The notes beneath the pieces were generated by a model. That model saw nothing but the letters and a program-made list of their open reading frames with translations, did not search any database and was not told where the DNA came from. Of a stretch of DNA of 64,000 nt, positions 1-64,000 are shown one piece after another. Within the stretch, counting starts at the first letter, position 1. Each line of letters begins with the position of its first letter. The translations under genes and the position numbers were made by a program. Origin of the DNA: Thalia democratica (lineage: Eukaryota); NCBI GenBank assembly GCA_965202585.1, contig OZ241827.1:48298001-48362000 (forward strand), written 5' to 3'.

Positions 1-345
1 TTTACGATTGTTAAGACTTTTTATAGATTTTATTTGAGTCGTGATTTAACAGTTTCTTTCTTCAGAACTAAAAATTATTATTTAGAATAAAGTAAATTGC
101 ATTTATATAAAGTGTGTTTTATTCATAACTTAGGAAAAAGTTTTATAATTTTTAATTGTAGCTACTAGTAATTAAAGCTGTCAGTTAGAAAGTTACTGGA
201 GACCACATAGTTAAAACATAAACATAAACCAATACTAAAATATAGCCTATTTGGTTAAAGAGGGACTTCAAATGAAAAAATCAAATTCAAAAAAACTACA
301 GCATTCTTATCATAAAAAAATTAAACTTAGTATATATTCTTCTTA

Positions 346-487
346 GCGGACCACATTTACATGCTCGCGGGCCGTAGAATTTTCTTTCGTGGGCCGCAAT
401 CCATTCAAAAAAAAACGTGCTCGCGGGCCGCAGATTTAGCCTTCAAGGGCCGCAATTGGCCCGCGGGCCGCAGTTTGCCGACCCCTG
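346..487 (-). mobile_element. hAT (Charlie/Buster-like) MITE, one end only
   Basis: Ends in GTTTGCCGACCCCTG (TIR CAGGGGTCGGCAAAC) with repeated GCGGGCCG subterminal motifs. It is the reverse complement of the left end of the element at 42882-43231. Confidence 0.65.
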
Positions 488-569
488 TGTTATAGTAAGT
501 TACGCTATCTACAATAGCAAACATTTAAGAATTGTTGTTGTTGAAAAAGTTTTGTTTTGGATAAGACAT

Positions 570-648
570 TAAAAGGTATTCGTGGTGTGCGACTCGATAA
601 CCGATAGGTTTTTTGTGCACCAGGTCCTAAGACCAAATGTTTTGAGTG
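570..648 (+). repeat. Unclassified ~80-bp dispersed repeat, copy 1
   Basis: TAAAAGGTATTCGTGGTGTGCGACTCGATAACCGA...GTGCACCAGGTCCTAAGACCAAATGTTTTGAGTG aligns by eye with the reverse complement of 30871-30952 and, more weakly, 10623-10698. Confidence 0.7.
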
Positions 649-2063
649 TTATTCTTTGTCGTTCAATTGACAGTAGTTATTTTTAGCATATCATGAGGGT
701 ATTTCATAAATAGAAATTTATTCTCTTGGAAAGTAGGAGTTTTGATTCGAACGCTTATTATTTCTGTCTCTTCATCAACAGGCTAAAATTCTACCTTCTT
801 GGATACAACACCTATTTTAATAAACACTCATGGTACATCAGTAGAAATAAATTGGTTTTTTAAACTCATGTTGACATTAAGGATGCTTCTGAAAATGTAG
901 TTTTAATTTTAATAAAGTATAACTTTAGTAATAAAGAAAACAAGTGTATTTGTTTTGTAGAAAAATATTTTCAAAATAAATTAGTTTATTGGTGATTTAT
1001 AAACTGTCTTATTTGTACTTAACTAATTAAAATCCATACTTTGGATTTTTTTTTTGTAGATCTTTCCATTTTCTGTTAATATTAGCAGACTACTTTCAGA
1101 TAAATAAAAGTAAGAAACTCATTAAGTTTTAAAAATAAAATTAATCGTTGTTTGATATAGTTTTTTAGTTTTTTACGCTTTCATACATTTTCATACTTAA
1201 TTGTAAAGGCTTTAAAGTAGGCCATAAAAAAATTTGATAAAATCAAGTTAAAAAAAGTTGTGGCTATAAAAAGTTTAACCTTATTAAAAATATGCTTAAA
1301 AGTTTATAAGGTTTAATTCAAATCAAATTTCGTTAATAGTAAACATTATTGTTTAATAATATTTATCTTAAAAATTTACTTAAATACTTCTGCAGAACAG
1401 TTAAGTTATATTTACAACAATTAATACTAAAGGGTACTAATTATCAAAATATTTAGATATTGTATAAAAGGGTACTAATAATATTAGACTAATATTTATA
1501 TATTAAAAAAATTGAACTAAAGTCCACACAGGTATAATAAATGTTACCAAACATCTTTGACGAACGATAAAATTTAATTTTACAAATCGATCTTTACAAG
1601 TTATTTACAAGATTAGTTTGTTTTAGTATTTTAAATAAAACCTTTTTGTAAAATAAATGTACTTTTCACATTACCAAAGTGTTGCATAAAAAATAAACTT
1701 ACTGTTAATAAACTAATCCAGTCCAGTAAGATCTAAATTTATTCTAATAATATTAAACTTTGAAATTCCAAGGTTAAAGTTTATAAAAAAAAAAGTATTT
1801 TTTAAGGAATTACAAGTTTAATACTTCAAACATTATTAGCTAATTCATATTTAATGCAAAACAAATAAATAAAACACTCTCTCAAGTTTTTTCTGTGATA
1901 GTTTATACGTATTACATTACTTTTCGTTAGAACTTAACAGTAGAACAAATTTAAAATTATGAAAAGTTTTTTAAACAAAAACACAAAAAGTTAAAACTAA
2001 CAAAGTAATGAGCAAAATAAATAATTAAACTCAAATACTACTAACGGATAAAAAATAGATAAT

Positions 2064-3254
2064 TTAACTAAATAAAGAGACTTTGTAATCAAATTCCTTC
2101 TGTTTACACAGTTCTGGTTTCTCCAAAAATATAGAGATAGCCTCCAACTTCACGAGATCAAACACACTATTGCAATGATGGATTATTCTAAATCTGGATA
2201 TGTCATATTTCCTAGTACAATCTCTATTATTTATTAGATGTTCTGCAACTGAAGATCTTTTTGCTGCGTTTTTTGTTGCTATTGTCTTAATTTCAGGTTC
2301 TTGTTCAATGAGTTTCAATACACAAGCAGGTAGATGTTCTTTTATCCTGGTTTTTAAGTGCCTAGAGGTCTGACCGATATAGCTCTTTTCGCAAGAGCAA
2401 TTAAACTTGTACACTATACAACTTTTGTCTTGGTCTGGTATCGGGTCCTTCAACTGCACTTTTAATAAAGATTTTGAAAGAAATATAACTCTTGGAAGCA
2501 CTTGATTGTAAGATGTTTTTGTTAAGTCTTTTACTTTGCTCTCAAATACTCGTGATTTTTCTCCAATATAAGGTATTTTTAAAATTGCTGTGAACTTCTC
2601 CGGTCCAAATAGCCTAGGTTGGTTTATGTTATTGTGGTGTGATTTTATCACCTTCTTAATCAAATCTGGTGGGTAACCATTTTTTATTAAAATTTCTTTT
2701 ATTCTCTCAACCTCTGAATGAAGTAATTTTTTCGAACAGATTCTGTATGCTCTATGGTACAGTGTTTTGATTAGGTTTACTTTTCGTTTCTTACTACAAA
2801 ACGATTGGTAGTGTAAGTATTGCCCAGTGAAAGTTGTTTTTCTATAGACATTCGTTAAGAAGCTTGTTTTATCTTTTATTATTAGTATATCTAAAAATGG
2901 TAGCTGGTTGTTCTCTTCTACTTCTCTAGTAAAAGAAATATTTTTATGTAAAGAGTTTAATTTTTGAAAAGTAGCTTCATTTTCACTTTCTATAACCAAA
3001 CAATCGTCAACGTATCTTATGTAGACAACCTGTGAAGACAAATCGTCAGCAATTTTGGATTCTAAATATCCGATAAAAATATTCGCAAGAGTAGGACCCA
3101 AAGGTGACCCCATGGCCACGCCGTCTATCTGACTGTAAATTGTATTATTGAAACTAAACTGTACATCACTCATTACTATTTTCATCAGCTTTATAAAATT
3201 ATTCTTCTCTAAGTTAGGTTTTCTTATTTCATATAATTTGTCAGCACTTACCAA
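2064..3254 (-). mobile_element. Penelope-like retroelement, 5'-truncated RT + GIY-YIG endonuclease ORF
   Basis: The 396-aa ORF has RT motifs QIDGVAMGSPLGP and YVDD, the PLE thumb region (FLDILI...TNVYRKTTFTGQYLHY) and a GIY-YIG domain (IVYKFNCSCEKSYIGQTSRHLKTRIKEH...LEAISI...KPELCKQKE). It starts at TTG after a stop, so the N-terminus is missing. Confidence 0.93.
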
Positions 3255-6200
3255 TTACAATTTTTTTTAACTTTTTGTGTAAGGTGGTCAACTAACATTT
3301 ATCTTGAACTTAAGCTAAGTGTTTAAAGTAATGTCGAAGACTTTATAGAAGTTAACTCTTAAAAACTAACCTTAATCAGAAAAACAACTTAAACTCTATC
3401 TTTAAAAGTAAAAAAAGTAGTTAGCGTGATTTATTCTTTCAAATATTTTTAATAAAACACATTATTGACATACGGCGTTTCGCTGCTCACAAAATAAAAT
3501 GAATAGCTCTACAGATTCTGAAAAAGATTAATTTACATTAACAAGCATGCAAGTTTATGTTTTAATGTGTTAGATATATGTGAGATACACATTTAGCAAT
3601 AAGTAAAAATCAAGCTGTAACCTTTTTGTATCAGTAAAGATAAGTTAGGAAAATTGTGCTTAAAGTTTAAAAAAACAATACAGTCTTAAGATAATATCTT
3701 GCTTAAGGTACAAACTATAATAAACATCAAATAATGTTGTGAAATATTTTAAACGAAAGAGCTTGTAAAATTATATAAACAACACATAAACGCGAACACA
3801 ATCCCTTACAAATAGATAACATAACGTATAAATAACAAATTTTCTATCCTTTCTATACCATCGTGGTATCATCTTTTAAATCTTTTGAAAACTTGTACTC
3901 AAAAGAACAAACAAATTGTGACCTTAATCAGGTTTTATTAATTATTCAAAGTTATATTAATTCATGATAGTTTACTTAGTTATATATATCTTTTAAATAT
4001 TATCTCTCTTTTAATTAGTATTGTAACAAAGTAATTTAATTTATGTTTTACATAGGTTGTCTGCGTAAAGTAAGTTTTTTAGTTCTATATTTTTTTGAAA
4101 ATTTAAAGGAATGATCTCAACCTTTTGTAACTAAAGTAATGTGTCGCTTCGGTACTAGCTTTGAACACAGCTTACCTAACTTTTGAACAAAAAAATGTAC
4201 CCAACCGGCAGTGCCTATCAATAAACTTTTGACTCTAACTACCTACATTAAGCCAAAAAAAAAAACTTATTACTAGAACTTAATCATGAGGTATGAAAAC
4301 TTAAGTTAAACTGTTCGTAATTTTGATTAAATAAACAAACTGTACTATATTTGTTTTAAGTATTGAGTTTGATATACAAGTTGTAAATTCATAACTTGAT
4401 TTCTGGTAACATTAGATTTAGTTTATTTAAGTTTAATACAATATGATTTATTTTTAAATGTAATACATTTTATTTCTATTTTTAGCTTAGTTTTATTAAA
4501 TTTATAAGTAAAAAATAATAATTTTGAACACAGCTTTTTTTCGGCTTAAAAGTTCATACCCAACCGGCAGTGTGTACCTAACAAATGCGTACTTAACCGG
4601 CAGATTACCTTAGTATGTTAAAACACAGATTTATAAGTTTTTATAAAAGACGCTTAATGTGTTGTTACTTTATATTTTTTGTTGCTTTTATACAAATAAT
4701 AATTTCTTAAAACAATCTTATTACTTATATGTTGTTACACTTATTTTTGTTAACAATAATACTTTTTTCTTTTGTGATTTTAATTTTAAAATTACATTAT
4801 AACAACTTATATCTGAGTCAAGTTATTAACATAGACTTATATTATTGTTCTTAAAAAATGACCTAAATTTAGAATGTCTTAACATATTTTCCACTGTAAA
4901 AAACCCTACAGCTCGTTTTTTACTTACAATTCTATGGATACATGACAATTCTAATTCCAACAATTCTAATTCCAACAACTCTAGTTCTTCCAAATAAACT
5001 TAAGAGATCATATCTCAAAAAAAATAATTTAAACAATTAATTTAGAATCCAAGTATTTTCGTTGTCTATGCTTTAAAAAAATTTCAAGAAAAAAAATTAA
5101 CATAAAATTTATAAAGTTGTATTTGATCTTATTTATTAATTTTATTTAGTTTAAAGGGTGTTTAAAAAAGTTAATTCTTCGTCAACTAAACAAAGCTCTT
5201 TTTAATGCAAGCTATTTTAAATTATTTCAATACTTGTAGATTAGAGATGTGTTAGTTTTATATTTTTATTTACATAAAGGCTACAAGTCAATGACCTATT
5301 TTAGTGCTAAACGTAATTTTCTTTCTATTCAAAAACAAATACTAATACTCTAGAGGTAATGTTTACTTTACATTAACATTCTCAATAAAAGCTTTTATGT
5401 GTAGTTGAGTATTTTCTAAATCATGTCGTCAATAAAAAACTTTATAAATAAATTATCAATTGCGTGACTACAAAAAATATTTTGTTTACTTTACCAAGTG
5501 ATTAGTTACATAAATAAATGTTTTTATTTATATAAAAAAGTTTATCTTTTTTACTAGATAAACTTTTTGAAATAACCTATAATTATGCTACAATCTACAA
5601 AAATTGAATGTTTTTGTTTTAAATTTTAACATTTTGTTGTTGGTTCTTGAACATTAGTTTTATAAATTGTTTAAAGACTTAAACATATATTTCTTCTTCG
5701 TAAAAAGTTCTTAATTTCTAGTATATATAATAGTAATAGTTAATCAAAAGCTTATATGTACTTGTTTTTCTTGTTGTATAGAGTTTAACAAAAAACATAA
5801 TAAATTTGTTTATAATTTAGGGTATTCTGTTAAATAATAACTAACTACCAATAACTTTGACTTTCAAAATATATATAGTCTTTTTTTAAATACTTTATTG
5901 CAAAACAACGTTAAAATTACTTAAATAAGTATTTATTTTTTATATTTTTATTAAAAGAAGAAACAAAAAAAAAAGATTTTAGCACAGATGGAATATTTGG
6001 TACTCAAAATATTTTACAGTTACTAGTTTTTTCAGTTAAAGTAGAAAAACCAGACTACTTGAAAAGAAATTACAAGCCACAGAATAGTTTCTTATTAAAA
6101 AACAGTAATTTGCAAAAGAACAGTATAACGTTATACAACTTTTTAAAGTAGGTGAAACTTATTGATTAATACGTAATTAACATTAGTGTTAAATGTTACT

Positions 6201-6603
6201 AAATAACATTTCTTTGTTTAACTTTTTACAGTTCTTTTTGTACCACATACATTAAAAAAAAAGATATCTTAAACAAATGCTAAAGTAGAAAAAAATAAGT
6301 TATTAGTTTTATGTAGTTTTTAGTTCATACTTGTTATAAGTTTCTATTATAATTTCTACTTTTCATAAAAGTCTAATTTTATCAAATTTTAATTCAATTT
6401 AATAAAACATATTTAGTCTAAGTATTTATACATTAAAAATTGAGTTTAACTGAAAACAACAACTGTAATTCTAACCTATTTTCGCATGATAAAAAGTTTT
6501 CAAAAGACTGTTGTAGTCTTAAATGTTACTTTTAAAAAAATTTTAAATTGTTTATATTGTAAAATTTATTAATTATATATTATTTTAAATTTTATAAAGT
6601 AGT

Positions 6604-8539
6604 TTACTCCTCATCAGAGGACGAGGAAGAAGATGAGGAGGAGTGATTCACAGCTCCTGCCGATGGTTTCTCTTGGTATTGGTTCAACGCAGCTTCTTGT
6701 GAATGTTGAACTTCTGCATATGTTGGAGGAAGATCAGATTGGAAGTGCAGTTGTGCTTGGTTCACCTTAAATTTTATAAAAAATCTTTAATTATCATATT
6801 TCGTTGAATTTTGGTTAAAACTCTAAAAAGTGTTTTATATACTTTAGGTTTTTTCTAATGTTTGATCTTTTAGATTTTTATTATTTCTAAATAGAGTGAT
6901 ATTGTAAAGATTATGAATTTCTCCAAACAGCTTCTTTTTAATTATTTCAGTCCCAACTATAAAAATTTTTTCATCTAAAGAAAACTTGAGTTATTATTGC
7001 AGAAAATAAGATTTTTAACATAATTACCCAATAAAAATAAATCGTTTTAATACTGCAAAATTATGCTTATATAAATACTTTAGTAAAGTTGAAATAATTA
7101 AATCGATAGTGATACTTTGTTTAAATATTTAAACTTTAATAATATGTCTGGAGAGGCAGTGGACTCGTCTCAATTACAACATAGCTAAAGTTTCAATACA
7201 CTTTCATTTTTTTGACATAAAGTGAATAAAAAATATTTTGTTATTAAAGTCTTATGCTTTTGATGAAATAAATTTAATTATTAAACAAAGTAAAAATGTT
7301 AACTAACATAAGCACAATATTTTTACCACAAAAAAATTTAATTTTTAAGTAACTTCAATATCAACTTAAATACCTGGTAGGCAACAGGTTGCGGAGCGAT
7401 GTTTTGACGCTCAACGTCAACAGTGTAAGCTGCCTGACGTGCGACTACCTCATCCTCCTTCGTGCAACAGCTAGTAACCGACTGACACAAACACATGCAC
7501 AATCCAACGAAAAAACAGAAAAGCACAAGCGGTGTCCAAAAATCTGTTAAATCCAATGTTTTGATAACATTACAAACAGAGGCTATTTGTTAACATACTT
7601 AATGTTTCGGAGCAAATTTTGATTTAAGAATTTTATGAATAATAAGTTAAAGTTCTTACAAATTAGATAAGTATTTATTTATATTAAAAGTATATCAATG
7701 TAGTTATTTAACTAACACCACAAGTACCACACAGGGGTGTACCAGCAACAATGAACTTCATCATCATAAATTCCCTGGCAGCAATACCCGATTGTTGTGG
7801 AAGTGTCTAAAAAATAAATATATTTTCTTGTTTTAATAAGCTGTATAAACTAAAGTGCTAAGTAATGACTTTAAATACAAAATACTAAATGTTTTGAGAC
7901 AGTCTAAAGAATAATTTTTTTGGCGAAAGTTAAATTATTTATGTTCCATCTTATTAAAGAAAAGTAGTTTTGATATTTTAACATTACTAAGAACAAAATT
8001 TTTAAGAGGCAAAAGTATTTTAATATTTATTCTTAGATATTTTTTATAAATTTTTTATAAATTTGATTATTTTTCAAACCTGTGCATATCAACAATGTAT
8101 CATTTTTCGGCTCTGGATGATGTACTACACACGAGTCCAAAGCCTAAAAAAGTAAACTTAACTTTTAGCGAAAGAACATAATTTGTTTAACAGCTACTTT
8201 TATAAAGGTTTATATTGTAACCTTTAAATTGAAGTTTGAAAATTAAAGTGGCAACTTTTAGAAGTTACTTTTTACTTTTTTAGTTATGTATATAGTTGAA
8301 TATAAAAACGCTTTAATCAAAAAACAAATTTTTAACATCTTATAAAAACAATTAAAAATATAAAAAAGTTTACAATCCAGTATTCTTATCTTACTTAGTT
8401 GTTTGTGTTAAAATTAGTTAGGAGTAAGTTAATTTATACTTAAAAGAAAACAATTTTTTCACAAACTCTAAATTAAAAAAATTACCTGCGCTCCAATCAC
8501 AAAACAAAGGACTGCTAAAACTTTTAAAAGTAAGTTCAT
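6604..8539 (-). CDS. Small type I membrane protein, Shisa-like/WBP1/VOPP1-type (179 aa, 5 exons)
   Basis: Exons 8539-8486, 8143-8080, 7806-7717, 7543-7374 and 6765-6604, all GT-AG and phase-consistent (540 nt). The protein has a signal peptide (MNLLLKVLAVLCFVIGAQ), a Cys-rich ectodomain (C..C..GYCC..HCCW), an aromatic WYLWYFW lead-in to a TM helix, juxtamembrane cysteines, a PPTY motif and a Ser-rich acidic tail. Confidence 0.85.
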
Positions 8540-10622
8540 GCTATACTACAAAAAATAAAACTAAGTTATCTAGACTTATAAAACCTTCAGTATTTTATTA
8601 CCTTTGTTTTTATCAAAAGACACAGTAAATATTTAATTATTAACCTTTCTCAGATGACATCTTTAATATGTAACTAGTGACATCATTATATTTGCGTTCA
8701 ATAGCTAGCTTAAACAAGATAACTCTAGTACAGTTTAGATAAAACATTTTTTCTCTAATGTTACGTTTTAAATTACCGTATTTTTCCATAAACATTTTAT
8801 AGCAAATTTTTTAATATTTCGAGAATAAAAAGATTATTTTTATTTGAATTTTGATACATAAAACTTTTATACCAATAACCATCTAGACATATTTTTACAA
8901 GGTTTTGTCTAACTAGTTTAGAAACTTCTAACAAAACAATAAAGAAACTGAGTATTTCACAAAAAGTTTTGAAAATTCCAACTTGTTATTGTAAATACTG
9001 AAAACAAAAATAAGTATAATAAACAAACAAGAGAAAATTAAAATTTTTAAGTAAATCAATATTTTCAGCAGCACCTCCTATAAAATAGTAATAAATATAT
9101 GTGAAGTCAGCTAACTATTGTAACATATCTCTTTTACAAGAGTTATACGACTTTTAATTAAAACAAGTTGTACAAACATGTTTTAGTTTACAACTTTACT
9201 ATAGCAAAAAGCATTCAAAAGTAAGTATTTCAATCCTTAAATTACTTCTTTTACAAGTCGGTGACCTATAGAAAACCTAATAAATTCTTCTATTAGATTA
9301 AACCGTTTGAAATATTTGTATAAACATTTTTAAGGCTTTACAGCATAAAAATAAAAGTGTTAAATAATTCAAAGTCCCGTCATCAATAAAAATGTTTGTT
9401 GTTGAAAATTTACTTATTTCCTTTTTGAACACTTTTAGACTTTATCTAAGAACCTTTATTTAACCATCACAAACATTGTTTGATATCAATAGATAGGTAG
9501 CTTAAAAGATATATAAATACAGGTCCTTTATACAACTTTTTAAATATGGCTTTAGATATCTTCAGCTATATAAATTATAAAATCTATACTTATAAAAACC
9601 GAATGCAAATAAAGATAAAATAGTTTTCTACCTAAAAGGTAGTAACTTTTGAAATTAACTATAACAAGTTACAAGTCCGTTGTTTGTCGTTAGATATGTT
9701 AAAGATGAAATATTTTTCAAACAACTATTTAAGACATAACTAATTTGTATGCATTCAATCGTTTAAGTTGCACGTTTTTTCTAGAGTATTCTTTAACTTA
9801 AAAACCCTTATAAAACTAAATTACACTGGTCTTTAGATTACTAGACTACTCAAAAAAATATTAAAATATTTACATAATAATAAGACTTTAACTAATAAAA
9901 AATTAAACTTAAAATAGTATTAATTATATAATTAGTTTTAAAAAATATAAAGTAAATTGGAATGCTTTTAACTTTGTAGGAAGTAAATATGATGTTTTAA
10001 AGTTTTGTACTTACCATATTAAAATGTTTTAGTAAAAAAAAGTAAAATGTTTTAACTTAAAAATTAACAAAAATTAAGTTTCTAATTATAAATATGTGAT
10101 TGGATGTACTTTTCATGGGTATTGTAGTATCACACTAATTTTTCTTAATAAAGAAAGTTTATAAAATTCTGAACATTTTAAAATATTTTTCTCACATACT
10201 TGTTTTCAGATTTTACTTTTAGACTTTAATTGAAATTTAGGACGTCCAAACTTATTAGAAAGAAAAAATTTCCAAGAAAAAAAGTAAAAGTTTTTCTAAA
10301 TTGGACTCCACGGCCCTTTATTTACTATAAAACAAAATAATAAATAATCATAAACAAAGTACAGAAACTTTATTTGACTTAGATAACCTTACTGTAGGTG
10401 AACTGATTTGTTTATTCATTTGATTCTTGCTACTTTAGCAAAATATTGAAATTAAAACATTGAGAAGAATTATTTTTAGCTCAGCACAAAATGAAATGAT
10501 TATTTTTAGAGTTGCGGATAACTCTACCTACAACATAGTTAAGTCACCAAAAAGTAATAATTTAAACTAGCCTAATAATATTTATTTTAGTAACTTAGTT
10601 TATTGAACACAATAAAAAAATC

Positions 10623-10698
10623 AGCGCTCAAACATTTCGGTCAAAGGACTCTATGCATAGAAAGATCTTTGGTCATCGAGCTACACATCAAGGGATTC
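10623..10698 (-). repeat. Unclassified ~80-bp dispersed repeat, diverged copy 2
   Basis: GCGCTCAAACATTTCGGTCAAAGGACTCTATGCATAGAAAGATCTTTGGTCATCGAGCTACACATC aligns with 30871-30940 (GTGCTCAAAATACTTGATCCTAGGACTTGGTGCATGAATAAAAACTTTCGGTTATCGAGTCGCACACC). Confidence 0.5.
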
Positions 10699-11769
10699 GA
10701 AACCGTTAACATACTCAAATGCAGTAACTTTATTTTAAAAGTTTTTTTTTGTTATATGTTTTAATATCCAGCTGTAATTAATGCAATACTTTAAGTGCAT
10801 GATGTATCAAAATATTATGATACTTTAATTCTAAACCAAAACAGCATGTTGCTTTAAAATACTTAAAGTAATGTATTTCGATACAAATCTTTTAATAGTT
10901 TTTTTTCTTAAAAGTTAAATTTTTACTCTTAAAAAAAATTATAACAACATTTTAAGTAAATAAGTAGTCTTTGGATATTCGTGGCTGCAATAGTACTGCT
11001 CAATTTTTACTGACTTAAATTTGAGTACTGTTTAATTTTAATTTAAACTGGTTTTAGCTTTACTTAAATATTCAAAACATCTACCTGTTGTATGCTTGGG
11101 TGGGATTTAAATTTCATATTCAAAATTTTGCGTAGTGATAGAAGTTTAAATACTATTACCGTATTGCTGTATTATTCCTCATTTGTGTAAATAAGTTTAC
11201 ATAATACTAATAAAAAAGATACTAAAAAAGTTCTAATGCAGCCAGCTCAGTAAAATTGATTATTAAAAAGTATTTTTTTACATAATTTCCACTGACCATA
11301 TTTGTGAGCCTCTATTCTTTTAAGGTTCACAAAACAATTTTCTCATACCTATTTGTTAATAAATCCTTTTAATATTTTAACTATTTTTGCTATTTAGTGT
11401 CAAAACTTTTTTTTTCTGTAAAAAAATCTTAATATCTTATTGTACTTTAATAATAAACATAACTATTTAAAAGTTTTCACATTGAGTTCCTTTATCAAGT
11501 TTAAAACAAGACTCGTAGTTAAAAACAGTTGAAAGTTTATTTATTTTTAAATATTTTTTTTTAATATAAATAGAAATTATGCAATGTTTTTAACTTAACT
11601 AGTCTAATTCAGAAGCTTATACTAACTAAATTATAATATTCAACGATAACAGAGCTTTATATTGACACTATTAAATTTAACATAGAACAATACAGATTAC
11701 AACTTGTTTAAATATAGTATTTTTAAACAACAAATTTCATAAACATAAAAAACTTTGTTTTGATAAAAA

Positions 11770-12110
11770 AAGACATCATTGATAAGTTCAGTTGTCACTG
11801 TGCTATAGATAAAGTGGGAAAAGATGTTGATATTATTTACAATTAGATCATCATGTGGCGAAAAACATTGAAAATTGGATCAAGACTGGAAAACTTGTTT
11901 GACAAACAAAGAAATTTTTTTGTTTGAAATTAAGTAGGTTGTATTGGACAATCATGAGTCGTCCATGATTTTATACCAATAACTTAACGTTTCATAATAC
12001 GTATGTAGTTTAGAGTTTTTTAGTTTTGCTTCAATATCCTAGATAGTATAACTATAAATCTAAAAACTCAATTCATTAAATAAATAAAAGAATATTTAAT
12101 ACATTTTTTA
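11770..12110 (+). mobile_element. Possible highly decayed PLE GIY-YIG remnant
   Basis: Fragmentary frames DIIDKFSCHCAIDKVGK and CIGQS resemble the PLE motifs VVYKFxCxCxxxYVGKT and SAIGQHL. Many stops and frameshifts. Confidence 0.3.
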
Positions 12111-13635
12111 CTTAAATGCGAAACAAAAAGTTATCGAGCTTTTTACAATTCTTATTAATTTTTTTAAAAGGTTATCGTTGTGTTCTACTTTTTTTTTGTA
12201 GCCTAAATATTAAAGCTGATGTTATAGAATCGATGTGTCAAATTCAGTACTTTAAAAATCTCTAACATTTATGCAGTTTGTTGTTTGAAATCTTTTATTA
12301 AAGTTATGCACTAATAAATAAAACAACTCACTACAATTTATCAAACTAGAAAGGTTATAAAACTTTTATACTAACTAATTTTAAGTAAAGAATTATATTT
12401 TTAGATATACTATGCTTTTTAGTGAGCACTTTACTTAAAACTTGTAAATAGATAGTTAAATAAATATTTTTAATACTAATTAATACTTATAAGTAAATAC
12501 GTTTTAACACAAATTTCAGAAATTAGTGCTAAAAAGGTATTCGACAGCAATAAACTAACAGAGACAGAAACTATTGTTGTACAGTTTTATCGAATATAGT
12601 CTATCCTATTTCTGGATAAACAAAAAATAAACTATTGTTAATAATTAACATTGTGTAATATATATCTAAAAATAAACTTGCTTTTAGGTATTTTTTTCAA
12701 ATTGTTTAACAGAAAAAAAAGAGTGTTTTTAGTAGATTAAATTTTGTTTTGTACCCGCTTAGAATAGACAAAAATAAATTCAGTATTTTGTCAAAAAAAT
12801 CTTTTATTCATTTTTCAATTGTATATTCAATCTAATGTAATATAATTTATTTATTTTTTTGTTTATACAAAAATAGACTATATTTGGTTAAACAGCTTAT
12901 TATATACACTTTTAAAGAAAATGTTATACAATGTAGTTTTGTTTGTAATTAGGTTTTAAAACGATTTTTTTATTACTAAAATTTTATAATAGAAATATTT
13001 TTCCATATAAAGAGTTGTTTTTATTTTAATTATTTAGTTTTTTTACTAGATAGTTGTCAAAATTGCTGCTATTTATTTTATTTTTTAAACATACTCTGAT
13101 TTAGTTTGCTTCTAGCTTGATTTATTATTGTTGAACATTCTAAAAGGTAAAATCTTTCCAATTTTTATACAATAGTAAATTATTTTTAATTTAGCTTGGC
13201 AGGCTCAGCTAGTTATCTTTTGTAATGTCAATCTATTTTAGCCAAGCTGGTTCATCCAAATGCACAATACTTAAAATGTAATGTATTCTAAATAATATGG
13301 ATATATTTCAAAATATTTTTGTGAACATTTTTAAAATTCATATTTAAATTTTCAATATTTTACTTTTTTATATTTAAATAATTTTAGTAAAAATGTGTCA
13401 TTTAAACTAGATACATATTTTTTACTTTATTTTTAAATTATTATGTTTTTAATTTTTGTATTAAACTTTAAATTTAAGAAAAGGTTGAAATGTCATTGTT
13501 TTATTGTTGTTGTTGATAAGTCTAAAATAGTTGAAATGATATCATCAGTTTCTTGTGAAATATGATGATAAGAACTTAGGTCATCAAAATTATAGACTTC
13601 TCAGAGCATAGCTAGAGTGTAGTTTTGAATATTTA

Positions 13636-13870
13636 CAGGGTTACCACTCACTCAGGGTACCCAGGGAAACTCAGGATATTTTAAAATTCTAGAAAATATC
13701 AGGAAGACTTAGACTAACTCTAGATAACTCAGAATATTATGGCATTTTTTTAAACTCAATTTGACTCAGGGTATTTTTGATTTCTTTAAACACCTTTAGA
13801 TAATTTAAAGATTTTAAAATATATCAGGGTAGAATTTTTTCTAGAATGAGATTTAGTTGATCCAGCTTGA
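13636..13870 (+). mobile_element. MITE fragment with CAGGGTTACCACTCA end and ACTCAGG subrepeats
   Basis: CAGGGTTACCACTCACTCAGGGTACCCAGGGAAACTCAGG. Related ACTCAGG-rich sequence occurs at about 52750-53035. Confidence 0.45.
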
Positions 13871-13919
13871 ATATTGTATAATTAATAATCCGCTTATAAT
13901 ATTTTATAAAAAAAATATG

Positions 13920-14480
13920 TCATAAATCTTGAACTTTTTAAAATTTTGTTTCTACAAAATTTTCCTAATATACCAAGATAAATTTCCTGAAAGTTTGAGG
14001 CGATTATCCCAAAAAATTGTAGGACAAAATTAGTTTTTTATGATTTCTATTTATTTGCTGTTTTAGTTTTTGCCTCCCTTGAGGAACCTATTATACTCTC
14101 TAACTTTAACCGGCTATATCTCAAAAGTTATCCAGAGTTTTCCAAATATGTAAAAAGATTCTTGCACCTAAGTTAAAATTCTACAAAACAAAATTAAATT
14201 GTACAAAAGTGATTAACTCCCTATGCCTTTAAATATCACTCATACACTTTTGTGAAAAAAAAAAATGGTTAGAAAATTAAGGAGAATATGAATTTCTAGT
14301 GAATTAGTCTTTTAATGCTTTTTTGGTTTTGCCTTTTATTAGGAACATTTTGAGCTCACCGAATTTGGTTGCTTATATCTTTGTAAAGTTATTTTATTTT
14401 TTTAAGACTAAAAAGGTCTGATAGATTTATTAAAGTTCTATAGGATCGACTTGTAAAAAATAAGGTTGATGCCTATGCCC
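13920..14480 (+). mobile_element. Two tandem partial Kolobok-like MITE ends
   Basis: Family-typical internal motif GCCTCCC..GAGGAACCTATT, with right ends CCCTATGCC(T)TTAA at about 14229 and CCTATGCCC|TTAA at 14480. Confidence 0.55.
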
Positions 14481-14859
14481 TTAATTTTGTCGTCCAAATG
14501 CAGCAGAAGGTTTTTTGGAACAGTCCCTTTTTGCTTAATAGTGGAAGAAGCTTCTTTAGTTATCTATTAAAATGTTTTTTAATATATGCAATAACTAAAA
14601 TTGACAGAATATATTTTTATACCACCACTATATATTAAAACAGCAACTATTATTGATAAATCAGCTTGACTGATATTATTTATTTTTACAGCTCTAACTT
14701 TAAAGAAAATCAAAAGTTAAAATTAGCTGTATACCTTTTTGATAGCACGCTTGTGCAATTGTTGCTCAGCTAATGATGGAACATCCAAATCTTAATTGCA
14801 AGAAAAACTAAGAGGTGTATTAGAACAATCTTGAGTTTCTGTCACTGATTGGTTGGTTC

Positions 14860-15300
14860 TTAGATTTTTTGCCTATATTTTCCTTATGTTTCATCATTTT
14901 TCTGATGTTTGTTTTGTCTAAAGCAGCATAAGTAGCTACTTAGTCAGTTTTCATGCTTTCAAGATACTGCAAGTCAGTTTCAATGGTGTTTTATCTTTTT
15001 GGGATAGAAAAGATTGTAGAAGTTTTTACTTGTTCATGTTCTTAACAGTACCTCTAGGCCATAAGTGCATGGTATATTTGCCTTTATTACCTTTGTATTT
15101 AAATGCTGACAACTTGTTCAGAGCAGTACTAGACTTTTCTTAATAAACAATTTTGTTAACATCATGTTTTGCAGAACTTTTGTGGTTTTTTCCTTATTTT
15201 TTCACCTACTAGTTTTTTTCCTATTTGATTTATAACAAAGCAGTACTTCCAAGGAAATTGGCAGTCTGCTACCATTTATATTTAAGTAAGATGGACCTGG
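14860..15300 (-). mobile_element. Decayed hAT-type (hATm-like) transposase N-terminal fragment
   Basis: Across frameshifts and stops it reads INGSRLPISLEVLLCY...SSAKHDVNKIVY*EKS...MHLWPRG...TDLQYLESMKTD*VATYAALDK, which resembles recalled hATm-type transposase N-termini (GSxLP..VL; YL.SM.TDR.A...D). Confidence 0.45.
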
Positions 15301-17459
15301 TGACTTGGGAACTGGCCAGAAAAGCACGGCGTCAGTTTAGCTTAAAGTGACATTTTAGCATGGAATTTATTTATTTTTTTTTTCTCTGCTTAAATAAAAT
15401 CTGTACTACTGTGTTTAAAAATCTAAAAATAAACCATGCAGCATGTAAACTAAAAGTAAACAAGCTCTAGATGTGTTACAAGTTTTTGCTTTAATTAAAA
15501 CTAAAATGAAGTATGTTCAGAAACTTTATTAATTTATTTTACTATGTAATTAAAAAAAAAAAAAATTTTTTATTCATATTTTTGACATAAAACAATTTTT
15601 ATAAAAAACCTACCAATATATACAAGCTCTAGATTGTTTCTTGAAACTTTTTTATAGTGTAACTTTTAGTGTAAATTTTAAATATTATGTAAGATATATA
15701 GAGATTAATAAATATTGATAAACAATTTACCTTTTTTTTTTACAGGCTCTAATAACTTTATAGCCTATTAAAAATTTACTTGTTTCATTTCAAATATAGT
15801 TAGCTATAAATATCATAATACAAAAAAGTCTTTGTGCATATTTGACACTTTGTGCAAAAGTGTCTTCGTGAATTTTTGACCTCATCAAAAGAGTTAGAAC
15901 TAATTCTCGCATATATTTGTCAGTTAACTTGATAATTATTTACTTAAGTAATTGAGCATCATTTAAATGAATATTTTAAAAGATCTAAAATTACTCTGTG
16001 CTTAAGTGAGGCTGTTCTTTTCTGACACCTACCCAGGACTAACCATACAAACTTTGATATGTATCCTAGGTGGAACTTATCTTTATCAAATAATAATAAT
16101 ATTACTAGCAGTCTATAATATTTTTTTAACTCAACTAGACTAAAATTAAAACTAATTAGCTGACTTTAAACAAAACATCTGTAAATATTGTTTTTGTTTT
16201 AAAGGAAATTATGTTAAAACGATAAAAGGACTTAACAAAATAAAAGCACTACAACTGAAAATATATTTGAATTTTGTTCAACTAGCTGCTGTACTGATTA
16301 TACTTGCACTTACTATTTAAGATCTAAATAAATATTTATTTTATTGGCCTAGTTTTCTTACTTCATTTTTGCAAGACAATTTTATTCAATTCGATATTCA
16401 ACAAAATGGAAAACTTGCACACAAGTAAGACAAAATTAATTAAATGATAAACTTATTTGGGAGATAAAACTGTATAATTTCCACTGTTTTAGTTTGCTTC
16501 TTCCCTAAGAAGCTAGTTGAATTTTCCAAGTTTTACAAACTGAAGCAAACTTGTATAAAAATTATAATATATGAAAACAACCCTCTGTTGTTCAGCGTAT
16601 AAAAATACAGATAAAAGCAAAATTTTCAAATGTTTTCAATTAAATTAGCATATTTTTGGTAAAAGCTAGGAAGCTAATTATTTTTGTTTAGCTTATTTAC
16701 ATGATTTCCCACACTAAAAAAAATTATTTTTTACTATAAAACTCTAGGTCCATGCAACAGATGCACCTTAGTTTCCATTAAATATAGCATGGAGCTTAAT
16801 TTATATCTCTGATGAGTGTAAAACATACTATAAAAGCTTAGTCTTTTTATTTTTCTAAAAACAGTTTTATATTGAAAAATTATTTAATTAATAGTACATT
16901 ATAGAAAAGAAAATTACAAAAGAGTTGGTACCAATATATAAATACATTGTAATTAAGTACTACAAAGAAAATTAAACATTACTATCAAAATTAGTTATCT
17001 ATATGTTGAGGTTGAAAAATTTAACAATATCAAAGAGGCACAAAGAACAGTCAATTTTGAATTTATTTCAATGATTTCTTTTTTATTTATTAAATTAAAA
17101 ACTTAAGTATGATGATGAAAGCAATACAAAAAGTTTGTTTTGTTCCTTGCATATCTTTTGCAGCTGTTGCAAAGAAAATGTCATGCCAGATTTAAAATTA
17201 AGGTCAATAAGTTTGTATTTGAAACTTTTTACATAAATGTCTGTAACTTTTAAGTTAATTAAAATGTATACGTTCTAAAACAACTGAATTATAGTTTGTA
17301 CTTTTAGCTTTCATATAAGAACTAATGTTAAATTTTGTAGAAAGGTTTTTACTCCTCTATGCCCCTAATATTGATAAATATAATTATAAGTTAAAAACCT
17401 AATAAATTGTTGTACTATTTTTTTCGATTAAATTTCAAAAACAAATTTTTCTATTTTAA

Positions 17460-18544
17460 GGGCATATGGGGTGGAGGTTCAACTTTTTTTTTTACAAAAA
17501 TTAACATTAGCAATTATTTCAAAGCTTATAGTATATACTGTAAGAAACTTTTTACAGAACATTTTTTTATAGAAAATTTTAATTAACTTTTGAAGTATAA
17601 CAAGTTATGTAAAAAATTCTGATACAACCATATGGAATCAAGAACTTTTAAAATAAGAAAAATGTATTAAAAATATATATTTTCCTTCATTTTTTTAGCA
17701 TTAAAATTTTCAGGAAATGTATTTTTCAATATATTGGTTTTTGAAAAAAAAGTCAAAAAAAAATTTATGACCAAAATAAGAAAAAAAAAAAGTTTTTTGT
17801 TTATTTTAATATTGAAAAAAAGTTTCACAAAATTTAAAAAATATGTTTCCTACAAGTTGTTTAAAATTTATTAAAGATTTTTCTGAAAAAGCTTAAAAAC
17901 AATTGCTCAAAAACTGAAGGAGGAGATAAATTTTTAGTGAAATAGTCTATTTTTGCTCTTTTAGTTTGAGCCTCCCATAAAGAACCTATTGAAGGCTCTA
18001 ACTTTGATGGCTAATATCTAAAAGTAACTTTGAATTTTAACAAGCGGTAAAAAAATGGTTGCCACTTTACCTGGAATCCTGGAAAAACCTGGATTTTGAC
18101 AATTTAGGCAAAAAAAAAACTTGAAAAACCTGAAATTTAAGAAATTTTGAAAGAAACCTGGAACTTTGAACAAAAAACCTGGAATGTTTAAGAATTTTAA
18201 CATGTTCAGTAGTAACATTTCGGTTAGACTTAAAAAATTTATCATATAGATAAAAAAAATTATCATCACTAATAAAATTTTTATTAAAAAATACATTTTA
18301 AGTAGCTTTACAATATCTTTTCAATCTTTTTATACTATTGAACACAGTTTTTTACCTTAATTAACTTTACACTAAAAATAGACCCAAAAATGTGTACTTT
18401 TAAAAACCTGAAAGAAATTTGAAAAACCTGGTACAAAAATTTGAAAAAAACGAGTGGCAACCCTGTAAAAAGTAACAAGTAGCTTATTCAATTATGTAAT
18501 GAATAAGACCAAATTTAAGAAAAAGTGTTTTACCCCCTATGCCC
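17460..18544 (+). mobile_element. Kolobok-like MITE (TTAA TSD) carrying a nested MITE
   Basis: TTAA(17456-59)|GGGCATATGGGG...CCCCCTATGCCC|TTAA(18545-48). RR...YY termini with a TTAA duplication are the Kolobok signature. Confidence 0.8.
18054..18465 (+). mobile_element. CAGGGTTGCCA-family MITE with 6-bp TSD, nested in the Kolobok-like MITE
   Basis: TAAAAA|AATGGTTGCCA...TGGCAACCCTG|TAAAAA. The interior (AAAACCTGGA repeats) matches the copies in nudC introns. Confidence 0.75.
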
Positions 18545-18639
18545 TTAACTGAGTTTTATCCTAAATTTAAAGTATTTAATTTTTTGGTTTTAATATTTGT
18601 AAACCACATTTTTTAGTCTATAAAAGTACAATTTTAAAA

Positions 18640-21600
18640 ATGCTAGAATTGCCAGATGAATTGAAATTAAACTCTTCTTTGATAATGAAGATGTTTCATA
18701 CAATTCCACACATAAACTTTAAATTTGAAATTCTTGATCAAAATTACCAGTTTATGGAAGGAGATTATTTTGAGGTAAGTCTTATAAGGTATATTAAAAA
18801 AAAAACCTAACCTATTAGATGATTCCAAAAAAGACTGTTATATATTAAAAGACAGTTTTATAAATGTCATATATTAGATAAAAAGATAAAAAAGTTAACA
18901 TGTCAATCAAATTTTTTTTTTCTGTTAAAAGTTTTTGTTATTACATAACTCCCAAAAAAAAGTTTTGTTAACATAAGTTGAAGCCTAACAACTTTATTTT
19001 TTAGAATATATATTGCAATTTTAATTTTATTTATTTAGTACAATTTTATGTGTTCCTTTTTTTTTGACAGTGCCTCATCATGATATTATTTGTCCCAATA
19101 TTATTATTGCTCCTTACTATGTGTGGGCTTTTTATTTTCTACTGCTGTGTTTCTCTCTCAGGAAAGCAAAGGAATGCTAACAGCAAACCAGAAAGCTCTG
19201 CATGTTATTGCTCTGTCTGTGTATTATTTGTTTTTATCACATTAACTATGTTAGTTTATACTTAAAATGTACATTTAACTTCTAGTATTAATAACATATC
19301 ACAACCTTAAAAAATATTTTGTAATTTTTATGTCTACTTAGAAATACTAAAAGTGGTAGTTTTATTTGACACTACTTTACAGATTAAAACAATTTGGTAA
19401 TTTTTAATCATTAAACTTTTAATATTGTTAACTTTTTACTGCTGTAAGAATAAATTTTAAATTTTATGTTTGGTACTTAATTTATTTTTCAAAGCTACAC
19501 TATGAGTTTTTGTATTTTTCTTGAATAATGGTGTGTTTAATTCAAAGTAATATAACTTAAGAGCATATGGGGGAGCGTCCACCTTGATTTTTACAAGTTG
19601 ATCTTATTTTGTAGAGTTTTATCTGAGCTATCAGACCTTTTTAACTGCTTGAAAAAATTCAGAGTATTTTTTGAGATATGTTATTATATCTTTTTTAATA
19701 TTTTTACCAAAATTCAAAGTCTTTTAAACTATAAAAGGAATGTTTCCTGAAAATTTGAGGTCTCTATTTCAAAAAATGAAGAAGAAGATAGACTTTTAGT
19801 GATTTTTTTAAATTTCCAAGAAAACTGACTCCGAAAAGCTTGCGGTCCATACGTATGTATTGGAAACTTTTTATAAAAATTACAATATTGCAAAAGTTAA
19901 ATAATATTTTTTAATTCTATAAAAACTGGCTTGTAATTTGTACTTTAAGCTTTCATATAACATACAATGTTATTTTTACTAAAAATAATATATCAGACCT
20001 CCCCTATGCCCTTAATAATACTTTGATCATTCTACTTTGATAACAAATATTTTTCTAAACGGTAAGTAAAATTTAAAACAGCACTGTTGTTGGTATACTT
20101 GGGTTTTCTACCTTACAACTTTACTCTAAACAGCAAAATGTTGTTGAAGATTTACAGAATTTATCTCATACTGAAGTTTGTTTGTTATACACATAGTTAT
20201 TATAATTCTTATGTATTCTAACTTTTTTTGGGAAAAGTATTTTAATTAAAAAGTTTATTTTATTAGTAGTTTATAAAGTGTAGGTAATATTATTATCTTT
20301 CGATTTTACTATTTAATTTGAAAAACTAAATAAAAAACTTTTAATTATTCTAAATGTAAACGATATGTATTTTTTTAGTACAATTGCTTTTCTTTCGATA
20401 TTCTGCATAGGAATAAATTTGTTTCTGTTTTTAAAGTAATCACTAGAATTAGTTTTGTCATTTATGGTAATTAATACTTGTACAAATTGAATAGAGTGAC
20501 TAGAATAAAAGTTTAATTCTAAAATTTCAAAAATTATTGTTATTTTTCTGAATTGAATTCTAAAACTAAGTAATTTTTTATTAAAAATAAATAGTTTTTT
20601 ACTTGTTTAAATTTTTTATGTTTATTGAACAGAATTGGGTATATGATGGTAATAACACTGAACAATCGTTTAATAAAACACAATTTTTCAACAATTACCT
20701 CAATGACTGTTCTGAAGGATTAAATATTTTTTCTACGTATAGGTATGTGTATAAAGTTTCAAGTTATAAAGTTATATTTTTAATAAGAGGATACAGTACA
20801 ATTTATTCCTAACAGTTTTTACGGACTTCTGTCACTTGGAGGAGTCATTTTGTTTACAAGTTTGATGTCCTTGTTTTCAGTTTGCTGTAAATCAAAGTGC
20901 TTGTTGATCACGTTAGTAGATTTCTAGTTGCGAGTTTATACAAATTTCTATTTTTGTTAAGTTATTAATATTTAGAAAAATTTACGTAATTAGTAATAAA
21001 CAAAAAAAACTCTTCCTTTAATTAACTTTAAAGTGCCTAGAAGATTATTTTAATATCTCTAAAATTTCTTTTTTATAATAGTTTTTTTTTAATTTTTTGT
21101 TTGTTTTTAGTTTTTAATATTGTATTAACAAATACAATTCATTTTTGAATAATGAAATCTGAAAAATGGAAATGAATAACTTTTACAACCTCAAGTATTT
21201 TTTATTACGAAATGTTTTTTATATTTAGTTTGAAGTCACAGTTACAAGAAAGTTTTAAGTATATAACATTAAATATATTGTATAGTTAGTACAAATTCTT
21301 CAAGTATACATGCTTTAAAAGTATAAGGTAAAAAGAATATTTAGGAATAGATAAAACGAAACTATGCTTTGCATTTTGGTAATTAGAAATGTCCTATGTT
21401 TTAAAAATTTGCTTAATTTATATACAAGCAAAACCCTACTTAACTCAAAAATTAAATAAAATGTCTAATATTTTAACTAAAAATGTCATATATTTATATT
21501 TTAAGTTTTTAATTTACTCCAATTAAATTTTTCAAAACAACTTTACTTAATTTGATTATTTTTAGATATAAAATTTTTAAGCAGTATGAAAAGCAATTAT

Positions 21601-24600
21601 AGCTAGATTAAAATTGCTATAATTATGCAGAATTTTCATATAAAATAAAGAGCATTTAGGTCAGCAGAATAACGTGTTTAAAATTAGGTAATGTTGTTAT
21701 AAACCCACCTTTATTACCTTGACTTTAAACTAGAAAAGGGCAAAAAAATGCATTTAAAAAGTTAAGTTTTAAAAAATTCGAGTTGGTTTTCAACTGCGTG
21801 ATAATGGTGAAAAAAGAATTGTATAAGTGTATGTATTTAAGATCGTTTTAAAGATATAATTTACAAAATTAAACTAAACAGCATCTTTAGTATGCGATTG
21901 TATGCAAGCTTATAAATTATTTATTTAACTTTTAATGCTTATAAAAATATATAAATACTAATTTAATTGTGAAATGTTTTCTTTTGCAACTCTGGGTTGT
22001 TATCCATGCTGATTAAGGAATTTTTAAACAAATAATGATTTTTAAGTCTATATATCATGCTTATTGGCTAATATTTTGAAGTTATTTTGTTGTTAGAATT
22101 AAGAATAGTCACTTATTTGGTTTTCTACTTACTTTTTCCTTATAATTTTTTATAAGTAAAATAAGCTTCTATACAGTAAAAGTTAAGTATAACAAAAATT
22201 TATTTATATATTTTTCAAGTGATATTCCTTTCAAAATCATAGAGCGGTGCTAATTATTTAGAATATTTAATATTGGATACTTCGCAATTATTAGATAGAA
22301 TAATTGCATGTGTATAGTGTTTTGTATTAGTATATTAATTAAAACAGGGCAACATCAGTCAACTTTATATGCTTGGTCGTCGTCTATTTGTGCTTTACGT
22401 TCGAATTAACATTGAATGTGGTGAGTTGAAGTAGTTTCAAGTACTTTTTTTGCATACAAACAAACCACTTCGTAACAAGTATGTGCAATAAAAACTATTT
22501 TGAGAAATTCAATGTGTAGGTCATTTAAGAGAAAAAATTGTGGCTTTAAACACAATAGTTTATACAAATACGTACTTTATTGTTTGCTTTATGAATGTTA
22601 TACTTTTTTGATTTTCCATGAATTATATTTTCATGGATTTTATATATCTAACATAATAAGCCAATACAGTTTTCAAAAACAGAATGTTCTACTTTTATTG
22701 GCTTGTAACTTTTTCGTCAGTATCAAATTTTTATATTCTTAATTAGAACTTAATCAATTAATTATTTTTGATCGTTTTGCTTATAAATTTTGAAGTATTA
22801 AATATTCAGTTAATTAACAGTAAAAAGAAATGTGTAAAACAAATTCGTTATAAAACTTTTGAAGTGTTTTAAAAAATGAATGTTTTATTTTAGTTTGTAA
22901 ATAAATTCTAAAGATAAAATCATCCATTGATAATTTTAATGACAAAGTTAAGTGTTGTAAAAACTAAATTTATTGCGTAAAAAGTTTTTATCAACTGAAT
23001 AGTTTTTAAATGTATAAAAAGTTTATAATTAAGAAAAAAAAATTAAAACAATAAAAATGGTACTCAAATAAATTTTTTGTCAAAGCGGTGAGTATTTTAA
23101 ATAGTATAAATTTAACACGATTAAAAATAAGTTTAAAAGTTGAATTATTAGTACTTTTTTGCGTAGTAAAATATTTCTTTTATAAAACTGAATTTTTTGA
23201 AAATTCATACATTATATGTTTTATTTTTATATTATTAAAGTAACGCTTAATAATTTTTCAAAACATATTTTTTAGTTTAAAAAAAAAGATGACTTTATTA
23301 AAGGAATTATAATCAAATTAACTTTAGATTTTTTTGTTTAAACAGGGTATCGCAGACTACTGCCAGAATCCTAAAAGATCTTTAGCGAGGTTTTTGGTTG
23401 GCAGTAATTTACTAGACAGAAAGTCCGCAGCTTACCACATATTCTGCCCGTCTAACAACATCGATTCAACTTACGACAATCTATTTCCAGCAACAGTTAG
23501 TCTTTATTTTTAATTCTATCTTTTTAAATAAACTTTTGTTACTTAAAGTAGTTTTTTTAGTTTGATTAGTATATATATTTGCAACCATTTTTAACTTAGT
23601 AAAAGGATAAAACTTTCGATTATTGTTTTTTAAATCCTAGCACGAATTGAAATATTTTTTACACACTTAAATAGTTTTTGAAATATGTTTAATAACAGAA
23701 TAAAAGCCTATAATAACACACGATTTAAGCTGTCATTTTTGTTATCTTATTGGTAATATTTTAAACCTGGTTAAAAAAACAAGTTTAAAATAAGGATGGC
23801 TGCTATTATGACTTATAAACGTGAATAGATGATGTCACAATGGTATTTATCATCGTTTAAAAAGGAAAAATTTATAAAATTTTACTGGAAGTGACAATTC
23901 TCAATATTTTCTCGAATAACTTACAACACCCGTTTTATTTATACATTTTTTATTTTCTTAATTTAAAAAAAATAGTTTATTACGTAACAAAAACAATGCA
24001 ATTCTAAAGTTTGCTTAAATAATACTTTAAGTTATTTTGTTTTGTGAATGAAATTTGTACATATCTGTAACCAAACAACCTTACAACATATTGTGTTTAG
24101 GTCTTTTTACATGGTTCAGATAATATTTTAATATCTTTATATGCTATAGAACTTGTTAAAGTTATGCAATGTAGTGTTAAGCTTTTTTTTTGCATTATTC
24201 TCAAGTTACGCACTTACAATACAATTTAAAAAATTAGTTTTATTGATAGTTAAAGTTTTGGTATGCTTTAAACGCCATGCAACATTTAATCGATTAACTG
24301 TTATAAAAGTTTCTGTGTGTAACCGGAACGAAAAACTGATTAATCACTTCTATAACGTCCAATCAATTTTCAAGCAGACGGACGAGTGCTCCGATACGAG
24401 CGCGTTGTTCTATGACGTCATAGGCGAGTTGTGCGAGGAGCGGGCTCAACCCTCGCTCCTCCTCATATCGTCCCTCCTCCTGCTGGCCGTCTTCATCACA
24501 ATACTCAGCTGCGCGTCGCCCATCACGTGGAGGAGGTTCAGCAAGTTGAAGAAGAAAAGCATGAGGTTTTTTTTTTGTTATTCCATTCATCAATTATTCT

Positions 24601-27600
24601 AAAGTGTTTCATTAAATTGACACTCTTAAAGTTCGTTGTTCCAGTAGATTTTTGCTTACAAAATTTTTTTTTTTGTTCTTAAGATTGTGTTTTACTTTAC
24701 TGAATCTATATTTTTGAAAAATGTTGATTTAGATAAGATAGCTTTTATTAAACTTTTGCTACGTATTTTTTATAAGTTTAACTAAGAAAACTCTTATTTA
24801 GTTAATAAATTTCTAAAGTTTTTTAAGGTTTAAAGTTATTTACCTTTTTTTTTAACTGTTGAGATAGTTTGAAGTTATTAAATTATTTATACAAATAATT
24901 ACTATAGTAGCTAAAAAAATACTTCATTAAATTGTTATCATTTCAAGTAAATACTTTTACTAATACTTACAATTTTCTCAAGTTAAAAAAAAAGTACAAA
25001 TTATAACTATGTCCAAAATATTTTTTAGTAAAAATAGTTTTTCATTCGTTGATCAAAAATAAATTTGTTTAGGGTTTTTAAAGAAAGTATTACATCATAA
25101 AAATGCCAAAAATTTGTCAAGTATTTTCATTTGCGTTATATGAAGAGTTTGTTAAATCATTAAAATTTCGTCTGATGTAACAAATGCTTAATAATAACAG
25201 CTGCCAAAAGTCAGGATTTTAATTTAAGCCATTAATAATAGTTGAATGATTTTTTGAATAGTTTGAATGACGTTAAGTAGACATCCTGGTGGTTTTAATA
25301 ATTTCAGTTTAAATACACATTTCATTTTTGTTGTATGAAAATTTTATGATTAGATAAAAATATAAATTTTTATAGATTGATAAGTTAAATTATCAATTTT
25401 ATTTTTAAGAAACTCTCATAGATAATTTCGATAGATAATCAGTTCGAAATGCACTTAAGTACACTTTCCACAAATGAAATTAAAGTCTCAAATTCAACTT
25501 TGAAAAATATTTCCGCAATAGCTTTCAATTAATTGTTCAATTATCATACAAAGTTCTATATAATTATGTCTAAGCTATTTGAAACTTCGTTTTGTTAGAT
25601 AATTTTAAAGGTTTTGGTATAAATTGAGTTTTTTTTGTTTTGTTTAAGTTTTCAGATAAATAAAATCAATTATTTTTACGTAAAAAAAAGTAAAATGTTA
25701 AAAAACTTGAATTATTTAAATAGAAAATATTTTGTATATGGTGCCTGTAACTGTTTAACAATATAAAAACATATGTGTTAGTAACTGAAGTAATTTATCA
25801 AGTACATCAGCTCACTTAACAATCATACAAGTCATTTAACTCATGAGTTCTTTTATCAAAATCTACGTAAAGTCATAAGTTTTGAAACTATTCCAATATT
25901 CACTCGAAAAAAAAACTGTTTAAAAAACATTGGGTTTTAACAAGTTATTTATAAGTGTTTCTTTGTAATCCTTATAATTTTTATCTAAATTACCTTGTGT
26001 TGGTGTTTCTTGGAACAAAATTTATAATGGATAATAACTGAATAAACATGACGTCAAAAAAAGTAGAAATATTCGGTTGTATATAAATGTTTTTAGTACT
26101 ATATGAGTTTAGATATTTACTTTAAAGTTCAAAACCATTTCTCTCAAATACTTGATCAATATTGCCTAAAGCAATTATAAAATTGAACTTAATTCACAAT
26201 GAAATTCCTGATGAAATGTTTTGCGTACATAGATTTAAACACTGTAGTACGTACTACGTAGTAATGTTTTTAGAAAACAAGTATGTTAGTAATTTCTATA
26301 ACTGTTTAGTAGTTTGAATTTTGTCCAAATAAAGCTATTAAAAAACAGAAACTCCTGTGCGCACAATTACTTTTTGTTTTAACTAAAACTTTTACACTTT
26401 CTTTTTGAAATATGTAATTGATTTTTTTTATGAAAATTTGGCTTACTTAATAGAAAAAAAGAGAATTTTCGAAATTAGTGTATTTTTTAAGTTAGCTCTG
26501 TGTTTTATAATAATGTTGCCACACAATAATGCTTTTTTTGCAAAACTCAGACATTTTTAATCTTAGGTTAGGTCTTCAACTTGAAAGTCTTTTTCTAAAT
26601 TGGGTTTTTCCAGAAATTAAGTAATTTTAATTATATAGCTTGATTTAATTTTTTCAATTTTGGATGTTCTTTTTTTTAATTTTATCATAAACTGAAGCTG
26701 AATATCTCGTTTTTAAAAATACAAGCCTGCTACAAAAAACTATTTTTTTTTAAATCTATTTTTAACAAATTTTTTAGGTATCTCGATGACGTCATTTCCG
26801 AGGACGACGATGTCTTCCTCGCCACCGACGAACTGCTGACGTCATCGCGAAACCGACCGTCGATGACGCGCACCAACAACCCCATGTGCATACGCGACTC
26901 CACCGACGACGATCTCAACACGTCACCGATGCTGACGTCACATGCGCGTCGCCACTCGGTCGAGTTTTCTCCCAACACGAGGGGAACTTTCGAGCCGAGC
27001 GCCCCCCCGCCGCCCAACGCAGACGCGGGCGACGTCATGCTCGACGAAATTTCTGCATCGTTGGTCATCGATGATGGAGACGTCGACGAGGACGGAGAGC
27101 GACCTCCACCGGTTAGTTTTTTTCAATTAGCTATTATATGAATTAGGTCAAGTAAATAGTTAGAGAATTTAAAGACCCCACTTGTTAGTTTGTATTAGTT
27201 TTATGAAACAATTGTTTTTGATGCTTGAATTAGTTAAGTTAAGTATTTAATTGAAAGTTTTTTTGTTATTTAAATAAAACCTATAACCTTCTGTAACTAA
27301 AAATTTAAATTTCTTAATAGTAGAATATAGAACAAGTTATTTATTTACTTTTATTAAGTTGTGTCCTTAATATTTATAGCAAGTTTACTTATTTTAGTTT
27401 TACTTTACTTAGTTTTAAATATATACGAGGAAAAATTAATTTTCAATCTGTAAACTTAAAATTTGAAAACAAATAATTAAAAACTAATTTTAACAAATTA
27501 TACAGTATCATTCTTTTATTACACTAACACATGTTTCTGTGTGAAATTATATATTCCATGGAACTTGTTTTGCTAGGATATTTTGTTAACAAACGATTAA

Positions 27601-27773
27601 ATTTATATTTTGAATAGTTAATTGAAATCTATTTTTTAATTTAAGCAACTTTGAAAAATTAAACTTGTACTTCTTTAAGTTTAGTTATAACAGTTTTCCA
27701 TTTACTTATATATATTTTTATTTTTGTATTATACTAAATATTTTTACAGTATTCACCACCCCGCCCACATTGA
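18640..27773 (+). CDS. TTYH: Tweety-family (TTYH) five-TM membrane protein, about 461 aa
   Basis: Exons 18640-18774, 19071-19249, 20082-20175, 20633-20742, 20816-20911, 22348-22420, 23346-23495, 24375-24565, 26778-27111 and 27750-27773 are phase-consistent GT-AG (1386 nt). There are five hydrophobic helices, GIADYCQNP (cf. TTYH GLSDFCxxP), YHIFC, a DEC...ELC cysteine pair before TM5, EDDDVF after TM5 and a C-terminal PPPY. A tentative extra first exon at 16406-16424 (ATGGAAAACTTGCACACAA|GTAAGA) would splice in frame to the AG at 18616. Confidence 0.85.
19561..20011 (-). mobile_element. Kolobok-like MITE in Tweety intron 2
   Basis: TTAA|GAGCATATGGGGG...CCCCTATGCCC|TTAA. It is an internally deleted, inverted relative of 60312-60998. 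Confidence 0.8.
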
Positions 27774-27849
27774 ATCAATTTTGTTTCATTTTGTCAAACT
27801 GATTAACAAACGCCATCGTCATTTATTCACATTGGTGCTTTATATTTTA

Positions 27850-28040
27850 TGTAAAGTGTCAAATTGTAACTACCTGGTCTTTTATTTTACTTCTTTTATC
27901 ATTTAAAGTTTCTTTCCATAAGTCTTCTTTTGTATTTCCATAGCTTATTTGCATTCTCTTTTTTGAAGAATTAAATCACGACCTAACTTAGTTTAAAAAT
28001 TTTCGACCAAATTTTTCCTTAATACACTTGGTGTAGTAAT
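27850..28040 (-). mobile_element. Possible decayed PLE linker remnant (second PLE type)
   Basis: Fragments KEKFGRKFLN and MQISYGNTK resemble the TNIGRKFL...KISYSC linker seen at 43880-44100. Heavily degraded. Confidence 0.3.
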
Positions 28041-29939
28041 CATTTAAGTTATCATGAAAACTTGTTATTTTTTGTTAATCTAAATAATTATTGCTTGTAC
28101 AACATTTTTTAAACGTTTTTTGTCTGAAGTTTTGCATTAAATGTGTTCTATTATGACATCTCAGTTTTCAAACTACGTTTTTCAAATATTTAAAAAAATT
28201 TAAGCTGTATCAGTTAAATACGATTTATGTTATTAAAGCACATAGTCAGCCATGTAATATCTGAAAATTTTTCAATTTCTACTGGTTGAACAAATTTTTG
28301 CTGCCAATTTTGGTTTCGTTTTTAACAATAAAGCTAGTTTGTCATTATTTTTTACACGATTTATTAGGCGCTTAAAACTTGAAGTGTTCTTAATTTGCAT
28401 TTCTTAAAGCTATTATTTTAATTGTATTTTTTGAATATAAACTTTGTTTTTTATACTCTCATAGATTTTTTTATGTTTATTAAAGTTCGGTTCCTAAATC
28501 AACGGTTTGTCACAAAGTTTTTTTATTTTTAACTAAATTTATAAGAAGTTGACATGAAACTAGCATTTTTTAGTGTAAAAGGATTTTTGGGACATACTTA
28601 AACATTGCATGGTTTTATTTAAAATTTCTATGAACTTTTGAAAAACTTTATTTTTTTGTAAGTAACATTAATGCTTTAAATTTTGAAAATTGTTAAAACT
28701 CTTTTGAAGTAACGTTTTTGCAAATTAATCATAAAAAAGTTTAGCAAATCTATTAGTATAAATAGAACTTCTTTCAAAGTCTATAAAACGATAATAGAAA
28801 CATTAAGCTTTTACAGACGAAAATATTTTCCATCGTAGAAATAACTTATAACTACCACCGTAATAATTAAACTTTCATTATTGTAATCATGTAGCATTTT
28901 ATTATATTTAAGTTATAAATTCTTAGTTTAAGTTTTATTAGTCGTTATTTTTCAATATAAAACTGTACAAAAGTTTATTTACAAATTAGAACTGGTTAAA
29001 TATACGAATGTCTGAAATGTATTGTTTTTAAAATTAGGAGATCAGAAAACTCAAAGTTTTAAATATGTAACTAGAAAATTTTTAATAAAAGTTAATTAGC
29101 TAAAAAGAAATTCTTGTAAAACTTGTTTTTAAGAATTAAGTTAAAAAAACTTCGTTATTATTTTGAATATACTAACTAGCCATTTTTTGAAGGCTATTTT
29201 ATATCATGTCTATAAAATGGTGGGAGTTAATAATTTATGACAAATGTAAACAAATAATAACAATTATTTATGTAATTCTAAAAGATTTTTATACTAAATG
29301 TTATGTACCTGAAACAATAGTTGGTTTTTCAAAAGTTTGACGAGAAATAAAGAGCTATAATTTTGTTTATAAAAAAAATATGTAAGGGTTAAATATCTCA
29401 TTGATTTAACGTGAAATTAAAACTACTTATAATTGTATACGTCGGTTGATGCAAAAAGCGGTAGTAGATTTTGAAACCTATTCTTTTGAATTGCATCATA
29501 AGTTAGGGTCTACTTTTTTCTTAAAGAGACGTATTTAAAGTATTAGTGTTGTTATACTTGAAATAAGTTTAAAAATTCATTTTGAGTCGTTTTACTAAAA
29601 TACTTTCATCATAAAAACATTAAAATTTTCGTCGTATGTCATTGTTTTTATTTGTTAACTGATAGTTTTACATACAATGAACTCTAAAACCAAATAACAA
29701 AATTTGTTATAATTTTTTTAGCTTAAATTAGTTTGAAAAAACTCTTGGTTTCAAAATTAAATGCCTTATAAATAAAGATGTAGTAACTATAAACCTAATA
29801 GGTTTAGAATACCTATCTTTCTAACTTTAAAACCGATAAAATATGGACAAAATCAGTTCCGTGTACTCTGTTTTAATTTATGACAAAGTTGTTAATTAAT
29901 AGAACATCAACAAGTTATTTATCAAAGTTTTACCCAAAA

Positions 29940-30165
29940 ACTGCACACAATTTGCAAACCATCCATGGAACCTAAAGGGAAAACATATTCAATTGAAAGT
30001 AGTATTATTGAGTCTATAAAAAATAACAACAACCACATTAGTATTTGCACCTTATGCAGTCTGAAAAGGCTTCATATTGCACTAATATATAAAAAAAAAA
30101 GGTCCATAAACAAAAGAAATGAACTCATTACTCAATTTCCACATTATTTAGTGGAATTTATATAA
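29940..30165 (+). mobile_element. PLE GIY-YIG C-terminal remnant (Neptune-like type)
   Basis: TQFANHPWNLK...YSIE..II...CTLCSLKRLHIA...INKRNELITQFPH matches the recalled pattern TxLSxHIWxLK...IxWxI...CxLCxxE...LNKRxEL...CxH. Confidence 0.65.
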
Positions 30166-30870
30166 GTTAGCATTTAAAAGTAAAGTTACTGCTCTAAATT
30201 AGTGTTGTATCCATCTTCAGTATTTAAAAGTTTTATTTCCATAAAAAAATTATTTTCTTTTTAGTTTGTTTATTTTAAATTTTGCGAGGAGCTAGATAAT
30301 TTATTTTTAATGATTTTATTAGTGTTTTAAAATTCAATAGTTTATAAGTTATACTCCTAAACTTAAAGTTTTCTTTACTATAATTTTAACCAAAGTCAAA
30401 TGTTTTTAATAGCACACTGATTTTTCATTTAAAATCATTTCCTACTACATAATGCAAAACAATGCAGTTCTAACCATAACAACCCAAGTTGTAAACAACA
30501 TATATAATATTTTTTTAAATTGTTTTTCTTATATAATTTACATAGATTTTAGCTAAATTTCATTTATATATTTAAATATTATTTCTGTATTTAAACCTAA
30601 TTAGCCATTATACACTATTCAAATTGATACAACTTGTTTTCTATAAAATTTTGCTATACTTTAACCAGTACTTTTTTTTTTGAGTAGATTGTCATTTTAA
30701 TAATGTTTTATTGCAACCTTTTTTTTTCTGTAAAACTGCGTAACTTTAAATTTTACAATAAATAATATTTTTAAACATGTGAATCTTCAATTTGTTTTTG
30801 AATTGATTCCTGTGTTAAATCTGTTTTAACTAAATAATATGAAAATTGTTTATTGAACGACAAAAAGAAA

Positions 30871-30952
30871 GTGCTCAAAATACTTGATCCTAGGACTTGG
30901 TGCATGAATAAAAACTTTCGGTTATCGAGTCGCACACCACGGATACCTTTTA
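30871..30952 (-). repeat. Unclassified ~80-bp dispersed repeat, copy 3
   Basis: The reverse complement TAAAAGGTATCCGTGGTGTGCGACTCGATAACCGAAAG...TGCACCAAGTCCTAGGATCAAG closely matches 570-648. Confidence 0.7.
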
Positions 30953-31855
30953 ACGTCAAATCAAGGACAATAAATATTTTTCGTATATATTTAGTATAAT
31001 TTATAATTTTTAGTACAAAAAGTAAATTTACACAAATTATAATGGCAAGACATGTCTAGGATTTTTAAAGTAAGGTAACACAATTTTTTCTATTCATTAA
31101 CAAAGTTTTATTTTAAATTAGCTTTAAATAAAACACTTTAGAAGAAGAAGTAATTGACTATTGTAATGAGATAGTATTGTAAATTATAACGTTAGTAAAG
31201 ACTTGGTTTCATGAAATTAATATTAAAACATTTGCAAAGGAAACATCCTTTTTAATTTATTACAGATAAAAATTGTTTTAATTTTTTAACTGATACAGAC
31301 ATTATGACATCTAAAAGATAAACCTTTGCGTAAGAAATCATAGTTATAATTGTAACAATCGTTTCTAAGTTTAAAAATTTTTATATAGTTTTACCAAATT
31401 AAAATACAAACAACTTAATTTGAGCTCTATGCAGTGGTGTTAATGTAAATATGTAGTTAGTTACAACAAGTATTTAAAAAATTAAAGTTTTTATTGACCT
31501 AAATAATTGGCAGATTTTTTATTGTCAAGTTACTTTTTTATCTTAGTATACTAACAGCTAGAGATAACTTTTAATAAAACACAACATTTTAAGATATTAT
31601 TAATGAACACATCAACTTTAAAAAGAAGTTGTTTCTGTTTTAATAATTAAGACAAAAAGAGATTATTCTTTTATTTAGATTTAATTAGTTTAAAGTTAAC
31701 TTTTTATATTATAAACTTTAATATTTAGTTAAAGTCGAAAGGGATTTTGTTCAGCTTAAAACCATTTTCAACTATAAATTACTGTTTTTTTTTTTGTAAT
31801 TTTAGTTATACAAAAAATTATTTATTTCAAAGATACATATAACTCAAGTTTGCAT

Positions 31856-31891
31856 AACAAAATATATTTTGCACTTAACTCATCAGTTGTT
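31856..31891 (-). ncRNA. Minimal type I hammerhead ribozyme motif with G12A substitution
   Basis: Minus strand reads AACAA CUGAUGA GUUAAGUGC AAA AUAUAU U UUGUU: 5-bp helix I, intact CUGAUGA, palindromic helix III, about 180 nt downstream of the PLE stop at 32072. GAA is replaced by AAA (CpG to CpA). Confidence 0.5.
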
Positions 31892-32071
31892 TACTAAGCA
31901 ATAAGAATAAAGTTAGTCAAAAGGTAATCAATGTAAAAGTAATAACAATGAGCAAAGGGTAGTTAACAATACATAAGTAGTTTTAATTACAATGAAACTA
32001 AAAATAAATAAAACATATGTAACAAACTACAAAACTATTTATGAAAACAATGAAACAGTATAATCAAAATC

Positions 32072-32800
32072 TTAATGTTTACACAACTTAGATTTTCGTA
32101 ATAAAATACATATATCTTCAAGTTTAATTAAATCAAAAGTTCTATAAAATTTATAAATAGTTTTAAATCTTTTCAAATTATAATAACTTACCCAATCAGG
32201 TTTTTTAATTAGGTGTTCTGCAATAGCAGATCTTTTTGAAGCATTTACTACTCTTTTAGAATTGTTTTCTTTATTATACATTTTACAAAATTCATCAATA
32301 CTTTTTGGAATATGTTCTTTTACCCTTTTACCAAATTGCCTTGAAGTCGTACTGACTTAACTGTCTTCACATAAGCAGTTAAACTGGTAAACTACCATAC
32401 TTTTTTATTTATTCTGATATCTGATCTTTATCTCCAGGTCTAATCAATGTTCTAGATATGAAAATAACTCTCGGTTTTGCTGAGTGATAAGATTTACTTA
32501 TTAATTGGTTGATATGTTCTCTATAATTCTTGAGTCCTTATTGACATAAGGTTTTAATAAATTAATCGAACATTTTTCCGGTCCTACTGACTTTATTTTT
32601 CTCAAACTTTTAAGGTTTAAATTAATAAATTTGTTTCTAACTTTTTTAGATAGCAATTTTTATTTAGTATCAATTTTATCTTATTGATTTCATCAGCAAA
32701 TATTCTTTTGAACAAATTTTATGTGCACGGTAGTAGAACGTTCTTATCAAATTTGTCTTCCTTTTCATACTACAAAACGAATAAAGTTTTAATGTTTAAT
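32072..32800 (-). mobile_element. Decayed Penelope-like element (thumb/linker + GIY-YIG)
   Basis: The ORF ends with SKRSAIAEHLIKKP...DLIKLEDICILLRKSKLCKH. Upstream frames give PRVIFISR, VVYQFNCLCED and KRVKEHIP, parallel to the 2064-3254 element. Confidence 0.8.
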
Positions 32801-33432
32801 CTTGTCAAAAGAAAACATAATGACAAAACATAGTGAATTTGTTTAGAAAATAGTTTTCTAATACAACTAAAAACAATATAGTTGTTTTATCGCATATACG
32901 AATATAATATACATTTTATCATCAAAATAGTAATATTAAATTTTCTACAACTTAATTTCTAGTTTGTCAAATTAAATTACATTTCCTTCAATTTTATAAA
33001 CTTATTAACCACATCTAAAACTGCTAAAATAGAATACATTTTTAACTATTGCATAATAAGTTATTAAAATGAAACATTTCAATATTTATGGTGTGGCATT
33101 TCAACTTGAAAAATAAAAATATTTTTAAAACACTTATTACCTGTTAATTTTATTACGTACCTTAAGTTTTAAAATCAAACTGAACATAAATATAATATTT
33201 GTTTCAATATTAGAAATTTAAAGTTTATTTAAAGCACAAAATAAAAGTGTAATCATACACGCTAAAACCAAAAAAATACCCATAAAAATTTTACTAGTAG
33301 AAAATAATCTGCATTTGAACGTTTTTTTTTAAGTTTTGCTACTTTTACCTTTTAGTATCAAAATATAAATTTAGTAAAACATTTATTATAATAAATATTT
33401 TGATTGACAACAGCTTTATAAGCTTTAGATAA

Positions 33433-36080
33433 TTAGACTAAAGCCCAAAATTGTTGTTTTGACTTTTTCTCTAAAAATTCAAGTTGAGGCACAAGTGTGC
33501 ATGAAAATAAATATTTATTTTTTGTAATTTTGACTGCTCCCTCAGAAAATTGATTCTGTTTTACATCGTAACATAATACTGTATTTCTACCAAATGTGTA
33601 AATTTTAATTTTCATAAAAAAATTGATTCTGCTAAATAATAATTTATTACACTTGAAAAACTAAGATTTAAATGGGTAAACCTTCGCTAAACAAAAACTT
33701 TAAGTGTCGCATTGGCTTACACACAAACAATTTGTTTTTAACTGCAACTAATTTAACTGTGTAGTGAAAACGTATACCGTTAATCATGTTGGGCATATAG
33801 GACAACGTATCAGAAACATTATCATAAGTCTCTACTGTATTAAAGTCTAAATGGCCTAGACCAGTGGTTCCCAACCTTTCTGATGCCCCGCACCCCCAAA
33901 GTCTCTTTATTTGATCTCGCACCCCTAAAACTATATGCTAAAATTATTTATTAATAATTTGATTATGTAGTCATTGATTTCATTAATTAATATATTTTTT
34001 TTAAATTTTTATGATAGTGTACTGTATTAACAAAAATAAAATACTTAGAAATTTAAAAACATTTCAGTGTTCAACTGTTTCTGCACTTTCTGCACAACTA
34101 AGCTTAACAAAAGATTACATTATAAATGTAATAGACTTAACAGAACCTGTTCTTAACAGCTAATAAAAAACCTGCTGAAGATACTAATTTTTAATGTTAG
34201 TATTTTAATTAAAATAGATGCTAGATCATAAAATGTTTTAAACAATTAATGGCAAGTTAAGAAATTTAAATATTTAAAGAATATATGATAAAAAATTCAC
34301 AGGTGTAAAACTCTAAGAAAGCTTTACTGAAAGTAAATTTTAAACTAACAGCTATTAAATGAAATTAGTAAATAAAATTACTTCTAGAAAAGCGCTCTTG
34401 CTCTATGACGTATTAATATAATTAATTTATTCAGAAAATTAGCACTAACTTCTTTTTATAACAAAATGTACTTTTTTACTTTATAAACTTTATCAGAAAG
34501 TAAAAATCTCCTTATTTATTATACAAAAATGAAAAGCCATCTCGCACCCCCAAGGGGTGCGAGCACCCCTGGCCTAGACGGTAGCCACAAGAAACTAAAA
34601 CATTTCCTTCATAAACAGTACAAGCTGCACCCCGTTGCCTAAAACTATTCATTTTAGCAACTTCATTCCAATCGTTATTTTTTGTATCAAAACACAAACA
34701 ACAACTAAAAAAATTTTTGTTCATCTAAACCACCCAGTACGTGAATTTGATCTACAAAATCACAGACTCAATAGTTGTAATCTTTTTCGGGAATTTTAGT
34801 TACTGTTTACCACTTGTTAGTGAAAACGGAATATTTATCTACAGTAGAACAACATACAGTTACATTAAAGCCTTCAAAAGAGTAAATTTAACCTTTACAT
34901 TAAACTGTTTTATGCTGGCACCGTTCTGTTTTAATCGGAACTGAAACTCTTACATCTTTGAAATTGTTACTAACAATTTTATAAGCATTGTTAAAAAAAA
35001 TTGTTCAGATACAACTTTGCTCATCTTGCCACCCCCGGTCATTACAATACTAAACAAACTATGAGCGCAGTGTCTGTGTGATATAACGATTTTAGGTTTC
35101 TTTCCTAATGAACCATTTTATTTTTAGCGCAACTTCTTTTATTAAGGTGGCAAACTCTTCATTTTTGCTTAAACATACTCTCTGACTAATTACATCGTTT
35201 AAGTACTGATCTGGTAACATAATAAGACGAACTTTCGACACAATAATTTTGGCATACTTGCTTCTCTTTGCATAGTCATAGCCCACCCAATAATCTACTG
35301 CAGTCAATACTTCTAGTTCTGAATCAATATTCAATTCAGAGCTTGAAATATTTTTTGCAAATAAAATCTAGTTCTAAAAAGTTCTTTGTATCGCAAACTG
35401 TTGAAAAAACGTGTAATGTAGCATAAAGCTTGCTTATAAAGTTCAGAAAAGATAAAAAAGTTGGCTATTTGGTAAAAAGTCGTCACATTTTCGACATTAA
35501 CCTTTTTTAATATCAGCTTAAAGTCTTTAGTTTCAAGGTTTCTTTGTAATAAAATAATGCTAGATTTTACTACCTTGACAAACTTATTTCTAACCAAATT
35601 CTTAGTTCCTGAAAACAATTTTGGATTATATAAACAGCCTATTTTTTAAGAAAGTAGTTATAAACCGATGTAGAATTGTTAAACAGTAAAAATAAAAGAG
35701 CTGAACAGATATGAAGTTGACTGAAAATAGCTTAGTAGATAAATAAAACGTTTATCGTTTGTCTAATAGAAAGTACATATATTTTAATTTATTCTTTTTA
35801 CTTAATTTATAAACTAAAGCTATTGTGGATAAAGTAGCGTAAAATCTCTAAAATTTTTAATTTTAAAACTACTGAAAAATACTATTTATACCTCTTTTGA
35901 TGTAGTCGTTGTATACTCTTGACATTTTCTATCTTGTAAAGCTCCCTTTTTACAGTCTTTGATTAGTACATTACCCATATTATTTGTAGACTTTGCACCA
36001 CAGATGTTTAGATCTTGACTGATATTTTCAAGATTTGTTTTTATTGCTTCATTTTCTTTTTGAACAATTTTAAAAAACAA
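33433..36080 (-). pseudogene. Intronless Kelch-like (BACK + Kelch repeats) pseudogene
   Basis: Frameshifted segments encode BACK motifs (VNVENV...QIANFF; IDSELEVLTAVDYWVGYD...KVRLIML) and Kelch repeats (CFDTKNNDWNEVAKM...AACTVYEGNVLVSCG; TVETYD...MPNM; VLCYD...FSC). It is interrupted by a MITE at 33862-34571. Confidence 0.8.
33862..34571. mobile_element. hAT (Charlie/Buster-like) MITE with perfect 8-bp TSD
   Basis: GCCTAGAC(33854-61)|CAGTGGTTCCCAACC...CGAGCACCCCTG|GCCTAGAC(34572-79). Removing the element and one TSD restores the Kelch frame GYRLGHLDFNTVETYD. Confidence 0.88.
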
Positions 36081-39000
36081 AGTTATTTAATAACTTTTAT
36101 AAGGTTTGCAAACACCTAAATAATTAGTTTTAAGTAATTGTTTTTGGTTGATTATTTTAATAGATCAAGTGTTAACTGTACTATAAATTAGACAAGAGCT
36201 GCAAAACATATTACAAGAAAAAACACAAAAAATATTTCTAAAATTCATTTATTTCTTTTTATGCTATTTTTGGTAATAAAAAACTTTAAATAATAAAAAG
36301 CATCTTTATAATTTCAGAAAAGATATTTTAGTCTTTATGTTAGTCTTTTTTAAGTTATAACTTATTCGAAGCGAATATCAGCATAAAGTATTCTTTAACA
36401 CAGTATGCAAACTAGTATGTAATGATTTTTCTATTATAATTAGATTCTTTGATAAACTAGATTAAAATCAAGTTTAAACGTTTTAAAAATTTGGTAAAAC
36501 TTTTTTTATTCTACTTTAATTAACCTTTTTTTCTAATAACATTAATAATTAAAAATTAGGCTGGTTTTATATACTTGCTCGTTTTAATTTTTTTAATTCT
36601 ATTTTGAAAAATTAAAAATATCCATAAATATATTTATAGTACAGTTTAGTCAATATTTGCTATATCTATTTATTTTAGACTTCTGACACTGACAATTTTT
36701 ATTTTAAGTATCAAAAAGTAGCGACTGTAAAGTAAAAAAAAATAGCTCAAATAGGCTAACCTAAAAATTATTTAAATACAGAATTTACAATTGTTTTAGA
36801 AATATAAGAAAAATCAAAAATTAAGTATCGCAGAAAGTATTATTATAGTTTATGGAAAGACAAAAAAAGACGGTTAAAAAGTCCTTGGGTTGGTTATTAA
36901 GCATACAATTGAAGTTAAGCACATACAACTTATTTGTTTAAGTTTAAAACAACATTGTTTTATTCAACAGCATTTTTTTAAACATAATTGTATAAATTGT
37001 CTTGTTTTATTTAAATCTTTATGTAACAAGTGTATTTTATAACTATTTTACTTAGGCAAAATTTTATATAACCAGGGTCATCTTGAGTTTTTCAAATAAA
37101 AGAAATAAAGAGTTTAAAAACTGAAAAAAAATCATAAGATCGAAAAGAATTAATTAGTTCAGTGTTCAGAACTAAATACACACAACTTTAGGTAAAAAAA
37201 TATAAGCATGAAAGCTAATGATAAATTTGTTATTAATCCTAATTAGCCATATGTTTCCAAAAACCTTCAACAGTCTTGAGCTAGCCTTAGCTTCAAAATA
37301 ACCTGAAAATTTGTACAAGTATTAGCCAGGATAAGTGTTTCTAAAACTTTTAAATATTCTAGTGGCTTGAGGTGAAGCAGCCCTGTCTGTTATGATACTA
37401 GTTTCAAAAAAGATAGTTTAGACTGACTTAAAAAAGATTGCCACTATTTGAAGCAAAAAACACAGCCTGAGTCAGCCTAAGATTATGAACTATTAGTTTT
37501 AAGTATTAAAAGCTTAAAGGTAATAGAAAAAACATCTTTTCTTAAAATTAATAATGAAGAAGGTAAAAATAATGTGTAAAACACAAAACTACTTAATATC
37601 TAAATAAAAGTAATAAAAAAAGTAAACGATATTTTTGAAATAAACCAAACTAGCCTGTTGTTTGAAAAGTTAGTTTGAAAAGGAGTCTAAGCTAGCCTGA
37701 GTTTTACTGAAGTTTTGAATAATTTAGGTGAGCTATAATATTAGACATTAGACAAAAACTAGGTGAGCTATTACATAAGACAAAAAATACTTATATCCAA
37801 CACAAAAATCAATAAAAATTATCTTTTTAAACTTTATTCATCAGATAGCATAATTTATGTTATTAATAAGTACTTTTCGTTTTTACTTCTGAATTATGTT
37901 CTTTTGTTTTAAAACTGGTGTGAGGAAAGAACATAAAATTATTAAAATAGCAAATCAGTATTCTAATTTTAAGTATATTTATGAAAAACAGCAATCAAAA
38001 GTACTAGAAAAGTTCACCTAACTCATATTAACATAGTTACACATACATAACATTAACCTTCAAGCTCATCAAAACAGTTTAAAAATTATATTTTATTTGT
38101 ATAAAACTTCTTTATCCTAAATTAGTTTAGATCATAAGCTGTTAATCATAGCTATCTTAGATACATCTGGTTTTGTTGAAAGCCTTCAAATAGTTACAGT
38201 TTTTATTTTCAGGGTTGTCCTGACTAAACTTCCTAATTAGTTCGAATTGAAAATAGTGTAAAATACTAAATATAATTAATAATTTTTAATGTAAGTTTTG
38301 TGTTAACAATTCACCTTTAGAACAAAAAACCCACATTGTTAAATAAATATACGACAAAACCTAACAAACTGCAAAAAAACTTGAATAACGAAATATTTAT
38401 TTAAATAACAAGCGGACTTTGTATTTTGAACAAAAACAAAGTATAAAAAACTTATTAAAGCTAGAGTAAAATTTAGATATAAATATTAAAATATGAACTT
38501 TATAGCAGAAAATTTATCAAACTTTTTTAAATGGCTTGAAAATAGCTTGTAATTTGCCAAGTTTGCCTGTAATTTTTTTCAAGTTATATACTAATACCTA
38601 CGACTTTTTATAAAGTTTACTAGTATAGTTTAGTAGTGACTTTTTGAATTTCCTAAAACATAATAATACTATTTTTAATATAATAATATTTTTAAAACAT
38701 ATTTAATTGGCCTATTTTGAATTAAAACTTCCTTTTTTAAATGTGATCTCTTTCGTAAATATAAAACTTTTATATAGCTTATACTTTTTTTCTACAAAAA
38801 AAACTAATTTTAACTTGATAGTAAAAAGCTAACAGTAAAATATTAACTTTTAGTAAACGGTTTCAAAGAAAAAGCATATTAATTTTTTTATTAAGTATAT
38901 TCCTGTTGTGTTCAGGGTCGCACATGAAACCAGTCAAAACACGTCCCTACATTATGGTACAAATTTTAAACTTTTATTATAAGTTTTACTCGGGATTACA

Positions 39001-41158
39001 GAATTTCTCTTTATAATTTTTTACTCAATTTATAAATTATAATTAAATTTTTACAGCACTTCTAAAGTTAACTTTTAAATACAACAGAACTACTTTTTAC
39101 AATAAACAAGCAATATAAATTTGGCAAAAATAAGCATGTATTTTGATTGAATAAAACATTAGTATATGTAAAAAGTTGTTTCTACTTTTTTTTTTGAACT
39201 TAAATTGTTATTCAATCAACTTAAAACTAAACTAAATAATAAATACTACCTTGATATATGAAACATTTTTAATCGTTGCGTAATAATTCTAACCAGAAAT
39301 AGAAAACTAGCATTTATTTACTTGTTACTATTTTTAAAATACAATTTTTTTATGTAAAAATTCTAAACTTTTTTTATCAAACACTAAGCAGTGATTAATT
39401 ATTAAGTCTTTTATCATGTTTAAAAATATAAACCTCTTTTAAACATTTTACATAAATAGTTGGTATCTTTTTTCAAGTTTTATTATTTGAATAAGCTGTT
39501 TACATTTCAGTAAATTGAGCAATCTTTTTTAGTTAAGATAAATAACTATATAAGTTTTGTTATGCAAGTGAAGTTTTAAAAAAAGTATTTTACTTATGTA
39601 ATATGTGCCTAAAGATTTTAACTGTCCGGACTCCGGTCACCTTTTTTTAGTGCAATTTTATCAAACTTTTTACACATTTTTACTGTACATTGTTTTAGTT
39701 GTTAAATTTCACTTACTATCTCTCAGTTCTAGAAACCTTAACGATTAGAACTTGCGAGCCGAAAGTTTGTGAACAACTAAATTTCTATAACTTAAAACTA
39801 TAAAAATAGCGTGTTTTTAGTGTTCTTATTGTATTCGCTGTTTGTAGTTTTTTTACTTTCAACTCAGTTTCAAGTAAATTTTTCACAACCTTAAATATTT
39901 TTTTCGACTAATTCTGTAATAAAAATAACTTTAAATCATTAAAGTATAACTTGATCCCAAATTAAACCTACACACATATTTCTACATTTGAGTCTTTATA
40001 ACGTAACTAATTTCAGCTAGATATTGAAAAATAAGTTAATTATTCGAAATGTACTCCAGTATTTTAATTGCAGATTAAATCTTATTAACAGCGTAATATA
40101 AAGTCAGCACGTATTTTTTAAATAAAAGTTGAAGTTTTTTTAGTAGTATTGTTTAAGCTTTGCTACTTTATTTCAGTTGCTGTAAACTATTTTTTAAATT
40201 GAAAAAGAAATAAGAATAAGTATTTTTAATAAAAAAGTATAAATTTTCAGAACAACTTTATGAAACGGGGATTAAAATTTAGTACATAAAACATTAGAGA
40301 TATCTTTTTTCTAAAACTCTTATCATAATGCCCACTTTAACTTATATTTTTGATTTTAAAATTCAAGTATAGCATTTAAATGACACTTAAACATCTGTAA
40401 AAAGTTTAAAAAAGTTTTTAGCTGTGACTTAATATGAAATTTCAGCCTTCAAAATCTACTTTTTAAGTTCATTTTTATTTTGTTGTTGGACCCAGTTATA
40501 AACTTAGCTCTACTAAACAAGACTCTTTTATTGCTTTTAAACTGTTTTATTTTTATATTGTTATGTTTATGTTATACTTGAATTATGTTATATTTGATTT
40601 TTTATATTTAAATATTTTCATAAAAAAACTTTATCGGTTTTCTTCAAACATTTTAGAAAGTTTGGCGAACTTAAAATTAATTCAGGAATTAGTAATCTAA
40701 TAATCATATTTACTTAAGAAAATAGTTATATATACTAAGTTGAAAAAAAAAACCTTTCAGATTCGATAAGAACAATTTCGTACCTTTTTTATTAACTAAA
40801 TACTCCTAATTAAAAATTTTGGAATAGCACAAATGTAAATGATCTACTATAGCATATGTAAAAAATTCTTATTAAATAGATATTAAAACGATTTTAGTAA
40901 ACTCATCAATTTTTTTATTATAAATCTTAGTTAGCCATAAAAAAAAATTTTACTTTAAGATTACATAGTACGTTTAGGGCTATTTAAAGCAATTTAAAAT
41001 TGAAACATATGATAGAAAATATATATAACTAAGCTAACAAAAATTTAGTCTAACTTACTTTTAGTAATTATTTTTTGATATTTTGTTATTTATACTAATT
41101 AACATTTGCTAGATATCAAACAGCCAAATATTTTCAAAGTGTATGTTTATTAAAATAG

Positions 41159-42376
41159 TTATTTATAGTAGAAAAACTTCGGCACACCGCAAAATACAAT
41201 ACTGTTAATACGTTTTCTGTTTCCGCTAATATCTAGTAGTCTTGCAAAGCCTTTTCTTACATTTTTTCCAAATTTTGTGAAAAAATTTGTAGCTGTTGTT
41301 TTACTTTTCACCTTCACACTTTTTATACCGCAGGGCGAGACACGGTTAAATTTTTGAAAAGATTTCGATTTACCAGCAACAATATTTGCTGCTAAATTCT
41401 CATATTGAATCTTCATGAGCTGATCTGGGTCATCAGAACTAATTGAAGACTGTTTTTGAATCATAACTTTACCTGCTATATTCTCATAATTAGTCTTTAT
41501 TACTATACTTGGATCATCATAACTAATCAAAGAGTCTTGTTCAATTAGACATTTTGCTTCCAAATCATCACATTTAGAGTTCATTATTTGATTTGGATCA
41601 TCATAACTAATCAAAGAGTCTTGTTCGATCAAACTTTTTGCTTCCAAATCATCACATTTAGACTTTATCAATTGATTTGGCTCATCATAACCAATCAAAG
41701 AGTCTTCTTCAATTAGACTTTTTGCTTCCAAATTATCACATTTAGACTTTATCAATTGATTTGGCTCATCATAACTAATCAAAGAGTCTTGTTCGATCAA
41801 ACTTTTTGCTTCCAAATTATCACATTTAAAGTTCATTAATTGATTTGGCTCATCATAACTAATCAAGGAGTCTTGTTCGTTCAAACTTTTTGCTTCCAAA
41901 TTATCACATTTAAAGTTCATTAATTGATTTGGCTCATCATAACTAATCAAAGAGTCTTGTTCGATCAAAATTTTTACTTCCAAATCATCACATTTAGACT
42001 TTATTAATTGATTTGGATCATCATAACTAATCAAAGAGTCTTCTTCAACTAGACTTTTCTTTGCCTCTTTAACAGAAATGTCATTTTCATCATCCTCAAT
42101 GCAATTTTCTACACCATCAATCTCCAACACCTTTTCGGTTTTCCATCCATCTCCGAGCTCATTCATTTCATTATTAGAAATTTTTGCATTACAAAACTTC
42201 GATTCTTTCTCGAAATCGCCTTTTTCAAAATTGCCTTCTTCAAAACTCGGCATTTCGTTCACTGGGTTGCTCACTTCGGTTTTGTCATTTTAGCTGAATA
42301 GACTTTTCTTAAGGTGCTCCGAAATCACCTCCTCAATAATCATGTCAACGATTGCTTTTGAAAAATTGCAACTCAT
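41159..42376 (-). CDS. Unidentified intronless tandem-repeat protein (405 codons, one in-frame TAA at codon 29)
   Basis: ATG at 42376, 28 open codons, TAA at 42292-42290, then an open frame to TAA at 41159. AATAAA lies 8 nt after the stop (41151-41146). There are eight 28-aa repeats with no frameshift. No recognised domain. Confidence 0.6.
41375..42046 (-). repeat. Coding minisatellite, 84-bp unit x8
   Basis: Unit consensus EQDSLISYDEPNQLIKSKCDNLEAKSLI. Six units are well conserved; the last two are diverged. Confidence 0.95.
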
Positions 42377-42881
42377 TTTGTATATCTTTATAAGATGTAC
42401 TTGTATGAAAGTGTATAAAAAATAACTTGTGTAAAATCGAACGAAAATATTGAGATGGTGTAATAATGTTTGTGGTATTTTTTTTTAAATGAATTTTCTA
42501 AATTAAGTTTTTTATATAAAAAATGTAAATTTTTATATCGTTTTTAATTTGAAAACTTAACAAATGAGCAATTATATTTATTTATTAACTCAGAAGAACT
42601 TTTTACTAAACTTAGTTTTTTTTTTGCATATTTTCTTTACATATTTAGATTTTCTGAGCTTTATATGTTTCTGCTTGCTATGAAATTGCTACATAGCACT
42701 TTAGTTAGATTTCAAGCAATTTAATTGTAGTCTTAGAGTTTTAAATTTTACTTTCTTTGTAACATGTTATTAATGGTTTTTGTTTAACTTTTAAACTTTT
42801 TATTATACAAAGTTATAAATTCTATCTGTTTTTAAGCATATCGTATTGGTTTTCCAACATATTTTAGAACTTAATAGAAAA

Positions 42882-43231
42882 CAGGGGTCGTCAAACTGCA
42901 GCCTGCGGGCCAAATGCGGCCCTCAAAGCCAAAATCTGCGGTATGCGAAGTACTTTTTAGCCCAAAGTATACCTTTGAAAAGCAGTAGTAAGATAGGTTT
43001 TTGTGGTAAAAGCGTACAATAAGGCTCACAACTTTTTTTTCTATCCCTTACTAGTGCGCTACTATTGCTTATTTAATCACATTTTTGTTTTAAGATAGTA
43101 TCTTTATGTTGATTACTACAAACACTTTGAAATAACTGCGGCCCGAGGAAGATTTTTTTAAACAGTGCGGCCCGCGAGCAAGTCTTTCTAGGAGAAATAG
43201 CCTGCGACTTATAAAAGTCTGCCGACCCTTG
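42882..43231 (+). mobile_element. hAT (Charlie/Buster-like) MITE
   Basis: CAGGGGTCGTCAAAC...GTCTGCCGACCCTTG TIRs with GCGGCCCG subterminal motifs. No convincing TSD. Confidence 0.7.
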
Positions 43232-43879
43232 GTCTATACATGAGTTATTAAAAATTGTTTATTGTACACAACAAAATTACATCTGTAAATATTCATAGGC
43301 CATTATTGTTTTTATAGACTTAAAAATATCAAGTGTAAATTCAAAATATTCCGTTAACTGTACCTAAGACCTTTTTTATGCTCTTCTTTTCAAACCCTTA
43401 AATATCTAGTTTAAGTTGCACTTTCTATTTTTTACTGACGAATTTACATTCTTACGGACTGCAGTTTACCTTTCGCCGACCGTAGTTTTACGTTTCACGG
43501 GCCGCATTCCTTTCATAGTAAAAGCATGTCAGCGGGCCTCAATTTGTTCTTGATCTAGTAAAACAAAACGTTTTATACATAAAGACTTTAAGATCATGTA
43601 TGAATTCTTTAACATTATAATTGAATTGGTCAATCATTAAAAAATATGTAAAAGACCTAAACTATTTTTTGCAAAATTTAAAACTTCTTATAATTTTTTA
43701 AATAACAACATTGCATTTGTTTTAGGATCATTATTTCAAAATGTTTACTTTTGCTATTTCAAAGTACTCAAAAAGGTGTCCAACAGTTTTGACTTGAAAA
43801 TAACAAAAGAGTCCAACCTTGAAAGAACTGATTTTTTATATATAGTTAGAATTTTACAACAACTCTTATACACTATACA

Positions 43880-44100
43880 GAAAACAAAATTTTTAGCCTG
43901 CATATGTCAATGTAAAGTTATAGAGACAATGATCGGTAGACGTTTCTGGAAATGGTTAACCGAAACTATGGCCCAACGCTTCCCTACCACAAAATTTTCA
44001 ATAGAAAAACAGTCGAAAATTTTGTACTCGTGCATGTCAAATATCAACAGACAGATAATCTCTAGGAAACCTCTACCGATTATAGTAATTTTAGATTTCT
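43880..44100 (+). mobile_element. Decayed PLE linker region (Neptune-like type)
   Basis: Across two frameshifts: ETMIGRRF / LEMVNRNYGPTLPYHKIFNRKTV / KILYSCMSNINRQII, matching the recalled PLE linker TNIGRKFL...HKIFNRNTVKISYSCMxNI. Confidence 0.65.
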
Positions 44101-45074
44101 AGGAAACAACTACTTAGCGTATAGGCCAACTACTAGCGACTAAATCATAACGTCACTAATACAAATCACCAAACAGTAGCAAACAAAGTATAAACACAGA
44201 GAATATTTAGCTTAACAAACACTCTTTAAGAAAAAAAGGAAGTATCAACCACAAAGAAGAAACTCCTTTATTAACATTTCATCGCTATTCATTAAGTTTT
44301 GTAAATACATAGAATTGTAGGCATGGGTATAGATTACTTTAAACCTACACTATGACCCATTATAAAAAGATAATAACATTAACCTAACTAACAATGATAC
44401 TGATATTAGATAATGCTTAGCGCACCTCTATATAAAACTAGGCATGACATTCAATATATAAATTGTATAAAAGAACAGTTGCTAAAACGAACAAAAATAC
44501 AAAGAACATAAACTTTAGAAATTACTTTAAATGTCCTCAAAACTTTTACACTTTAAATTCTCAGAAAACATACTAAAGAACGTATAGCATAATAATACAT
44601 TTAACTACTTAGAATTTAAATCAAAAGACTGCTTATAATAAATAACATGTTTACAATTACATGTTTGTATTTTTACATAATACAAACATTTACATACATA
44701 TAACATGTTTACATGTGATACAATAACATGTATTCTCGAACATATAACAACTGTATATATAGTTAGAACAAAAACTTTTAAAAAATTGCAAATTATGCAA
44801 AGGTTACTAATTTAAAATTTTATTATTTTAAGAAACACAGTTACACTGTTTCACCGCAAAGCGGATTTTCAAGCTATAAATCTGTAATAAAATGATAATG
44901 TTACAAATGATAAAAAATATAAAATTTATGTGAGTTAAGTTATATGTTGAGAACATTAAAATTAAAAAAAAATATGTATACATATATAAAAGATTTTATG
45001 AAATGGTCTGGTTTATAGTGCTCGACAAATTGAATTGGAGCTAAATATTTATTTGATTATATAAAAAACCATAG

Positions 45075-45139
45075 TTTAGATTTAGACGACCGTTTCGTAT
45101 ATGAGATATAAAATTCCATATACTCCTCAATAAGCTAAA
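45075..45139 (-). ncRNA. Type I hammerhead ribozyme copy with C3U core substitution
   Basis: Minus strand reads UUUAGCUUA UUGAGGA GUAUAUG GAAUUUUAUAUCU CAUAUAC GAAA CGGUC GUC UAAAUCUAAA. Confidence 0.75.
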
Positions 45140-45425
45140 GTTTATTACAGTGTTAAACATAAATTTAAAATTTAAAAATTTTTATAGTAAAGTTTGGAAA
45201 AGGTAATATTAGAAGTTTTTTTTAAACAACTAGAAAAATCTTTAAACATTTAAAACATTTTTATAATATAACCTTTTCAAATCTTTCCAAAATGCATAAA
45301 TTAACAAGTTCAGCGTATTTTTTCAAACTCAGCTTACTGTACAATAAACTCTATCTATTCTTACTACGTCATAATTACTATAAAATTTTTCAAAAGCTTA
45401 ATTTCTGTTTAACATTGTTATAAAC

Positions 45426-45490
45426 TTTAGCTTACTGAGGAGTATATGGGGTTTTATATCTCATATACGAAACGGTCGTCTAAATCTAAA
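45426..45490 (+). ncRNA. Type I hammerhead ribozyme with intact core
   Basis: UUUAGCUUA CUGAGGA(45435-41) GUAUAUG-GGGU UUUAU AUCU-CAUAUAC GAAA(45469-72) C GGUC GUC(45478-80) UAAAUCUAAA. All core residues are present; helix II is 7 WC bp plus 4 further pairs, helix III is 2 bp, and helix I is 3+5 bp. Confidence 0.85.
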
Positions 45491-45774
45491 CTATTGTTTT
45501 TTATATAATCAAATAACTATGTATACATATATATATCAAGAAAATATTAATGCTATAAAACTTTTAATAAATATCTTATTAGATAGACACTCCGTCAATT
45601 TTAATTTAAACCCATTAGTTAAAAGTATATTAGTTAACCAACTACTTGGCCTAATAATTTTCCAACTCCATATTAATGGTAGTTTTGGTTTTTCAACGTC
45701 AAAACCTTATTTTTATTCACTCTTCATCATCAACTTCAGAATATCTAGAGTAAGTTTTAATTTATGAATTCATG

Positions 45775-45860
45775 GCCCCCTGTGGGTCCTTTACTGCTCA
45801 TAGCCCCTTAATTTCTGTAATGGCTCCCAAGGGGACCACTTAGCCCAGTTATGAACCCCT
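45775..45860. mobile_element. hAT-like MITE end fragment
   Basis: Ends CAGTTATGAACCCCTG (CAGGGGTTC-type TIR) after GC-rich GGCCCC subrepeats. Confidence 0.4.
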
Positions 45861-46081
45861 GGTATAGTTTATACAGATTTATTTCTAACGTACTTTATGT
45901 AGTTATAAATATCCTTTATCAAACGTAGCTTTATAATGACGCATGGCTATGTATAAATAAACTAGTCTACTCTCACTAAATATCATTTTAAGTTAGCCTG
46001 CTATATAAGTACTATAAATTTGTTCTGTTACGTTTTTAACTAAAGAATTTTAACATAAGTCACTTATTTTCAAATAAAAGT

Positions 46082-46118
46082 TTATTAATTAATTTCGTTT
46101 AGCGCATCCTCAGAATAA
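46082..46118 (-). ncRNA. Minimal type I hammerhead ribozyme motif downstream of a PLE
   Basis: Minus strand reads UUAUU CUGAGGA UGCGCUAAAC GAA AUUAAU U AAUAA: 5-bp helix I, intact core, palindromic helix III, about 280 nt after the PLE stop at 46395 on the same strand. Confidence 0.55.
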
Positions 46119-46394
46119 TATTGCTAAAAACTATTGATATTATAGTGTAATTTTAGTTATATACAATGAATTTGAAAAGTCTAGCTAAAAATAGTTACGT
46201 CATAAAGTATAAAAGTCTGTTTAAAAAAGTTTAAATTAGAATTGAGTTGTACTAAGCTAATTTGAAGTAATTTATAAGACAAAATTGCTAAAACAATAAC
46301 ATTTAAAGTAGTATTTTTTTTTACCTGAAACTAAACAAAAAGCACATTACAAAATACGACAAAAACGACAACAATAATACTACTAAAAAACACG

Positions 46395-46985
46395 CTATTT
46401 ATAAAGTTTTAAATTGTAAAAATCTCTTTGTTTGCAAATTTTTGACTCGCGAGTTCTAATAAACAAAGATTCTAGAACTGAGAGATGGTAGGTGTTTCGA
46501 GCTCGGGATAGAATTTCGAACCTACTATCCAGGTAGTTCTCGGCACAAACAGGGTTGTTGAGGAGGTGCTGATAAATAGCTGACTCTTCACCTTTAGGCT
46601 TCACGTCGTCATTAAAATTAAACCTTTTTAGCTTTTCGTGACATGCTGCTCTCGCCTGACGAGATGTTCGACCTACGTAGTCATTTCCGCAATGAAATTT
46701 TAATATGTATACTACATTACTCAAATCATGGGTAGGTGTGGCATCTATCACAATTCCGTTAAGCGGGCGGTTGGTTTTGTACACAACACGTAGCGAAACG
46801 CTATTAAAGGTGGATTTTATAGCTAATGAAGCTTGCTTAGCCAGTCTTATTGAGTGATCACCCATATAAGGAAGGCGGAGGTAGACTGGGCAAGGATGTG
46901 GGCCGAAAGGTAAGTGGTTCATTTTGGACTGAGTTTCCTTAATTGTCTTCTTGATGACTGTTTCGGGGTAACCTAATGAGAATAA
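46395..46985 (-). mobile_element. Penelope-like element, 5'-truncated (linker + GIY-YIG)
   Basis: LGYPETVIKKTI...YLRLPYMG...LRVVYKT...SNVVYILKFHCGNDYVGRTSR...SAIYQHLLNNPVCA...LSVLESLFIR...ICKQR. Confidence 0.9.
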
Positions 46986-49900
46986 ATTTTATATCAATAT
47001 AATACTTAAAAGTATTTATAGTCTTAAATTTACAGTGTTACGTTTTTAAAACTTAATATTAACTTGCTAAAACTATGCAAGCTTAAAACCTTGTTTATTG
47101 CTTATCATCTTTTGCTTAATAAAGCAATAACAGCTTTTTTTTCATACGTAGTTATTTATAATAATAGCTAATTAATAAAGTAAAAAAGTTTTTTACACTT
47201 TCAGCAGTCTTTAGAAAAAGGGAATTTCTAATACAGTTAATAAAAAATTAGATAGGTTGTATGTAAAAGCATCAAATTTTAAGTTATTCTAAAGTTCAAA
47301 TTAAATTACTGTAGTACTAATAATAATGTCATAAACATTAGTTATCAAACAACAGATAAACTTATTCTAGTTTGAACTACAGAGCAGTAAGTTACAAAAT
47401 ACGTTATTATAAATTAAAAAACTTCAAAAGCGTATTAGTTATTTTTGAATATTTTTGTACAAGTCCAAATGAATTTTAAATCAGTAATGTTTAAATTTAT
47501 AATCGCCAATTTATCTTATTATAATGTTTTAGAGAAGAAGCACACTTTCTAATACATTTATTTAATTTTTGAAAACTATCGATATGTAATTAATTATTTT
47601 AAACGAGGTCAAATCCGTTCAATATTGTTTAAAAAGTCAAGTTGCGAATTTCATAAATAACAGTTAAAGGTTTTTTGTTTCAACTTAGTTGAATTTATAC
47701 AGTATGTGTCTGACTTTTTGAAGTTTTTATACTTTGGTTCAGTTGCTATGAAGTATTAGAGAAATTTAATAAATAGTTATTCAAAACATAATTAAAAAAA
47801 GAAAAGTATTTTTTTTTGTTTATATAAGAATTTTTAGCGTTCTATCTACAAATTATTTAAAGCACTTTATTTAAAAGCTAAATGCTGTTTTTTCGTTTTT
47901 AATTATGTTAGCAGATACAGCCAGTTTAAATTATTTTATAATAATAGTAATCTAATACTTAAAAGTATTTATAGTGTTAACATTTTATTTCAATAACTAT
48001 ATTTTAATACTGATAATACTTGTTTATTATTATAAATTTATATATTTCTTTAATGATTTTTAGTACGTTCACAATACAAAAATATTTTTAAAACATATTT
48101 ATATTTAGGATCTAATGGACATTGATCCAATTTAGGACCCGGATTCTGGAATCTGGATCCTTAATTCGGTAGATCACTAATAACAAAACAAAATTTAAAA
48201 CAATACTTTACCTTTTATCTTTTTTAAGTAAAAAAAACTAATTTTTCAATATAAAAACGTGATGTATATTAATGTTTAGAAAGCTAGTTTTTTAGTTTTT
48301 TACACAAACAATATTTCTATCGAATTTGAAAAATAATTGATACAATCTAAAGCCAAAGATTTAAAACATAAATTAAAATTTCAAAAAAAATATATAGTAT
48401 CATTTCTAATTAATCCTTAATTCCAGTTAAGCTAAATGGGTAAATAGTTAAATGATGTAAGAAATAAATGCATTAAAACCGCTAGACTTACAGTAGCTTA
48501 AATCATGGCAACAATAATTAAGAATGTAAAATGATAAAGTTTGTACAAAAGTCATAAAAGTAAATTTAAGTTTTAGTTTTTATGACAGTTTCAAAATGTG
48601 CAATAGTTGCTGTTAAAGATATTGCTAAGAGTATTAAATTTTGACTAGAGACAAAAAGATATACAAGTGGTCTAGATTGATAAGTTTCTTAATTTATTTT
48701 AGTTATTTACAACCTAAAATTTAACTAGACTATTCACAAACTGCATTTTAAAGTAAGGAATGTTTTTCTACCATTAAAAAATAAAAATGTATAATTTTGA
48801 GAATATTAATGCATTTAAATAGTTATAATAATTTATATATATTCAATTGGAAACCAGAGACGGGCAAACTAGGCCATTGAATGGTAAAAGTGTTGCCTGT
48901 AAGCATATTTATTTTAAATGGGATTACTATCTACAGCTCACAGGCATGCAAATTTAGCACACAAAAAGGTTTAAAGTGAAAAGCAAAAACAATTTTTTAA
49001 GCAAAATTTACAAAAAGTTCAAAATTTACACTAGATATTCTAGAAGAGTAAAAAACTGAGTTACAATTGCTGCCTAAAAGTGTTTTTATTTCAAAATATG
49101 GCCTGTAAATACCAAATGCCTGTCAACCCATTTTCAGATCTTTTGAAATTGAGTTAAAATAATTTTGGAATTTTATTTAGTAATTATATTATTTTATTCT
49201 CAGCTAAGAAGCTTTTTATTACTTAATTACTGCAATTGATTAAGTTTGGATATGTACTTTTGAAGAAAAAATAACTTAATAATTTTAAGGGCATAGGGGC
49301 AGAAGAAGGTTATTTTTTTTTTTAAGGTAGAAAAACATCAGAAAACCCACTCTCCCCTCTGCAACAATAAACATTTTCTGAAGGTCAAGCAAGTGAGTTT
49401 GAGCTCATCAGGTGTTATTCCACCAGCCCTATCTTTAAATTTATCTAGAAAAAATTTGCCTTTTAATTTAAAGATAAAACTAAATCTATCTACTTACAAA
49501 AGTCCAAAAGCTCAAATCCCCAAGCAAGTGCTGCCGAAGTTCTGAACTAAACAACTATAACAACAATCCAGTTATGATATCACTGCCACCAAAGTGATTT
49601 CACAATTAGTTGTTAAAAATTTAAGTAGCTTATACCATTAAGCACCATAAATTTAAAACAAACAAGTACAAAACAGCAAACTTCTATAACAAAAAAGTTA
49701 AAACTAATGTAATATATTGCTAACAATAAATTAACACCAATCTTGATCAATATTTAAAACCTTGACAAATTATTTCTCTCATAACAAAGTTTTATTAACA
49801 AAAGTACAACATCTCAACAGAAATGTTCCTTTATACAATAAAAATAAGATTAATAACATTTATTCAAACTTAAATTTATACAAAAATCAAAAGAGAAAAC

Positions 49901-50668
49901 AAAATATACAATAAATCTAGTTTATACACAAAAGTATAAGACAATAAAACAATATACTCTGACATATGATTAAAAGCACTCCAGCATTACTTTTTGTAGC
50001 AAGTTAATAGAAAATTTTTATACTGCATTTAAACTCATCTTTCCTTAATTTTTTTAAATTTTCTGCGCCACTAGACCAAAACCTTGGACCCAAATGCCTA
50101 AAGGAGTTTAGGCCAAATCTTGTTCTAGGTCTTTCAGTTATGAAACTTAATTTTTTAGAAAACCTTGTGTTGTGTGAGTGGAGAGAATTAGCAAGGATAA
50201 AACTTATATGCTCAAAATCGAATCCAATCATACTATTCTACAACAATTTACAAACTTGCAATATAATCACATCATTTAATTTCAGCAGACCAGCTTTCAC
50301 AAACAGTGGGTTTGTTGGGGTCAAAGCAGGCACACTGCAAACATAGCTCACTATTCTTTTTTGCATACTAACGATTTTTTTCAAACAACATTCAGCAGCA
50401 CCAGCCCAAGCAGATTTACATTGCGTACATTTAACATTTACATTGCGTACAGATTACATTGAATGTGCAGATAAAACAAACTACAATACACCGTTTTAAT
50501 TGAACTCATATCCAAATAGTACCTTAATTTTGACAACACGAAACAACTTCAAGACAGCCTTGATTTAAGAGATCTTAAGTGAGCCATCCAATTCAGTTTT
50601 CCATACAAAACCACACCTAAATATTTTATATTTTCAATCTGTTTGATATTAAATCCAATAATATTTAA

Positions 50669-51309
50669 GGGCATAGGGGGGGGGGTAAACACCCTTTTTT
50701 GGTTTTTGATCTTATTTTATATAGTTTTTACTAAGCTACAATATGCTTTTTACAGATTTTAAAAATTCAAAATAATTTTTGAGATAAAGGCGGTCAAAGT
50801 CGGAGGCAACAATAGGATCCTTATGGGAGGCGCAAACTAAAACGGCAAAAATAGACTATTTCACTAAAAATCTATCTTCTCCTACGTTTTTTGAGATAAC
50901 TATCTCAAACTTTCAGGAAATGTTCCTTGCAATATTTGAAAAATTCTGTCAGAACTGTTTTTTTGTTTATTTTTTTTATAATTTTTTTGTTTTTAAATTT
51001 TTTCAAAATTCCTTCCGACAGAATTTTCTAAATATATCAAGGAACATTTCCTGAAAATTTGAGGTAGTTATCTCAAAAAACGTAGGAGAAGATAGATTTT
51101 TAGTGAAATAGTCTATTTTTGCCGTTTTAGTTTGCGCCTCCCATAAGGAACCTATTGTTGCCTCAGACTTTGACCGCCTTTATCTCATAAAATACTTTTA
51201 ATTTTTTAAATCTGTAAAAAGCATTTTGTAGCTTAGTAAAAACTATATAAAATAAGATCAAAAACCAAAAAAGGGTGTTTACCCCCCCCCCCCCCCCCCC
51301 CCTATGCCC
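50669..51309. mobile_element. Foldback Kolobok-like MITE (near-perfect palindrome)
   Basis: TTAA|GGGCATAG...CTATGCCC|TTAA. Arms of about 280-290 bp are reverse complements around a short AT spacer. Confidence 0.9.
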
Positions 51310-51439
51310 TTAAACACCAATTCAGTAAGAAACACATTCTAAGTTTAAAAATTATTGCATGACAACGTTTTGACTTTCCATTAGTCATTATCAACAAAAT
51401 ACTGTGCAAAAATAACTAAAAATTAGTGATAAACAACTA

Positions 51440-51727
51440 AGTATTCAAAAATAAATTTTGCATTCAATCTTTTTAAAATTTAATAAAACACTCTAAGTAA
51501 AAATTTGAAGAAGATTGCATATAAAATGAAGGAGGAGATATATTTTTATTTAAATGGTCTTTTTTTGTTTGCACCTTCCATTAGGAACCTATTGAGGTCA
51601 CTTTGATTGCTCATGTCTCAAAAACTAATTTAAATTTTTTCAAGCGGTTAAAAATGTCTGATAGCTCAGATAAAACTATATAAAATAAGATCAACTTGTA
51701 AAATTCAAGGTGGACCCCCCTATGCCC
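51440..51727 (+). mobile_element. Partial Kolobok-like MITE (right end)
   Basis: Matches 60715-60998 and ends GGACCCCCCTATGCCC|TAAA. Confidence 0.7.
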
Positions 51728-52019
51728 TAAATAACACTGTTCACACAAGCAGGATCACTATGTTTGTAGCTTAAGCAGGCATCATCAGCAAACAATCTCA
51801 TATTAATTTCAGTAGAAGAAAAAATATCATTTTTATACACAAGAAACAACAGAGGACCCAAACAACCTTTCCGTATTCCAACATTCACAATTTCATGCTC
51901 AAACACAACATTATTGATTACAGTTGATTGGCTTCTATTATTTAAATAGCTTTGCAGTAATTTTAACATAGGTCCTCTAGTTTTATAACCTTTTAATTTT
52001 GAGAAGATTATTTCTTGAT

Positions 52020-52660
52020 AAAACATTTTTTACAAAAATTAAATTTGGCTTTTATATGAAAGCTTTAAATACAAATTATAAGCCAGTTTTTATAGAGTTC
52101 AAAAATAACATTTAACTTTTGAGATATTTTATTTTTTGTAAAAAGTTTCTGATACAAACGTATGGACCACAGATTTTTTGTGGTCAATTTTCTTGGAAAT
52201 TTTAAAATTCACTAAAAATCTTTCTCCTCCTTCATTTTTCAAGCAATCTTCTTCAAATCTAAAGAAATGTTCATTATATTATAAGAAAAAATATGTTGCT
52301 TATGAATTTTAATAATTATAAAAAAAAAAAAATATCAAAAAAATTAAAAAAAAAATTTTTTTTTCAAAAAAAAATTGATTTTTTTTTTAAATTCCAAAGT
52401 AACGTTTTTTAGTTATTGTATAAAGATTAGACTAAAAGTTTGAAGAAGATTGTTTGAAAAATGTAGGAGGAGATAGATTTTAAATAAAATAGTTTTTTTT
52501 TTGATGTTTTAGTTTTCCCTTCCAATAGGGAACCTATTATGCGGCCCGTCTTTGACTAGTCATATCTCAAAAAATAATTTAAATTTTTCAAAACAATAAA
52601 GAGCATCTTCAAGCTTAGAAAAAACTCTATAAAATAAGATCAACTTGTAAAAAACATGGC
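52020..52660 (+). mobile_element. Kolobok-like MITE lacking terminal TIRs
   Basis: Shares CAAACGTATGGACC and GGAACCTATT internal blocks with 60312-60998. Confidence 0.6.
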
Positions 52661-53460
52661 TTCTAGTGCATTTAAAGCTTCTTACTAAATTTAAAAAAAT
52701 TGTCTACAACAAAAGTTATGCTAATTGAAGCAAGGCAATTTTGAGGTTTTTCAAGGTTGCCAAATTTTCAGAATAACTCAGGAAAGTTTAATTTTTTTTT
52801 TAATATCAGGATAACTCAGATAAATTTGAAATTCCAAAAAAAAAATTAGATGACTCAGGCCAGTTTTATTTTAAGTAAAAGTCAGGACAGTTTTAATATT
52901 TCTGAAAACAAGTTTTTATTGATGTTTACTATTTTATTGAATACTTAATTTTTTTTAAGGATTTGATAAAACACAGAATGACTCGGAGCAGTTTAAATTC
53001 TTTCAGGACAGTTTTTGGACTCCATGAGTGGAAACTATAGTTTAGCCACATTAAAGTTTTAAAATATTTTTTTAAAAACTTAACTGAATCAAGGTTGTTT
53101 AAAGTTTATTTTTGGAAAAACTCAGACTTGTTTTGACATTCAAAAAAAATTATAATTAACTTTTGTAGCTAATAGCTCTTTTTATTTTCTAAAAAGTTAT
53201 GTTTCTTTTCTAAATAATAGTTATTAAGTTATTGTTTTGATAACTATCAGAACAGTTAAAGGAATCATCATTAACTTTAAAACTTTAAAGAACTTCTTAA
53301 AAAGTAAAAATAATATTGTTTTACAAAATAAGTTTTTGATAACAATTTAAGCATTTGTTGTTTTTTAATATAAGTAACCATTATAATATTAACTTTGTTG
53401 CCATTTTTAGATTAATAATAAATCTATATTTAGCAGGTACTAAAGAATAATACTAATAAA

Positions 53461-54039
53461 ATGAGTTTTTTTACTTGCAACTCTGACAGTCAATCTGATG
53501 TCACAACATCTGATTCAGAAAACGAAGAAGAGCAAAAACCTTCTGTACAAAGCAAAGATGAAGAAGAGAAAGATGTTTCAAGAAAAAGAACTTTGCCATC
53601 ACCAATTGACGCAATCACTTCAGGTAAAGTTCCAAAGTTTGTCACAACTCATTTACGTGATGAATTGGACTGGGACAAAATTAAGAAGGAAGCACCACCA
53701 GTTCCTGAAAAAGAAATTAAACCTTGGGCACTCAACCCAGTCACCATACAATCAACAGCACCAAGTGACCATAGACCTGATATTGCTTTGACCAAGCAAG
53801 TTCCTCAGACGTTGGTTCCTAAAGAAAAGGTTGAGCAAGAAGATGTGCAACAACCTGAAAAGATAATTGATCATGCAATTAAATGGTCTAAAATGTACAA
53901 AGACACCACCACGCTCAAAGGCCGCCCAATAATGGATTTTGATGATCCAGAAATGAATACGTTTTGTTATACAGATGTAAATAAAGACAAAAACGCTTTC
54001 AAAAGAAGTACAGACAATAAAAATTCAAAAGATGATTAA
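53461..54039 (+). CDS. C1orf52: UPF0690/C1orf52 homolog (192 aa, single coding exon)
   Basis: Acidic Ser-rich N-terminus, KRTLPSP..AITS...PKF....DELDWDK...APPVPEKEIKPW and DHAIKWSKMY, matching recalled C1orf52 motifs (KRLPGP, IDWE...APEEPPKEFKIW, DMAIKWSNIY). AATAAA at 54067. Confidence 0.8.
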   Translation: MSFFTCNSDSQSDVTTSDSENEEEQKPSVQSKDEEEKDVSRKRTLPSPIDAITSGKVPKFVTTHLRDELDWDKIKKEAPPVPEKEIKPWALNPVTIQSTAPSDHRPDIALTKQVPQTLVPKEKVEQEDVQQPEKIIDHAIKWSKMYKDTTTLKGRPIMDFDDPEMNTFCYTDVNKDKNAFKRSTDNKNSKDD

Positions 54040-54619
54040 TTTTTTTGTACTGTATTTAAAGTTATAAATAAAGTTTATAGTTAAAGTTAAGTTTACTTTA
54101 ATTTTAGTCAAATTATTTTTTTATTTGAGTTTATAACATTATTGATATTAGTTATATGATTTTGATATACATTTGTTTATTAAAAAGCTCAAAGAGCTAC
54201 ATTTTTTTAAAAACACCATACTGAAATTTTTATAATAAAAGGTTAAATTCTATTACTGTATACTTTTTTCAAAACATTTTTTTACTATTTAATAATAAGT
54301 TAGTTCAGAAAATTAAATGATTTTCTGTTTTTTTTAAAGAGTATAACTGTCAAAGTTTAGAAAAAAAAAATCTATTTAAAATTTGTAGTTAAATTAAAAT
54401 GTTTCAAAGCCTGAAATTTTTCTACAACTTAGTACTTAATTTTATCATGTAATCTAAATAGCATACTTAATACAATTTCAAAACAGAGTATGTTAAATTA
54501 TGAACTATTTAAAAGACAAAATTTTATAGAATAAAAGATAAAAATATTACAAAAATAATTAACCAACTTAAATGTTAGTATTTAATAAAAACAGCTTTTT
54601 GAGATAATATTTATTCATA

Positions 54620-57600
54620 ATGGATCCAGCTAAAACAGAACAAATGAATGGCATGCTGTTCCACCTTGCCAACCAACTTGAAGGAGGTGCAATTGAGGTA
54701 TTTTTTGTTCTAGTACAACATTTCAGTCTTATACTTATGTTTACTCTAATTTAGTGAATTTCTTTTATTTTAGCATTTATAATAAACCTATTTGAATTTA
54801 TTTTTATTAAAATGATATTTGTTGTAGTAATATAGCCAGATTATATTAATAATTTTTCTTTAAATGTTGTGTATGTTTAAAACTATAAATAGGATCTAAT
54901 TGTCTTTTTTTCTAATTTAACAAAACAATAATCAGGGTTGCCAAAAAACTTGGAAACCTGGAAAAACCTTAAATTTGACAATTTAGGCTAAAAAACCTGT
55001 AATTTGGGAAATTAAAATTAAAAATCAGGTAAAACCTGAAATTTACAACAATTTTTACTTGTTTAGTAGAAACATTTTGATTTGATACAAAACATCTACC
55101 ATATAGATAAAAAAAATTGTAATTACCAAAATTTTTTATTACCAAAATTTTTTTCTATCAAAAAACACATTTGAAGTAGTTTAACAGGATCTTTTCAATG
55201 TTTTTATACTATTTAACACAGTTTTTTACCTTAAACTTAACTTTAAACAAAAAATAAACCCAAAAATGTGCACTTTTAAAAACCTGGAGAGAATTTGCCA
55301 AAAACATTTGGCAACCCTGAATAATAAGCATTCTTTCTTGATGATTTAAGAAAAAAAGTCAGGTTAAGATAATAAGGATTAAAAAAATAGGTTTCAGGTT
55401 TTTAAAACTAAAACAAAAATATAGGTATACTTGTTTTTAATAAAAAAAAATATTTTAATAATAATATAAAAAAGATATAAATTTCTTTTACTTGTGCTTT
55501 TAAAAACATGTACTAACCATTATCAATAGTTTTTCAATTTATACGACGTGCTGGATTAAATAAAATGATGATATGAAGAACTGTAAAAATATGATATTTT
55601 CTATGGCAATTCAACTGTGTATTTTTAACAATAATTTAAACTTTTACTTCTATATAAAGCCTTTGCTTTTTAATTCTCAATTCAGTTTAATTACCGAACC
55701 ATTTATCTTTGTACCATAAAATAAATTATATTTGTAACTGTTAGAAACTTGATTATTTTGATTTTTATAAAAATATATTATTCATCTGTCTGCTATAAGT
55801 TGTTAAACCTGGAATTCTGAACAAAGTTCACTACAAAACTTGGAAAAAACTGAAATTTTTAACAATTTTTCATGTTAGTAGTAAAATTTTAGTTTGGCAC
55901 AAAAAATCTACCATATAGATTAAAAAAATTGTAATCATCAAAAAATTTTTTTATTAAAAAACACATTAAAGTAGCTTAAAGTATCATTTTAGTTTTGTTA
56001 TACTATTTAGCACAGTTTTAACCTTAAACATAGCCTTAAACTAAAAATAGACCCGAAAGTGTGTACTTTTATAAACTTGGAAGAAATTCAGAAAATATAG
56101 AAGACATTTCTAAAAAAGTTTGGCAATCGTGATTAGTATAAAAACTTAACATTTCATTTATTGTCAATAAAAAAGTTAAGTGATAAGAACATCTAATGAT
56201 AATTAACCAATTCTTTTTTTCTAGTTGATTGATGTCTTCTTTGGGTTCCTGCGCATGAAAACAGACTTTTTTATTGGAGGAGGTAGAAATGAAGCAGAAA
56301 GTGTATGTCTTTACTTTTTTAGAATAAAATTTCTTTAGGTTTAAATAAAACAATTGCATAACTTTTACAGATGGTCTTAGATAAATTTCGCAAACATCAG
56401 AAATTAGCAAAAGAAAAGAAAGCCAAGGATGACCAAGCAAAAGCAAAACGAGAAGAAATTAAAGTTGATTAATAATTTTTTATTACTTTATAAATAAACT
56501 AAAATAAGTATAATTTCTTCAAATATTTTAAATTATAATAATTTCATTTTTTTTTACATAGATCATATTTTCTTAGGTGCCAAGCTTTTTAAAGTTCATT
56601 AAAAGTTCAACAATACGTTTAGTAACAAAAACAACTAAAAAAAAATTTGTAACACAGAGGATCAATATGCTAATTGTTGTACAACAATCGATTTGACTTG
56701 ATATGGTTGTAATGATATTTCTAAATGTATTTTTAATTCAGAAAAAACAACAAGAAAAGCGCGAGCGAGAGCAGGAGCTCAACTCCAGCAAAATTGTAGA
56801 AGTTACTGAAGAGGAGGCTAAAAAGATTGAGGCTGAAAACAAAAATAAATCCAGTGTAAGTTTTTGATGATGTTTTGAGTCACAAATAACTTTTTCAATA
56901 AATCAGGGTTGCCAAAAAACCAGGATTTTGAGAATTTAGGCCAGAAAAACCTGGATTTTGAGAAATTTTGGAAAAAAAAACTGGAATTTCAAACAGTTTT
57001 TACATGTGAAGCAATGAAATTTCGATTTGACACAATAAGTCTATCATAGAGATAAAATTGTTTTATAATCATTAAAAAAAGTTTACATTAAAAAATACAT
57101 TTAAATTAGCTTTACAGTATCTTTTCAATGTTGTTATATTATTTAAGACAGTTTTTTTTAACCTTAAACTTAATGTTATACTAAAGATAGACCCAAAGGA
57201 CTTGAACTTTAGAAGACTTTGAAGAAATTCTGAAAACCTGAAATAAATTTCTTTAAAATCTTTGGCAACCCTGATGTAGAAATCTATTTTAAATTGCTTT
57301 ATTTTATGTAGGTTTGTTAAGAGAGTGAACATTTCTAAATAGTTTTTAGCTTATTGTGATAGCGGGAAGACATCTCGGCTTTGCCAAAGATAGCTAAAAA
57401 CATTACTACGAGGTAATTATTTTTTTATATATTCAAAAGCTTACTATAGCTAGGTCGTAAGTAAATTTGTCATTGCAGATTTTCTGTTACAGTTTGTAAA
57501 AAAACATAGTAAACTATTTATAAATGTTACTCTCAGAGTACATAGAATTTTACTAGCTAAGGATACTGCAGGATAAATAATCGTAAAACCTTATTTGATC

Positions 57601-60600
57601 AAACAACAGGGAGACTCGGCACCTGTTCAGCAAAACAGCAGTGCAGAAGAGAAGCCGGCAGAGGAGGAAGAAGATGAGGAAGACAAGGGCAAGTTGAAAC
57701 CGAATGCTGGCAACGGAGCCGATCTCGCTAATTACACCTGGACTCAGACGTTGAAAGAAATTGAGGTTTGTTATTAATTTTTTTTCTTGTCATTGAGCGA
57801 ATATTTGTATATTTTTGATTATTGAATACCCTGAACTTAATTTTGATTGAACAAGTATGTATATCGTCGAACAAGTTCTTATTTTTTGCATTAAAAGATT
57901 ATAATCAAATAACTTTTTTTAAAGAATTTAAATCAAAACTGTTGACTAAGTTTTTTCAGTAAGTAGGAGTATGAATTGTTTGTATTTTAGAATTGTTTTA
58001 GTTTTAATAAGTATAAAGTATCTTAAAAACAAAAACAATTTTTATGATTCTAAACATAGATCATTTATATAAAAAATAAACTTAATAAATTAAAATAATA
58101 AAAGAGCAATTTTTTTGTGTAATAAATAATGTTGTTTTTTAATTATAAATGCCGTTCAATATCCGCTAATTTTTATGTTTAGTTACAGGGTGGCCAAAAA
58201 ACCTGTTATTTGATAAATCTAGAATTTTAAACAGTTTTTACATCTTAAGTAGTGAAATTTCAATTTGGCACAAAATATCTATCATATAGATAAATGTTTT
58301 TTGTCATCATCAATTTTTATTATTTTAAAACAACACATTTAAAGTAGCTTAAAAATATTTTTTAATGTTGCGATACTGTTTAACAATTTTTTCACTTTAA
58401 ACTTAGTTTTAAACTAAAAATAGACCTGAAAACGTGTACTTTTAAAAACATGAACGAAATTTATTAAAAAGAAGTAGCCACCCTGTAGTTAGAAGGGTTG
58501 CCGAAAAGCCTGGAAAAACCTGGAACTTGAATTCGAAAAAAATTAAAAAATAACCTGGAATGTCTAAAAATAATCACTGAAAAATATAAAATTTTAAACT
58601 ATTTTTACATGTAAAGTAACGAAATTTGTATTTAATACGAAAAATTCAATTATACGAAATTGTATCATTTAATTTTTTTATAAAGAAAAAAATTACATAA
58701 AGTAGCTTTACAGTATCTCTCCAATGTTGTTATAATACTTAATATAATACTACAAAACTATTTAAGACAGTGTTTTTACTTAAGTTTAGTTTTATACTAA
58801 AAATGAATCAAAAAACTTCTTTTCTAAAAACCTAAGAGAAATTTACAAAAAACCTTTGGCAACCCTGATTAATTTAATTTTTACATTAAAGTTTATTGCA
58901 AACAAAATACAAATAGAAGTACTTTTCGGACACGCTCTTCAGTATTTTTTCGTGTCAAAACAAGCTGAAATAATGATGTACTGATATAAACTAATAGAAC
59001 TAAGTATTTAAGAAAACAAATTAAATTTAACACAATAGTGATAATTAACAAATTAAGGCAATCGTCTAATCAGAAATAATATAAATGTAACACAACTTTA
59101 CTAATCAACTAATTTAAGTTCAACGAATTAAACAAAATGGTCGAATAAACAAATTTCTTTTGTTTACAGAGATCCGGCTTTAAGCTAAAATGTATATAGC
59201 TTCTAAAGTTTTTAGGTGAAATTCATTACGAGCCACTGATATTATTTTGAAGTTTTCCACTTTATAGTTTTCGACACACTTAGGATTAGTAATCAGGTGT
59301 TTTTTATTATTTAATATTTTATGATGTGAAAATTTATTATGTTATATATGATATTTTATACTTGTTTAGTCAGAAGTTATATTTTAAGATGAAATAGAAG
59401 AAAAGATAAGTTTTATACTAATTCTGCATATACACTTTTGAAAATCTTTAATATTTAATTTTTTTAACTTTTTACGAAAGTATGTTTTATATTAGGGTTT
59501 GACAACGTAACGGTCAACAAAAATATCTGTCCCGCGACGTATTTTACCTATAAAAAAGTTTGTGGAAAACAACAAATTAAGCTGTTTAATAAGAAATATT
59601 TAGAAATGTGTTCTTCATTTGATTTAAATAATGTTTATTGAATGACTACTTCATTGCAGTTTTACTTTATTTTTTACTTTTTTTAAATAAAGCCACCCGA
59701 GAAAGATTTTTTTTGGTAAATCTTTCTTGTAAACATAAAATGTAACGAAAAATGTATAGTCTTTATCTTGGTGATGTATTAGTTATATATAACAGTATAA
59801 AAATCTAAAGGAAAGTGCAACAATTTTAATTTATTTCATTAACTCCGGCTGACTCAGACTAGAAATCCTATCGCTTAAAACAATGGCAACCCTGATAAAA
59901 TATTTTTTTAAGGAATAAAGTTAGTAATGATACATATATATAATTATTTCAAAATACTGAAAATATTCAATGATATAAATCTTGTAACCATTGATTAAAC
60001 ATCAAAATTACATGTCAATCCTATGTAGATAAACATCAATACACAAAAAAAAATGTATGACTAATGAATACAAACACTCAGGTTCACATTCCACTGAAAG
60101 CGAACTTCCGAGTCAAGTCACGTGACGTTGTGTACGATTTGAAGCGCAAGTTCTTGAAAGTCGGGTTAAAGAAAGAGCAGCCAATCATCGACGAGAATTT
60201 GTACGCCGAAGTCAAATCGGAAGATTGCATGTGGACGCTCGACAGTAACTCCATTATTATCACTCTTTACAAGGTTTATTAATTTTTATTTCAGAATGAA
60301 TTAGTTATTAAGGGCATAGGGGGGGTCTGACATTTTTTTTACTAAAAATAACATTGTATCTTAAATGAAAGTTTAAAGTACAAACTACAAGCCAGTTTTT
60401 ATAGAAATATAAAATCTTATTTAATTTTTGAGATATTGTAATTTTTATAAAAAGCTTCAGATACAAACGTATGGACAGCAAATTTTTCAACGTCAATTTT
60501 CTCTAAATTTAAAAAACCACTAAAAACCTATCTTCTCTTTCATTTTTTGAGCTAGAGACCTCAAACTTATAGGAAGCGTCCCTTTTGTAATTTAGAAGAC

Positions 60601-62483
60601 TTTGAATGTTTGAATTTTGAAAATATTAAAATATAAAAGTTTTAGATAAAAAAAATACAAAAAAATAGGTGGTTTTTTTTAAATAAAAATTTAATTTTTT
60701 TAAATTAAATAAATTCCTGCATTCAATCTGTTTATAGTTTAATAATACAGTTTCTGTGAAAATTTGAAAAAGATTGCTTTAAAAATGAAGGAGGAGATAG
60801 ATTCTTAGTGAAATGGTCTTTTTTCGCATTTTTAGTTTGCGCCTTCCATTAGGAAACTATTGAGGTCACCGACTTTGATCGCTCATATCTAAAAAAATAC
60901 TTTGATTTTTTTCAAGCGATTAAAAATGTCTGATAGCTCAGATAAAACTCTATAAAATAAGATCAACTTGTAAAAATCAAAGTGGACCCCCTATGGCCTT
61001 AATTTTTAACATTTAAGTGCTATCCCTTCTTACATTTATATAGCACTCGTTGCTCACTTTTTAATTAAAAAAGATATTTGTATTTACTTTATCATACTAT
61101 TACACCTAAGTTAAAATTAATTCTTGCTTGCATACTATATTTTAAAAAGTTAAATTATATAATAACAAACGTGCTAATTAACTACTTATATATAACCGGT
61201 TTCGGTGAGAAAATCATATGACCTAGTCAAACAATTAGCAAAAAAAATTATATAAGTTATATCAAAATTTTTCAATATTTGTTTTAAACGGGTTGCTGTC
61301 AAATTTGCATAAGCATACAAGTTTGCATTAGGGGACAAAATTGCACGAAGATACTTTGGCACGAAGGCACTTTTGTACGAGGGGATAAAAATGCACGAAT
61401 ATGAAATTGCACGAAGACACTTTTGCACGAGCAGACAATTTTGCACGGAGACATTTTTGCAAGGGCTGACTTTTTTAAATTTATTTTTTTACTATCACTG
61501 TTACCCCTTACCCTCGGTTGGTAACTTCTATTATCATCTTTTAATCATTATTATTATTATTATTATATCTTTTTTTTATATTTAATTATATTAGTTATTT
61601 TTTCTTTTTATTTTTACTATCACTCTCACCCCTCACCCTCGGTCAGTAACTTTTAGTTTTTTATATTTTTTTTCTGTTTGTTTTACTCTAGTGCAAAATT
61701 GACCCTTGGTGCAAAATTATCTTCGTGCAATATTGACCTGTTCCCGTTTTAAACAGTTCAACGACATGGAATGGTTGCCGCGAAATCTTTACATTTTCTT
61801 ATTCTGATTATTACACATAAGTAACAACTATTTGCTTGTAATATAGTTTTTTATAGCTAAGCTAAATATTTTTTTCAACATAATTTCATGTTTCAAACAG
61901 ATCAACGATATGGAGTGGTGGCCGCACCTGATCACATCAGACCCCCTCATCAACATTAAGAAGGTGGAACCGGAGAACTCGCAACTGTCGGATTTGGACG
62001 GGGAGACGAGGGGCATGGTAGAGAAAATGATGTACGATCAGCACAGGAAGAACGCCGGTCTGCCCACTAGTGACGAACAGAAGAAACACGACATGCTTCA
62101 GAAGTCAGTTTGATAATCTTTTGAAATATTTTGTTTTTAAAACAGTTTTTTCTGATACGCTTGCAACATTTGCTTTATCAACCTGATTAGTAGATAGACT
62201 GATAACAGATTTAAGCCTAACTAGTTTTGGATGCCTAATTAATATCCTTTTTCCTTAATACTTACTTAATTTATTATAAATATTTTTGATGTTTTGATTA
62301 AGTATAAGAGAAATTCAAAAAAAAAATTTGACGAAATGTTTTATTTATAGTTGCAGCTTCAATGACTGCTGCATTTATAATAATGTTATTTAAAATTACA
62401 TTTAAATTTAATTAACAATTTAACGTTGCAGATTCATGAAGCAACATCCTGAGATGGACTTCTCAAAAGCCAAATTCTCTTGA
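54620..62483 (+). CDS. nudC: Nuclear migration protein NudC (321 aa, 8 exons)
   Basis: Exons 54620-54697, 56225-56302, 56371-56463, 56742-56855, 57610-57765, 60082-60273, 61901-62103 and 62432-62483 (966 nt, phase-consistent). Motifs: [46 protein letters not shown] domain, MEWW...[47 protein letters not shown]. Confidence 0.96.
54933..55319 (+). mobile_element. CAGGGTTGCCA-family MITE, 6-bp TSD (nudC intron 1)
   Basis: AATAAT|CAGGGTTGCCA...TGGCAACCCTG|AATAAT. Confidence 0.85.
55805..56131 (+). mobile_element. CAGGGTTGCCA-family MITE, left end missing
   Basis: The interior matches 54933-55319 and it ends TTTGGCAATCGTG. Confidence 0.65.
56904..57273 (+). mobile_element. CAGGGTTGCCA-family MITE (nudC intron 4)
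   Basis: Both TIRs are present; the TSD is not preserved (ATAAAT vs ATGTAG). Confidence 0.8.
58186..58485 (+). mobile_element. CAGGGTTGCCA-family MITE, 6-bp TSD (nudC intron 5)
   Basis: TAGTTA|CAGGGTGGCCA...TAGCCACCCTG|TAGTTA. Confidence 0.82.
58493..58867 (+). mobile_element. CAGGGTTGCCA-family MITE adjacent to the previous copy
   Basis: AAGGGTTGCCG...TGGCAACCCTG with the same internal order; no clear TSD. Confidence 0.75.
60312..60998 (+). mobile_element. Kolobok-like MITE (nudC intron 6)
   Basis: TTAA|GGGCATAGGGGGGG...CCCCCTATGGCC|TTAA. Confidence 0.85.
61290..61745. mobile_element. Mutator (MULE)/foldback-like MITE with 9-bp TSD
   Basis: GTTTTAAAC|GGGTTGCTGTCAAATTTGCA...TGCAATATTGACCTGTTCCC|GTTTTAAAC, with tandem TTGCACGA subterminal repeats inverted between the two ends. 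Confidence 0.75.
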
Positions 62484-62674
62484 GTTAATTAAAAAAATTT
62501 CTGCAGTGTAGACTATTCATTTTAGATTATTGCTTTTTCTTTCAATAAAAAATGCTTTTTGAACTGTTTTTATTTTAGCTTTCCCTAACCTTAATAAAAT
62601 TTATCTAATTTTTAAACCTAGTCTTTTAGCACTAGGTGAATTTTGAGTAGAAAAAAAGCACAACTAACTATCAG

Positions 62675-63257
62675 CAGGGCTGTCACAAGGTCAGGAAAAA
62701 CTAAAAAAAAATGACAAAAGTCTGGAAAAAATGGGAGTTTTTGATAAAAAGTCAGGAAATTTGACAACATTTGAAAAAAATGCCAGATTTTGTCAGTTCA
62801 AATTCACAAAATTCCTTATTTTCCAAGCCTTCAAATGGTAAAAAATTAATTAAAATTGTAAAATTTTCCTATAAATTTACAAAATTATTTAATTTCCAAT
62901 GCTTTCATCTGGTAAAAAATAAGTAAGTATCCTTTATAAAACTGCAAAATTTTTCTATTAACATATTGGACAACTACCCTACTTGAACAAGCAGTTCTTG
63001 TATGTTTTTAGTATTGATGATCTGTGGCAAGGACACTTCCATAAAGAAACTGATATGTAATGGAAGTGAGATGATTGAATTCAGCAAAAAAACCGTTGTT
63101 TTAACCTGTATAAACATAAGGTTGAGAGCTTTATATAGTTTAAGTGTTTGATTATGTATTTTAGAATAAGTTTAAATTAAAGTTTGATTTAGAAAAGTCA
63201 GGAAAGTTTTAGTAAAAAGTCAGGAAATTTTTCTCAGCTTGATATGTGGCAACCCTG
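62675..63257 (+). mobile_element. hAT-like MITE with AAAAGTCAGGAAA subrepeats
   Basis: CAGGGCTGTCACA...TGTGGCAACCCTG imperfect TIRs; no TSD recognised. Confidence 0.6.
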
Positions 63258-63446
63258 TTCATAGTCACTTAGTTGTTGTTTATGAAGTCACAATGATTTA
63301 GATATTAGAATTTCTCTAATTTATTCTCTTACACAATTTTTGATATAATAGTAGTTTTAATTAAGCAAAATTTGAAAATAATTTCTATAGGAGCATTTTT
63401 TTTGTATTGAATTAACTGTATTCTTTCCAGTAAAGATAATTGTTAA

Positions 63447-64000
63447 GGGTATAGGGGGGGTCCGACATTTGTTATTACTAAAAATGACATTGGATCTTAT
63501 ATGAAAGCTTAAAGTTCAAACTACAAGCCAGTTTTAAAAGAATTAAAAAATCTTTTTTAACTTTTAAGATATTGTAATTTTATAAAAAGTTTCCGATACA
63601 AACATATGGACCGCAAAATTTTCGCGGTCATTTTCTCGAAAATTTAAAAAATCACTAATAATCTATCTTCTCCTTCATTTTTTGAGCTAGAGACCTCAAA
63701 CTTTCAGGAAACGTTCCTTTTATAGTTTATAAGACTTTGAACGTTGGAATTTTAAAAATATTAAAAAATAAATATTTTAGATAAGAAAATACAAAAAACT
63801 AGGTGGTTTTTTTTTTAATAAATTTTATCTTTCAAAATTAAAAAAAAATCCTGCTTTTAATCTTTAAAAAATTTAATAATACACTTTATGTAAAATTTTG
63901 AAGAAGATTGCTTAAAAAATGAAGGAGATAGATTTTTAGTGAAATGGTCTTTTTAGGCGTTTTTAGTTTGCGCCTCCCATTAGGAACCTATTGAGGTCAC
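63447..64000 (+). mobile_element. Kolobok-like MITE running off the window end
   Basis: TTAA|GGGTATAGGGGGGG start, closely similar to 60312-60870. Confidence 0.8.

What the first reader, a model, noticed from the sequence alone, without database searches (positions are those of the whole stretch)
45049..45516. Head-to-head inverted pair of hammerheads: a self-masking ribozyme cassette
Seen: a 468-bp unit of two ~140-bp inverted arms, each carrying the same hammerhead reading outward. The plus copy has an intact core; the minus copy has C3U. Inference: a transcript across the unit in either direction makes the antisense arm first, so the ribozyme would emerge into a ~140-bp duplex that blocks folding and could be diced. 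Only transcripts starting in the 184-bp spacer would self-cleave. The unit may be just the inverted terminal-repeat junction that PLE insertions are known to form. If it recurs as a discrete unit, it would be an ORF-less ribozyme-carrying mobile element or a promoter-position-dependent cleavage switch.
Basis: partly seen in the sequence, partly recalled or inferred. Interest (0 to 1): 0.85.

Follow-up and report, generated by a model that had tools for sequence, protein, structure and literature searches.

The report
Head-to-head hammerhead retroelement insertion scar
The inverted pair of hammerhead ribozymes is real, but it is one ageing insertion of an abundant small non-coding jumping element, and its back-to-back shape is the usual scar of Penelope-type insertion rather than a designed ribozyme switch.

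Summary
Arms 45042-45190 and 45375-45523 are 149 nt long, 90% complementary and 184 nt apart. Each carries an outward-reading type I hammerhead motif; the plus copy has a complete core and the minus copy has C3U.

The pair is not a discrete cassette. It lies in a 529-bp insertion (44989-45517) flanked by an exact 16-bp direct repeat, which arises by chance about 1 time in 1000 in this window. The left copy runs about 60 nt further at its 3' end than the right copy, like the "tail" of Penelope-like element (PLE) insertions.

Reads of the organism show the arms and the right two thirds of the spacer at 200-500 times single-copy depth. In other copies, 45249-45516 is one continuous stretch. 45193-45248 is close to single copy, so arms and spacer do not travel together.

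The best reading is a PLE-style head-to-head insertion of a roughly 328-nt hammerhead retrozyme family. The C3U change is private to this copy. Hairpin masking of a read-through RNA is physically plausible but generic to any inverted repeat. Transcription could not be tested.

The scan's earlier notes describe this architecture elsewhere in this genome, with 100- and 113-bp arms. This is ordinary: a new member of a known kind.

The parts
44973..44988 (.). Left copy of the 16-bp target-site duplication (TA-rich)
   Evidence: It is identical to 45518-45533 (family D3). An exact shared word of 16 or more occurs in 0.1% of 3000 flank pairs sampled from the window with the same geometry. The last 5-6 nt may instead belong to the element.
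44989..45047 (-). Tail: 3' extension of the inverted (left) copy beyond the point where the right copy ends
   Evidence: It has no counterpart after 45517. Depth at 45010-45070 is 132,740 against about 72 for single-copy DNA. Family contigs continue leftwards past 45015 with a consistent sequence that matches the window at 24/30.
45048..45190 (-). Inverted, shorter copy of the element body (left arm), ending about 105 nt upstream of its cut site
   Evidence: This is the left arm of the 149-nt, 90% inverted repeat. A contig from another family copy matches 45007-45190 and then runs on unlike the window (X2 record 10).
45080..45136 (-). Hammerhead motif of the left copy, with C3U at 45130 and two changes in loop II; predicted cut 45085|45084
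   Evidence: Most family depth has G at 45130, i.e. C3 on the element strand (table 3). Helix II drops from 11 to 8 bp.
45191..45226 (-). Inner inverted segment: a reverse-complement copy of 45249-45284 (the 5' start of the right copy)
   Evidence: the repeat finder gives arms 45189-45226 and 45249-45286, 38 nt, 79% complementary, 22 nt apart. The local alignment is 28/36, with shuffle p about 0.003. This is tentative because the sequence is AT-rich.
45227..45248 (.). 22-nt linker between the two copies; origin unresolved
   Evidence: The 45193-45253 bin has a depth of only 879, against 20,000 or more on both sides. It has no significant match to the flanks or to the tail.
45249..45517 (+). 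Right-hand copy of the element (269 nt): body, hammerhead and 37 nt after the cut site
   Evidence: Family contigs match continuously from 45248/45249 to 45480-45516 (table 8, records 3, 4, 5, 11, 12, 15, 22). Depth is 20,000-42,000 throughout.
45429..45485 (+). Hammerhead motif of the right copy with a complete core: C3 at 45435, G12-A14 at 45469-45471, C17 at 45480, cut 45480|45481. Helix III is 2 bp with a GGUC loop.
   Evidence: It is the only complete motif in the window by a descriptor scan.
45518..45533 (.). Right copy of the 16-bp target-site duplication
   Evidence: Several family contigs stop matching at 45516 while the contig itself runs on (table 8).

Best explanation
One retrotransposition event placed two copies of the same small, non-coding, hammerhead-carrying retroelement head to head at a TA-rich target. 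The family has a unit of about 328 nt and is an animal non-LTR retrozyme, i.e. a non-autonomous passenger of Penelope-like elements (PLEs).

Mechanism (inferred from published PLE biology): the PLE enzyme cuts both target strands, and both 3' ends prime reverse transcription on element RNA. Two cDNAs therefore grow towards each other and are joined in the middle. Their 3' ends, which carry the ribozyme, face outward next to the duplicated target. The two cDNAs start at two alternative internal sites about 60 nt apart, which leaves a tail on one side only.

Shown here:
- the inverted arms;
- the 16-bp flanking duplication;
- the unequal 3' ends;
- the high copy number of the arms and the right spacer, against a near-single-copy centre;
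- the continuity of 45249-45516 in other copies;
- the private nature of C3U.

The hairpin a read-through RNA would form is a by-product of this geometry. The copy is drifting (10% arm divergence, one ribozyme hit in its core) and is probably inert.
For: - Inverted repeat of 149 nt at 90%.
- Two hammerhead motifs, against 0 expected by chance.
- Weak but end-to-end Hammerhead_1 alignment with all core positions matching.
- Exact 16-bp direct repeat at 44973-44988 and 45518-45533, with chance about 0.001.
- The left copy runs about 60 nt further than the right, and that stretch is itself highly repeated and continues in family contigs.
- Depth is 20,000-42,000 over 45254-45497 and 132,740 at 45010-45070, against 879 at 45193-45253 and about 72 for single-copy flanks.
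- Family contigs run uninterrupted from 45248/9 to 45480-45516 and start matching at varied 5' points, as 5'-truncated retrocopies do (table 8).
- Adding the 96 nt after the left cut site (45084-44989) to the 232 nt before the right one (45249-45480) gives 328 nt. This equals the tandem unit given in earlier scan notes.
- Literature: PLE insertions often carry an adjacent inverted 5'-truncated copy and a 30-40-bp tail at one end, with hammerheads in the repeats (PMC8557442). A purified PLE protein cleaves and extends both strands and starts reverse transcription at two internal sites that define the tail (PMC11167929). Paired minimal hammerheads 100-700 bp apart on opposite strands were already reported (PMC4209133). 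Animal retrozymes have been argued to be non-autonomous PLE derivatives (PMC7229834; bioRxiv 10.64898/2026.07.22.740005).
- A PLE-type GIY-YIG endonuclease remnant lies 0.9 kb away.
Against: - I could not fetch any other copy as sequence. The window has none, and two metagenome scans and one viral scan found nothing. The family picture therefore rests on one read laying summary and on unchecked earlier notes.
- The tail is about 60 nt, longer than the published 30-40 bp.
- The centre is not a clean junction. It has 58 nt of near-single-copy DNA with an inner 38-nt palindrome that the simple model does not predict.
- The TSD is low-complexity, and its last 5-6 nt may be element sequence.
- No contig showing the empty site was listed.
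- The 10% arm divergence could also mean two different template RNAs, or two separate events.
- The hammerhead is below Rfam's gathering score, and its secondary structure lies 10 kcal/mol above the ensemble even in isolation. Self-cleavage is unproven.
Confidence: 0.85

Rival explanations
1. A selected self-masking ribozyme cassette or switch. On this view the inverted arrangement exists so that read-through transcripts bury the ribozyme in a duplex, and only transcripts that start in the spacer cleave.
For: Hammerhead formation costs 93-99 kcal/mol in the whole-insertion RNA on either strand, against 12-13 kcal/mol for a single copy. Earlier notes list several head-to-head pairs in this genome.
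Against: - The parts differ more than 20-fold in copy number.
- Arm lengths in the other reported cases differ (100, 113 and 149 bp, unchecked), as expected for a variable junction and not a design.
- The arms have drifted to 90% identity, and one ribozyme has lost C3.
- A monomeric hammerhead with a 2-bp helix III is expected to cleave poorly anyway (PMC4209133).
- There is no RNA evidence.
Confidence: 0.03
2. Two independent events: one copy inserted next to or into another, or a one-off local inversion or duplication of a single copy.
For: The arms differ by 10%. The centre holds 58 nt that the family does not share, plus an inner palindrome, which could be debris from a rearrangement.
Against: A single exact 16-bp duplication brackets the composite, and no internal TSD is seen. 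Both arms share bases that differ from the family majority at 45055/45510 and at 45378/45187, which suggests one source. The geometry is exactly that published for single PLE events.
Confidence: 0.07
3. A MITE or foldback DNA transposon with 149-bp terminal inverted repeats that happens to contain a hammerhead-like sequence.
For: The locus has long terminal inverted repeats, a short AT-rich body, flanking direct repeats and no ORF.
Against: - A 16-bp TSD is outside the 2-10 bp typical of cut-and-paste families (my knowledge).
- The termini are unequal by about 60 nt.
- The centre is near single copy while the arms are highly repeated.
- Other copies carry 45249-45516 without the left arm attached (table 8).
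Confidence: 0.02
4. The locus is an ordinary insertion scar, as in the best explanation, but has been co-opted as a hairpin-RNA source that feeds small-RNA silencing of the family.
For: The predicted hairpin is very stable (MFE -197 to -202 kcal/mol for 545 nt), and it shares sequence with a family of hundreds to thousands of copies.
Against: No RNA run of the organism was available. Nothing shows transcription or selection, and arm mismatches accumulate freely.
Confidence: 0.03

Closest known systems
Penelope-like element (PLE) insertion structure: an inverted 5'-truncated copy next to the main copy, a tail at one end, and hammerheads in the pseudo-LTRs (Craig et al. 2021, PMC8557442; Mob DNA 2024, PMC11167929)
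   Same: Head-to-head copies with their 3' ends outward, a one-sided 3' extension, a long variable-type TSD at a TA-rich target, and a hammerhead near the 3' end.
   Different: There is no RT/EN reading frame inside, so the element is non-autonomous. The tail is about 60 nt rather than 30-40. The centre carries a 58-nt stretch with an inner palindrome.
Animal non-LTR retrozymes (Cervera & de la Pena 2020, PMC7229834; Li, Clavereau & Pollet 2026 preprint, 10.64898/2026.07.22.740005)
   Same: A small (about 328 nt), AT-rich, ORF-less, high-copy repeat with a type I hammerhead that has a 2-bp helix III and a 4-nt loop. The TSD is longer than 4 bp, and PLE remnants occur in the same genome.
   Different: This locus is not a tandem array. 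It has one ribozyme per strand, so it cannot release a unit-length or circular RNA. The cited papers do not describe inverted head-to-head retrozyme insertions.
Minimal PLE hammerheads found as dual motifs 100-700 bp apart on opposite strands (Cervera & de la Pena 2014, PMC4209133)
   Same: Two motifs 343 nt apart (C3 to C3) on opposite strands, a long helix II (9-11 bp), and a short helix III that is self-complementary through G-U pairs and pairs between two molecules in cofold.
   Different: Here helix III is present (2 bp plus a loop), as in canonical metazoan type I motifs, and there is no bulged base before helix II.
L1 twin-priming inversions (Ostertag & Kazazian 2001; from my knowledge)
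   Same: Both target strands prime cDNA synthesis, which gives an inverted segment inside a single insertion flanked by one TSD.
   Different: In twin priming the two segments are different parts of one RNA. Here both segments contain the same 3' part, which gives a true inverted repeat.

Membership tests
Hammerhead ribozyme, type I (Rfam RF00163) | Conserved catalytic core: C3 U4 G5 A6 N7 G8 A9, G12 A13 A14, the A15.1-U16.1 pair and H17 | tested here: met
   The plus copy has every position. The minus copy has U at position 3.
Hammerhead ribozyme, type I (Rfam RF00163) | Three helices around the core, with open ends at helix I | tested here: met
   The covariance model aligns over its full length, positions 1-45. 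The hand-built structure has helix I of 3+5 bp with an internal loop, helix II of 11 bp and helix III of 2 bp.
Hammerhead ribozyme, type I (Rfam RF00163) | Score at or above the curated gathering threshold | tested here: not met
   The score is 17.5 bits against 34. There was no hit in the gathering scan or in the 801-nt scan.
Hammerhead ribozyme, type I (Rfam RF00163) | Self-cleavage after H17 | not testable with these tools
   The hammerhead fold lies 9.9 kcal/mol above the ensemble for the isolated motif. Published short-helix-III motifs cleave poorly as monomers.
PLE-style insertion | An inverted, 5'-truncated copy directly adjoining the main copy | tested here: met
   The definition comes from PMC8557442.
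PLE-style insertion | A tail extension present at only one end | tested here: met
   44989-45047 is on the left only. It is about 60 nt, against the published 30-40.
PLE-style insertion | A target-site duplication bracketing the whole composite | tested here: met
   16 bp, exact, with chance about 0.001.
PLE-style insertion | RT plus GIY-YIG endonuclease ORF within the element (an autonomous PLE) | tested here: not met
   No ORF of 50 aa or more lies within 44989-45517. The locus is therefore filed as non-autonomous and PLE-mobilised, not as a PLE.
PLE-style insertion | An autonomous PLE partner in the same genome that shares the 3' end | tested here: inconclusive
   ORF 46395-46922 (-) resembles GIY-YIG, HTH_animal and RVT_1 clusters (atlas score 0.97), but it has no Pfam hit and no adjacent hammerhead. 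No intact PLE could be examined.
Animal non-LTR retrozyme | A small (150-450 bp), low-GC, ORF-less repeat that carries a type I hammerhead | tested here: met
   The unit is estimated at about 328 nt from coordinates, window GC is about 25%, and depth is 200-500 times single copy.
Animal non-LTR retrozyme | Tandem head-to-tail units, so that two ribozymes release a unit-length RNA | tested here: not met
   Not met at this locus: the copies are inverted, not tandem. Tandem arrays of the family are reported only in unchecked earlier notes.
Animal non-LTR retrozyme | Expression as linear and circular RNA | not testable with these tools
   No RNA run of the organism was offered.
MITE / foldback DNA transposon | Both TIRs and the body move together, with symmetrical termini and a short fixed TSD | tested here: not met
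   Depth differs more than 20-fold between the parts, the termini are unequal by about 60 nt, and the TSD is 16 bp.

The most novel reading that the evidence does not exclude
Penelope-type insertion places two copies head to head, so every such event creates a ready-made hairpin gene against its own family. If these loci are read through, for example inside introns, they could be a systematic, self-generated source of double-stranded RNA that silences the retrozyme family and masks its ribozymes. The insertion scar would then double as the family's brake.
Probability: 0.06. Interest if true: 0.55.

Novelty: new member of a known kind. Interest (0 to 1): 0.15.

Why it matters
It matters little on its own. 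The locus adds one more structural example showing that small animal hammerhead repeats are inserted by the Penelope-like machinery: an inverted partner copy, a one-sided tail and a long TSD. The link was proposed in 2020 and argued phylogenetically in a 2026 preprint, but the papers I read do not illustrate it with inverted insertions.

For annotation, the lesson is practical. Inverted hammerhead pairs in this genome should be masked as retrozyme/PLE insertion scars, not reported as new ribozyme devices.

Tried and rejected
- Rfam at gathering score on the whole window, and at E<=10 on 801 nt, found no hammerhead. Only a 94-nt query gave a weak hit.
- Sensitive blastn of the unit against the window returned only AT-rich noise, with no second copy.
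- Exact-pattern scans of JGI metagenome contigs, with a 26-mer from the ribozyme and a 21-mer from the tail, and of viral contigs all gave 0 hits. I therefore could not align other copies or tabulate junction positions myself.
- The RNA-run search found no RNA run of the organism; only two metatranscriptomes came up, with a 0.00 share of words.
- The 'opposite strands' joints first looked like other head-to-head junctions. Worked through in element coordinates, they are internal deletions of 13, 32 and 79 nt in other copies, mapped across the reference's own inverted repeat. I do not count them as evidence for inversion.
- I tested whether the 58-nt centre is a diverged copy of the tail or a piece of either flank. 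There was no significant match. The only signal was the inner palindrome.
- The PLE endonuclease-like ORF 0.9 kb away is not part of the unit. Single-copy DNA (depth about 72 at 45864-45985) separates them, and there is no hammerhead beside it.

Full report
**What is there.** The repeat finder reports an inverted repeat with arms 45042-45190 and 45375-45523. The arms are 149 nt long, 90% complementary and separated by 184 nt. The alignment of the two arms shows 15 differences.

A 39-nt pattern spanning the hammerhead core occurs exactly twice in the 64-kb window, against none in 100 shuffles. One match is at 45435-45473 on the plus strand, reading CTGAGGA...GAAAC. The other is at 45130-45092 on the minus strand, reading TTGAGGA...GAAAC. 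Both motifs point outward. The predicted cut sites are 45480|45481 and 45085|45084.

**How good the hammerhead is.**
- Rfam finds no hammerhead at gathering score on the whole window, nor at E<=10 on 801 nt.
- Given only 94 nt, Hammerhead_1 aligns over its whole length (45429-45485) at 17.5 bits against a gathering score of 34 (E 0.046). Every core position matches. The low score comes from a 23-nt insertion in helix II and an interrupted helix I.
- A hand-built type I structure has helix I of 3+5 bp, helix II of 11 bp, and helix III of 2 bp with a GGUC loop.
- That structure is 9.9 kcal/mol above the ensemble for the isolated motif.
- In cofold, two molecules pair through the helix III segment. 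This fits published metazoan type I and PLE motifs, which are thought to act as dimers and cleave poorly alone (PMC4209133).
- A descriptor scan finds no other complete motif in the window.

**Boundaries.** An exact 16-mer, TA-rich, lies at 44973-44988 and again at 45518-45533 (family D3). Among 3000 pairs of flanks sampled from this window with the same geometry, 0.1% shared an exact word of 16 or more and 0.5% one of 12 or more. The insertion is therefore 44989-45517, 529 bp.

The two copies end unequally. The right copy stops 37 nt after its cut site. The left, inverted copy runs 96 nt after its cut site. This leaves 44989-45047 as a one-sided extension of about 60 nt.

**Family evidence.** No second copy exists in the window. 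Pattern scans of metagenome and viral contigs found nothing. The family picture therefore comes from laying the Logan contigs of four runs on 44400-46200 at 80% likeness.

| Stretch | Summed depth (run X1) |
|---|---|
| 45864-45985 (single-copy flank) | about 72 |
| 45254-45497 | 20,055-41,964 |
| 45071-45131 | 15,362 |
| 45010-45070 | 132,740 |
| 45193-45253 | 879 |

- Much of the 879 can be spill-over from the bin's edges, so 45193-45248 is close to single copy.
- Contigs from other copies match continuously from 45248/45249 to 45480-45516 (records 3, 4, 5, 11, 12, 15, 22). Others begin at 45285-45335, as 5'-truncated retrocopies would.
- Several contigs stop matching at 45516 although the contig itself runs on.
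- One contig matches 45007-45190 and then diverges (record 10).
- The right two thirds of the 'spacer' is therefore the body of the right-hand copy. The arms and the spacer do not form one repeated unit.
- At 45130 most of the depth reads G, i.e. C3 on the element strand, so C3U is private to this copy.
- A 240-nt contig from run X3, which is labelled as a different organism, covers 45084-45323 with 6 mismatches (record 19). The junction is therefore real and shared.
- Contigs that lose the match at 45015 carry a consistent sequence to the left. It aligns to the window at 24/30 down to about 44983, so the tail is family sequence too.

**Unit length.** The 96 nt after the left cut site plus the 232 nt from 45249 to the right cut site make 328 nt. 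That is the tandem unit given for a hammerhead repeat of this genome in the scan's earlier notes. I did not see those arrays myself. Alternative alignments of the low-complexity joint would allow about 314-335 nt.

**The centre.** Between the two copies lie 58 nt (45191-45248) with no significant match to the tail or to either flank. However, 45189-45226 is an inverted copy of 45249-45286: 38 nt, 79% complementary, with a 22-nt gap (28/36 and shuffle p about 0.003). Two readings fit.
- The inverted copy reaches the same 5' point as the right copy but lacks about 88 nt internally. Other copies show deletions of 32, 79 and 87 nt in the same stretch (joints 45182|45350, 45163|45322 and 45344|45432).
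- Alternatively, the right cDNA snapped back on itself at its 5' end.

I cannot separate these readings, and the signal itself is modest in such AT-rich DNA.

**Mechanism.** The geometry matches what is published for Penelope-like elements.
- Insertions are heavily 5'-truncated.
- An inverted 5'-truncated copy often sits directly adjacent, which forms inverted repeats.
- A 30-40-bp tail is often present at only one end.
- Hammerheads lie in the repeats (PMC8557442).
- A purified PLE protein cleaves and extends both strands of its target. It also starts reverse transcription at two internal sites, and the interval between them is the tail (PMC11167929).
- Paired minimal hammerheads 100-700 bp apart on opposite strands were noted in 2014 (PMC4209133).
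- Small ORF-less hammerhead repeats of animals were named non-LTR retrozymes in 2020 (PMC7229834). A 2026 preprint argues that they are non-autonomous PLE derivatives (10.64898/2026.07.22.740005).

No ORF of 50 aa or more lies inside the insertion. An ORF 0.9 kb away (46395-46922, minus strand) resembles PLE-type GIY-YIG endonuclease clusters, but single-copy DNA separates it from the insertion.

I therefore read the locus as one PLE-mediated, head-to-head insertion of a retrozyme. That both strands primed cDNA synthesis is inferred, not shown.

In a transcript of the whole insertion, enforcing the hammerhead costs 93.1 kcal/mol on the plus strand and 98.6 kcal/mol on the minus strand. For a single copy it costs 12-13 kcal/mol. 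Masking is thus physically plausible, but it follows from any 149-bp inverted repeat.

Nothing suggests design.
- The parts have different copy numbers.
- The ends are unequal.
- The arms have drifted by 10%.
- One ribozyme is damaged.
- Earlier notes list the same architecture with 100-bp and 113-bp arms (unchecked by me).

Whether the locus is transcribed could not be tested, because no RNA run of the organism was available.

**Verdict.** The locus is a new member of a known kind, and the scan has already met this kind several times on other DNA of the same genome.

Noticed in passing
window 46395-46922 (-): A 175-aa ORF resembles the GIY-YIG endonuclease end of Penelope-like elements (atlas score 0.97; neighbouring clusters carry GIY-YIG, HTH_animal and RVT_1). 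It has no Pfam hit, no RT remnant upstream and no hammerhead beside it. It is probably a 5'-truncated PLE fragment.
   Followed up: partly
window 45010-45070: The tail segment has 3-8 times the read depth of the ribozyme core (132,740 against 15,000-42,000). It may be shared with another, more abundant family, possibly the 3' end of the autonomous partner.
   Followed up: no
window 45681-45863 and 46047-46200: Two further very high-copy repeats sit just right of the insertion, with depth up to about 136,000 against 72 for single-copy DNA. The first is unusually GC-rich for this 25%-GC window. They were not identified.
   Followed up: no
window 44827-44887 and 44400-44643: More repeated segments lie left of the insertion, with depths of 3,600-22,500. 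The neighbourhood is a patchwork of repeats.
   Followed up: no
window 45479-45484 / 45075-45080 and 45485-45497: The family has deletion variants next to the ribozyme cut site. A 6-nt deletion appears in about 4-8% of the depth, and a 13-nt deletion just after the cut site appears in several contigs.
   Followed up: partly
window 2064-3254 (-): A 396-aa ORF has a reverse-transcriptase (RVT_1) match (E 4e-08). Its retroelement class was not determined.
   Followed up: no
window 53461-54039 (+): A 192-aa ORF matches DUF4660 above Pfam's cut-off (35.4 against 27 bits). It is probably a host gene or exon.
   Followed up: no

Follow-up and report, generated by a model that had tools for sequence, protein, structure and literature searches.

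Animal non-LTR retrozymes carry type I hammerhead ribozymes in non-coding repeats of 150-450 bp that are low in GC and have target site duplications (TSDs) of more than 4 bp (Cervera & de la Pena 2020, PMC7229834). Canonical natural hammerheads have a helix I of 6 bp and a helix II of 4 bp. The hammerheads of Penelope-like elements (PLEs) and of metazoans have a helix II of 4-6 bp; their helix III is short, its loop is palindromic, and cleavage therefore proceeds through dimers (Cervera & de la Pena 2014, PMC4209133). PLE insertions are highly 5'-truncated; a second copy, inverted and likewise 5'-truncated, adjoins the 5' end, a tail is present on one side only, the TSD varies in length and the target is microsatellite-like (Craig et al. 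2021, PMC8557442). For one PLE, reverse transcription has been shown to start internally (Frangieh et al., PMC11167929). The repeats of retrozymes have been argued to derive from the pLTRs of PLEs (2026 bioRxiv preprint 10.64898/2026.07.22.740005). The Didemnum genome paper reports only nine type I hammerhead matches (PMC8704543). No description of retrozymes in tunicates was found in the literature searched, and tunicates are not mentioned in PMC7229834.

In this study, a type I hammerhead motif at 45426-45490 and its surroundings were analysed in a stretch of 64,000 nucleotides (64 kb) of Thalia democratica DNA, hereafter the window, to which all coordinates refer. The motif lies within a longer interval, 44989-45517, which is quite likely a copy of a high-copy, non-coding hammerhead retroelement, namely, an animal non-LTR retrozyme or a non-autonomous PLE derived from a pLTR, copied by the reverse transcriptase (RT)/GIY-YIG enzyme of a PLE.

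Materials and methods

Contigs of four public runs were placed on 44700-45900 at 80% likeness. The runs comprised samples of organism A and organism B (X3 being the sample of organism B), a marine metagenome (X4) and a marine metatranscriptome (X12). Other copies of the family were sought with the pattern CTGANGAGT..ACGAAACGNNCGTC. The hammerhead descriptor required the core, four or more base pairs in helix II and six or more in helix I, and 300 dinucleotide shuffles were used as the null.

Structure of the hammerhead motif

The first-pass annotation had described an apparently intact hammerhead with every conserved core residue, a GUC site and predicted cleavage after 45480, and these core positions are all found in the sequence. 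On the plus strand, 45426-45490 reads UUUAGCUUA-CUGAGGA-[helix II]-GAAA-CGGUCG-UC-UAAAUCUAAA, and all invariant positions of a type I hammerhead are present. The parts of the motif are as follows:

45426..45490, plus strand: intact type I hammerhead of the right copy (sequence, descriptor scan, pair list with energies, and RF00163 at 17.5 bits)
45435-45441, plus strand: core C3 to A9, CUGAGGA (sequence)
45469-45472, plus strand: core G12, A13, A14 and A15.1, GAAA (sequence)
45479 and 45480, plus strand: core U16.1 and C17, with predicted cleavage 3' of C45480
45426-45434 with 45481-45490: helix I, 3+5 pairs, the open helix
45442-45468: helix II, in which base pair G10.1-C11.1 is G45442-C45468
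45472-45479: helix III and its loop, 2 bp (A45472-U45479 and C45473-G45478) with the tetraloop GGUC

The helices were also described correctly in that annotation. Helix II, given there as 7 Watson-Crick pairs extended by four more, is found as 11 pairs at 45442-45468, with seven Watson-Crick pairs followed by G.U, G-C, G.U and U-A and a loop of 5 nt, and it is indeed unusually long compared with the 4-6 bp of PMC4209133. Helix I consists of three A-U pairs, an asymmetric 1x2 internal loop 3 bp from the core (C45431 opposite A45484 and U45485) and five further pairs (45426-30 with 45486-90), in agreement with the small internal loop reported. A canonical contact between loop 1 and loop 2 is not evident, judging from sequence geometry alone, because helix II extends over 7-11 bp (11 bp in full) and the loop of helix I lies 3 bp from the core. 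The loop of helix III is near-palindromic. The proposed pairing of ACGGUCGU with a second copy of itself was recovered as an 8-bp helix with two central G.U pairs and a computed energy of -5.8 kcal/mol, and the two-molecule minimum free energy (MFE) prediction uses exactly this intermolecular helix. The Anolis PLE has an open reading frame (ORF) that begins with an ATG of helix II (PMC11167929); a corresponding frame was considered here and rejected, since it reaches a stop after 20 codons in both arms of the inverted repeat described below.

Comparison with chance expectation

The Rfam search that had been recommended as a check gave a divided answer. Hammerhead type I (RF00163, Hammerhead_1) was the top-scoring Rfam ribozyme family on the stretch and its model was aligned end to end, but the score of 17.5 bits (E 0.16 in a 321-nt search) fell below the gathering score of 34. 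No hammerhead was listed when the whole 64-kb window was searched at gathering and at E<=10. The model under-scores the motif because a helix II of 11 bp and a G.U-centred quasi-palindrome are unusual.

The core-only pattern matched two loci in the window versus 0.56 matches expected. The second match, CUGAGGA...CGAAA at 46083-46113 on the minus strand, 3' of a PLE ORF fragment, has no helix II and was dismissed as a chance match. With the full descriptor, 45426-45490 was the sole match in the 64-kb window, where the shuffles gave 0.013 matches per window; none of the 300 shuffles contained a match with helices as long as those observed. The MFE structure of the monomer is a competing fold of -18.0 kcal/mol, which pairs ACUG (45434-37) with CGGU (45473-76) and is 9 kcal/mol more stable than the hammerhead fold (-8.7 kcal/mol).

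The Rfam score below gathering, for which the E-value over the whole window would exceed 10, and an MFE fold that differs from the hammerhead fold would both fit an origin in which AT-rich DNA matches the hammerhead consensus by chance, or in which the motif is a regulatory ribozyme of the host with no relation to mobile elements. Such an origin is extremely improbable and is largely refuted by the descriptor expectation given above, by the duplication of the motif in an inverted arm within a high-copy repeat, and by the family depth, most of which still has the core residue C3 that is absent from the left arm. The rarity of the descriptor alone still leaves room for chance matches in a large genome, and the question is settled by context, namely, the second copy and the high-copy repeat.

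Inverted copy and structure of the insertion

A 149-nt inverted repeat (45042-45190 / 45375-45523) with 90% complementarity contains the hammerhead in its right arm. The inverted partner copy is 184 nt away; neither the inversion nor the broken core of the partner was mentioned in the first-pass annotation. The features of the locus, from left to right, are as follows:

44973..44988: left TSD, TATGTATACATATATA, the longest word common to the outer flanks
44989..45041, minus strand: one-sided extension of 53 nt outside the left copy (alignment; the right copy is without it)
45042..45190, minus strand: left arm, an inverted copy 5'-truncated at the equivalent of 45375 (repeat search and alignments)
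45075..45139, minus strand: second hammerhead with a broken core (arm alignment and contig letters)
45191..45248: linker of 58 nt between the inverted and direct copies, nearly single-copy (depth 389 versus ~75 in the flanks)
45249..45517, plus strand: direct copy of the high-copy repeat, to the extent matched by other copies (contig depth and match ends)
45375..45523, plus strand: right arm of the inverted repeat (repeat search and arm alignments)
45518..45533: right TSD, TATGTATACATATATA, as in the left copy

The insertion thus extends over 44989-45517 (529 nt) and is bracketed by a direct repeat of 16 nt. A shared flank word of this length was obtained in 1 of 3000 random placements of equal geometry in the window (p ~3e-4), and both arms are regarded as one insertion because the 16-nt TSD brackets the pair. 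The target is TA-microsatellite-like, and the GC content of the 44001-46000 bin is 26%. The motif had been placed outside any ORF, and none lies within 44989-45517, so this copy is either non-autonomous or truncated.

In the left copy, C3 of the hammerhead is changed to U (A at 45130 on the plus strand), and a residue that the core requires is therefore missing. Helix II of the left copy has AA where the right copy has GG (equivalents of 45450-51, in distal helix II), and the fold of the left copy is weak and no better than shuffles (z -0.96). No clear homology was found when the inner halves between the arms were aligned to each other. An RNA spanning both arms is predicted to form a hairpin of ~150 bp (-197 kcal/mol, z -21) in which both motifs are buried.

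The linker and the direct copy (45191-45517) together measure 327 nt, and the direct copy alone measures ~270 nt. The fold of this presumed 327-nt unit is no better than that of shuffles (z -1.3), which gives no support to the rod-like fold that had been considered for it. Beyond 45015, the consensus of other copies is ~70% like their sequence just before 45249, a likeness of loose ends that weakly hints at a closed or tandem unit of ~330 nt. A separate observation concerns the 53-nt piece at 45015-45067, of which 26 nt form the outer part of the left arm and 27 nt lie outside that arm. Its depth in X1 is ~150,000, ~2000x that of the flanks and 3-10x that of the hammerhead part, and other copies diverge at both of its ends. 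This piece probably represents the tail of a sister family of repeats that is more abundant.

Inverted arms of 149 nt whose 3' ends point outward, with a direct repeat around them, are also what would be seen in a DNA transposon of the fold-back or MITE-like type whose two terminal inverted repeats each contain a hammerhead. This arrangement is very unlikely to be the correct one, given that the two halves are unequal, with a direct copy of ~270 nt and an inverted copy of 149 nt plus a 53-nt extension on one end. A TSD of 16 nt is, moreover, long for cut-and-paste transposons. In other contigs, sequence resembling the left arm runs on into the upstream part of the unit (joints 45163/45322 and 45182/45350), so the boundary of the left arm is a truncation and not the end of an element. 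Contig joints labelled as lying on opposite strands were also examined as candidate variable inversion points and were rejected, because their coordinates reflect indel differences between copies that map partly to each arm. The locus is thus better read as a direct copy of a retroelement preceded by a 5'-truncated inverted copy, and the unequal end points of the two copies could be due to internal initiation of reverse transcription (PMC11167929).

Depth and variation of the repeat family

In run X1, the summed word depth over 45397-45478 was 33,000-54,000, versus 72-108 in the unique flanks. The depth over the hammerhead was 40,000-62,000 in X3 (42-150 in the unique flanks) and 7,500-12,000 in X4 (10-14 in the unique flanks). 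The element is a high-copy repeat family because its depth exceeds that of the flanks by a factor of hundreds (~400-800x the single-copy flanks, although summed contig depth is not equal to copy number), and this order of magnitude implies hundreds or more of related copies. Many contig matches share their limits, with starts clustered at 45248/9 and stops at 45480-84 or 45516-20.

The family majority retains the hammerhead. On the left arm, 89% of the depth at 45130 carries the letter of an intact C3. At 45449, 79% of the depth is A, so that an A-U pair takes the place of G.U at 45449-45461 in helix II. One of the two TCTAAA repeats directly after the cleavage site is missing from ~8% of the depth, and a helix I of 3+3 bp is still possible there. 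Each arm differs from the family majority at no fewer than five or six of the sites listed, and since these sites differ between the arms, both copies are somewhat decayed.

In the metatranscriptome X12, a few family contigs of low depth were present, one of them reading CUGAUGAGUAUAUGAGG; they may be DNA carry-over, as the repeat is so abundant. No transcription of the unique flanks of the element was seen in X12. The genome is represented in marine metagenomes, as would suit a planktonic animal.

The pattern scan for the family gave 0 matches in IMG/VR. In the JGI metagenomes, it gave 33 hammerhead-like loci, none of which has the helix II of the 45426-45490 family. About one third of the 33 loci (low in GC, ~31-40%) belong to one other hammerhead family with a CGAUCG helix III; a few further loci look like other hammerheads, and most of the GC-rich ones (>~50% GC) bear no resemblance to hammerheads and are probably chance matches. 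As a side observation, this other type I hammerhead family is represented by L004, L012, L018, L021, L022, L025, L028, L030, L032 and L033, and also by L013. This family, on JGI and ENA metagenome contigs of 31-40% GC, reads CUGAYGAGUCCC...GGACGAAACGAUCGUC, with a helix I that is usually GUAAG/CUUAC. Contigs with two copies have spacings of 267 nt (L022), 932 nt (L013) and 2082 nt (L025), and these contigs appear to be arrays of retrozymes or PLEs belonging to other organisms.

Penelope-like ORFs and other features of the window

Two PLE-related ORFs were found in the window:

2064-3254, minus strand: PLE ORF of 396 aa with an RT domain (YVDD; RVT_1, E 4e-8)
46395-46922, minus strand: divergent PLE fragment of 175 aa (homologous to the ORF at 2064-3254 at its GIY-YIG end, with 28% identity and E 5e-23)

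The C-terminus of the first ORF has a weak GIY-YIG match (E 5.5e-4; 20.6 bits versus a cutoff of 22.6), and this ORF is a 5'-truncated Penelope-like element. The nearest Atlas clusters of the PLE ORFs of the window carry RVT_1, HTH_animal and GIY-YIG. The second ORF lies ~900 bp from the hammerhead, and neither is physically connected with the hammerhead repeat. When the element was compared with the window by BLAST, it matched nothing but its own two arms.

These ORFs bear on an alternative in which an autonomous PLE has left these copies as its 5'-truncated tails (pLTR ends) and the hammerhead is the ribozyme of that PLE's own terminal repeats. PLE insertions are mostly 5'-truncated and hammerheads occur in their pLTRs (PMC8557442, PMC4209133), fragments of PLE ORFs are present in the window, one of them only 900 bp away, and the long helix II without an obvious loop-loop contact is a PLE-like trait. 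However, both ORFs are unjoined to the repeat, which finds only its own arms in the window, and many contigs share a single upstream match limit at 45248/9. The ~70% likeness of the loose ends, pointing weakly to a closed or tandem unit of ~330 nt, also speaks against truncated tails. We consider this alternative less likely, though it is the most serious of the rivals, and lean towards a non-coding repeat that is mobilised by a PLE enzyme acting in trans.

Several other features of the window were recorded. A relatively GC-rich repeat (GGGGTTCATAACTGGGCT..., minus strand) at 45684-45847 is very abundant, short and interspersed, with a depth of 100,000-170,000 in X1 and X3, and a further repeat at 44823-44904 has a depth of ~25,000. 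A fold-back cluster is formed by inverted arms of 279 nt (50676-50954 / 51013-51291; 95% complementary, separated by 58 nt); direct copies related to them lie at 51498-51710 and 52433-52659. The ORF at 41159-42274 on the minus strand (371 aa) contains acidic 84-nt (28-aa) tandem repeats in seven 84-nt steps and has no convincing Pfam family. The ORF at 53461-54039 on the plus strand (192 aa) matches Pfam DUF4660 (E 1.4e-8) and is probably an exon of a host gene.

Discussion

The first-pass annotation had suggested that the motif came from the terminal repeat of a PLE or from an element like a retrozyme, and this origin is strengthened by the inverted copy, the high depth in four runs, the 16-nt TSD and the PLE-type scar. 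A mechanism can be proposed by analogy with the described systems. In the source copies, the hammerhead would act mainly as a dimer, with ACGGUCGU of two neighbouring units forming an 8-bp helix III, and each core of the dimer would cut multimeric or pLTR transcripts after GUC. The resulting unit-length RNA, linear or circularised, possibly by a host ligase, would be the template for target-primed reverse transcription in trans by the PLE enzyme at a nicked target.

At the present locus, self-cleavage is doubtful according to the predicted structures, among them a helix III of only 2 bp in the monomer. The ribozyme of the right copy is probably idle, because the competing fold is more stable, no RNA was seen over the flanks and a read-through hairpin would bury both motifs. 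It is most likely a passenger without a host role, because the arms depart from the family majority, no transcription of the flanks was seen and the two-arm hairpin would hide the ribozyme. The motif at 45426-45490 is thus neither a novel nor a host-owned ribozyme; it belongs to a single unremarkable copy, probably inert, of a mobile repeat whose class is already known.

A bolder proposal would make the family hammerhead a distinct variant, active only as an inter-unit dimer without loop-loop contacts, with head-to-head insertions giving rise to long hairpin RNAs that feed small-RNA silencing of the family. The possible marks of such a variant are the 11-bp helix II, the short distance (3 bp) between the core and the loop of helix I, and the G.U-centred, quasi-palindromic helix III. 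We regard this proposal as unlikely. If it were true, the family would possess a built-in brake that has not been described for retrozymes, in an animal group whose retrozymes are not known to have been characterised.

The hammerhead has little significance alone, being one copy with a clear 16-nt TSD and a Penelope-type head-to-head scar. The insertion adds support to the proposal in the literature that the hammerhead repeats of animals owe their mobility to Penelope-like elements, and it documents the retrozyme/PLE hammerhead class in a lineage outside the retrozyme papers searched. It also provides a variant with a very long helix II, a hammerhead missed by the Rfam type I model at the gathering score. 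For annotators, the locus is a worked example in which a fold-back pair of ribozymes is an insertion scar and not a designed cassette.

Comparison with known systems

Compared with RF00163, positions 1-45 of the model are matched, and the core and the ACG..CGUC segment of helix III fit the consensus. The locus differs in a helix II insert of 23 nt, compared with 10 in the model, and in two non-standard pairs in the outermost part of helix I.

The hammerheads of PLE pLTRs are resembled in the long helix II with G10.1-C11.1 and in the small, quasi-palindromic helix III suited to dimers. However, the palindrome here is imperfect, with its two central G.U pairs, and unlike in the 'minimal' PLE hammerheads, helix III forms a hairpin and no bulged base is present between A9 and G10.1. 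As an insertion, the locus shares with PLEs the inverted 5'-truncated copy at the 5' end, the one-sided tail, the microsatellite-like target and a TSD, here of 16 nt, whereas its 529 nt contain no RT/GIY-YIG ORF.

Compared with retrozymes, several differences are seen. The pair at 45042-45523 is arranged head-to-head, whereas retrozymes are defined by a tandem direct layout; helix II has 11 bp here and ~4 bp in retrozymes; the internal loop of helix I is 3 bp away from the core, so that no canonical contact between loops 1 and 2 is evident; and the 327-nt unit, with its z of -1.3, contrasts with the strongly structured circles of some retrozymes. The locus is nevertheless like the retrozymes in its type I hammerhead, in being a non-coding, low-GC repeat of a few hundred nucleotides with a high copy number and a TSD longer than 4 bp, and in the presence of Penelope-like elements in the same genome.
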